A DNA stretch of 43,693 bases from Thermoleophilia bacterium (GTDB lineage: Bacteria > Actinomycetota > Thermoleophilia > Gaiellales > F1-60-MAGs149), in assembly GCA_037133215.1 (NCBI GenBank), contig JBAXOM010000002.1:1-43693 (forward strand), in the 5' to 3' direction. The notes beneath the pieces were generated by a model, which saw only the letters and a program-made list of their open reading frames with translations, was not told the origin of the DNA and searched no databases. Made by a program: the position numbers and the translations under genes. Shown piece after piece: positions 1 to 43,693 of the stretch (positions are counted from its first letter, which is position 1; the number at the start of each line of letters is the position of its first letter).

Positions 1-1197
1 GCCGGCATCGCTCAGCTCGGCAATCTCGCGCGGGCTATACCCGAGTTCGCTGAGAACGTCTTCGGTACTCGCACCTCGACCGAGTCCGGCGTGGCGGACC
101 GCGCCAGGCGTGCGCGAGAGGCGCGGAGTCGGTGCAGACTGCAGGAGCTCACCTTCGCCGTCCGGGTTATTGACCAGCGACAACGAACCACGGGCGATCA
201 CGTGCTCGTCGGCGATCAGTTGCTCGGCGCTATAGACCGGACCGGCAGCAGCTCCAGCGTCCGCAAGAATCTGAACTGCGTCGCGCCACGCGTGCCGCCC
301 TGTCCAGGCGCTGATCAGCGCGTCGAGGGCATCGACATTTGCGATGCGATCGGCGTTCGTGGCGAAGCGAGGATCGTTTTCGAGTGCGTCTCCACCGACG
401 ACTTTGAGAATGCGCTTGGCAACCGAGTCGGCCGAGCCAGACATGCAAATCCAGCCGTCCGAGCACTCATAAACGTTACGTGGGGCCGAGAACCAGAGTC
501 GGGAACCGATTCGCTGGTCGGAGACGCCGGTGCGGTGGGCAATGGCCGCGCCGGGTCCGACCACATCAAGCATGGAATCCAGCAGCGTGGCGTCGATGAC
601 CTGTCCTTCGCCCGTGAGATCGCGGTGACGAATGGCAGCCAAAATCGCGAAGGCCGAGAGCGCGCCGGTGATCTCGTCGGCGAGAGCGACCGGAGGTAGG
701 GTCGGGGGACCATCGGCCTGTCCCGTCGTGTACGCAAGCGTTGACATCGCCTCGGCGATCGTGCCAAAACCTGCGCGCGACGAGTAGGGTCCGTCCTGAC
801 CAAAACCGGTCACGCGCAGAATCACCAGGCCGGGATTCTCGATCAACAAGACAGACTCGGGATCAAGGCCAAGTCGCTCGAGTGCGCCCGGGCGAAAGTT
901 CTCGATCAAGACATCTGCGGTCCGAATGAGACGAAGCAGGACTTCGCGGCCTTGATCCTGTTTGAGGTCGAGTTCGATGGGGCGCTTGTTGCGTCCGACG
1001 AGGCGCCAGTAATAGGCGTCGTCACCGTCGGACTCGCCAAGGCTGCGAGCACCATCGCCACCGCCGGTGCGCTCGACCTTGATGACATCAGCACCGAAAT
1101 CGGCGAGACGCCGGGCAGCGCTCGGCCCCGCGAACACCGTCGCGAGGTCGATTACACGGAGTCCGCGGAGCGGCCCTTCGTGTAGTTCGGCGCTCAT
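1..1197 (-). CDS. Family III (CaiB/BaiF/Frc-type) CoA-transferase; the C-terminal few residues lie beyond the window edge
   Basis: Not in the supplied ORF track because there is no stop codon in the window. Minus frame is open from ATG at 1197-1195 to base 1 (399 codons). My translation begins MSAELHEGPLRGLRVIDLATVFAGPSAARRLADFGADVIKVERTGGGDGAR, the family III N-terminal signature. It ends ...EDVLSELGYSPREIAELSDAG, a typical C-terminus. Start lies 2 nt after the stop of the upstream aminotransferase gene. Confidence 0.85.
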   Translation of the reverse strand, partial: MSAELHEGPLRGLRVIDLATVFAGPSAARRLADFGADVIKVERTGGGDGARSLGESDGDDAYYWRLVGRNKRPIELDLKQDQGREVLLRLIRTADVLIENFRPGALERLGLDPESVLLIENPGLVILRVTGFGQDGPYSSRAGFGTIAEAMSTLAYTTGQADGPPTLPPVALADEITGALSAFAILAAIRHRDLTGEGQVIDATLLDSMLDVVGPGAAIAHRTGVSDQRIGSRLWFSAPRNVYECSDGWICMSGSADSVAKRILKVVGGDALENDPRFATNADRIANVDALDALISAWTGRHAWRDAVQILADAGAAAGPVYSAEQLIADEHVIARGSLSLVNNPDGEGELLQSAPTPRLSRTPGAVRHAGLGRGASTEDVLSELGYSPREIAELSDAG

Positions 1198-1199
1198 CG

Positions 1200-2402
1200 C
1201 TAATGCGCTCCGTTGGGGAGGACGGTGTCGAACGCTGCCAAGACGCGGTCGGCGGTCTCGCGATTCGCGTTGACGCCCATCATGCCGATACGCCAGATCG
1301 GCGGCGACAACGGTCCGAGCCCGCCGCCAACCTCGATGTTGTGCGTGTTGAGCAGAATGCCTTGGATTGCCTTGCCGTCGATACCCTCAGGGACGCGGAC
1401 GGCCGTCAACTGTGCCAACTGGTCGGAGGCTGCGGGTAGAAGATCGAAGCCGCGCTCGCGGAACCCCGCCTGCACGTACGCGCCGGCGTCGGCGTGGCGT
1501 GCGTAGCGAACGTCGAGGCCTTCTTCGAGGGAGAGGCGGAGTGCCTCATCAAGGGCGTAATACGACAGGTTCGGAGTTGTGTGGTGGTACGCCATCGGCC
1601 GGTCGATCCAGTACTTGATGTGCTCGGCCAAATCGAGCGAGTACGGCACCTGCATGCCATCGCGACCAATGCGCTCAATTGCGCGCGAGGAAATCGAGAC
1701 GGGCGAGAGACCTGGAGGAGCAGCGATGCACTTTTGGCTGCAGGCGTACGCGTAGTCGACGCCCCAAGCATCGAGCTCGATCGGCATGCCGCCGATTGCG
1801 GTGACACAGTCTGCGTAAAGGAGCGCGTCGGTATTGGACGCACGCATTGCCTCACCAAGTTCTTGCAGCGGATGGGCGACGCCCGTCGAGGTCTCGGCGT
1901 ACACCACGCAGACCATCACGGCACTGGGATTCTGGGCGAGCGCGTCGAGGATTTGATCGTTCGGGACATGCTGGCCAAACGGAGCGGTCAACTCAACGAC
2001 CTTGGCACCGCGGCGACGCAACATCTCGAGGATGCGGTTGCCAAAGAATCCGGCGCTCGCTGCAACCACGGTGTCTCCGGGGGCGACGAGGTTGAGGATG
2101 CCGGCCTCCATGCCGCTCGTGCCGCTCTGAGAGAGGCAGAACGAGGCACCATCGGTGCGGCCGTAGACCGTGCCGATCATCTCGGCCATCACGAGCAGGC
2201 GCTCCCAAAAGACAGGGTCGAGGTGGCTGATCAGCGGCTTGCGCATCGCCTCAAGGACACGCGGATCAACATTCGAGGGGCCGGGGCCTGCGAGCAGGCG
2301 TGTGGGGGGCTGGAAGCTCTCGATAGTTGCGTGTGCTGGGGCGGTTGCGCTCAAAACGATCTCCATACGTTGACTACCTGCATGGTACGTCGCCAGTTCC
2401 AT
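1200..2402 (-). CDS. Class V PLP aminotransferase, alanine-glyoxylate / serine-glyoxylate (AGXT) type
   Basis: 400-aa ORF. Motifs LLAGPGPSNVDPRVLEAM, SQKCIAAPPGLSP (PLP Lys region), YHHTTPNLSYYALDEAL and IEVGGGLGPLSPPIWRIGMMGVNANRE are collinear with AGT1/SgaA-family enzymes as I recall them. Alternative start at 2366 (MEIVLS). Confidence 0.8.
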   Translation of the reverse strand: MELATYHAGSQRMEIVLSATAPAHATIESFQPPTRLLAGPGPSNVDPRVLEAMRKPLISHLDPVFWERLLVMAEMIGTVYGRTDGASFCLSQSGTSGMEAGILNLVAPGDTVVAASAGFFGNRILEMLRRRGAKVVELTAPFGQHVPNDQILDALAQNPSAVMVCVVYAETSTGVAHPLQELGEAMRASNTDALLYADCVTAIGGMPIELDAWGVDYAYACSQKCIAAPPGLSPVSISSRAIERIGRDGMQVPYSLDLAEHIKYWIDRPMAYHHTTPNLSYYALDEALRLSLEEGLDVRYARHADAGAYVQAGFRERGFDLLPAASDQLAQLTAVRVPEGIDGKAIQGILLNTHNIEVGGGLGPLSPPIWRIGMMGVNANRETADRVLAAFDTVLPNGAH

Positions 2403-2456
2403 AACTTCTATATTGATTTTTGAGATAATTCATCGGCCTAAACCGATCAATTGTTC

Positions 2457-5057
2457 CTAGCCGACGCTCTGAACTCCCGCGGCGACGCCTGCCATCGTCG
2501 TCAAGAGTGGCTGCCTCACGGATTCATCGCCATTGGCGAGGCGTTGCAGAAGTTCTGTCTGGATTGCGCTGAGCGGATCAATCCACGGATTGCGATGAGC
2601 CAGACGCTCTCGTAACTCGGGTCGGCGACCGTAGAGGTCGTCCTCACCGGTGATGCGTAGAATTGCCGCCCGGCTTCGCTCGTGCTCGTCGCGGATGGTC
2701 TGCCAGATCCGCGTGGCCTCCGCGGTCGGGTGCAGCGCGAGGTAGTCGCTCGCAAACGAGAGGTCGGTGCGAAAGAGCGAGGCCTCGAGGGCCGAGACGA
2801 TCGCCCGGAAAGGTGGCCAGTTTGCCCACATCGCCTGCTGAATAGCGACGTCACCACCGGCCAGCGCTGTTCCCGAGCCAAACCATGCGGGTACGAGCAC
2901 GCGCGTCTGTGTCCAGGCCATTACCCACGGAATTGCGCGCAGGCTGTCGGCGCCACCGGCGGCCCGACGAGCAGGACGCGAACCGAGTTTGAGGTCGTCG
3001 GCGAGGGTAATCGGCGTGGTGTGGAGAAACGTGTCGGTGAAGGCCGGGTCGTCCAGCAGGCCGCGCCACGATGCGCGTGCGGTATCGGCCAACAACTCCA
3101 TCTGGTCACGCCACGCAGTCGGTGTGGCGTCGTCGCCTTCGCGGGCTGCGGCGATCAGCGCGCCAGACAAGACCTGCTCGAGCGCTCGACGAGCAAGGAC
3201 GGGGTGCGCCAATTTAGAGCGCGCGGTCTCTCCCTGTTCGGTCAGGCGCAGCCCACCACTGGCGGCACCCGCTGGCAGAGCCTTGGCAATTTCGTCCGAT
3301 GGCGCACCACCACGGGCAGGCGATCCGCCACGGCCATGAAAGGCTCGGAACCCGATGTTGTGCCGCCGGCAGACGGCGACGAGGTCTTCCTGTGCGCGCC
3401 AAATGCGCCATTGCGCGGCAATAAAGCCCTCTTCCTTGCCACCATCGGAATGACCGAGCATGACCTCGAGGCGACCACCGGTACGTGCGATGTGCTCCCG
3501 CATGGCGGGCACGGCGAGCACGGCCTCAGCGATCGCGGTCGCGTTGCGGAGCGAGGCGCCGGATTCGAACAGCGGTACGACCGGAACTCCGTGCAGACCA
3601 GCCCGGTGCAGGAGCCACGTCGCTGCCAATACATCCGTGGGCGATTCGCAGCCGGAGATAACGAGGGAGCGCAGTGGCATGGCGCCGAGGGCTGCATGGA
3701 GATCTGCCGCCTCGTCGAGCGCTCGCGCGGCGCGCAGGTCGTCGGGAGCTGGAGCAGTTGTGCGCGCAACGGGTTGCGCAAGTGCGGCGGCAAGATGTGC
3801 AAGTCGTGCGGATTCCTCGAGGCCCGCGGTCCCGGGGAGGAGAGCATCGACTGCGTCACCCAATTCCTTGGCGTGGAGACGTACGTCGATCTCGAGCAAG
3901 TGAAGCCCGAAAATACGCACCTGCCAGGCGAGGCGGTCGAGCGATGGTGTGTCACCTGGGGCGGCGGCGCGAACGGCATCGACGTCCTCGATTAGAGTCT
4001 TTGCATCGCGATACATCCACGCTGGATCGATCTCCTCGTCTAACGCGCGCAGCGTCCACGTCAGTCGTTCGCGCATCAGTCGAAGCTTGCGCCGCAGGGG
4101 CTCATGCGCGTAGGCATCACCCTCGCTACTTCCGCCAGGTAACGTGGTTGCGTCGCGCTCGATCAGAAGCAGTAGCTCGGCGACGTCGGTATAGCGAGCG
4201 GCCTCGGAATGGAGGCGCGAGGCGCTAACGACACGGTCGATCAAGAGCCGCAACGCCGCGCGGCGAGCCTCGATGACCGCGAAGCGCACCGTTTCGGCGG
4301 AGGCAGACGGGTTGCCGTCCATGTCGCCGCCTGCCCACTGGACGAACGAGAGTGGTGCGCGTTCCAGCGCGAACCCGAGACGCCGCTCGGCACTGACGGC
4401 GACGTCGGCCGCCGCGTCGTAGAGCGCGGTCTCGACGAGAAAGACCGTCCTCCGGATCTCTTCCTCGACCGGTGGGCGGCTGCGACGAATCTCGTCGGTG
4501 GCCCACCACGCACTGACAGTCTCCTGCGCCTCGGCCAGTGCGCGTTCCTGGGCCTCGAGTCCAGGGGCGCGGTCGAGTGCATCCAGTTGCTCGGTCAGGC
4601 GGTGCAGTTTGTGTAGCACCGCTCGGCGCGTGGCGTCGGACGGATGCATGGTCAGCACGAGCTCGACGTGGAGGTCGTCCAGATGGGAACGAAACTGCTC
4701 AGGGTCGCCAAGCTCGGCGATGGCCTGCTCCAGTGAGGCGCGGCGCCACCCGGTGGTCTGCAAGCGGCGAACACGCTCACGCTCTTCGCAGAGGTTAGCC
4801 AGCTGCAGGCGCATCAGAAGGGCTTTTGCCGTGGCGCCTGCCGCGCGTCGATCAAGTTGCGCCACTTCGGAGCGGATCAGTGCAGCTGCGCCCACATCTC
4901 CGGCACGAGAGCGTTCGGCCAGTTCGTGGAGACGCAGAACCGTCTCGACTATCTCGATGCCCTCCGTGTTCGTAATCGCCTCAAACAGCAGGCGTTCCAG
5001 AATGCGGTCGTCGCCACCGAGCGTGCCGGGCTGGAGTTCGCCGACGACCACTGCCAT
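2457..5057 (-). CDS. ppc: Phosphoenolpyruvate carboxylase
   Basis: 866-aa ORF with PEPC motifs TMHPSDATRR, VMLGHSDGGKEEG, FHGRGGSPARGG and the conserved C-terminal region. Its ATG overlaps the upstream mcl stop (TGATG at 5059-5055 on the minus strand). Confidence 0.92.
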   Translation of the reverse strand: MAVVVGELQPGTLGGDDRILERLLFEAITNTEGIEIVETVLRLHELAERSRAGDVGAAALIRSEVAQLDRRAAGATAKALLMRLQLANLCEERERVRRLQTTGWRRASLEQAIAELGDPEQFRSHLDDLHVELVLTMHPSDATRRAVLHKLHRLTEQLDALDRAPGLEAQERALAEAQETVSAWWATDEIRRSRPPVEEEIRRTVFLVETALYDAAADVAVSAERRLGFALERAPLSFVQWAGGDMDGNPSASAETVRFAVIEARRAALRLLIDRVVSASRLHSEAARYTDVAELLLLIERDATTLPGGSSEGDAYAHEPLRRKLRLMRERLTWTLRALDEEIDPAWMYRDAKTLIEDVDAVRAAAPGDTPSLDRLAWQVRIFGLHLLEIDVRLHAKELGDAVDALLPGTAGLEESARLAHLAAALAQPVARTTAPAPDDLRAARALDEAADLHAALGAMPLRSLVISGCESPTDVLAATWLLHRAGLHGVPVVPLFESGASLRNATAIAEAVLAVPAMREHIARTGGRLEVMLGHSDGGKEEGFIAAQWRIWRAQEDLVAVCRRHNIGFRAFHGRGGSPARGGAPSDEIAKALPAGAASGGLRLTEQGETARSKLAHPVLARRALEQVLSGALIAAAREGDDATPTAWRDQMELLADTARASWRGLLDDPAFTDTFLHTTPITLADDLKLGSRPARRAAGGADSLRAIPWVMAWTQTRVLVPAWFGSGTALAGGDVAIQQAMWANWPPFRAIVSALEASLFRTDLSFASDYLALHPTAEATRIWQTIRDEHERSRAAILRITGEDDLYGRRPELRERLAHRNPWIDPLSAIQTELLQRLANGDESVRQPLLTTMAGVAAGVQSVG

Positions 5058-6016
5058 CAGGTCCCCGACAGGCGCTCGACGCGTGCGATCACGTTCTCGG
5101 CCATCTTGATCGACGCCGCGTCAATCAGGCGACCATCGAGCGAGACAGCACCGCGACCCTCAGCGGCGGCCTCAGCCATGGCAACCATGATGCGCTGAGC
5201 GCGATCGACCTCGTCGGGCAGCGGCGAGAAGATCTCGTTTGCCAACTCGATCTGACTCGGGTGGATTGCCCACTTACCTTCGCAGCCGAGGGCGGCGGCA
5301 CGGCGGGCCGCCATCTTGTAGCCGTCAGGATCGCTGAAGTCGCCGAACGGTCCGTCGATCGGGCGAAGCCCGTTGGCTCGGCAGGCGACGATCATGCGCG
5401 AGAGCGCAAAGTGCCAGGGGTCGCCCCAGTGAAGTTCGCGGGCGCCGCTCGCGTCGGGATCGGTCAGGACCGCGTACTCCGGCGTGACACCACCGATCAC
5501 CACTGTGCGGGCTCGGGTCGACGCTGCGTAGTCAGCCACGCCAAACGAGAGTGCCTCAAGGCGCTCCGGGCAGGTCTCCGCGATTGCCTCAACATTGGCC
5601 ATCCCGGGTGCGGTTTCGATCAAGGCGGTGATGGCAATCGGGTCGTAGCCATAGGCTTGCTCAATCTGCGAAAGCAACATCGCGACAAACTCGATGTCGG
5701 AGGGACGGCCGACCTTCGGGATCAAAATCATGTCGAGTTTGTTGCCAACGGCCTCAACGATGTCGACGACATCGCGGTAGGCCCAGTAGGTATCGAGGCC
5801 ATTGATGCGGACTGACGTTGCGGTCTTCGACCAGTCCCGGGACTGCAGCGCCTCGATGGCGTTCTTGCGCGCCTGGACCTTGTCATCGGGGGCAACGGCG
5901 TCCTCCAGGTCGAGGAAGACGATGTCGGCGCCGGACTCGGGGGCCTTCTCCAGCATGCGGAGATTCGAGGCGGGGACGGCAAGTTCGGAACGGTGGAGGC
6001 GGTCTTTATTCGGCAT
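5057..6016 (-). CDS. mcl: L-malyl-CoA / beta-methylmalyl-CoA lyase (HpcH/CitE-like aldolase family)
   Basis: From MPNKDRLHRSELAVP. Long collinear motifs with MclA-type lyases as I recall them: DIVFLDLEDAVAPDDK, RINGLDT, YRDVVDIVE, DMILIPKVG, SFGVADYAASTRAR, GLRPIDGPFGDFSDPDGY, GKWAIHPSQI, GAVSLDGRLIDAASI. I prefer the ATG at 6016 over the ORF-track start at 6043. Confidence 0.85.
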   Translation of the reverse strand: MPNKDRLHRSELAVPASNLRMLEKAPESGADIVFLDLEDAVAPDDKVQARKNAIEALQSRDWSKTATSVRINGLDTYWAYRDVVDIVEAVGNKLDMILIPKVGRPSDIEFVAMLLSQIEQAYGYDPIAITALIETAPGMANVEAIAETCPERLEALSFGVADYAASTRARTVVIGGVTPEYAVLTDPDASGARELHWGDPWHFALSRMIVACRANGLRPIDGPFGDFSDPDGYKMAARRAAALGCEGKWAIHPSQIELANEIFSPLPDEVDRAQRIMVAMAEAAAEGRGAVSLDGRLIDAASIKMAENVIARVERLSGT

Positions 6017-6039
6017 GCCCGACACGGTACGCCACCAAC

Positions 6040-6081
6040 ACATGGACTTCTAGCAGGTAATAGTGTCTAATTCATAAGGCA
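6040..6081. promoter_or_regulatory. AT-rich divergent mcl / lysR control region with an imperfect dyad; candidate LTTR operator
   Basis: The mcl-lysR intergenic region is only 65 bp. It contains ttctagcaggtAATAGtgtCTAATTcataagg, which is AT-rich in a GC-rich genome, immediately upstream of the LysR ATG at 6082. No experimental or statistical support. Confidence 0.3.
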
Positions 6082-6960
6082 ATGGCTATGACACTCTCGC
6101 AGCTGAAGACGTTTATCGCGGTCGCCGAGGATGGCTCGGTACGCGCTGCGGCCGAACGTCTGCACGTGTCGCAGCCATCGGTGTCGGGAAGTATCGCTGC
6201 CTTGAGTGACGAAGTTGGTGTCGCGCTGACCGAGCGCGATGGTCGCGGGATGAAGCTGAGCCCAGCCGGGGAGGTGTTCTTGCCCCACGCACGTGAGGCC
6301 CTCGGACTGCTCGAGCAGGGCACCCGGATGGCGCACAGTGCGTCGGCGAAGGAACAGGCGACCGTACGCATTGCCGCGGTCTACACGGCAGCGGAGTTTG
6401 TTTTGCCGATGTTGCTGCGCGCATTCCGCGAGGCGCATCCGGAGATTCCGATCCAACTCGAGATCGGTAACCGTGAGCATGTGCTTGAGTTACTCGGCTC
6501 GCGCGAAGCGGACATCGGCATTGGTGGACGCGCCCCGGAAGACGGGATGTACGAGGGGTTGCGCATCGCGACAAATAGTCATGTGATCGTCGCGGCGCCA
6601 GACCATCCGCTCGCCAAACAGCAACAGATTCCCCTGCGCGACCTCTCGAATGAGATCTGGTTGGTACGTGAGGAGGCCTCCGGCACGCGCCGCCTCGTCG
6701 ATGAGTACCTTGCGGGAGCGCATATCACGCCGTCTAAGACGACGATCGGTTCGAACAGTGCGGTGGCCGCTGCCGCGATGGTTGGGCTCGGCGTTGGGGT
6801 TGTCCCGTTGGTTGCCGTCGAACACCAGATTACGGCTGGCTCACTGGTGCAGCTGGATGTCGTACCGAGCCCGCCGTCGCGAGATTGGTTCGCGCTGCTA
6901 CCTGTGCGTCGACCGAGCCCAGCAGCCCGCGTGCTCGCCGAATTTCTTACGCAGCGCTAA
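6082..6960 (+). CDS. LysR-family transcriptional regulator (CbbR/QscR-like placement)
   Basis: 292 aa. N-terminal wHTH LSQLKTFIAVAEDGSVRAAAERLHVSQPSVSGSIAALSDEVGVALTER followed by a LysR substrate-binding domain. Divergent from the mcl operon. Confidence 0.9.
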   Translation: MAMTLSQLKTFIAVAEDGSVRAAAERLHVSQPSVSGSIAALSDEVGVALTERDGRGMKLSPAGEVFLPHAREALGLLEQGTRMAHSASAKEQATVRIAAVYTAAEFVLPMLLRAFREAHPEIPIQLEIGNREHVLELLGSREADIGIGGRAPEDGMYEGLRIATNSHVIVAAPDHPLAKQQQIPLRDLSNEIWLVREEASGTRRLVDEYLAGAHITPSKTTIGSNSAVAAAAMVGLGVGVVPLVAVEHQITAGSLVQLDVVPSPPSRDWFALLPVRRPSPAARVLAEFLTQR

Positions 6961-7777
6961 GAAAACGCACGATCCGCGCGGCGATAGCGTCGGGTTGCTC
7001 GACGTGGAGCCAGTGGCCAACGCCGTCAACCTGCTCGAGCTCGAGACCAGCGCTGAAGCGTTGGTCGAAGCCGGCAAAGCAGGCTGGACGGATACAGCCG
7101 TCGGTACCGCCATGCAGCATCAGCGTCGGCACGAGCACGTCGCCCGTGGAGGTCGATGCGCCGAAGTCGTCGCGGTACCACCCATGGACGGCCTCTCCAA
7201 CCCCCGGTTGCTGCAGGATCTCCTTGACCGCCGACCACTCGGGGCGACGGAGCCCAGGCGACCACTCCTCGTGCAGTTGGTCGAGCCAATCGGAATCTGC
7301 CGCCAGTTGAGCAGCGCCACCGGAGTAGGCCAAGATCCAGGCGTAGGCGGCGGTCTTCTGCTCTTGCAGATCGCGGCGCCTGGCGGCAAAGCCCTCGGGG
7401 TGGGGGATCGCCAGCGAGACAACGCGCGAGACGCGGTCGGCGTGGTTGGCACCAAGGTCGAGCGCGACACAGCCACCCCAGTCGTGACCGACGACCGGGA
7501 TTCGCTCGAGTTGGAGAGTGTCCAAAACGGCAATCATGTCGCTCGCAACCGCAGCGCTCTGATAGCTCTCGACTGGTTCGGAGGGCATGTAGCCGGGGAG
7601 TGCCGGGACGATCGCACGGTAGCCAGCCTCAACGAGGCGTTCAACGAGTGGTGTCATACCGATCGGAGCGTCGGGAAAGCCGTGCAGCACGAGCACGGGC
7701 AGGCCCTTGCCGATATCCCAAAACGCCACAGCTCCACGAGCCTGCGCGAACGATGGTGCGGTCGCGAATGCGTCCAC
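6947..7777 (-). CDS. Alpha/beta hydrolase, epoxide hydrolase / haloalkane- or fluoroacetate-dehalogenase-like (Asp nucleophile type)
   Basis: 276 aa with GTG start. Oxyanion-hole motif LHGFPD (HGxP), nucleophile elbow VGHDWGG (Asp nucleophile), and C-terminal GVGHWLHVEQPD (catalytic His). Start overlaps the stop of the upstream SDR by 1 nt. Confidence 0.75.
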   Translation of the reverse strand: MDAFATAPSFAQARGAVAFWDIGKGLPVLVLHGFPDAPIGMTPLVERLVEAGYRAIVPALPGYMPSEPVESYQSAAVASDMIAVLDTLQLERIPVVGHDWGGCVALDLGANHADRVSRVVSLAIPHPEGFAARRRDLQEQKTAAYAWILAYSGGAAQLAADSDWLDQLHEEWSPGLRRPEWSAVKEILQQPGVGEAVHGWYRDDFGASTSTGDVLVPTLMLHGGTDGCIRPACFAGFDQRFSAGLELEQVDGVGHWLHVEQPDAIAARIVRFLSAA

Positions 7778-8565
7778 TAGATTGCGCTAAAGCCGCCGTC
7801 GACGGGCATGATCACGCCCGTCATCCAGGAGGCGTCGTCGGAGGCGAGGAAGAATGCGGCGCCCGCGATGTCCTCGGCCTCGCCGAGTCGTGGCATCGGC
7901 GTCGTCGCCTGGAGTCGGGCAAACTTGGCCGGGTCGTCCCAGAGGTTGCGCGTCATCGACGTTCGGACATAGCCGGGGCAGATCGCATTGACCGTAATCG
8001 AGTGCGGGGCCAGTTCGATCGCCAAGGTGCGCGTGATCTGGACCACGGCGCCCTTGCTCATGTTGTAGTGGTATCCCGTCTGGACACCCGTGAGACCGGC
8101 AATCGAGGCGAGCGTGACGATCCGTCCACCGCGGCCCTGTTCGATCATCGCGCGAGCACTCTCGCGACACGTCCACCAGACGCCGTCTTGGTTGACTGCC
8201 TGCACCTGCTTGTAGTCCTCGAACGGCTCGTCGACGATCGAATAGGCGAGCGGCGAGACACCGGCATTGGCGACCGAAATATCAAGACCGCCATAGGTGT
8301 CAGTCGCGGTCGCGACGGCGGCGGCAACCTGAGCGCCATCGGTGACATCACATTCGACAAACGTTGCGCGACCGCCCTGCTCGTTGATCAGGTCGTGTGT
8401 CGTTGTCGCGTCTTCCCAGCCACCAGCAATGGGGTTTGGCACGAGGTCGGCACACACGACAGCAGCGCCCTCAGCGGCGTAGCGCAGGGCAATGGCACGA
8501 CCATTGCCGCTCGCGGCTCCGGTAATCAGGGCGACGCGGCCCTCGAGTCGGCGTTCTGCGGTCAT
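7777..8565 (-). CDS. Classical short-chain dehydrogenase/reductase (SDR)
   Basis: 262 aa. Motifs TGAASGNGRA (TGxxxGxG), ANAG, the Ser...YNMSK catalytic set and PGYVRT. ATGA overlap with the upstream gene at 8562-8565. Confidence 0.9.
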   Translation of the reverse strand: MTAERRLEGRVALITGAASGNGRAIALRYAAEGAAVVCADLVPNPIAGGWEDATTTHDLINEQGGRATFVECDVTDGAQVAAAVATATDTYGGLDISVANAGVSPLAYSIVDEPFEDYKQVQAVNQDGVWWTCRESARAMIEQGRGGRIVTLASIAGLTGVQTGYHYNMSKGAVVQITRTLAIELAPHSITVNAICPGYVRTSMTRNLWDDPAKFARLQATTPMPRLGEAEDIAGAAFFLASDDASWMTGVIMPVDGGFSAI

Positions 8566-9119
8566 TCGTTCAGCTCCTCGGTACGGGTCTCGGCGGCGAG
8601 CACAGCATCGTGCCCACCGTCCATGCGAATAGTTGTGCCATTGATTGATTCGGCGTTGGTGCCAAGCATAAGGTCGGCGACGGTAGCGACCTCAGCGGGT
8701 GCAGTTGCATCGGCGACAAGAATTGCATTGACGGCGATGCCGGGCAGTGTCGAGGCAACCTCCATCAGCATCACGAGCCCGGCCGCGATCAGTGATCGCA
8801 CGCCATCGCGGTGGTCAGGGATCAGCCCGCCGGTTGGGCAGACGATCACGACACGCGTCGATAGCTCGAGTTCGCTCAGAGTCTGGAGAACGGCAGCCGC
8901 GGCCGTCAGTGTCTCACCCAATAGTCGCTCGAGTTCACTGGTCTCGACGGCACCGAGCGGGCCAAGCGAGGGCGGCAACGCGACGATCGCCAATTCGGTC
9001 GGGCGGTCGCGTCGGACGATCTCGCGCACGGTGGTGCGGGCGGGCGACGAGGCAAAGCGCGCACCATCGGCCAGGGCCTGGGCAACCGCACCGTGAGTGC
9101 CGATCACGAGGCGCGTCAT
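8562..9119 (-). CDS. Short, degenerate SDR-like protein lacking the canonical cofactor and catalytic motifs
   Basis: About 185 aa from ATG 9119 (ATGA overlap with the upstream SDR stop; an alternative GTG is at 9146). SDR-like layout remains: LVIGTHGAVAQALA in place of TGxxxGxG, VVIVCPTGG in place of the Ser strand, DHRDGVRSLIAAG in place of YxxxK. The SDR C-terminus is retained (GIAVNAILV...INGTTIRMDGG). Confidence 0.6.
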   Translation of the reverse strand: MTRLVIGTHGAVAQALADGARFASSPARTTVREIVRRDRPTELAIVALPPSLGPLGAVETSELERLLGETLTAAAAVLQTLSELELSTRVVIVCPTGGLIPDHRDGVRSLIAAGLVMLMEVASTLPGIAVNAILVADATAPAEVATVADLMLGTNAESINGTTIRMDGGHDAVLAAETRTEELNE

Positions 9120-9874
9120 CGATCGACCCCTGGGTGGGCCTGCCACGCGGTTGTCGACGAGCGCATACCCGCGTCGATCAGCAGGCCAGTACCGGAGATG
9201 CGGGAGGCATCTGCGCTGACCAAGAAGGCTGCGGCCGCCGCGATGTCTTCGCCGCGGAGGATCGTACCGAGCGGTGGGGGTAACCAGCCGTCGGTCGCAC
9301 CCGGCGTGCGACGCCCGGTCGTGGTGGTCAACATGCCTGGGGCGGTGTCACCGGGGCAGATCGCGTTGACCCGCACTCCGGTGGGCCCCCATTCGGCGGC
9401 GAGACAGCGCGTCATCGTCAAAGCCATCCGTTTAGCGATCGAGTAGGCGGCAATTGGGGCCTCACCCCAAACGCCAGCGTCGGAAGCGGTGATCAGCAGC
9501 GAGCCTTGCGACGTCTGCAGATGCGGCAAGGCGGCTCGTGCCTGGCGATGCACGGCAAGGACATTGACGCTCATCAAGAGATCCCAATCGGCATCGGGAG
9601 TATTCGGGAGGTCGGCGTCGAGGATGACTCCAGCGTTGAGGATCACGGCGTCGAGACCACCCAAAGCCTCGGCGGCGCGGGCGACGGTGTCGTCGGTCGA
9701 GTTGCCAACATCGCCGACGACTGCCACGCCGCCGATCTCAGCCGCCATCGCATCGGCCCGTTCCTGCGAGCGTCCTGCAACCGCGACGTGCCAGCCATCG
9801 GTGGCAAGACGGCGGCAGATGGCGGCGCCAATGCCCGAGGTACCGCCGGTCACGAGTGCGCGCATTGGTGTCAT
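9116..9874 (-). CDS. Classical short-chain dehydrogenase/reductase (SDR)
   Basis: From MTPMRALVTGGTSGIGAAI; NAG, YSIAK and VNAICPG motifs. The ORF-track 400-aa version (to 10318) is an out-of-gene extension across ddrB. The ATG at 9874 overlaps the ddrB stop (ATGA). Confidence 0.85.
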   Translation of the reverse strand: MTPMRALVTGGTSGIGAAICRRLATDGWHVAVAGRSQERADAMAAEIGGVAVVGDVGNSTDDTVARAAEALGGLDAVILNAGVILDADLPNTPDADWDLLMSVNVLAVHRQARAALPHLQTSQGSLLITASDAGVWGEAPIAAYSIAKRMALTMTRCLAAEWGPTGVRVNAICPGDTAPGMLTTTTGRRTPGATDGWLPPPLGTILRGEDIAAAAAFLVSADASRISGTGLLIDAGMRSSTTAWQAHPGVDR

Positions 9875-10173
9875 CCCGCGAATTCTCCCAGTGGTCGTCG
9901 TGCCGCGAGCCGGGCGGCAGCACGGCCGAGCAGGCGAGCATCGCCAACAGGCCCGTGGAGGTATGCGTCGTCGGTTCCCGTGGAGAGCGCAACGACAAGC
10001 TCGGCTCCATCGACCGCGAGCCCAATCCCGAGAGGTGAGCGCACCGCAGCGGCCCTGGCCGAGATTGGCTCGGCCAGGATCTGGAGCGGCACGGCCTCTT
10101 CCTCGAAGGCGGCCGTAACGAGTCGGATCAGTCCCGCGTCGGCACTGGCCAGCACGACGGCCGGGGCGCTCAT
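9871..10173 (-). CDS. ddrB: Diol/glycerol dehydratase reactivase small (beta) subunit
   Basis: 100 aa. MSAPAVVLASADAGLIRLVTAAFEEEAVPLQ resembles the DdrB/PduH N-terminus (SAPAI..I......L.GIEEEGIP). ATGA overlap with the ddrA stop. Confidence 0.7.
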   Translation of the reverse strand: MSAPAVVLASADAGLIRLVTAAFEEEAVPLQILAEPISARAAAVRSPLGIGLAVDGAELVVALSTGTDDAYLHGPVGDARLLGRAAARLAARRPLGEFAG

Positions 10174-11858
10174 AGGGTCTCCGCGTGGAGCAAGACGAGC
10201 CCAACAGCGACGGCGGCCCGTGGCCCGTGTTCGCCCAAGACATCGCCGCGCGCAATGGCAAGATCGAGGTCAGCAAGTGCCAGCGACACCTCGCTGACGA
10301 TCTCGGCGTCTTCGGCACAACCGCCTACGAGGACAGCGAGCTCCCCGCGGGGAAGGCCCCCGGCAGCGGTAATCGCCCGGCGGAGATTGCCTGCGATGAT
10401 CGTCCGTTTCGCGGCTCGTCGCAGTCGGGCCCAGACTTCGGGCGCGAGGTCGGTCTCGAGAGCATCGAGGGAACCGTCTTGACGCTCCGTGATGCAGAGG
10501 TGCGCGACAGACTGTGGAGGAGCGGGGGACGTGAGAAACGTTCGGCTGCCGTCCTCGTGCCTCAGGATGAAGGGCGTCTCGACGTGCACACTTGGGTGTC
10601 GCTTCGCCTGCTCCGCACGCAGCGGATCAATGCCGAGAATCGCGCCACAGATGCGATCAACGAGAAGGCCGGCACCGGCAGTTGCGATAGCAACGTCGCG
10701 GTCATCGAGCTGGACGTGGAGGTCGACGGTACCTCCGCCCATGTCGATCACGACGGGGGCGTGGCCGGCACCTGGAGTTGTTGACGCTCCAGCCACTGCG
10801 GCTGCGGTCTCGGCGGCGACGACGACAACCTCACCCGAGAAACGCTCACCAAGGGCCTGTTCGAGCGCACGGTCGTCGCGGCGTGCGAGTACCGCGAGCC
10901 CAACGGCGCGTCGTTGACGGAGGCGTAGCGAGAGTGCCGCGTCGTCGATTGCCTCAGGGAGTGGTGCCCAAAACGCGTCAATCAGGTTGGCGTCGATTCC
11001 TTCGATCGCAACCACCTCGCCCACGCCCGGTGGTGTGGTGCTGATATCGATCGTGCGGGTCGAGCCGTCGGTCAGTGTCGCGAGGTGTGGCTGCTCTTGT
11101 TCGGTGCTGCCACCCGACGCCTGGCGGCGAACGGCGATGCCTGCACGATGGCCAAGCAATGCGCGCGCTGCATTGCGGGCACCACGCGCACGGGTGGGAT
11201 CGAGCGAGAGCAACACGGCTAGACGCAACGGATCGGCGAGCTGGACGACGGTTGCACCAAGCGGTGCCACCTCGACGGCAGCCCATGCGCCTCGCGGCAA
11301 CTCATCGGTATCGGCCACCTCATCGACGATTGGCAGCGTGGCGTCAACGCGGTTGCCGATCAACACACCGTCGTCGCCCGCCACGATGATCGCGACTAGT
11401 TGCCAGCCCTCCGCCCGTGCTGCATTGAGAGCCGCTGCGGCGGCGTCAAAGTCGATCGGCCCGACGATCGGGATCACCGGGACCGGTAACGGGTCGCCGA
11501 CGAGCTCGACTAGATCGATCAGCTGCCCAGCCGCTGCCCCGACGCCCGACGGCGTGGCGCTCACGGGGCGAGCGATGCCAACACCGCCGAGGTCCTCTTC
11601 GCTTTCGGCCGCGAGTTCGCGAAGCCCGGTCTCGACCGGATGGAGATCAGCCAGCAGAATGCGCGTTGGTGTCTCGCCGAGTCGCCGACTGGCCCGTTCG
11701 ATCAGGTCGAGCACACCCTGGGCAGACTCTGCCGTGCCTTTTGCTCCCGTCGTTGGCCCGCGCGTGACACTCAGATGCTCAGGTGGTTGCCCTGGTACGA
11801 GCCGCGCTAACGCGACCTCGGTCGTAGCGTTGCCAACATCAACACCGGCGACGAGCAC
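10170..11858 (-). CDS. ddrA: Diol/glycerol dehydratase reactivase large (alpha) subunit, ATPase of the actin/HSP70 fold
   Basis: 562 aa with GTG start. N-terminus (M)LVAGVDVGNATTEVALA matches the DdrA/PduG phosphate-1 motif. A second nucleotide motif is VVIDMGGGTVD. Positioned directly after the dehydratase subunits. Confidence 0.85.
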   Translation of the reverse strand: MLVAGVDVGNATTEVALARLVPGQPPEHLSVTRGPTTGAKGTAESAQGVLDLIERASRRLGETPTRILLADLHPVETGLRELAAESEEDLGGVGIARPVSATPSGVGAAAGQLIDLVELVGDPLPVPVIPIVGPIDFDAAAAALNAARAEGWQLVAIIVAGDDGVLIGNRVDATLPIVDEVADTDELPRGAWAAVEVAPLGATVVQLADPLRLAVLLSLDPTRARGARNAARALLGHRAGIAVRRQASGGSTEQEQPHLATLTDGSTRTIDISTTPPGVGEVVAIEGIDANLIDAFWAPLPEAIDDAALSLRLRQRRAVGLAVLARRDDRALEQALGERFSGEVVVVAAETAAAVAGASTTPGAGHAPVVIDMGGGTVDLHVQLDDRDVAIATAGAGLLVDRICGAILGIDPLRAEQAKRHPSVHVETPFILRHEDGSRTFLTSPAPPQSVAHLCITERQDGSLDALETDLAPEVWARLRRAAKRTIIAGNLRRAITAAGGLPRGELAVLVGGCAEDAEIVSEVSLALADLDLAIARGDVLGEHGPRAAVAVGLVLLHAETL

Positions 11859-11859
11859 G

Positions 11860-12258
11860 TCAGCTGATCAGCCCACGACGGGTGTAGTGCGCGATTGCCT
11901 CGTGTACGAGCGCTGCGCAGCGCACGCCACCACCAGCCTCGAGTTCGGCAGCGATGGTTTGGAGCTCGGCCACCGATGAACGGCCGGGACGCAGAGCGTC
12001 GTAGAACCGGAGCACGTCATCGTCGGAAAACAGAGCGAGTTCGGCACCGCGACGGAGATTGTCGGCCAACTGTGGATTGCCACCCTGCTCGGCAAACTCG
12101 GCCTGGCGACGCAACGTGTCGGGGTCGACCGCCGCGTCGGCAGAGGTAATCGTGCCGGCGCGGATATCAGCGACGGTCAATTCGTCGGCAGCCTTTCCGG
12201 TCTGCGACCGAACGTCGGCGCGGTTGTGTTCTCCAAGGGGATATTTCAACTCGGCCAT
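11860..12258 (-). CDS. pduE: B12-dependent diol/glycerol dehydratase small (gamma) subunit
   Basis: 132 aa. MAELKYPLGEH...LTVADIRAGTITSADAAVDPDTLRRQAEFAEQGGNPQLADNLRRGAEL is typical of the dehydratase small-subunit family. Overlaps the large-subunit gene by 13 nt. Confidence 0.85.
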   Translation of the reverse strand: MAELKYPLGEHNRADVRSQTGKAADELTVADIRAGTITSADAAVDPDTLRRQAEFAEQGGNPQLADNLRRGAELALFSDDDVLRFYDALRPGRSSVAELQTIAAELEAGGGVRCAALVHEAIAHYTRRGLIS

Positions 12259-14495
12259 GTGACCTCAATCTCCTGCGGAGTCCCTGCGCGCAGACACTGG
12301 CTCTCGCGGTTGATCAGCGCTACCACCTTGGCGTGATACCGCGGACCCATCGGCTCCCCCGACTCGGGCAGCAACACCGGGGAGGGCTTCTCGCCGCGCG
12401 CGTGACGCGCGGCATTGCGGCCCATCAGGCGGTAGCGCGATGCGTCGATCAACGGCGCCATGCTCAGCAGTTCGAGATTGGCAAGGGTTGGGAGGTCCGC
12501 GCGGTGGATCAACGCCGTTCCCTTCCCCTGAATGCCAAGCGCAACGCCGCTCCCCGACAGGTTCGCTGCGGTCCAGCCGATCATGCCGAGGTCGAGCGAG
12601 TGGGTGACGCGCACGACACGGGCGTGCACACCTTCCTCCTCGATCCCAGCCAGGATCTGGCGCAACGCCTCGCCCACCGTCAAGCCGGAGAGCGTAAGCC
12701 AGACATCAACGCCAAACGCGGGGGAGATGCCAATGACAACCTCGTCTGGGCGGGGCCGCACGGCCGCTGGGCCGGTCTCGGTCAGGACGACACATCCAGC
12801 GTGAGGCGCCTGCTCTGCGAGCAACTCCACGTGCGAACGCTCCTGTCGGACGCGGGCCATTTCCTCGAGGCGAGCGGAAGACGGGCGATAGCCGGTGCCG
12901 GGACCTGCGTAGTCGTTGGGGTCCGTGAGTGCACTCAACACGCTCATGTCCTCAGCGAAGATCGCCGAGGTTTGGAGGTGGTCGCCAAACAGGCGTTGGC
13001 GGGTCATCTCGAGCACACGCTCAGCCTCGAGTTCGAAGCCACGGATCGACAGCGCGCGCACGACATCGACCGCGGTGATCTCGCGCTCGATAATTGCGTC
13101 GCCGGCACGGGCCGTCTCATCGGTCTGGTGCTCCGACACGTCGAGGCTGCCATGGGCCGTTACCACCCGCTCGAGCTCGGCATCGTCGAACGTCATTAGA
13201 TCGAGTTCATCGAGCACCGCCCGACAGGCCTCGGCGGCGCGACGCCGTAGCGGCAAGAGGGTGTCGTCGCCTTGCGACCGCAACACACCCTCAAAGCCCC
13301 AATCGCGTTGGACCATCATGTAGTCATCGATGTCTTCGGCGTTGAAGTTCGAGGCGCCAAAGGTGTTGTCGTAGCTCGGGATCGAGCCAAAGCCGCTGAA
13401 AAGAAAGTCCGAGCCGGCAAGCAGCAACGGCAGCGTGTGCGCGGTGCGACGGATGTCCGATGCGCTCATCTGCGTGTCGTTGCCCGTGCACGACTCGAGG
13501 CCGTAGAGCGTTGCCATGACATTCTCGGCCAGGATCTCACGCATGCCGTTTGGCACAGATCCCGTGACATTGATGCCGTCGATGCCGCCGTTCTGCGTTC
13601 CCTGTGAGCCCGCCGCACGGGTGATCGCGACACAGCGCGCCTCGAGGTAGAGCATTGATTTACCCTCCGCGGCACCCATCAAAACTTCGGCGCCCGAGCC
13701 GGAGGTGAAGCGCATCTTGAGTCCGCGAGAGGCATAGGAGGACGCCAAGAGCGCCTTCGACCACGGGGTGTCGTCGCCATCGAGAAAGACCTGCTCGGTG
13801 CCGTAGACAGAGACCGTCTCGGCGTAGGTCGTCAGACCGCGCATGCCTAGTTCGAGTTCGGTCTTCTCCTCGACGGAGCACTGCGTCAGCGCGCCTGGAG
13901 CAGGTACCTGACTACCGATGAGGAGTGCAAGGGCGACGAGTGGGGCGTCGCGCAGCACGGGGACCGTTGTCTCCAGCTCGCGGAAGCCGAGCGCCACGGC
14001 ACTCGCCGCGTCGGCGGCAATCAGGAGCGGGTGGTCGATGCGATTGGTGACGTGCGCTTGGATCGAGGGCGTACGTCGTGCCCGCATCTTGGCCATCGCC
14101 TGCATCAACTCGAGCGGACTGAGCAGACTAAGAATGCGTGCGACCTTGGCGGGCGTCATGCCCTCGACGAGGCGCAGGATCTCCGTACGGGGTACGTCGT
14201 GTCCACAGAGCATGCGCGCGAACGTGATGTCATCGAGCGCCATCGCCTCCTCGGCGACAGTCGGGTCGATCCCGTGCGCAGCGAGGAATGCGTCGATCAG
14301 GTCAAAATCGGCCTCTGATCGACCGTCGATCTCGACGATCCGTCCGTCCTCAACACGAATCGACGGGTCGGGATCGTTGGGACTATCGAAGGCGATCAGG
14401 CCAAGCTCGGGATACTCCGGCACGACGACGTCGCGACTGATCGCGCGCGTTTCGAAAAACGCGCTGCGTCGAGACGTTCCCTCAGCCGGCTCCAT
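12246..14495 (-). CDS. pduCD: B12-dependent diol/glycerol dehydratase, fused large (alpha) and medium (beta) subunits
   Basis: 749 aa. Residues 1 to about 560 are collinear with PddA/PduC: SPNDPDPSIRV, MRARRTPSIQAHVTN, LTQCSVEE, VYGTEQVF.DGDDTPWSKALLASSYASRGLKMRFTSGSG, MLYLEARC. After a roughly 35-aa linker, the C-terminal part of about 190 aa matches the beta subunit core: VVIGISPAFG, LAGIEEEGV.ARVVRV, SGSGVALGIQGKGTALIH, NLELLSMAP. Confidence 0.9.
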   Translation of the reverse strand: MEPAEGTSRRSAFFETRAISRDVVVPEYPELGLIAFDSPNDPDPSIRVEDGRIVEIDGRSEADFDLIDAFLAAHGIDPTVAEEAMALDDITFARMLCGHDVPRTEILRLVEGMTPAKVARILSLLSPLELMQAMAKMRARRTPSIQAHVTNRIDHPLLIAADAASAVALGFRELETTVPVLRDAPLVALALLIGSQVPAPGALTQCSVEEKTELELGMRGLTTYAETVSVYGTEQVFLDGDDTPWSKALLASSYASRGLKMRFTSGSGAEVLMGAAEGKSMLYLEARCVAITRAAGSQGTQNGGIDGINVTGSVPNGMREILAENVMATLYGLESCTGNDTQMSASDIRRTAHTLPLLLAGSDFLFSGFGSIPSYDNTFGASNFNAEDIDDYMMVQRDWGFEGVLRSQGDDTLLPLRRRAAEACRAVLDELDLMTFDDAELERVVTAHGSLDVSEHQTDETARAGDAIIEREITAVDVVRALSIRGFELEAERVLEMTRQRLFGDHLQTSAIFAEDMSVLSALTDPNDYAGPGTGYRPSSARLEEMARVRQERSHVELLAEQAPHAGCVVLTETGPAAVRPRPDEVVIGISPAFGVDVWLTLSGLTVGEALRQILAGIEEEGVHARVVRVTHSLDLGMIGWTAANLSGSGVALGIQGKGTALIHRADLPTLANLELLSMAPLIDASRYRLMGRNAARHARGEKPSPVLLPESGEPMGPRYHAKVVALINRESQCLRAGTPQEIEVTWPS

Positions 14496-14583
14496 GGATC
14501 GATGCTACCGCTTTTTCCAGCGGGAGGCTGGCCTAGCGAGCATAAGCGGACACCTTCAGATCGGAACGTGCCACGATTCCGCC

Positions 14584-15540
14584 ATGACAGGGATCCGTCA
14601 AGGCGTCGCCCCCTCGACCATGCTGGCCGTGGTGGGCGATTCGGCGAGCGGCAAGACTACGCTGACGCGTGGTCTGGCACGCGTGCTTGGTGAGGAGCAG
14701 GTTGCCCATGTTCCGAGCGACGACTACCATCGCTACGACCGTGCTCAGCGCAAGGTGATGGGCATCACGCCGCTCAATCCCGAGGCCAACTATCTCGACA
14801 TCATGGCGCGCGATCTCGAGACGCTCTCGACGCAGCGCGCGATCCTCAAGCCCACCTATCGCCATACCGACGGCACGCTCGGTCCGCCTCAATACCTTCA
14901 GCCGAGTCCCTACACGGTGGTCGACGGATTGTTGTGCCTCCAGACCGAGGAGTTGCGGCGACGCTTTGACTGCACCGTCTACATGGACCCACCAGAGGAA
15001 ATCCGACGAGCCTGGAAATTGCTTCGTGACACCACGCGACGCGGCTACACGACGGACGAGGTGCTTGACGAGATGGATCATCGCGAGCGCGACTCGGTCA
15101 AATGGGTACGACCGCAGCGCGCGTTTGCAGACCTTGTGATCACGTTTCGTCACGGCAGCCGTCCCGAGGAGAAGAACCTCGACGCAGAGATTCTGCTGCG
15201 ACCAACGTTGCCGCATCCCGATCTCTCCGGTCTTGGCGGCGAGGGACCTGACGATCTCACGATTACGAAAATGCCGCATGGCGAGCAGTTGTTGAACGTA
15301 CCGGGCATCCTGCCGCCGGGACGTGCACAGGAGATCGAAGAGGCAATTTGGGATCGCCTGCATTTCGCTCGCCATCTCCAGCTCGACCGACTCGGGCAAT
15401 TTACACGCGGCATGGATCTGTATCGATCCGATGCGCTGGCCATCACCCAGCTCCTCGTGCTGTACCAGTTGGTGACCGCGCGGGCGACCCGTGCGCTCGA
15501 CGTCGCCGGCGCACCAACGCGCCACGGCGAGGTCGACTAG
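14584..15540 (+). CDS. prk: Phosphoribulokinase (class II, cyanobacterial/plant-like PRK/uridine-kinase fold)
   Basis: 318 aa from MTGIRQG (alternative ATG at 14620). P-loop VVGDSASGKTTL. DDYHRYDRAQRKVMGITPLNPEANYLD, LKPTYRHTDGTLGPP, VVDGLL, VYMDPPEEIRRAWKLLRD..RGYT and VRPQRAFADLVI are collinear with class II PRK as I recall it. The ORF-track start at 13918 is antisense read-through of pduCD. Confidence 0.78.
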   Translation: MTGIRQGVAPSTMLAVVGDSASGKTTLTRGLARVLGEEQVAHVPSDDYHRYDRAQRKVMGITPLNPEANYLDIMARDLETLSTQRAILKPTYRHTDGTLGPPQYLQPSPYTVVDGLLCLQTEELRRRFDCTVYMDPPEEIRRAWKLLRDTTRRGYTTDEVLDEMDHRERDSVKWVRPQRAFADLVITFRHGSRPEEKNLDAEILLRPTLPHPDLSGLGGEGPDDLTITKMPHGEQLLNVPGILPPGRAQEIEEAIWDRLHFARHLQLDRLGQFTRGMDLYRSDALAITQLLVLYQLVTARATRALDVAGAPTRHGEVD

Positions 15541-16565
15541 CTCTCTGCGGCGACGCTGCCTCGGCGATCGACGCCGACGATGGTGGCAAAAAGTATGCCG
15601 AGGACAATGGGCGGTAGGAACGTCAAGGCGCGCTCGAGTAGCACGCCCGCCACGACCGCCGTGTGATCACCGCCGAACGCGACCAGCAGCCCCGTCATGC
15701 CGAGCTCGACGAAGCCGATACCGCCGGGGGTGATCGGAATCATCAGAAGCAGACGCGTCAGCGACCAGGCGACGAGAATCTCCTGCCACGAGAGTTGCGC
15801 AGAGTCTGCACCGCAGACGCGAAGTGCAACGACCACGCACGCGAAGACAGCGATGTTCGACGCCAGCGTGGCGGCGAGCAGTCCGAGCCAGCGCTGTCGG
15901 AGCACGACAATCGCCTCGGCTCGGAATTCGACGACGTGCTGTCCCCAATCGCCTGCTGGGCCTCTGCGTAGTACACGCAAAAGCGGGGAGGCCAAACGGG
16001 CTGCTGTGGTACCGGCGCTGCGTGCAGCACCAGCGTCGCGGATCGACCGAACCACCACGCCCGCGATCACGATGAGCACCATAAGTGCGGCGACCGCGAT
16101 GACAAACAGCCCCGTTCGCCGCTCGCCGTCGAACTGGAGCAGGACGAGGCTGAGCGGTGGGAGGACGACAAAGAAGACCGCATTTGCCGCTCCGACAAGG
16201 GTCAGGGCAACCGCGATTGGTTGCGGGCCAAAACCCCAGCGTCGATACAACGCAACCTGTGCGCCCATCCCAAGCGCATCACCCGCGGGCACGGCATGCG
16301 AGAAGGCAGCAGAGATTTGTGACGAGCTCAACGCGCGCCAGAAGCCCAAGCCGGGGAGAGCGGCTTGGAGTGGTGGTGCGAACGTGATGACGTTGAGAAC
16401 CGCAAGCCCAACGAGTACGACGACCTCGATCGTTGTCAACTGGCGAAACTGATCGATGACGCTGCGATAGCTTGCCACCTCCGGCAGGACAACCAAGAAT
16501 GTCCCGGCCACAATGGCGACACCAAGCACGCCAATAATCACGTGGGTCGGCTTGATCCGTGCCAT
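15537..16565 (-). CDS. Polytopic membrane protein, UPF0104 / lysylphosphatidylglycerol-synthase-TM (flippase-like) family
   Basis: About 342 aa from MARIKPTHVIIGVLGVAIV. Multiple hydrophobic helices with a Gly/Ala/Leu-rich pattern typical of this family. I reject the longer ORF-track start (16664) because it overlaps the tRNA gene. Confidence 0.65.
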   Translation of the reverse strand: MARIKPTHVIIGVLGVAIVAGTFLVVLPEVASYRSVIDQFRQLTTIEVVVLVGLAVLNVITFAPPLQAALPGLGFWRALSSSQISAAFSHAVPAGDALGMGAQVALYRRWGFGPQPIAVALTLVGAANAVFFVVLPPLSLVLLQFDGERRTGLFVIAVAALMVLIVIAGVVVRSIRDAGAARSAGTTAARLASPLLRVLRRGPAGDWGQHVVEFRAEAIVVLRQRWLGLLAATLASNIAVFACVVVALRVCGADSAQLSWQEILVAWSLTRLLLMIPITPGGIGFVELGMTGLLVAFGGDHTAVVAGVLLERALTFLPPIVLGILFATIVGVDRRGSVAAES

Positions 16566-16607
16566 GGCGACAGCGTACGGTGTTGGGCGCGTATTCTCTG
16601 CGGGTGA

Positions 16608-16679
16608 AGGGGCGTAGCTCAGCGGTAGAGCACCCGGCTCATAACCGGTCAGGCCCTGGTTCAAATCCAGGCGCCCCTA
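16608..16679 (+). tRNA. tRNA with CAT anticodon (elongator tRNA-Met, or tRNA-Ile2 if lysidine-modified)
   Basis: 72-nt cloverleaf read by hand. Acceptor AGGGGCG/CGCCCCT, D arm GCTC-AGCGGTA-GAGC, anticodon arm CCCGG-CTCATAA-CCGGT, variable CAGGC, T arm CCTGG-TTCAAAT-CCAGG, discriminator A. CCA is not encoded. Confidence 0.85.
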
Positions 16680-16700
16680 TAAAAACGATAAGGAGTAAGC

Positions 16701-18041
16701 GTGATGACAATGAGTCGCCGGACCTTCCTTGCCGGCGCATTGTTGGTGTCGGTGGCGGGGACTGGCGGAATGTCTGCACGTGCTGCACCGAGAACGACGA
16801 GTAAGCCCACGCGCGGTCTCGTTACGCGCTGGGACACAGATCCGTGGTCGTTGGGCTCGTACTCTGCCTTGCCCGTTGGCTCTTCGCCGGCCGTGCGTGA
16901 GACTCTCGCAGCAGCGGTGATCGCTGGTGGTGTTGTGCTAGCGGGTGAACACGTCAGCACGGTCCACGCAGCGACCGTGCAAGGGGCATATCTGTCGGGC
17001 CAACATGCAGCAACTCTGTTGATCAACCGGGGAGTGGCTCGTGCCTCGAAGACCGTGATCGTGATTGGCGCCGGAGTGGCTGGCCTCGCAGCAGCGCAGG
17101 CGTTGCAAGCCGCCGGGGCCACGGTGGTGGTGCTCGAGGCTCGCGATCGCATTGGTGGCCGTGTCTGCACCGATACCTCATGGGGCGTCCCAATCGAGCT
17201 TGGTGCCGCCTGGGTGCACGGGGTCAAACGAAACCCAATTACGACTCTGGTTCGCAGCGGTGGCTCGACGCTCGTGCCGACGAACTACAACGACGATGAC
17301 GTGCGCGCGCTGGACGGCAAGACTCCGAAGGACCTCTTCTCGCATTCAACAGCACTCGATCGGCTGGTGGCGAAGATGGAGGCGCGGCCGTACCCCGTCG
17401 ACGACTCCGTCGGAGACGTCCTGGCAGCCGCGGGGTGGCGTCCTAGCGTGCTCAACAACTGGATCGTGGAGACGACGCTGACGCATGAGTATGGGGTTGG
17501 CCCGTCGATACTTGGGGCTGAGGCGTTATATGAAGGCCAGGACCAATTCGGTGGGGATGCCTTCGTCAAGGGTGGTTATGACGTAGTGCCGAAGCAACTC
17601 GCCGCGGGAGTGAGCATTCGACTCTCCTCGCCGGCGAGTTTCGTGAACACCGCCAAGGGGTTGTCCGTGACACTTCGCTCGGGTGAGCGGGTGGTCGCTG
17701 ATGGCGTCGTCGTTGCCGTCCCGCTCAGCATCCTGCAGCGTCGATCGCTGCAAATTGAGGGCATGCCGACGCGCGTGCGTTCTGCCCTCGATGGCCTGCG
17801 CATGGGGTCGCTCGAGAAGGTGATCCTGCAGTACGCCGATCGGTGGTGGCCACGGTCGCAGGCCTACGGCATCGTTGGCAGCCCTGGCCGTCGCTGGGCC
17901 GAGTGGTACGACCTCACGGATCTCGTTGGAGAGCCGACGTTGGTCGGTTTTAGCGCGGCGACAGCAGCCGCAGGGCGGTCCCGGTCGGACGCGTCCTGCA
18001 TCGCCGAGGCCGCGGATCTGTTCGCCACTGCGTTCGGGTAG
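16701..18041 (+). CDS. Tat-exported flavin-containing amine oxidase with apparent circular permutation
   Basis: 446 aa with AGGAG RBS at 16691-16695. Twin-arginine signal MMTMSRRTFLAGALLVSVAGTGGMSARA. Next comes LVTRWDTDPWSLGSYSALP...LAGEHVS...VQGAYLSG, which is normally the extreme C-terminus. Then the N-terminal FAD fold KTVIVIGAGVAGLAAAQALQAAGATVVVLEARDRIGGR. The protein ends at ...LFATAFG. Confidence 0.8.
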   Translation: MMTMSRRTFLAGALLVSVAGTGGMSARAAPRTTSKPTRGLVTRWDTDPWSLGSYSALPVGSSPAVRETLAAAVIAGGVVLAGEHVSTVHAATVQGAYLSGQHAATLLINRGVARASKTVIVIGAGVAGLAAAQALQAAGATVVVLEARDRIGGRVCTDTSWGVPIELGAAWVHGVKRNPITTLVRSGGSTLVPTNYNDDDVRALDGKTPKDLFSHSTALDRLVAKMEARPYPVDDSVGDVLAAAGWRPSVLNNWIVETTLTHEYGVGPSILGAEALYEGQDQFGGDAFVKGGYDVVPKQLAAGVSIRLSSPASFVNTAKGLSVTLRSGERVVADGVVVAVPLSILQRRSLQIEGMPTRVRSALDGLRMGSLEKVILQYADRWWPRSQAYGIVGSPGRRWAEWYDLTDLVGEPTLVGFSAATAAAGRSRSDASCIAEAADLFATAFG

Positions 18042-18077
18042 GGCCAGGTGTCACTGCCCTGATTCGGTGGCTCCGAG

Positions 18078-19337
18078 CTAGTGCGTTGCCGCCGCCGGAG
18101 CTGGTAACGAAGAATCGAGTAGGCTGGCCGCGCGCTGACCGCTGCGGATGGCGCCCTCCATGAAGCCCGACCAGACGTCATCGGTAAACTCGCCGGCCAA
18201 GACAAGCCGTCCATGCCGTTGGCGCAGAAGTTCGTCGTTTGGTCGGTCGCCCGGGCGCACGTGCGTATAGATGCCCTGCGCGTACGGGTCGTCGTGCCAG
18301 GTTTGTGTGCCAGCCGCGTCGAAGTCGAGCGCAAGGTCAGGGCGTACTTCGGCCACGCTGCGCGCCCAGGTGGTGCCATCGTGCTCGACCTCGAGGAGGT
18401 CCAGCATCGGCTGCGAACCCATGAAACCCGCGAGGACAGGACGGAGCCCTTCGGTCCCCTGATTGGCCGTCCAGACCCAGTAGTCGTGTCGAGTATCGAG
18501 AACGGCACTCGGCTCCGCAGGCCCGAGTAAGGGGACAAAGAGCTTGGCTGCGTGTGAGACACCAAAAGTGCTCGCGGCGGCCAGTACAGCGGCGGGTAGG
18601 AGTGCAGCAAACGGGTCTTGCACCAGAATCGGTTTGGGTAGTGCCAGGACGATCTGAGCGGCGCGGTGAGTTTCCTTCGTGGTCTGCACCGAAACGCCGT
18701 CTTCGTCAATCGTGATGTCCAGTACAGGTTCGCTGAGGCGGACGCGATCTCCGAGAATCGCGGCCAGTGCGCGGGTTGGAGCGTCACTACCGGTCCCGAT
18801 CCGTGGCGAGTCGACCTGCTCGGGTGCCGAGGCGAGATGGAGGAGGTGCCAGGCAGCCAATTCTGTTGCCGGAGCACCACTCGTGCACTCGATGCGGGCA
18901 CGAAACGCGATCTTGACGCCCTCCGGTTGGTCGAGTCGCTCGATCGCGTCAGCGACGGAGATGTCGTACGCCTCGTCACCGAGCGCGGCGAAGAGTGCGC
19001 GCAATGCGGCGCGACCAGCAGCCAATTCATCGTCGCTGACAGGTGGACCCCCAACCGGTCGACGGTCGTGGTAGCTCATGCCGGTACGCGCAAGCGGGAT
19101 TCCGAGACGATCGCAGAGGGCGACCATCTCGACCTGAACATCTTCGACCCACTCTGCGCCACGCTCGATAATCGTGCCGTCGGGCAGATGGTCGGTCCAA
19201 GCACGACCACCGACGCGATCCCGTGCCTCAAGGACGGTGATGTCCCAACCGGCATTCGCGAGAGCCTCGGCGGCGATCAGGCCAGAGAAGCCGGCGCCGA
19301 CGATGATGGCAGAAGAGGTGTCCATGACTTGCACCAT
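18078..19337 (-). CDS. Flavin-containing amine oxidase, canonical topology, no signal peptide
   Basis: 419 aa. N-terminal IIVGAGFSGLIAAEALANAGWDITVLEARDRVGGR. C-terminal TWHDDPYAQGIYTH...LVLAGEFT...FMEGAIRSGQRAA. Start could be 19325 (MDTSS). Confidence 0.85.
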   Translation of the reverse strand: MVQVMDTSSAIIVGAGFSGLIAAEALANAGWDITVLEARDRVGGRAWTDHLPDGTIIERGAEWVEDVQVEMVALCDRLGIPLARTGMSYHDRRPVGGPPVSDDELAAGRAALRALFAALGDEAYDISVADAIERLDQPEGVKIAFRARIECTSGAPATELAAWHLLHLASAPEQVDSPRIGTGSDAPTRALAAILGDRVRLSEPVLDITIDEDGVSVQTTKETHRAAQIVLALPKPILVQDPFAALLPAAVLAAASTFGVSHAAKLFVPLLGPAEPSAVLDTRHDYWVWTANQGTEGLRPVLAGFMGSQPMLDLLEVEHDGTTWARSVAEVRPDLALDFDAAGTQTWHDDPYAQGIYTHVRPGDRPNDELLRQRHGRLVLAGEFTDDVWSGFMEGAIRSGQRAASLLDSSLPAPAAATH

Positions 19338-19430
19338 ATCCGGATCGTACGTTTCGGTGCAATGCGCTCAGGGAGCGCTGACTGATGGGCCAGCGCCTGT
19401 CCTCGTTCGAGAGCGTCCGCCTAGTTGGTC

Positions 19431-20831
19431 TCAGGCTTCGATTTCGGCAAAATCAGGATGCTCGGGAGCGTGTCCCCAGGTCTCGAGTTCGACCGGTGGA
19501 GTCAGGCCCGATGTCACCCATTCCTGAGCGCGTGAACGCACGTGCGCCCGGAGAACCTCGAGATCCGCGAGTCCGTCTTTCGGAACCTTGCCTGTGTCTG
19601 CGACCGCCTCTGTGATCTCTAATTCGAGGAAGTAGGCAAGTTCACGGGTATTGATGATGTCGTCACTGACCGCGACAAATGGGAGTGCGTCCTCAGGTTC
19701 AAATTCGACCGTCTCTGCCGCCCGGAGCCAGCCGTAGTCGAAATTCATATTCAGGAGTGGGCGGGACGTCTCGAGAACTCCAACGGGGCTCAGCGTGGGA
19801 TGAATCACCGTCATGGTGAAATTCTCGCGCGGCTGCTCGAGTGCACTGCGACGCGAGCTGTCCATTGCGGTAATCGCTGCGACACGACCCAAGACATTGA
19901 GAAAGCCATGCTCGGCAGCCTGCCACTCAATCGGACTCGGATCGAGCGGAGAGGCAGCGATCGCGATCACGTTCGTGGCACCGGCTCGACGCGCAGGGAT
20001 GACCGGAAGGTTGCGGATGGCGCCGCCGTCGACGTAATAGTCGTCTCCAATTTGGCGCGGCTCAAAAATCACCGGAATCGACGCCGAGGCGAGTGTTCCC
20101 TCAATCACGCCCGGATGGCCAGCTCCCTCAATGACCGTGTCCTCGTAGTTATCGATGATAACGCCGGACTCGGTGACAAGTCGCGTCGTGCCCGCCCGCA
20201 GTGCCGTGACTGGCATACGCAAGGCGATACCAGAGGTTCTAACTGCCTCTTCGTCGATGGCTTTAAAGGCTCCATCGACGATGCCGCGAAGGGCGTTCTC
20301 GAGCGGATCCATGACCATGAATGAGAGGGGGAGTGAGCGCATGTTCTGAATGAGATGCAGCGAGTGAAGAGGATGCGCGGCAATACTCGTCATCACCCGC
20401 ATCGCAGAAATATCATCAGTCTTCTTCCTCCCGTGCTGACCGAGTGCGGAATGCCGTGGTGGACGAGTTGCCGTCTGCGTCGCGAGCAGGGATTCGATGA
20501 GCTTGCCGAGCCGCGTATCGTCGTATTCGGCGAGCCACGGTGCCTTCGTGAAGATTTCGGTTGGATCGGCGACATCCAGCATCGACTGGCGAACCTCTTG
20601 GACGAGACGAGCGAGGTCCTCGGGGGTATGCGCCTGAGCGAGCTGAACGGCCAAGATGGCGCCCATTGAGGTTCCGCTCAGCACGCGCGGCTTAAAGTGA
20701 TACTTCGTGGTCAGGTAGGCCATCGCACCGACTTCAAACGAGCCCTTGGCGCCTCCGCCGGAGAGCACGATCGAGACGTCGTCGGTCGTCATCGGGTGTC
20801 GGTCACGGCGGTTGTTATGGGCGTATGTCAT
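19431..20831 (-). CDS. Patatin-like phospholipase domain protein with a C-terminal extension of about 130 aa
   Basis: 466 aa. Oxyanion LSGGGAKGSFEVG, nucleophile GTSMG, catalytic Asp YYVDGGAIRN. Confidence 0.85.
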   Translation of the reverse strand: MTYAHNNRRDRHPMTTDDVSIVLSGGGAKGSFEVGAMAYLTTKYHFKPRVLSGTSMGAILAVQLAQAHTPEDLARLVQEVRQSMLDVADPTEIFTKAPWLAEYDDTRLGKLIESLLATQTATRPPRHSALGQHGRKKTDDISAMRVMTSIAAHPLHSLHLIQNMRSLPLSFMVMDPLENALRGIVDGAFKAIDEEAVRTSGIALRMPVTALRAGTTRLVTESGVIIDNYEDTVIEGAGHPGVIEGTLASASIPVIFEPRQIGDDYYVDGGAIRNLPVIPARRAGATNVIAIAASPLDPSPIEWQAAEHGFLNVLGRVAAITAMDSSRRSALEQPRENFTMTVIHPTLSPVGVLETSRPLLNMNFDYGWLRAAETVEFEPEDALPFVAVSDDIINTRELAYFLELEITEAVADTGKVPKDGLADLEVLRAHVRSRAQEWVTSGLTPPVELETWGHAPEHPDFAEIEA

Positions 20832-20962
20832 CGCGGCGACTATACGGGCATGCAGGTCCTCACCGCAACAGTTCAGATTCGTCCGGCAGAGCGAGGCCGT
20901 CCAATTTGGATTTTGTCGGCTCGAGCACGCGATGCCTCTGGTCTCAGCGGCATACTTTCTTC

Positions 20963-21307
20963 ATGGAGAAACCGTCCACGATTGAGTACGACGCCTTCTC
21001 GGCGGTCGATATGCGCATCGGCGTCGTGGTTGAGGTGCGTGCCTTTCCAGAAGCACGCAAACCGGCGTGGCAAATTTGCGTCGACTTTGGTTCTGAGTTC
21101 GGTAGGCGCTGGACGAGTGCACAGGTGACGAACTACAACGAGCATGAGCTTGTTGGGCGTCGAGTTGTCGGCGTCATCAATCTCGGCACGCGACGCATTG
21201 CGGGATTCGAGAGCGAATTTCTCTTGCTTGGAGCCGTCCAACCGGATGGCAGCGTCGTGTTGCTCGACGTCGACCCGAGCGCAGAACTTGGCTCTCCTAT
21301 CGCCTAA
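20963..21307 (+). CDS. tRNA-binding domain protein (CsaA/YgjH, EMAP-II-like OB fold)
   Basis: 114 aa from MEKPSTIEYDAFSAVDMRIGVV..V..FPEARKPAWQICVDFG...QVTNYNEHELVGRRVVGVINLG.RRIAGFESEFLLLG. Confidence 0.8.
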   Translation: MEKPSTIEYDAFSAVDMRIGVVVEVRAFPEARKPAWQICVDFGSEFGRRWTSAQVTNYNEHELVGRRVVGVINLGTRRIAGFESEFLLLGAVQPDGSVVLLDVDPSAELGSPIA

Positions 21308-21894
21308 CGGCTGAGGAGATAGACGGCGCCTGCGGCAAGCAGGTTGGCAGCGCGCTGCGTGACGGAACCCTCGCGGGCACCACCTTCGTTAAGCAAAATT
21401 CGCTCCTCGACGGTGAAGCCCTCGGCTTGCGCTAAAGCCTCAAAGTCCTTGATCGAGCAGAGACGAATATTCGGGGTCTCGTACCAGGTGTAAGGCAGCA
21501 ACGGCGAAACAGGCATGCGGCCACTCGCAGCGAGCTGAGTACGTAGGCGCCAATGGGCAAAGTTAGGGAACGAGATGATGCTCTTGCGCCCCACGCGATT
21601 CATCTCGCGCAGCACCAGTGCGGGGTGGTGGACAGCCTGGAGCGTCAACGACATGATCACGATGTCGAACGAATCGTCTTCGAGGTCGTCGAGGCCCTTG
21701 TCGATGTCGTCCTGCAGCACCGGTACGCCGCGCTGAAGGCAGGCGAGAACGCCGTCGTCCGAGATCTCGACACCGAGTCCATCGGCGCCACGTCGAATCA
21801 ATTCCTCGAGCAGCGAACCATCGCCGCAGCCGAGGTCGAGGACGCGTGAGCCAACGGGCACCAGCGATGCAATGACGTCATGGTCGGCGCGCAT
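21304..21894 (-). CDS. metW: Methionine biosynthesis protein MetW (methyltransferase-fold partner of MetX)
   Basis: 197 codons from MRADHDVIASLVPVGSRVLDLGCGDGSLL. ATG overlaps the metX stop (TGATG). The ORF-track start at 22074 lies inside metX. Confidence 0.85.
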   Translation of the reverse strand: MRADHDVIASLVPVGSRVLDLGCGDGSLLEELIRRGADGLGVEISDDGVLACLQRGVPVLQDDIDKGLDDLEDDSFDIVIMSLTLQAVHHPALVLREMNRVGRKSIISFPNFAHWRLRTQLAASGRMPVSPLLPYTWYETPNIRLCSIKDFEALAQAEGFTVEERILLNEGGAREGSVTQRAANLLAAGAVYLLSR

Positions 21895-23048
21895 CAGTGG
21901 GTCTCCTCGAGCGCGCGGTCGAGATACGCAGCCACGGTCTTGTGGTACTCCGGTACCTCGAGCAGGAACGAGTCGTGGCCGTGAGGAGACGAGATCTCGC
22001 GAAAGGTGACCGGCACGCGGTGCGCCGTCAGGGTGCGCACAATCCCGCGGGAATGCGACGTGTCGAAGCGCCAATCGGTGTCGAACGAGAGCACGAGGAA
22101 CTTCGTCTTGACCTTGGCCAGTTGTGACCGCACGAGCTCGGCGTCGGCGAACAGGTCGAAGTAGTCCATCACCCGCGTCAGATAGAGGTACGAATTCGCA
22201 TCGAAGCGGTCGAGGAACACCTTGCCCTGATGCTGGAGATACGACTCGACCTGAAAGTCGACACCGAGATCGAAGCGTGGCTCTTCGCGATCCTGGATAC
22301 GGCGACCGAACTTCTGCCGCATCGACTCTTCTGAGAGGTAGGTGATGTGCGCCATCATGCGCGCCACGGAGAGGCCATGGTCAGGTCCCTTGCCGTTGGC
22401 GTAGTAGTTGCCATCTGCAAAATCGGGGTCGTTCATGATCGCGGCGCGGGCGACAGCGCTAAAGGCGATGTTCTGCGCCGAAAGGCGAGCCGTGGCGCAG
22501 ACGACGATGCCGTGTTCGACCTCGTCGGGGTAGTCGAGCGCCCACTGCAACACCTGCATGCCACCGAGCGAGCCACCAACGGCAGCCAAGACGTGAGTGA
22601 TCCCGAGGTGTGCCAGCAGCGCGCGCTGGACCTTGACGAGATCGGAGACCGTAAAGAGTGGGAACTCGAGGCCGTAGGGCTTACCCGTTGCGGGGTTCAC
22701 ACTCGATGGCCCCGTCGTTCCCTGACAGCCTCCGAGCAGGTTCGAACTGACGACGAAGAGGCGATCGGTATCGACTGGCTTGCCCGGGCCGATCAGCGTG
22801 TCCCACCAGCCCGGGTGCGTCGGGTCGCCGTGGTGGCCGGCCGCGTTGGCGTCTCCCGTTAGGGCATGGCAGATCACGACGACGTTATCGTCGCTCGCCG
22901 TTCGCTCGCCATACGTCTCGTACGCCACCTCGACGGGCGCGAGGGTCTCGCCCGAGTCGAGCACCAGCGGGTTGTCCTCCGTAAAGAGGACAACCCGCTG
23001 CGTCTCAACGAGTCCGAGGGAGCGTGCTGGTGTGCCGCTCGCTCCCAT
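21894..23048 (-). CDS. metX: Homoserine O-acetyltransferase
   Basis: 384 aa. Alpha/beta fold with GGSLGGMQ nucleophile elbow, VVICHALTGD, and the C-terminal SPHGHDSFLLE motif. Confidence 0.92.
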   Translation of the reverse strand: MGASGTPARSLGLVETQRVVLFTEDNPLVLDSGETLAPVEVAYETYGERTASDDNVVVICHALTGDANAAGHHGDPTHPGWWDTLIGPGKPVDTDRLFVVSSNLLGGCQGTTGPSSVNPATGKPYGLEFPLFTVSDLVKVQRALLAHLGITHVLAAVGGSLGGMQVLQWALDYPDEVEHGIVVCATARLSAQNIAFSAVARAAIMNDPDFADGNYYANGKGPDHGLSVARMMAHITYLSEESMRQKFGRRIQDREEPRFDLGVDFQVESYLQHQGKVFLDRFDANSYLYLTRVMDYFDLFADAELVRSQLAKVKTKFLVLSFDTDWRFDTSHSRGIVRTLTAHRVPVTFREISSPHGHDSFLLEVPEYHKTVAAYLDRALEETH

Positions 23049-23053
23049 CGGGG

Positions 23054-24346
23054 TTACGCCGTGGCCTTCGCGAGCGCCTGATCAATGTCCGCGAGGATGT
23101 CACTGATGTTCTCAATGCCAACCGAAAGGCGAACCGTGTCCTGCCCAACGCCTGCTGCATCGAGTTCCTCGTCGTTGAGCTGAGAGTGCGTCGTCGAGGC
23201 GTTGTGAATTGCCAACGATCGCGCATCGCCGATGTTGGCGAGGTGCGTAAACAGATCGAGGCTCTCGATGAAGGTCTTGCCAGCCTCGCGGCCACCCTCA
23301 ATCCCGAAGGTCACGATGCCACCAAAGCCGACGCCCGTGTTGAGGACGCGCTTGGCGGTCTCGTGGTACTTGTCGTCCTCGAGGCCCGAGTAGTTGACCC
23401 AGTTGACGCCAGCATGGTTCTTGAGGTGCTTGGCAACGGCGAGCGCGTTCTCGCAATGACGCTCCATCCGCAGGGCCAAGGTCTCGAGGCCCTGCAGGAT
23501 CAGGAAGGCGTTGAACGGCGAGAGTGCGGCGCCGGTATTGCGGAGCAACACGGTGCGGACGCGGCCAATAAACGCTGCTGGTCCGAGGGCGTCCGACCAG
23601 ACCACGCCGTGGTACGACGGGTCGGGCTTCGTCAATCCGGGAAAGCGCTCGGCATTGGCAACCCAATCGAACTTGCCCGAGTCGACGACGACGCCGGCGA
23701 TCGTGGTGCCGTGACCACCCATGTACTTCGTGGCCGAATGGACAGCAATGTCGGCACCGTGCTCGAAGATCTGCGTCAGCATCGGCGTGGCGACGGTGTT
23801 GTCGACGATCAGCGGGAGACCCTGAGCGTGCGCGGCGTCGGCCCAGGCCTTGATGTCGACGACGTTGAGGCGCGGGTTGCCGATCGTCTCGGCGAAGACC
23901 AGGCGAGTCTTGTCGTCGGTCAATTCGGCGACCTTCTCGGGCGAATCGGGGTCGATAAAGCGAACCTCGATGCCGTACTGCGGCAACGTGTGGGCGAACA
24001 GGTTGTAGGTACCGCCGTAGAGCGTGGAGACGCTGATGATGTTGTCTCCGGCACGGGCGATGTTCAGGACCGCGTAGGTGACGGCGGCCTGGCCGGACGC
24101 GGTCGCGCAGGCCGCGATGCCACCCTCAAGCGCGGCGACGCGCTGCTCGAGCACGTCCCACGTCGGGTTCATGATGCGGGTGTAGATGTTGCCCGGCACG
24201 GCCAGCGCGAACAAGTCGGCAGCGTGCTGGGTGTCGTTGAACTCGTAGCTGGTCGTCTGGTAGATCGGAACGGCCACGGCCTTCGTCGTGGGGTCCGGGC
24301 TCTGGCCTGCGTGGAGGGCCAGTGTTGCGGGGTGGTGCTTGCTCAT
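23054..24346 (-). CDS. metY: O-acetylhomoserine sulfhydrylase (aminocarboxypropyltransferase), PLP-dependent
   Basis: 430 aa. [41 protein letters not shown] (PLP Lys), [19 protein letters not shown]. Confidence 0.92.
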
Positions 24347-24444
24347 CGCGATGAACTCCTTGCCTGTCGGCGTCGCGTCCCGGGTGGGAGGTCTGCGGTT
24401 GGTTCCGTAGACCGGCGGCGCCGCGGTTTCGTTCGCGACGACGG

Positions 24445-24570
24445 CTCACCATCTTCCGCTTTTCCGTCGGGACTTACCGGAATCGCGCTGGATGAAGCAC
24501 CTGTCGGACAGTCGTCCCGGTTGCTGCCGCGTCAAAAGGCCAGATCCCTCGGCGGCTCGTGATGGATTGC
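24445..24570 (-). promoter_or_regulatory. SAM-I (S-box) riboswitch in the metY-metX-metW leader
   Basis: Minus-strand RNA: CCAUCACGAG-CCGCC-GAGGGA-UCUGGCC-UUUUGAC-GCGG-CAGCAACC-...-GGUGCUUCAUCCAGCGCG-...-GGAAGAUGG. It carries the conserved GAGGGA, UGGCC, CAGCAACC and GGUGC..A.UCC blocks, and a P1 helix CCAUC/GAUGG. Lies about 100 nt upstream of the metY ATG (RBS AAGGAG at 24356-24361). Confidence 0.78.
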
Positions 24571-24577
24571 AAGCAGC

Positions 24578-24605
24578 AGATTAGCATTCGGAGCGAGAAC
24601 GTCAA
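24578..24605 (-). promoter_or_regulatory. Candidate sigma-A-type promoter for the riboswitch-metYXW transcript
   Basis: On the minus strand: TTGACG (24605-24600), 16-nt spacer, TAATCT (24583-24578). This places a start site a few nt before the riboswitch P1 helix. Confidence 0.5.
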
Positions 24606-24718
24606 GTTTTGAGTGGGCCACAGACTGTCGACGACACGAAAGACCTGTTTAGCGTACGATGACTAGGCGGGCGTTCGGCCAGAACGCTTACAACGACGTA
24701 TTTGATGAGGTGAATGGC

Positions 24719-25603
24719 ATGTCCGAGCAAGGCACAATGGGCGTCAAGAGCGGTTTGGCCGAGATGCTGAAGGGCGGCGTCATTATGGACGTCGTCAATG
24801 CCGAACAGGCCAAAATCGCCGAGGATGCTGGTGCTTGTGCCGTTATGGCACTCGAACGCGTGCCCGCCGATATTCGTGCCGATGGTGGTGTCGCGCGCAT
24901 GTCCGATCCCGAGATGATCGTCGGGATTCAGGAGGCCGTCTCGATTCCCGTGATGGCGAAGGCGCGCATTGGCCACTTCGTCGAAGCGCAGATCCTGCAG
25001 TCGCTGGAAGTGGACTACATCGACGAGTCCGAGGTTTTGACGCCTGCGGACGAGGCACATCACATCGACAAGAACAAATTCACGATTCCGTTCGTCTGCG
25101 GAGCCACCAATCTCGGCGAGGCGCTGCGGCGCATCGGTGAGGGTGCCGCGATGATCCGCTCGAAGGGTGAAGCCGGCACCGGCGACGTCGTCGAGGCGGT
25201 CCGCCATATTCGGGGTATCCTCGGCGAGATTAAGCGCCTGCACGGCATGGACCCTGATGAAGTCTACGCCCGCGCAAAAGAACTCCAGGCGCCACTCGAT
25301 TTGGTCCAGTTTTGCGCCCGCGAGGGTCGTCTTCCTGTCGTGCTCTTCACCGCCGGTGGCGTTGCAACGCCTGCCGATTGCGCTCTGATGATGCAGCTCG
25401 GTGCCGACGGTGTCTTCGTCGGGTCCGGCATCTTCAAGAGTGGCGATCCTGCCAAGCGCGCCCGTGCATGTGTCGAGGCGACGACGCACTTCCGCGACCC
25501 CGCCAAGTTGGCCGAGGTCTCTAAGAATCTCGGCGAGGCCATGGTCGGTCGTAGCGCCAAGTCGATTCCTGAGGACGAGCTGTTCGCCGGACGTGGCTGG
25601 TAA
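24719..25603 (+). CDS. pdxS: Pyridoxal 5'-phosphate synthase, lyase subunit
   Basis: From [54 protein letters not shown] near-invariant PdxS sequence throughout. Confidence 0.95.
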
Positions 25604-26186
25604 CACCCCGCGCGTTGGTGTGCTCGCCCTGCAAGGGGCGTTCCGCGAGCACGTGCAGGCGCTCGAGCGGCTGGGCGCAACGGCAATTGAGGTGCGAACG
25701 CCGGCGGAGTTAGAGGGCCTTGATGGTCTGATGCTGCCGGGAGGCGAGTCGACCACGATGGATCTCCTGCTCGACTCGTCGGGTCTACGCGAGCCAATCA
25801 GCGCTGTGATTGCCGATGGACTGCCGGTCTTCGGTACCTGTGCGGGATTAATCCTGCTCGCGACCGACCTTGAGGACGGCACGAAGGACCAGCGAACGCT
25901 GCGTGCGCTCGACGTGACAGCGCTCCGCAATGGCTACGGACGGCAGGTCGCCTCATTCGAGGCCGCCGTCGAATTGGCGGGAGATCAGACAACGATGGTC
26001 GGAATCTTCATTCGAGCGCCGCGCATCACACGCGTCGGCGAAGGCGTCGAGGTGCTCGCCTCTGTCGGTGATGAGCCCGTCGCTGTCCGCAGCGGCTCTA
26101 TCATGGCGGCAACGTTCCATCCGGAGCTGGCGCACGACGACCGGCTCCACGCGCGCTTTCTTGAGCGCGTGACCACGCATTCGTAG
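25593..26186 (+). CDS. pdxT: Pyridoxal 5'-phosphate synthase, glutaminase subunit
   Basis: In-frame GTG at 25593 (overlaps the pdxS end by 11 nt) gives (M)[37 protein letters not shown] and FHPEL motifs. Alternative GTG at 25620. Confidence 0.9.
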
Positions 26187-26200
26187 GCGGGAGTACAGGC

Positions 26201-26941
26201 ATGTCCGGTCATTCCAAATGGTCCACCATCAAGCACAAGAAGGCCGCGACCGATAAGAAGCGTGGTCAGCAGTTCAGCAAACTCGCCCGCGCCATCATGG
26301 TTGCCGCCAAGGAGGGTGGTGGCGATCCCGATTCGAACGCCGCACTCGCCAACGCCGTCGCGAAGGCGAAGTCGTACTCGTTGCCGCGCGAAAATATTGA
26401 GCGCGCGATCCAGAAGGGTGCGGGTGGTGGTGAAGGCGAGAACTTCGAGACCGTCACCTACGAGGGCTTCGGTCCCGGAGGAGCCGCATTCGTTGTCGAG
26501 GCGCTGACCGACAATCGCAACCGTACCGCTGCCAACGTGCGCAGCATCTTCACGAAGGCCGGCTCCGCACTCGGTGCTCCGGGCAGCGTTGCCTGGAAAT
26601 TCGATCGCAAGGGTGTCGTCATTCTCGAGAACGTCGCCGATGAGGACGAGCTTCTGCTGGCCGCTGCGGATGCAGGCGCAGATGATTCCGAAGGTGAGGA
26701 TGGGATTTTCCGCGTCACCACCGATCCGTCCGAACTGTCTGTGGTACGGATCGCTCTGGAGGGTGCCGGCTTCCAGGTGACGAGTGCTGAGTTGACGCTA
26801 TTGCCGAAGCAACTTGCCGAGATCGACGACGAGGGCAGCCGCAAGGTGCTCAAGATGGTCGATGCGCTCGAGGATGACGACGACGTCCAAGAGGTCTTCT
26901 TCGACGTTGAGATCACCGAAGCCGTGCTGGCCGAGCAATAG
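26201..26941 (+). CDS. yebC: YebC/PmpR-family DNA-binding regulator
   Basis: 246 aa, MSGHSKWSTIKHKKAATDKKRG. Confidence 0.93.
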   Translation: MSGHSKWSTIKHKKAATDKKRGQQFSKLARAIMVAAKEGGGDPDSNAALANAVAKAKSYSLPRENIERAIQKGAGGGEGENFETVTYEGFGPGGAAFVVEALTDNRNRTAANVRSIFTKAGSALGAPGSVAWKFDRKGVVILENVADEDELLLAAADAGADDSEGEDGIFRVTTDPSELSVVRIALEGAGFQVTSAELTLLPKQLAEIDDEGSRKVLKMVDALEDDDDVQEVFFDVEITEAVLAEQ

Positions 26942-26954
26942 GTCCAGTTTTCTG

Positions 26955-27902
26955 ATGGCGCCCCAGCCGCTGATCATCGACTGCGATCCTGGGATCGACG
27001 ACGCGATCGCAATCCTGCTCGCCCTCGCGAGTCCCGAGCTGGATGTGCTGGCGATCACCACGGTCGCTGGAAATGTGCCGCTCGCCAACACGACGACGAA
27101 CGGGCTGCGCGTGTTGGATCTCGTTCGCCGCGCAGATCTCCCGCTCGCGGCCGGCGCTGATCGACCGCTGGTGCGTATCCCCGGCGGCGATTCGTCCGAG
27201 ACGCACGGCGAGACCGGTCTCGACGGTTCGGAGCTACCAGCACCGTCTCGCGGTTCTTCTGCTGAGCATGCCGTCGACCTGATCGCTCGACTCGCGTTGG
27301 AGCGCCCAGGTGAGGTGACGCTGGCTGCAGTCGGTCCGCTCACCAATGTCGCGCTCCTCGCTGCCCTGCGCCCGGAGGCCTTTGCTGCTCTGCGTCGCGT
27401 CGTCGTGATGGGCGGTGCGTCGACGGGTGGCAACATGTCGCCGTACGCAGAGTTCAACGTCTGGTTCGACCCCGAGGCAGCCGAGCGCGTGCTGCAGGCC
27501 GGGCAGGATCTAACCCTCGTTGGGCTCGACGTGACGCGACAGGCCATCCTGACGAGCAGCGATATTGATGCACTCGAGCAGCTGCCGACAATTGGATCGG
27601 CTGTGGCCGGGATGTTGCGCTTCTACATGCGCAAGCACGTCGACTGGTACGGCGAGGAGGTCGTCTATCAGCACGACAGTCTCGCGATTGGACACCTGAT
27701 TGACCCCGCCATTTTGGGGCTTGTTCATTGCCGTGTAGAAGTTGATACGGGTGTGGGACCCGCGCGAGGCTCAACGTTGGTTGATCGCCTGGGCGTCTTT
27801 GGTGGCGACGCAAACGTTCACTGGGCTGCGACCGTCGACGTGGAGCGGTTTCGTGCGCTCCTATTGGGACGCCTGGCCGAGCTCTCCGCCCGTTTGGTCT
27901 AG
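26955..27902 (+). CDS. Nucleoside hydrolase (inosine/uridine-preferring family)
   Basis: From MAPQPLIIDCDPGIDDAIAILLAL (DxDxxxDD Ca-binding motif); AEFNVWFDPEAA. Confidence 0.88.
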   Translation: MAPQPLIIDCDPGIDDAIAILLALASPELDVLAITTVAGNVPLANTTTNGLRVLDLVRRADLPLAAGADRPLVRIPGGDSSETHGETGLDGSELPAPSRGSSAEHAVDLIARLALERPGEVTLAAVGPLTNVALLAALRPEAFAALRRVVVMGGASTGGNMSPYAEFNVWFDPEAAERVLQAGQDLTLVGLDVTRQAILTSSDIDALEQLPTIGSAVAGMLRFYMRKHVDWYGEEVVYQHDSLAIGHLIDPAILGLVHCRVEVDTGVGPARGSTLVDRLGVFGGDANVHWAATVDVERFRALLLGRLAELSARLV

Positions 27903-28612
27903 CTCGTCTGCGGCGGCGGATCGCCCGGCTGCCAAGGAGCCGGTGGATATTCGGCCTGGTCGCCTCGGTGTTCGCCGATCGTCAGGATGCGCAGATCCTG
28001 GTCGCCGTCATTGAGAAACTGGTGCGGGCGTTCGGGACCTTCGCGCTTGGCAAAGAAATCGCCTGGCCCAACGCGGTAGACCTCGCTGCCGACCATCAGG
28101 ACGCCTGTGCCACTGAGGACGAGAAAGCACTCTTCTTCCTCGTGGTGCCAGTGAAATTTTGTGGAGCGTTCGCCGGGACGGACAAGGTCGACGTTGACAC
28201 CGATACGTCGCAAGCCTGCGTGCTCACCCAACCGGCTCGAAAGGCCGAAGGTTTCGCCACCGGGTTCGTACTCGCCTTCACCCGTCGGGGCATCTTCGGC
28301 GCGGGTGAGCCAGTGCGGTCGCCGATCGCCGCGCTCACGCAATCGCTCGGCCGGACGGCCGTCGATTGTCGAGACCGCCCATTCGCCCGCCGGCAGGGTC
28401 TTGGTCTCGATCCAGCGGCTGGCGGTCACCGTCGCGGGGACTTCGACGCAGACGGCTTCCCACTCGCCTTCGCCATCGACGAGCAAAAACGAATTGTCGG
28501 CCTCGGTCGCGCGCAGCAACTCTTCTGCGGCAGCCTCGATGTCAGGCCACCAACGGGGGTGACGTTCGATAAAAGCAATGTATCGGGAAGGTCGTTCGGC
28601 CATGTCTCGCAT
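27899..28612 (-). CDS. Cupin-domain protein with an extra N-terminal domain of about 100 aa (GyrI-like half?)
   Basis: 237 aa. C-terminal cupin motifs FHWHHEEEECFLVLSGTG and YRVGPGDFF. N-terminal VCVEVP....RWIETKTLPAGEWAV resembles GyrI-like effector-binding modules (weak). Confidence 0.7.
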   Translation of the reverse strand: MRDMAERPSRYIAFIERHPRWWPDIEAAAEELLRATEADNSFLLVDGEGEWEAVCVEVPATVTASRWIETKTLPAGEWAVSTIDGRPAERLRERGDRRPHWLTRAEDAPTGEGEYEPGGETFGLSSRLGEHAGLRRIGVNVDLVRPGERSTKFHWHHEEEECFLVLSGTGVLMVGSEVYRVGPGDFFAKREGPERPHQFLNDGDQDLRILTIGEHRGDQAEYPPAPWQPGDPPPQTS

Positions 28613-28668
28613 CGTACGCGACGATCTGCGGGGCAGACACGACCGGCGCCGCTCGTAGACTGAAGGGC

Positions 28669-29175
28669 ATGGTGATCCTTGGGCTCGACCCGGGAACGGC
28701 GTCTACTGGTTACGGCATCGTGACAGTGGCAGGCAGCCGGCTCAGGTCGGTTGATTTCGGCTGCATTTACACGGATGCCCATACACCACCGGAGGAACGC
28801 CTTGCGGCCATTGCGCGAGCGATCGATGCGTTGCTCATCGAGCACGAGCCGACCGCCGTGGCGGTTGAAGAGGTGTACGTGGGAGGAAACCCGCGCACCG
28901 CGCTCGCCGTCGGACAGGCACGTGGCGCGGTCATGACGATGGCCGGGTTGCGGTACATCCCAGTGGCGGAATACAGCGTCTCGCAGATCAAGACGGCAGT
29001 CTGTGGCTACGGTCGTGCCGACAAGAAACAGGTGCAGACGATGGTCGGTGCTGTCTTGGGTCTGCCATCGCCACCGACGCCGGACCACGCTGCCGATGCA
29101 CTCGCAGCGGCTATCTGCCACGCCTCGACGAGTCCGTTGCAGGCGTCCCTCAAGCGGGCAGGTCTGAAGGCATGA
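28669..29175 (+). CDS. ruvC: Holliday junction resolvase RuvC
   Basis: 168 aa, MVILGLDPGTASTGYG, catalytic DHAADALAAAICH. Confidence 0.93.
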   Translation: MVILGLDPGTASTGYGIVTVAGSRLRSVDFGCIYTDAHTPPEERLAAIARAIDALLIEHEPTAVAVEEVYVGGNPRTALAVGQARGAVMTMAGLRYIPVAEYSVSQIKTAVCGYGRADKKQVQTMVGAVLGLPSPPTPDHAADALAAAICHASTSPLQASLKRAGLKA

Positions 29176-29762
29176 TCGCTCACGTGTCCGGAACGGTGAC
29201 GAGTCGCGACGGTGAGATCCTGGTTGTTGATGTCGGCGGTGTGGGCTACGAGGTAACGGCCACGCTAACTGCGCTGTCGCGCTGCGAGCCGGGAATGACC
29301 GTCACTGTGCCGACGTATCTCCACGTGCGTGAGGACGCGATGCTGTTGTTCGGATTTTCGAACGACGCAGAACGCCGTATTTTTCGCCTCCTGCTGGGGG
29401 TGAATGGTGTGGGACCAAAGCTGGCCCTCGCGATTGTCTCGGCGCAGGATCCTGATCGCATCGAGAGCGCTGTGTTACTTGGCGATGTTGCTCTGCTCTC
29501 GAGTGTGAGTGGCGTCGGCAAGAAAACTGCCGAACGGATCTGTCTCGACCTCAAAGACAAGATTGCTGGTGCCGGTGGTGTGTCGGTCGGCGGAGGTGCA
29601 GAAGTTCCCGTTATGGCCGATTCACACCGCGAAGCGCGCGATGCTCTGGTCGCACTCGGTTATTCCGTCACGGATGCCGAGGCTGCTCTCGTTGGGTGCG
29701 AAGGTTCGACGGGAGAGCGCGTCAAGGCGGGTCTCGCCGCTCTCGGTGGTGGGCGGCTGTGA
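29172..29762 (+). CDS. ruvA: Holliday junction branch-migration complex subunit RuvA
   Basis: 196 aa, MIAHVSGTV...GVGYEV; HhH motifs [13 protein letters not shown] and [16 protein letters not shown] overlap with ruvC. Confidence 0.92.
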
Positions 29763-30784
29763 CCGATGACACGCGACTGATTGCGGGCGAAGAAGAGCCC
29801 GAAGATCAGGAGAACGATGGCTCGCTGCGACCACAGCGGCTGGGCGATTTCGTTGGCCAAGAACACGCAGTGCGTCAACTCGAGACCTTTGTGGCTGCAG
29901 CCCGCGGGCGCGGCGAGGCGTGCGATCACGTGCTGCTGGCTGGACCACCGGGGCTTGGCAAGACCAGCCTGGCGTTTATCGTCGCGGCCGAGATGGAGAG
30001 CCGGATTCACACCATCTCGGGGCCTGCTCTCGAACGTAAGGGTGATATTGCTTCGATTTTGACCGCGCTTGAGCCGCACGACGTGCTCTTTATCGACGAG
30101 GTGCATCGCCTCCCGCGCGCTATCGAAGAGCTGCTTTATCCGGCGATGGAGGATCGAGCGATCGACATCGTGATTGGCCAGGGGCCAGGCGCGCGAACCC
30201 TACGGCTCGATCTTGCGCCCTTCACGCTGGTCGGTGCCACTACGCGTGCAGGTCTCTTGACGACACCGATGCGCGATCGCTTCGGGATCTCGTTACGGCT
30301 TGAGCACTACACCCCCGACGAACTGCTGTTGATCATTCGGCGGTCTGCCGGGATTCTCGATGTGACGATCGACGATGAGGCCGCGCACGAAATTGCTCGG
30401 CGCTCGCGGGGCACCCCACGCATCGCGAATCGCATCCTCCGCCGTGTTCGGGACGTCGCCCAGGTCCGCGAGTGGGCAACGGTCGATCGCGAAGGTGCGC
30501 TGGCTGCACTCGACCTGCTCGGTGTTGACGAAGATGGGCTCGACCGCGCCGACCGCGAGTACATGCGCACAATTGCCGAGCGTTTTGCTGGTGGCCCCGT
30601 CGGCCTTTCGACATTGGCCGTCGCACTCGGTGAGGACGCTGGGACGCTCGAAGACGTCTACGAGCCCTACCTGATTCAACAGGGCCTGATTCAGCGCACC
30701 GCCCGGGGTCGCGTCCTGACCGCGCGTGGCCGCGAGCTGGCAGGCATGCCGCAGGATCCGGGTATGCCTTCGCTCTTGGACTAG
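29759..30784 (+). CDS. ruvB: Holliday junction DNA helicase RuvB
   Basis: GTG at 29759 (GTGA overlap with the ruvA stop). [12 protein letters not shown], Walker [12 protein letters not shown], Walker [10 protein letters not shown]. Confidence 0.93.
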
Positions 30785-30787
30785 CGC

Positions 30788-32904
<2,117 letters not shown>

Positions 32905-32906
32905 TC

Positions 32907-33293
32907 ATGCAGACCTATCTCCTGCTGTTCGTGGCGATGGCCGCGATTTTCTACTTTTTAATCTTGCGCCCGCAGCAACGCTCGAAGCGCGCTAAGGCCG
33001 AACTGATGACGGCACTCTCGGAGGGCAGCGAAATCCTGACCGTTGGTGGTATCTACGGCACTGTTGTTGACTTGCGTGACGACGACATGGATCTCGAGAT
33101 CGCTGAGGGTGTTGTGATGCGTATCGATCGACGCGCGATTGCATCGGTAATCCCGGTTGCAACTGACGATGAAGACGAAGACGAAGACGACGACCTCGAC
33201 GATGATGCGTCCGTGGACGAAGCTCACGACGACGATCACGACGACGATCACGACGGGGACGAGACGCCGACTGCAGGGGATCGTCCGGCCTAA
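32907..33293 (+). CDS. yajC: Preprotein translocase subunit YajC with an Asp/Glu/His-rich C-terminal tail
   Basis: 128 aa. TM helix plus FLILRPQQRSKRAKAELMTALSEGSEILTVGGIYGTVV core. Tail is DDEDEDEDDDLDDDASVDEAHDDDHDDDHDGDE. Confidence 0.85.
   Translation: MQTYLLLFVAMAAIFYFLILRPQQRSKRAKAELMTALSEGSEILTVGGIYGTVVDLRDDDMDLEIAEGVVMRIDRRAIASVIPVATDDEDEDEDDDLDDDASVDEAHDDDHDDDHDGDETPTAGDRPA
33225..33256 (+). repeat. 12-bp tandem repeat (CACGACGACGAT, 2 full copies plus a partial) inside the yajC tail
   Basis: cacgacgacgat at 33225-33236 and 33237-33248, followed by cacgacgg. Encodes HDDD-HDDD-HDG. Confidence 0.6.
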
Positions 33294-33296
33294 CCC

Positions 33297-36107
33297 ATGT
33301 TGCGTCGCGGAACTGTACTGATTCTCGTAGCGCTGGTCGCGCTACTGATTGCCACGGGCGCGCTCTCGTATCTGCGCGCGCCGGTGCTTGGTCTCGACCT
33401 ACAGGGTGGCGCCGAGGTCACGCTCGAGGCGCAGCCGCAGAAGGGCCAGACCGTCACGGAAGATCAGATGAATCAGGCCGTCCAGATTCTGCGTACCCGT
33501 GTCGATGCGCTTGGTGTCTCGGAACCACAGATCCAGCGTGAGCAAGGCAACCGCATTTCAATCGCCGTCGCCGGTGAGAACGACCCGGCTCGAGTCTTTG
33601 CCCTCGTCGGTTCGACTGGACAGCTGTACTTCATCGATCTTGAGCAGGGCTTGACCCAGGGTGTGTCGCGGTCATTTGTTGCAGGTGCCGGCATCGTGCC
33701 GAAAACGACGTTGTATGACCTTTTGAAGGCAGTTCCCAAGAAGTTGCAGTCGGGTGACCAGAGTGTTCTCTACGCATTCAAGAAGAGTGACACGGCCGAA
33801 CCGCTGAACCCCAACGGTGCTGTCGATATGCCGCAGTTGCTGCTGCAAATCGGAGCGTCGACGCTGCCCAGCGACGTCGTTGTCCTCGGGGTGCCCACCG
33901 ACCATCTCGCCGTCAAGTGTTCGAATCAGTCGCCTGCGGGATGCCCACCGAATATCACGCCAGTGCCGACGAAGGCCAAGGAGAAGTTCTTCTGGTACAT
34001 GTTCGACCTGCCGCCCGTAGCGCAGCGCCTGACGGGTGACGATCTCGATAGTGCGAAGTCCGACGTCGACACAACGACGGGGCAACCGGTCGTGTTGATG
34101 AACTTCAACGATCGTGGTTCGAAGTTGTTCGGTGACATTACGAAGCAGCTCGCCGACCGTGGTCGTTCCGAGTGGAGTTCGGCCGGCGCGCAGGCCGGTC
34201 AGGAGTCCGCGTATTTCCAGCGGTTCTCGATCATTCTCGACGGCCAGCTTGAGACCTACCCGACCATCGATTTCGTCTCAAACCCGGACGGAATCCAGGG
34301 AGGCTCGGCTCAGATCACGGGTCTCGCTTCGCAGCAAGAGGCCAACGACATCGCGCTGGTGTTGCAGTCCGGCTCGCTTCCCGTTCGGTTCGTAGCGCTG
34401 TCTTCGAGTCAGGTCTCGGCCACTCTTGGCGCGGCCTCGCTGCGGCAGGGTCTGATCGCTGGCGGAATCGGCCTGCTCCTGATGATGCTCTACCTGATCG
34501 CGTTTTATCGCGTACTCGGAATCGTCGCTGGTGTCGCTCTGATTATTTTCGCGGCGCTCTTCTACGGCGTCATCCTGGCCATCCCCGTGACGATGACACT
34601 GCCAGGAATTGCGGGCATGATCCTCACCATTGGCGTGGCGGCCGACGCCAACATTGTCGTATTCGAACGCATCAGAGAAGAGTTCCGCGCGGGCAAAACC
34701 CTGAAGGCCGCAATCTCGGCCGGCTATTCGCGCGGCTTCCGCACTATTCTCGATGCCAACGCGGTCACGCTGATTACGGCAAGTGTGTTGTTCGTTGCCT
34801 CTCAATCGAGCGTCAAGGGCTTCGCATTCCTGCTCGCCATCGGCGTGTTGGTCTCGATGTTTACCTCGGTCGTTGCGACGCGAGCCATTCTCAACGTGCT
34901 CTCGAGTTTCGCGTGGTTTAACAACCCGCGGGTGATTGGTGCCGAGGCCAAGCCGGTCCGCTGGCGGTTCGACTTCGCGGGGCGGAAGCGACTGTTCTTC
35001 GCGATCGCTGCCACCGTCGTCATCATCTGCATCGGTGCGCTTGGCGTTCGCGGTCTCAACATGGGTCTCGACTTCACGGGCGGCACCCGCATGGCTGTCG
35101 TTACGACTAAGCCGGCCACGGTAGACGAGATGCGCACGCTCCTGGTGAAGGTCGATTCGACGCTCGGTAGCGCTGTGGTCCGTGGTGAGGGTACGCAGTC
35201 CGGTTCGACCTACACCACGTTCCAAATTGATGCCAAGGAGATCTCTCCGGCCAAGGTGCAGACGATCCAGCAAGAGGTCAATCAGAGTTACGGGCTCGCT
35301 GAGCAAATCGACGTACGAACGGTCTCGGCATCGTTTGGTAACGAGATTTTGCGCGGCGCCCTCCTCGCACTGCTCTTCTCGATTCTCTTGATCATCATTT
35401 ACATGGCCTTCCGTTTCGACTGGAAGTTTGCGTTGCCGATGATCGTGGCGCTATTGCATGACCTCGTCATTGCCGTCGGTGTCTACGCCATCAGCGGACG
35501 CGAGGTGACGAGCGCGACGATTGCGGCTCTCCTCACGATTCTGGGCTACTCGCTGTACGACACGATCATCGTCTTCGACCGCGTGCGCGAGAACGAGAAG
35601 TCGCTCCGTCGCCAGACCTACGATCAGATCGTCAACATCTCGCTGTGGGAGACCGCAACGCGTTCGCTCAATACGTCGTTCTCGACCCTGCTGCCCATTC
35701 TCGCGTTGTTCTTCTTCGGTGGTGCGACGCTGCAGGACTTCGCCTTCGCACTGATTATCGGTATTGCCTCGGGCGCCTACTCCTCGTTCTTTATTGCGGC
35801 ACCGCTGCTGAGCGTGTTGAAGGGTCGCGAGCCCGAGTACAAGAGCCGTAAGGGAAGCGATGAGTTGCCGGCCTTCATGCTCGGCAAACAGGGCGTTGGT
35901 GTGGCAGCGGCGACTGCAGTTGCCGTCGGCAGCGCTGGAGCGAGCGACGCCTTCACGGTGGACGTGGACGAAGACACATCTCCATCCGACGAGCCCCCCG
36001 CTGCAACGCCGGACGAGCCAAAAACAAATGCTGGACCGGACGATGCCGCCATCGAGGCAGCGCGTAAGCGCCGTGTCGATCGGCGTGGCAAGCGCGGACG
36101 TTCGTAG
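33297..36107 (+). CDS. secDF: Fused protein-export membrane protein SecDF
   Basis: 936 aa. SecD N-terminus LGLDLQGGAEV and periplasmic domain. The SecF module starts near FDFAGRKRLFFAIA...GLDFTGGT. Ends in a charged tail ...KRRVDRRGKRGRS. Confidence 0.9.
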   Translation: MLRRGTVLILVALVALLIATGALSYLRAPVLGLDLQGGAEVTLEAQPQKGQTVTEDQMNQAVQILRTRVDALGVSEPQIQREQGNRISIAVAGENDPARVFALVGSTGQLYFIDLEQGLTQGVSRSFVAGAGIVPKTTLYDLLKAVPKKLQSGDQSVLYAFKKSDTAEPLNPNGAVDMPQLLLQIGASTLPSDVVVLGVPTDHLAVKCSNQSPAGCPPNITPVPTKAKEKFFWYMFDLPPVAQRLTGDDLDSAKSDVDTTTGQPVVLMNFNDRGSKLFGDITKQLADRGRSEWSSAGAQAGQESAYFQRFSIILDGQLETYPTIDFVSNPDGIQGGSAQITGLASQQEANDIALVLQSGSLPVRFVALSSSQVSATLGAASLRQGLIAGGIGLLLMMLYLIAFYRVLGIVAGVALIIFAALFYGVILAIPVTMTLPGIAGMILTIGVAADANIVVFERIREEFRAGKTLKAAISAGYSRGFRTILDANAVTLITASVLFVASQSSVKGFAFLLAIGVLVSMFTSVVATRAILNVLSSFAWFNNPRVIGAEAKPVRWRFDFAGRKRLFFAIAATVVIICIGALGVRGLNMGLDFTGGTRMAVVTTKPATVDEMRTLLVKVDSTLGSAVVRGEGTQSGSTYTTFQIDAKEISPAKVQTIQQEVNQSYGLAEQIDVRTVSASFGNEILRGALLALLFSILLIIIYMAFRFDWKFALPMIVALLHDLVIAVGVYAISGREVTSATIAALLTILGYSLYDTIIVFDRVRENEKSLRRQTYDQIVNISLWETATRSLNTSFSTLLPILALFFFGGATLQDFAFALIIGIASGAYSSFFIAAPLLSVLKGREPEYKSRKGSDELPAFMLGKQGVGVAAATAVAVGSAGASDAFTVDVDEDTSPSDEPPAATPDEPKTNAGPDDAAIEAARKRRVDRRGKRGRS

Positions 36108-36136
36108 TCACTGTCCGAGTGCGCGCCTAGCCTGAC

Positions 36137-38368
36137 GTGATGACGTCGGGAAAACGCCTGATCATCCCGCCCTGCGCCACGGCGGATTCTCAACGGCTCG
36201 TGGAGTCGGTTGGAATCTCCCGCGTCCTGGCCGACGCCTTGGTCCGGCGAGGTTGGACCGACGCCAGCGCCGTACGCGACTTCTTGGAGTTGGAGGGCTC
36301 GCTCCATGACCCACTATTGCTGGGCGATGCCTCGCTGGCGATCCCGATACTCCAGAACGCCATCACCGAACGGCTCCAGATCGTGGTCCACGGCGACTAC
36401 GACGCCGACGGTGTCTGTGCGACCGCCCTGCTCTGCGAGGGGCTGACCGCGCTCGGGGCGGCGGTGCGACCGTTCATCCCCAGTCGGTTTGACGAGGGCT
36501 ATGGGTTGGCGGTCGAGACGGTCGAGCGTTTGCACGGTGAGGGCGTGCAATTGATTGTGACGGTCGACTGCGGCATCACGGCAGTTGAGGCCGCAGAGCG
36601 CGCTGAGCAACTGGGCGTGACGTTGATCATCACCGACCATCATCGGCAGGCCGATCGTCTGCCGACGTGCCCGATCGTTGCGCCTGCGCTGCGGGATCAG
36701 TATCCCTTCGACGCACTGTGTGGAGCCGGGACGGCCTACAAGCTCCTGGAGGGCCTCGTTACGGCCTGTCAGGCCAACCCGGGAATTCTCGATGGTGTCG
36801 TCGATCTCGTCGCGATCGCGACGATCGCTGACCTCGTGCCCCTGGTCGATGAGAATCGCTCGCTGGCGCGTCGCGGCCTGCGGCGCATTGGTGAGGGCAA
36901 GCGTCTCGGCCTTGATGCGTTACTCAAGGTCGCTAAGGTCGACAAGCGTGTCATCGATGCCGGCGCAATCGGCTTTCGTGTCGGTCCGCGGCTCAATGCG
37001 GCAGGCCGCTTAGAGCACGCCGACGCGGCCCTGCGTCTGATGATGACGCAGGATCCACGTGAGGCCCACGAGCTTGCCGAGCAGCTCGACAGCCTCAACC
37101 GACGGCGGCGGGCAATTGAGGATCGCATCTTGCGTGAGGCAATTGACGTCTACGAGGCCTCTCCGCAATCGCGGCAGGATGCCCTCGGTATCGTGCTCGC
37201 CTCGGATGGCTGGCACGCCGGCGTCGTGGGCATCGTCGCCTCTCGCGTCGTCGAGCGCCTGCGCCGTCCCGTGGTGTTGGTCGCACTTGATGGTGAGCAC
37301 GGCCAAGGTTCGGGACGCAGTATTGAGGCCTTTGATCTCCATGCCGCACTCGCGGTCTGCGATCCGTACCTGGAGCGGTGGGGTGGGCATCGGGCGGCGG
37401 CGGGTGTTTCGCTGCGGACAGACCAGGTCGATGCCTTTGCCGAGGCCTTCGCGGTCCACGCCACGGAAACGCTGCACGGCGCAGATCTTCGCGCCACCGA
37501 ACGGATCGACGCCGTGATCTCGCTGATGGACGTGACGATCGAGGCAGCGACTGATCTCGCACGATTGGATCCTGTGGGGATGGGGAATCCGGCCGTGACC
37601 GTCCTGATTCCCGCTGCCGAACTGACGGGCGTGCGTCGGATCGGGGCAGAGGGCAAACACATTGATATGCGCGTGCGCACCGCGGCCGGCTCGTGCCGCG
37701 CGGTGGCCTGGAGTAGCGGCGATCGCTTCGACGAGTTGTCGAGTGGTGTCCGAATGGATGTGGCAGCCCGTGTTGAGCGCTCTGTCTGGCAGGGTGCCGA
37801 ACGAGTTGAGTTGATTACGCGAACCGTGCAGCCGCTTCCGGCGGACCTCCCCGTGCCGCTCGGACTCTGTCTCACTCCCTGCAATCAGACCTGCCAGTTG
37901 CTTCGGTCGACACCGAGAGAGACGCCACCAGCGCTGGTGGACGGCGTCGCGATCGACGCCATGCGCGACGCGCGCGATGGGGGAGCGATCGCGGAGCTGA
38001 CACGGCTCGCTGCCGCCGGTGGGGGCGTGCTGATTGTTGGGGCAGACGTTGCGCGTCGGCGAAGCATGCTCACGGCGGCGCTCCACCCAGATCGTTTTGG
38101 CCTCAGTGGAGCCCTGCTGTTTTCCTACCTGTGTTCCGACGACGCCATCGCGGAGCGAGCCACGCACCTGCTCACCGGGTCGTGGATTGCGTTGATCGAT
38201 CACGACACGTTGACGGCGTACCCTGAACTCGCCTCACACTTCGTCGATGCGGTGTTGCTCGATCCGCCGCGAGCGGGCTGGCTCGCCCCATCCGGTCCCA
38301 GCTGGGTACGGGTTGACGGTGCAGCAGAACACCGGTTTGCAGCCAGTGTCTACGGCGTTCCTGCCTAG
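36137..38368 (+). CDS. recJ: Single-stranded-DNA-specific exonuclease RecJ (DHH family) with a long C-terminal region
   Basis: 743 aa (GTG 36137 / ATG 36140). DHH motifs VVHGDYDADG, VDCG, ITDHH; DHHA1 GGHRAAAG. Confidence 0.88.
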   Translation: MMTSGKRLIIPPCATADSQRLVESVGISRVLADALVRRGWTDASAVRDFLELEGSLHDPLLLGDASLAIPILQNAITERLQIVVHGDYDADGVCATALLCEGLTALGAAVRPFIPSRFDEGYGLAVETVERLHGEGVQLIVTVDCGITAVEAAERAEQLGVTLIITDHHRQADRLPTCPIVAPALRDQYPFDALCGAGTAYKLLEGLVTACQANPGILDGVVDLVAIATIADLVPLVDENRSLARRGLRRIGEGKRLGLDALLKVAKVDKRVIDAGAIGFRVGPRLNAAGRLEHADAALRLMMTQDPREAHELAEQLDSLNRRRRAIEDRILREAIDVYEASPQSRQDALGIVLASDGWHAGVVGIVASRVVERLRRPVVLVALDGEHGQGSGRSIEAFDLHAALAVCDPYLERWGGHRAAAGVSLRTDQVDAFAEAFAVHATETLHGADLRATERIDAVISLMDVTIEAATDLARLDPVGMGNPAVTVLIPAAELTGVRRIGAEGKHIDMRVRTAAGSCRAVAWSSGDRFDELSSGVRMDVAARVERSVWQGAERVELITRTVQPLPADLPVPLGLCLTPCNQTCQLLRSTPRETPPALVDGVAIDAMRDARDGGAIAELTRLAAAGGGVLIVGADVARRRSMLTAALHPDRFGLSGALLFSYLCSDDAIAERATHLLTGSWIALIDHDTLTAYPELASHFVDAVLLDPPRAGWLAPSGPSWVRVDGAAEHRFAASVYGVPA

Positions 38369-38411
38369 TCATACCAACCGAGAATCGGACTCCGGTACCA
38401 TTCGCAAGGTA

Positions 38412-40607
38412 ATGGCTGTTACCGCACTCGTACCCGCCGCGGAGATTCACCGCGAGCTTTTGGACGAACTGATCGAGGACGTCCACGAGTACGCGCAGGA
38501 TGCCGACACCGAGCGCCTGGCCGCTGCCTTCGAGATGGCCTGCCTTCACCACGATGGCCAGCTGCGGAAGAGTGGCGAGCCGTTCGTGTACCACCCGTGG
38601 GGCGTCGCCAAAATCTGCGCCCAGTTGAGGCAGCCAGAGAACGTGCTGATCGGCGCGCTGTTGCACGACGTGGTCGAAGACACCGAGGCCACGGCCGACG
38701 AGATCGAGCAGCGCTTTGGTCCCGAGGTGCGCGTGCTGGTGGAGGGCGTCACCAAGCTCTCCAAGATCCAGTTTGCGTCGCGCGAAGAGGCAGAGGCCGA
38801 GAACTATCGCAAGATGATCCTGTCGATGGCCGAGGACATCCGGGTGATCGTGATCAAGCTCGCCGATCGCCTGCACAACATGCGCACGTTGTCGTTCCTT
38901 GGCAAGCAGAAGCAACTGCAGAAGGCCAAGGAGACACTCGAGGTCTACGCGCCACTTGCCCATCGCCTCGGTATTCACTCGATCAAGTGGGAGCTCGAAG
39001 ACCTCGCCTTCGCGACGCTCTACCCGCGTAAGTACGCCGAGATCGAATCGATGGTCAACGAGCGTCGTGCTGATCGTGAGCGGTTCGTCTCGGAAGCCGG
39101 TGAGCAGTTGCTCGACCAGTTGCAGGTGGTCGCGATCAAAGCGTCGATCGCCGGCCGCGCCAAGCACTTTTATTCGATTTACGAGAAGATGACGCGGCGC
39201 GGTAAGGAGTTCAACGAGATCTACGACCTCACGGCGATGCGTGTCCTGGTCGATTCGGATCGTGATTGCTACGGCACTATTGGCGTCATTCACGCACTCT
39301 GGAAGCCAATGCCCGGCCGGTTCAAGGATTACATCGCCGTTCCAAAGACGAACGGGTATCAGTCGCTGCACACGACGATCATCGGTCCGCACGGTAAGCC
39401 GCTCGAGATCCAAGTGCGCACGGTCCAGATGCACCAGCGAGCCGAATACGGTGTCGCGGCGCATTGGCTCTACAAAGAGCGAGCCGGCGTCGCCACCCAG
39501 TGGCTGGACGATCTGGTCGCGGTACCGGAGGGCGATCCACAGGGCTACATGGCCGACCTGCGCACGGGACTCGTCGACGACGAGATCTTCGTTTTCACAC
39601 CGAAGGGTGAGTTGAAGGCTCTGGCGGCAGGTGCGACACCACTTGATTTCGCGTACGCCGTCCACACCGACGTTGGGCATCGCTGTGTTGGTGCCAAGGT
39701 CAACGGACGCATTGTCTCGCTGTCGTCAACGCTTACGTCGGGCGACATCGTCGAGGTACTGACGTCGAAGGGGGAGCGCGGACCATCGCGCGACTGGCTC
39801 GGCGTCGTCACCACGACGCGGGCGCGAAACAAGATTCGGGTCTGGTTTGCGCGCGAACAGCGCGAAGATACGGAGCAGAAGGGTCGCGATCTCCTGCAGA
39901 ACGCGCTCAAGCAGAATCGCCTGCCCACGCAACGGATCGCCTCCTCGCCGGTTTTGGCTGGTGTGATGCGCGAGATGGGGTATCACAAGGCGGAGGAGTT
40001 CTACGTCGCGCTCGGGAGCGGCAAGATCACCGTGCCGATCGTGATTCAGAAATTGTTGGCACAGCTCAAGACAGCCGAGGTCGAGACGGAGCCGACACCG
40101 ACGCGTCGCACAGGCGGGCGCAGTCGCGCACTTGCCTCGGACGCCTACGGCATCGTCGTTGACGGCGAGGCCGGGGCAGGCGTGATGGTGCGAATGGCAA
40201 AGTGCTGCACACCCGTGCCGGGCGACGACATCGTTGGCTACATCTCAGTTGGTCGGGGTATCACGATCCATCGCGGTGACTGCCCGAATTCGCGGCAGCT
40301 TGCCCGAACGCCTGAGCGGTTCACGCCGGTCGCCTGGAGTGGTGAGTCGCCAGAGGCGTCGTTCCGCGTTGGCGTAGCGCTCGAGGCGTGGGATCGTCCG
40401 CGACTCCTCGAAGACGTGGGTCGTACGGTGGCAGAGCATGGCTGCAACGTGGTCGAGTACGGCGGCCACGTCAGCGAAGGCATGTCGCGTAACTGGTACG
40501 TGCTCGAGATCGGCGATTTACGCACGCTCAAGACGGTCTTGACGTCGCTGCGCCAGATCGAGTCGGTGGTCGACGCGTTCCGCGTCACTCCCGGCGAGCG
40601 CAGCTAA
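38412..40607 (+). CDS. rel: Bifunctional (p)ppGpp synthetase/hydrolase (RSH long form)
   Basis: 731 aa from MAVTALV. HD domain HPWGVA...LLHDVVEDT; synthetase GRAKHFYSIYEKM...DLTAMRVLV...YQSLHTT; TGS and ACT domains. The ORF-track start at 38247 overlaps recJ. Confidence 0.93.
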   Translation: MAVTALVPAAEIHRELLDELIEDVHEYAQDADTERLAAAFEMACLHHDGQLRKSGEPFVYHPWGVAKICAQLRQPENVLIGALLHDVVEDTEATADEIEQRFGPEVRVLVEGVTKLSKIQFASREEAEAENYRKMILSMAEDIRVIVIKLADRLHNMRTLSFLGKQKQLQKAKETLEVYAPLAHRLGIHSIKWELEDLAFATLYPRKYAEIESMVNERRADRERFVSEAGEQLLDQLQVVAIKASIAGRAKHFYSIYEKMTRRGKEFNEIYDLTAMRVLVDSDRDCYGTIGVIHALWKPMPGRFKDYIAVPKTNGYQSLHTTIIGPHGKPLEIQVRTVQMHQRAEYGVAAHWLYKERAGVATQWLDDLVAVPEGDPQGYMADLRTGLVDDEIFVFTPKGELKALAAGATPLDFAYAVHTDVGHRCVGAKVNGRIVSLSSTLTSGDIVEVLTSKGERGPSRDWLGVVTTTRARNKIRVWFAREQREDTEQKGRDLLQNALKQNRLPTQRIASSPVLAGVMREMGYHKAEEFYVALGSGKITVPIVIQKLLAQLKTAEVETEPTPTRRTGGRSRALASDAYGIVVDGEAGAGVMVRMAKCCTPVPGDDIVGYISVGRGITIHRGDCPNSRQLARTPERFTPVAWSGESPEASFRVGVALEAWDRPRLLEDVGRTVAEHGCNVVEYGGHVSEGMSRNWYVLEIGDLRTLKTVLTSLRQIESVVDAFRVTPGERS

Positions 40608-41780
40608 CTAGGCGCGTGCGCCCGGACCATAAGCGCACGGGTTCTCGAAACCTCGTGCAAAGCGGTCGGGTGCAAGATCGTTGACGTCGATGGTGGGCGT
40701 CTGCCCGGTGACCAGCGAGGCCATCACTCGACCGATGGCAGGCGTCGATTTGAGGCCGTGTCCCGACCAGCCAGCGCAGATCCAAAGATTCTCGGTGCCC
40801 GGTACCTGTCCGACCAACGGGTGCCAGTCGGGCGTCGCGTCGTAGGCGCCGCCCCAACCGCCGACGAGGGGCGCATGAGCGAGCGAAGGGAAGCGCTCTG
40901 CGAGTGGTCCGCGAATGGCATCCTCGTAGCCGTCCAGCAGCGGCAATTGACAATCATCTCGCACGCTGATGATCGGAGTGTCGGCCTGATAGGCGACAAC
41001 CCAGATGTCGCGCCCAGCAGCGGCCCGCACGACGACATTCGATACCGCATCGCTGGTCACGGCAGCCGGCGCAACCTGGCCTGGTGGTAGACGCAAGACG
41101 GCGACTTGGATTCGCACGAGGTTAAACGGCACCTCCCAAATGCCCGCTAGGACCTCAGGAGACCAGCCACCCGTCGCGACGACGACCTGGCCTGCCTCGA
41201 TCCGCTCACCATCCGCAAGTTGTACGCCGGTCGCTCGATCGCCACGAAAGGTGATCTCCGAGACCGGGGCATGTTGGCGCAGTTCGAGACCGCGTCCGAG
41301 CGCGTCGAGCAGCCAGGAGTCGATCATCAGCCGGCTGTCGCAAACGCCACCCGCTGGTTCGTACGCGGCCGCCGCAACACCCTCGATCGACAACAGTGGT
41401 TCTACCTCAGCGATTTCGTCTGGGGCAAGCAGGCGCGTGTCGAGCCCGAAGCCCTGCTGGCGTTCGACGTTGGCCCGGCAGGCATCGACGAGTCGTTCCG
41501 GCACGGGCAACAGGTACCCGGTCGGGACGTACGCGCCACTGCCAACGCCGACCTCCTGATCCCAATGGGCGAGGATTTCGGTGCCAGCCATAGACAACTG
41601 AATCAGCACGGGATTTGTGTAGTGACGGCGCACCATGCCGAACGTCAAGGCAGAGTCGCCACCGCCTGCGTTGCCACGGTCGAGAAGCAGCACGCGGCCT
41701 GCTCCCTGCCGAACCAGAGCATTTGCAGTAGACGCGCCCACCAGGCCGCTACCAATCACGCATACGTCGTACGTTGCCAC
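40608..41780 (-). CDS. FAD-dependent oxidoreductase (DAO family; sarcosine/glycine-oxidase-like)
   Basis: 390 aa. MATYDVCVIGSGLVGASTANAL dinucleotide fold; GGWSGHGLK-like C-terminal motif (CAGWSGHGLKSTPAIG). Confidence 0.85.
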   Translation of the reverse strand: MATYDVCVIGSGLVGASTANALVRQGAGRVLLLDRGNAGGGDSALTFGMVRRHYTNPVLIQLSMAGTEILAHWDQEVGVGSGAYVPTGYLLPVPERLVDACRANVERQQGFGLDTRLLAPDEIAEVEPLLSIEGVAAAAYEPAGGVCDSRLMIDSWLLDALGRGLELRQHAPVSEITFRGDRATGVQLADGERIEAGQVVVATGGWSPEVLAGIWEVPFNLVRIQVAVLRLPPGQVAPAAVTSDAVSNVVVRAAAGRDIWVVAYQADTPIISVRDDCQLPLLDGYEDAIRGPLAERFPSLAHAPLVGGWGGAYDATPDWHPLVGQVPGTENLWICAGWSGHGLKSTPAIGRVMASLVTGQTPTIDVNDLAPDRFARGFENPCAYGPGARA

Positions 41781-41866
41781 CAGCGGAATCTATCACCGAT
41801 GGTGCCCTATTCACATGTGGCGGGCCCGTGCGGTACCGTGGAGCCATCACTCCAGGAGAACACCCG

Positions 41867-42367
41867 ATGTCTGAGATTCTTGACGGCGAAAAATTGATCT
41901 GGCAAGGACGCCCGACCTGGAAATGGTCGATCTCGTTCCTGCTTAAGTGGGGACTGGTCGGTGTGCTTCCACTAATTGTTGGCGTATTGCTCAACAAGAT
42001 CGTTGACGTGCCCGTCTCGTGGTTCTTCGCGGTGACGGTGATCTTCATTGCTGTCGTTGTGGTGCTCGCATGGATCAAGCGCCTCGACAGCCACTACACC
42101 GTCACGGACCGGCGTGTGCTCGTTCGACGCGGGATTGCGAATCGCAACGAACGCAGTGCCAGCATCGACCGCATTCAGAACATCAACACCAAACAGGGCC
42201 TCTACGGACGCGTCCTCAATTTCGGTGACATTGAGTTCGATACGGCGGGCTCGGATACGAGCGACTCGGATCTCGCGTTGCGGGGAATTAGCGACCCGCA
42301 CAAGATGCGAGACACGTTCGATCGCGAGTTGCTCCAGCGCGGCGGGTCGAGCTCCGGCGGCGTCTAG
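41867..42367 (+). CDS. Membrane-anchored bacterial PH-domain protein (bPH_2 / YdbS-YdbT-like)
   Basis: 166 aa from MSEILDGEKLIWQGRP. Two TM helices, then YTVTDRRVLVRRGI.....SASIDRIQNINTKQGLYGRVLNFGDIEFDT. Confidence 0.75.
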   Translation: MSEILDGEKLIWQGRPTWKWSISFLLKWGLVGVLPLIVGVLLNKIVDVPVSWFFAVTVIFIAVVVVLAWIKRLDSHYTVTDRRVLVRRGIANRNERSASIDRIQNINTKQGLYGRVLNFGDIEFDTAGSDTSDSDLALRGISDPHKMRDTFDRELLQRGGSSSGGV

Positions 42368-42371
42368 AGCC

Positions 42372-42722
42372 TTATGGCTCCCAGTCTTCGCCGCCGATAT
42401 CCCAGCCGACGAGGCAAAAGGCGCTCACCAAATTGGCGACCTGCTGCCACGTCTCGATCGCTGAGGTCTCGAGAGTCGCTGGCGTGACGAGCACTGCGAC
42501 CAGTTCGCCGTCGTAGCGGACCTCAACTTCGGTCGCCACGGGGCCGGCTTCGCCTGCCCACGGCCCATCAGAGAATGAGCCCTCTTCGATAAAGCGGATG
42601 CCAACACCTGTCTCGTAGTGCGAGCTGAGCGCAGCGATCGTACCGAGCAGAATCTGGTCGGCCTCTTCTGAGCGCTCGAGAATCTGCTCGATCGCGGCGA
42701 CGACTGCGGTCCCGTCGGTCAC
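42372..42722 (-). CDS. Hypothetical small acidic protein (possible mini GAF-like fold)
   Basis: 116-aa ORF whose ATG overlaps the stop of the upstream phosphomannomutase gene by 4 nt. Codon usage resembles its neighbours. No motif recognised with confidence. Confidence 0.5.
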   Translation of the reverse strand: MTDGTAVVAAIEQILERSEEADQILLGTIAALSSHYETGVGIRFIEEGSFSDGPWAGEAGPVATEVEVRYDGELVAVLVTPATLETSAIETWQQVANLVSAFCLVGWDIGGEDWEP

Positions 42723-43693
42723 GAGCGGATGACTCCCAGCACCTCGTCGCGACGACTCTCCATCTCTGCCTCGGTGGTGGCTTCGAGGTTGAGGCGCAAC
42801 AGAGGCTCGGTGTTTGATGGGCGAACGTTGAAGCGCCAGGTCTCATGGTCGATCGAGATGCCGTCGAGGTGGGTGACCGTAGCGCCCGGGCCGTAGCGGT
42901 CCTTGAGCTCTTGCACCTTGAGGGCGACGTCCGGCACGGGGGAGTTGATCTCGCCGGTAATGAAGTACCGCTCCCGTAATGGGCGCAGCAGTTCGACCAA
43001 CGTCGTGCCGCTGCGCGAGACGAGTTGGAGCACGAACAGCGCCGGCAGGATGCCCGTGTCAACACCGTAGAACTCGCGGAAGTAGTAGTGGCCGGATACC
43101 TCGCCGGCGAAGGTGCCGCCGGATTCCTTGATTGCGACCTTGATGAAGGCGTGGCCCACGCGCGAGACCTGTGAGGTCCCACCGCAGCGCGCAACGGTGT
43201 CGGGCACGGCGAGCGAGGCACGCACGTCGTAGAGAATCGTTGCGCCGGGATGGTGCTTGAGTACTTCTTCGGCGAGAAGGGCTGTGATGAAGTCGCCGGG
43301 GACAAATTCGCCCTCTTCGTCAATAAAGAAGCAGCGGTCTGCGTCACCGTCCCACGCGATGCCGATGGAGCCGGGGTGCTCAAGCACCTTGCCAATCACA
43401 AACTGGCGATTCTCCTCGAGCAGCGGATTTGGTTGGTGATCGGGAAAGGCGCCGTCGGGCGTGAGGAAATACTCGTGCGCGACGATCGGCAGCTGCTTGA
43501 GGATCGGGCCGAGCATGGTTCCTGCCATACCGCTGCCGCCGTCGAGCACAACGCTGAGTGGTCGCAGAGCGGGAACGTCGATGAGACCCAGCATCTTCTC
43601 GGTATAACCGGGTAGGACATCGAGCGGGGTTGCGATGCCCGGGGTGGCCACCGGGGGAAGCTCTGTTGAACCAGTGGCCATCTTCTTGACCTC
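42719..43693 (-). CDS. Phosphomannomutase/phosphoglucomutase (alpha-D-phosphohexomutase); the N-terminal catalytic-Ser domain lies beyond the window
   Basis: Frame is open to the window edge (EVKKMATGS...). Mg loop WDGDADRCFF, sugar-binding GEVSGHYYF, phosphate-binding RPSNTEPLLRLN. Confidence 0.88.
   Translation of the reverse strand, partial: EVKKMATGSTELPPVATPGIATPLDVLPGYTEKMLGLIDVPALRPLSVVLDGGSGMAGTMLGPILKQLPIVAHEYFLTPDGAFPDHQPNPLLEENRQFVIGKVLEHPGSIGIAWDGDADRCFFIDEEGEFVPGDFITALLAEEVLKHHPGATILYDVRASLAVPDTVARCGGTSQVSRVGHAFIKVAIKESGGTFAGEVSGHYYFREFYGVDTGILPALFVLQLVSRSGTTLVELLRPLRERYFITGEINSPVPDVALKVQELKDRYGPGATVTHLDGISIDHETWRFNVRPSNTEPLLRLNLEATTEAEMESRRDEVLGVIRS

Follow-up and report, generated by a model that had tools for sequence, protein, structure and literature searches.

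The fold of the flavin amine oxidases, which include MAO, PAO, LSD1/2 and the L-amino-acid oxidases, is among the most studied of flavoenzyme folds. In it, three non-contiguous stretches of the chain make up the FAD domain, and the last of these, formed in canonical enzymes by the final ~75 residues, closes the domain around the cofactor site. Some members of the family are exported. NicA2 and Pnao of Pseudomonas have the MAO-family fold in canonical order and are carried by the Tat pathway to the periplasm, and exported members of this type may pass electrons to cytochrome c rather than to O2. Natural circular permutations are known from other fold families, examples being the DNA methyltransferase classes, swaposin and transaldolase. 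They are usually accounted for by a duplication, followed by fusion and then by trimming at both ends, with the fold being retained. In the literature searched, we found no published description of a permuted two-domain flavin amine oxidase fold.

The gene described here lies in a window of 43,693 nucleotides, the whole stretch of DNA that was analyzed, and encodes on the + strand (16701..18041, stop codon included) a precursor of 446 aa that is recognized as a permuted flavin amine oxidase by Pfam and by alignment to PDB chains. A circularly permuted order of its segments had been proposed in the initial annotation, and this is confirmed: the ORF is a natural circular permutant in which no segment has been lost or duplicated. 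We consider it, with a probability of roughly 0.88, to encode a functional, naturally circularly permuted flavin amine oxidase of the PAO/LSD-like branch that is Tat-signaled and exported. The FAD motifs (GxGxxG, E, RxGGR and AGE...SG) and a lysine are common to this protein and to maize PAO (1B37), LSD2/KDM1B (4GU0, 7XE3), LSD1, spermine oxidase and Fms1. It differs from the PAO/LSD enzymes in its swapped order, in its Tat-type leader, and in being without SWIRM, zinc-finger or tower additions.

The Amino_oxidase model of Pfam (PF01593) matches the ORF at an E-value of 3.7e-57 and 195 bits (cut-off 19.8), in three separate stretches with swapped HMM coordinates. In a piecewise scan, residues 34-107 alone correspond to HMM positions 370-442 of 443 (E 1.3e-16), residues 126-213 to positions 1-91, and residues 332-392 to positions 246-301. 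The stretch previously read as a canonical C-terminal segment (residues ~38-108) is therefore just that, and the FAD beta-alpha-beta fold does follow it. Alignment to human LSD2 (4gu0) likewise pairs residues 116-422 of the query with residues 336-671 of the chain and residues 34-105 with residues 701-771. LSD2, at an E-value of 7e-37, is one of 110 PDB relatives with E ≤ 1e-3; none of these PDB matches has the permuted order or aligns over the whole length of the query. The proposal that the protein stops where the W-DP-GSY segment begins in canonical enzymes is also upheld, both by the LSD2 alignment, which ends at chain residue 671, and by a junction alignment with canonical relatives. In the latter, the C terminus ...DLFATAFG meets the post-signal N terminus SKPTRGLVTRWDTDPW with a gap of 0-2 residues and no overlap, and the break point falls in the same loop across all permuted groups.

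The segments thus run C-module, N-module, middle, as against N-module, middle, C-module in canonical enzymes; each canonical segment occurs once, there being no second C-module or N-module within the protein. When the query was un-permuted in silico (417 aa, junction 331|332), BLASTP returned one HSP that covers residues 1-409 and crosses the junction, whereas the query in its native order gives two swapped HSPs against canonical relatives. This is a clean permutation rather than a truncation. The un-permuted query matches the canonical relative L012 at an E-value of 5e-70 and is 33-40% identical to canonical bacterial relatives over its full length.

The chain runs from the predicted Tat signal through the C-module, an 8-residue linker and the Rossmann unit, and stops at the loop that enters the C-segment in canonical enzymes. 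The relocated C-module (residues 34-109; 16800..17027, +), delimited by the Pfam and LSD2 matches, its invariant residues, pLDDT and codon pattern, contains the strand TRW, the residues W44-D45-P48...G52-Y54-S55, the strand VLAGE (A81-G82-E83) and a long helix at residues 93-109 (G95...S99-G100). The second FAD-binding segment (strand-AGE...G..SG helix) accordingly occupies residues 78-109, at the N terminus and not at the C terminus. The new linker, RGVARASK (residues 110-117; 17028..17051, +), which had earlier been read as NRGVARASK, joins the old C-terminal helix (93-109) to the old N-terminal beta strand (118-122). It is defined by the AlphaFold secondary structure and by the spacing in permuted proteins: the distance from SG to GxGxxG is 18-23 aa in all of those measured but one, and this holds in every group. 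The Rossmann beta-alpha-beta dinucleotide-binding unit (residues 118-160; 17052..17180, +), which in canonical enzymes is the N terminus, carries G123-A-G125-V-A-G128, E146 and R150-I-G152-G153-R154 and, besides the first positions of PF01593, matches NAD_binding_8 (E 1.5e-15). The remainder of the FAD domain, together with the substrate-binding domain (residues 161-446; 17181..18038, +), is placed by the LSD2, PF01593 and junction alignments and ends in ...AEAADLFATAFG, a helix after which canonical enzymes go on into the C-module. Within it, the codon at 17817..17819 (+) specifies K373 of the motif GSLEKVIL, which aligns with the K of LSD2 'GIIEKIAL' and which we take to be the active-site lysine of the family, bonding flavin N5 through water (LSD1 K661, maize PAO K300). 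Across 62 homologues, conservation of E372 and of K373 is 90% or higher, and invariant in the same set are G123/G125/G128, E146, G152-G153-R154, A81-G82-E83, G95, S99-G100 and W44-D45.

An AlphaFold2 model of the protein is a confident single amine-oxidase fold (pLDDT 92.7, pTM 0.90) in which only the signal is disordered, with pLDDT <50 for residues 1-26. The C-module is packed into this fold at pLDDT 92-98, and residues 101-120, which span the linker, are at 93-98. The top fold matches found by Foldseek are LSD2, LSD1 and maize PAO (E 1e-21). TMq is ~0.65 and never exceeds 0.66, all of the best stretches beginning at query residue 104 or later; such a plateau is to be expected of sequential alignment, in which the 80 relocated residues and the signal find no place. 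Taken together, sequence homology and high pLDDT suggest that the moved module is equivalent in fold to its canonical counterpart.

Direct reading of the DNA finds a Shine-Dalgarno-like AAGGAG at 16690..16695 (+), in agreement with the ribosome-binding site (AGGAG) noted 5-8 nt upstream in the initial annotation; it lies 5 nt from the GTG at 16701, 8 nt from an ATG at 16704 and 14 nt from an ATG at 16710. The earlier claim of a 446-aa ORF holds in so far as the frame opens with the GTG at 16701; the public gene call on the contig (P0271) starts at ATG 16710 and is of 443 aa. Because of this later start, the 446-aa product had no exact match when looked up. Any of the three codons could be the start, and the choice leaves the permutation unaffected.

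A different matter is whether the gene truly starts near 17040, in which case the upstream 110 codons would be untranslated or a decaying remnant and the gene would be a pseudogene or encode an oxidase truncated at its C terminus. Automated calls for some homologues (P0018-20, P0028, P0030 and P0037) do begin inside the C-module, but we regard this account of the locus as very improbable and reject it on the codon-position divergence and the invariant residues. In comparison with the relative L081, the C-module diverges by 0.58 at third and 0.10 at second codon positions, which is the same coding signature as that of the rest of the gene (0.58 and 0.15), and at 40% of its codons the amino acid has been kept despite silent changes. 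Its FAD-contact residues are those found invariant in the 62 sequences and modeled with high confidence, and a protein without them would miss an essential FAD-binding element. Furthermore, the ribosome-binding site is at 16690-16695 and not near 17040. The codon pattern indicates that the C-module is translated and under purifying selection.

The ORF begins 21 nt after the 3' end of a tRNA-Met (CAT) gene (16608..16679, +; ARAGORN; Rfam RF00005, 69 bits), which is context outside the protein and which also lies directly upstream of the permuted gene in the relatives L081 and L001. A tRNA-linked integration or rearrangement was considered and rejected: no island features were seen around the tRNA-Met, and tRNA and gene order are syntenic in relatives. 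Downstream, on the - strand, lies a convergent amine oxidase of 419 aa (18078..19337), which is a PF01593 member like the query and, unlike it, keeps the canonical order and lacks a signal peptide. Its residues 17-405 correspond to HMM positions 1-440 of PF01593 in a single collinear stretch, and the C-segment earlier placed at its C terminus is indeed found there. The convergent pair recurs in L001 and L081-L084, and synteny of the locus is kept in relatives at 62-68% identity. In BLASTP, the neighbor and the query give two short HSPs only, indicating distant kinship. The permutation did not come from this neighbor, given its canonical order, lack of a signal and distant kinship, and a local origin is rejected, the layout being ancient. 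Most likely, an old ancestor passed the permuted layout down to a large family.

The extent of that family is considerable. Permuted order is found in all 120 of the 120 best homologues (43-89% identity), in 62 of the 150 top-ranked representatives of 50%-identity clusters, and in 26 of 80 genome loci, which come from Actinomycetota, Alphaproteobacteria and Verrucomicrobiota. The full list of representatives at E ≤ 1e-30 runs to about 1,169. Among these loci are those of Cryobacterium cheniae, C. breve, Nitratireductor sp. XY-223, Devosiaceae, Sphingomonadaceae and Verrucomicrobiota; permuted enzymes are also frequent among Actinomycetota MAGs from fresh water and soil. Orthologues thus share the permutation, and the layout is a conserved feature of a large cross-phylum family, not a peculiarity of one ORF. 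Mis-joined tandem copies can in principle create permutations, and a collapsed tandem duplication or a chimeric join in the contig had been named as a possible explanation of the unusual order. This explanation is almost certainly wrong and we reject it: the same order occurs in more than 150 independently assembled proteins, with the Cryobacterium and Nitratireductor genes coming from isolate genomes, the loci that carry the permuted gene in relatives are syntenic, and the DNA between 15500 and 20000 contains neither direct repeats of note nor any signature of duplication.

Neither Pfam nor NCBIfam has a dedicated model for the permuted proteins, database labels for which read only 'FAD-dependent oxidoreductase' or 'monoamine/polyamine oxidase', and this large bacterial family is apparently undescribed. 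Pfam-type annotation splits its members into partial domain matches, and gene callers sometimes truncate them (several calls are of 361-383 aa); their annotation would accordingly gain from a model built for the family.

Motif reading, conservation and low pLDDT all point to a Tat-type signal peptide at residues 1-28 (16701..16784, +), as had been recognized from the pattern SRRTFLAG...ARA. Read from the sequence, the leader comprises S5-R-R-T-F-L-A-G, a hydrophobic stretch (ALLVSVAGTGG) and a cleavage-type site, A26-R-A28|A29; at least 90% of the 62 homologues share R6, R7 and L10. Pfam and NCBIfam scans reported no match of the leader to Tat-signal HMMs, and its motif ends in A-G and not in the consensus K, both of which could be taken to mean that the permutation is real but that the leader is a Sec signal or a membrane anchor, or that the protein is cytoplasmic. 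We think this improbable, as S-R-R-x-F-L is the Tat consensus core and, in leaders that otherwise vary, 129 of the 141 permuted homologues with a complete leader retain the RR pair. Cofactor-binding proteins are, moreover, a typical class of Tat substrate, and similar RR leaders are present on canonical relatives. These relatives, in which the Rossmann strand directly follows the leader and the W-DP-GSY/AGE module is C-terminal, carry an RR leader in many cases and a lipobox in some; examples with RR leaders are from Mycobacteriaceae (L012, L017), Pseudomonadales (L019), Chloroflexota (L020, L030) and cyanobacteria (L055, L063), and they are presumably of the same enzyme class and cellular location as the query. 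Because so many of them have such leaders, the Tat signal is, to judge by sequence, not special to the permuted form.

We infer FAD binding, Tat export, substrate class and electron acceptor alike, as parts of the following scheme. The precursor would fold and bind FAD in the cytoplasm, the Tat pathway would then export it in folded form, and cleavage of the signal after ARA28 would leave a mature enzyme of ~418 aa outside the membrane; in about a third of relatives, a lipoprotein-type anchor seems to take the place of release. The mature enzyme would oxidize an amine C-N bond, most likely of a polyamine-like substrate, by hydride transfer to FAD, after which O2, with formation of H2O2, or another acceptor would reoxidize the flavin. 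The resemblance to NicA2 and Pnao may serve as a lead only, and no cytochrome partner gene was seen adjoining the query.

How often the permutation has arisen is a further question. Monophyly of the permuted proteins finds no support in an NJ tree, which united the permuted groups in 0 of 200 bootstraps, in diagnostic residues, none of which was found to be common to the permuted groups, or in HMM cross-scores, which favor canonical groups. A minimum-evolution tree constrained to permuted monophyly does not reject it, being only 0.02% longer and favored in 49% of bootstrap replicates, and the identical break points and linker lengths count toward a single origin. Among 270 proteins, no evolutionary intermediates (C-N-M-C proteins or tandem fusions) were found. 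That the permutation arose more than once, by cutting of the same surface loop and always in RR-signaled enzymes, is a tentative idea that we hold to be rather doubtful; such events might be placed in the main actinobacterial clade, in a second actinobacterial group and in the alphaproteobacterial/verrucomicrobial clade. If the origins were indeed multiple, this would mean that selection ties the topology to how extracytoplasmic amine oxidases fold, load FAD or pass through the Tat pathway.

With the closing segment placed in front throughout a large natural family, the canonical topology is apparently not required for function. The permuted family offers a natural template for new termini in protein engineering and a clean system for studying the effects of segment order on FAD insertion and Tat quality control. 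Its members may have a part, as yet putative, in extracellular amine/polyamine turnover.

The predicted product is most likely an amine oxidase or dehydrogenase that uses FAD and is exported. Protoporphyrinogen oxidases, phytoene desaturases and their like fall under PF01593 as well, and a permuted, exported enzyme acting on a non-amine substrate would be in keeping with the NCBIfam matches to HpnE, protoporphyrinogen oxidase and CrtI, which are weak and N-terminal only. H89 occupies the position aligned by eye with Y761 of the LSD1 aromatic cage, at which residues differ within the family. Gene neighborhoods are heterogeneous (SDR, glyoxalase, dioxygenase-like, UbiH-like, TetR, CBAH and Aminotran_3); they hold no consistent clue to the substrate, and assignment of function from them was rejected. 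Apart from the canonical oxidase, which is retained within the lineage of the query, no operon partner is conserved across them. A non-amine substrate is nevertheless unlikely: in sequence and fold the protein comes closest to LSD2, LSD1, spermine oxidase, maize PAO and Fms1, and the family-specific active-site lysine is conserved. Also in favor of an amine substrate, the permuted gene is followed in one relative by a class-III aminotransferase and lies in another near GCV_T and a second amine oxidase.

The flavin amine oxidase precursor encoded at 16701..18041 (+) carries the segments of its family in swapped order. Its match to the Pfam Amino_oxidase model, PF01593 (E 3.7e-57), is split into three stretches; when the pieces were scanned separately, residues 34-107 fell on HMM positions 370-442 of 443 (E 1.3e-16), residues 126-213 on positions 1-91, and residues 332-392 on positions 246-301. 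The alignment to human LSD2 is also swapped, with residues 116-422 matching 336-671 of the chain and residues 34-105 matching 701-771. The convergent neighbor (18078..19337, -) gives one collinear PF01593 stretch, residues 17-405 to positions 1-440, and thus has the canonical order attributed to it in the initial annotation. It follows from the swapped coordinates and the collinear neighbor that the layout proposed there, in which the C-module that canonically closes the FAD domain precedes the N-module (the Rossmann β-α-β unit) and the middle region, is present in this protein.

The further proposal of a clean circular permutation rather than a truncation is borne out by re-joining the protein in silico (residues 116-446, then 30-115) and comparing it with canonical relatives from genome contigs. 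BLASTP returned a single HSP covering 1-409 of 417 residues and spanning the junction at 331|332 (E 5e-70 against a Mycobacteriaceae protein and 7e-67 against a Pseudomonadales protein); with the native order, the match broke into two swapped HSPs. On multiple alignment, the native C terminus (...DLFATAFG) meets the post-signal N terminus (SKPTRGLVTRWDTDPW) with a gap of 0-2 residues, located in the loop between the final helix of the middle region and the strand by which the chain returns to the FAD domain, and no segment is lost or duplicated.

An AlphaFold2 model run with a 62-sequence alignment had a mean pLDDT of 92.7 and a pTM of 0.90, with values below 50 only in residues 1-26, the signal, and values of 92-98 in residues 30-115, which hold the moved module. 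In the model, a linker of eight residues connects helix 93-109 to strand 118-122, Rossmann β1. In the PDB, the best Foldseek matches to the model were LSD2 (E 1.3e-21), LSD1, and maize polyamine oxidase; the model resembles their folds, and their chains run in canonical order. The TMq plateau at ~0.65 is expected because a sequential aligner cannot order ~105 of the 446 residues (signal plus moved module). Neither the sequence search nor the fold search aligned any PDB chain to the whole protein, and the permuted order is thus absent from solved structures.

Could the upstream module be an untranslated leader? In a codon-position comparison with one 68%-identical orthologue, C-module divergence was 0.58 at third and 0.10 at second positions (0.58 and 0.15 in the rest of the gene), and 40% of C-module codons carried a silent change with the amino acid kept. 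This pattern indicates that the C-module is translated and under purifying selection; it rules out an untranslated leader and agrees with the earlier expectation that the gene is expressed. Misassembly or a collapsed tandem duplication is likewise ruled out, the order being common to independent homologues and genome loci and no repeats suggestive of duplication occurring in 15500-20000.

Orthologues share the permutation. The AGE module precedes GxGxxG in all 120 best database homologues (43-89% identity, ~100% coverage, 440-515 amino acids), and the C-module lies immediately upstream of the N-module in 26 of 80 loci fetched from one-genome-per-species contigs. These come from Actinomycetota MAGs (Nanopelagicales, Ilumatobacteraceae, Nitriliruptoraceae, and Acidimicrobiia), cultured Cryobacterium cheniae, C. 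breve, and Cryobacterium sp. Y11, Alphaproteobacteria (Nitratireductor sp. XY-223, Hoeflea, Devosiaceae, Sphingomonadaceae, and Cohaesibacteraceae), and one Verrucomicrobiota MAG. When 1.84 billion 50%-identity representatives were searched exhaustively with HMMER, the best 150 comprised 62 permuted, 84 canonical, and 4 partial proteins. Circular permutation is known to occur in nature, and the flavin amine oxidase superfamily is well known; full-text literature searches turned up no account of a permuted member, NCBIfam holds no dedicated model, and source annotations of the homologues are generic ("FAD-dependent oxidoreductase," "monoamine oxidase," "polyamine oxidase"). At the level of sequence, the permuted architecture is solidly established.

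Whether it arose once or several times was considered by comparing the main actinobacterial, minor actinobacterial, and alphaproteobacterial/verrucomicrobial groups. The examined groups have an identical break point, an RR leader, and, one protein excepted, an SG-to-GxGxxG linker of 18-23 residues. Repeated origins would fit the absence of a permuted-versus-canonical split in all 200 bootstraps (NJ, un-permuted alignment), the failure to find diagnostic residues uniting the groups, and HMM cross-scores between them that do not exceed those to canonical groups. With 194 sequences, however, a tree constrained to permuted monophyly was only 0.02% longer (least-squares length) than the unconstrained NJ tree and was favored by 49% of bootstrap replicates, so these data do not separate one origin from several. 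Given the shared break point and linker, a single ancient event is the more economical reading, to which we would give odds of about four in five. Neither C-N-M-C nor tandem-fusion intermediates occurred among the 120 best homologues and best 150 representatives.

The twin-arginine leader noted initially is present (S5-R-R-T-F-L-A-G, a hydrophobic core, and A-R-A28|A), with R6, R7, and L10 at least 90% conserved across 62 members and the remainder variable, but it is not unique to permuted forms. Among the 141 permuted proteins whose leader is complete, 129 contain RR and 45 a lipobox-like motif; the present leader has no lipobox. In many canonical relatives, an RR leader immediately precedes the Rossmann strand; others (Microbacterium, Agromyces) have none. 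Most simply read, this places the permutation in an already exported ancestor.

Across the same 62 members, G123, G125, G128, E146, and G152-G153-R154 are invariant in the N-module, as are W44-D45, G52, Y54-S55, A81-G82-E83, G95, and S99-G100 in the C-module. K373, at least 90% conserved, lines up with the "IEK" lysine of LSD2, a position that we take to be LSD1 K661/maize PAO K300, the lysine bonded to flavin N5 via water. The protein looks like a working FAD enzyme. Its closest characterized relatives are polyamine and lysine-amine oxidases, and our best inference is that it would oxidize or dehydrogenate an amine (polyamine-like) outside the cytoplasm.

The uninterrupted frame gives 446 amino acids from GTG 16701; ATG 16704 and ATG 16710 are the other in-frame candidates, and the public call, P0271, uses the last (443 amino acids). 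For several homologues, the called protein is far too short (361-383 amino acids, starting inside the C-module), an indication that gene callers and annotators mishandle the architecture. An AAGGAG box lies at 16690-16695 (+), and a tRNA-Met (CAT; 16608-16679, +) ends 21 nt before the start, as kept in relatives L081 (7900-7973) and L001 (2084-2157). The oxidase may be co-transcribed with this tRNA, since a sigma-70-like hexamer pair (16472-16500) precedes the latter. No intrinsic terminator pattern occurs in 16300-18300, a stretch that takes in the 36-nt gap separating the two convergent stop codons.

In this lineage, which the cluster names indicate to be probably Thermoleophilia/Gaiellales, the genes upstream are a B12 diol-dehydratase cluster, the tRNA-Met, and a gene for a PRK-family kinase; on the downstream side come the convergent cytoplasmic oxidase and then metW-metX-metY, an order conserved in relatives at 62-68% identity. 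The convergent gene (18078-19337, -) lacks a signal peptide, and the pair is kept in L001 and L081-L084, in relatives as distant as 62% identity, a hint that an exported and a cytoplasmic oxidase are functionally paired. More distant members have other neighbors, among them a CBAH hydrolase, a class-III aminotransferase, glyoxalase, dioxygenase-like proteins, SDR, and TetR. A CBAH (Ntn-hydrolase) gene precedes the permuted oxidase by 13 nt, in the same orientation, in Nanopelagicales-type relatives, and in another relative a class-III aminotransferase gene follows it; these arrangements (loci L085, 3969-6389, and L086, 5001-7798) are possible clues to a role in amide or amine catabolism.

Genes for an LPG_synthase_TM-family membrane protein (15537-16664, -) and a patatin-like phospholipase (19431-20831, -) are absent from the otherwise syntenic L081-L084, where a small tRNA_bind-domain gene takes the place of the patatin gene; around the oxidase pair, genes have been gained or lost locally. 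Farther downstream, MetW (21304-22074), a MetX-like hydrolase (21894-23048), and a metY-like PLP enzyme (23054-24346) form an operon directly preceded by a SAM riboswitch (RF00162, 50.5 bits; 24446-24568, -). A 442-amino acid ORF (24602-25930, -) has coding-like GC3 and no Pfam match at E<=1e-4. The B12-type diol/glycerol dehydratase cluster (10170-14495, -) comprises a reactivase (10170-11858, -), a small subunit (11860-12258, -), and fused large and medium subunits (749 amino acids; 12246-14495, -), a fusion also found in L081-L084.
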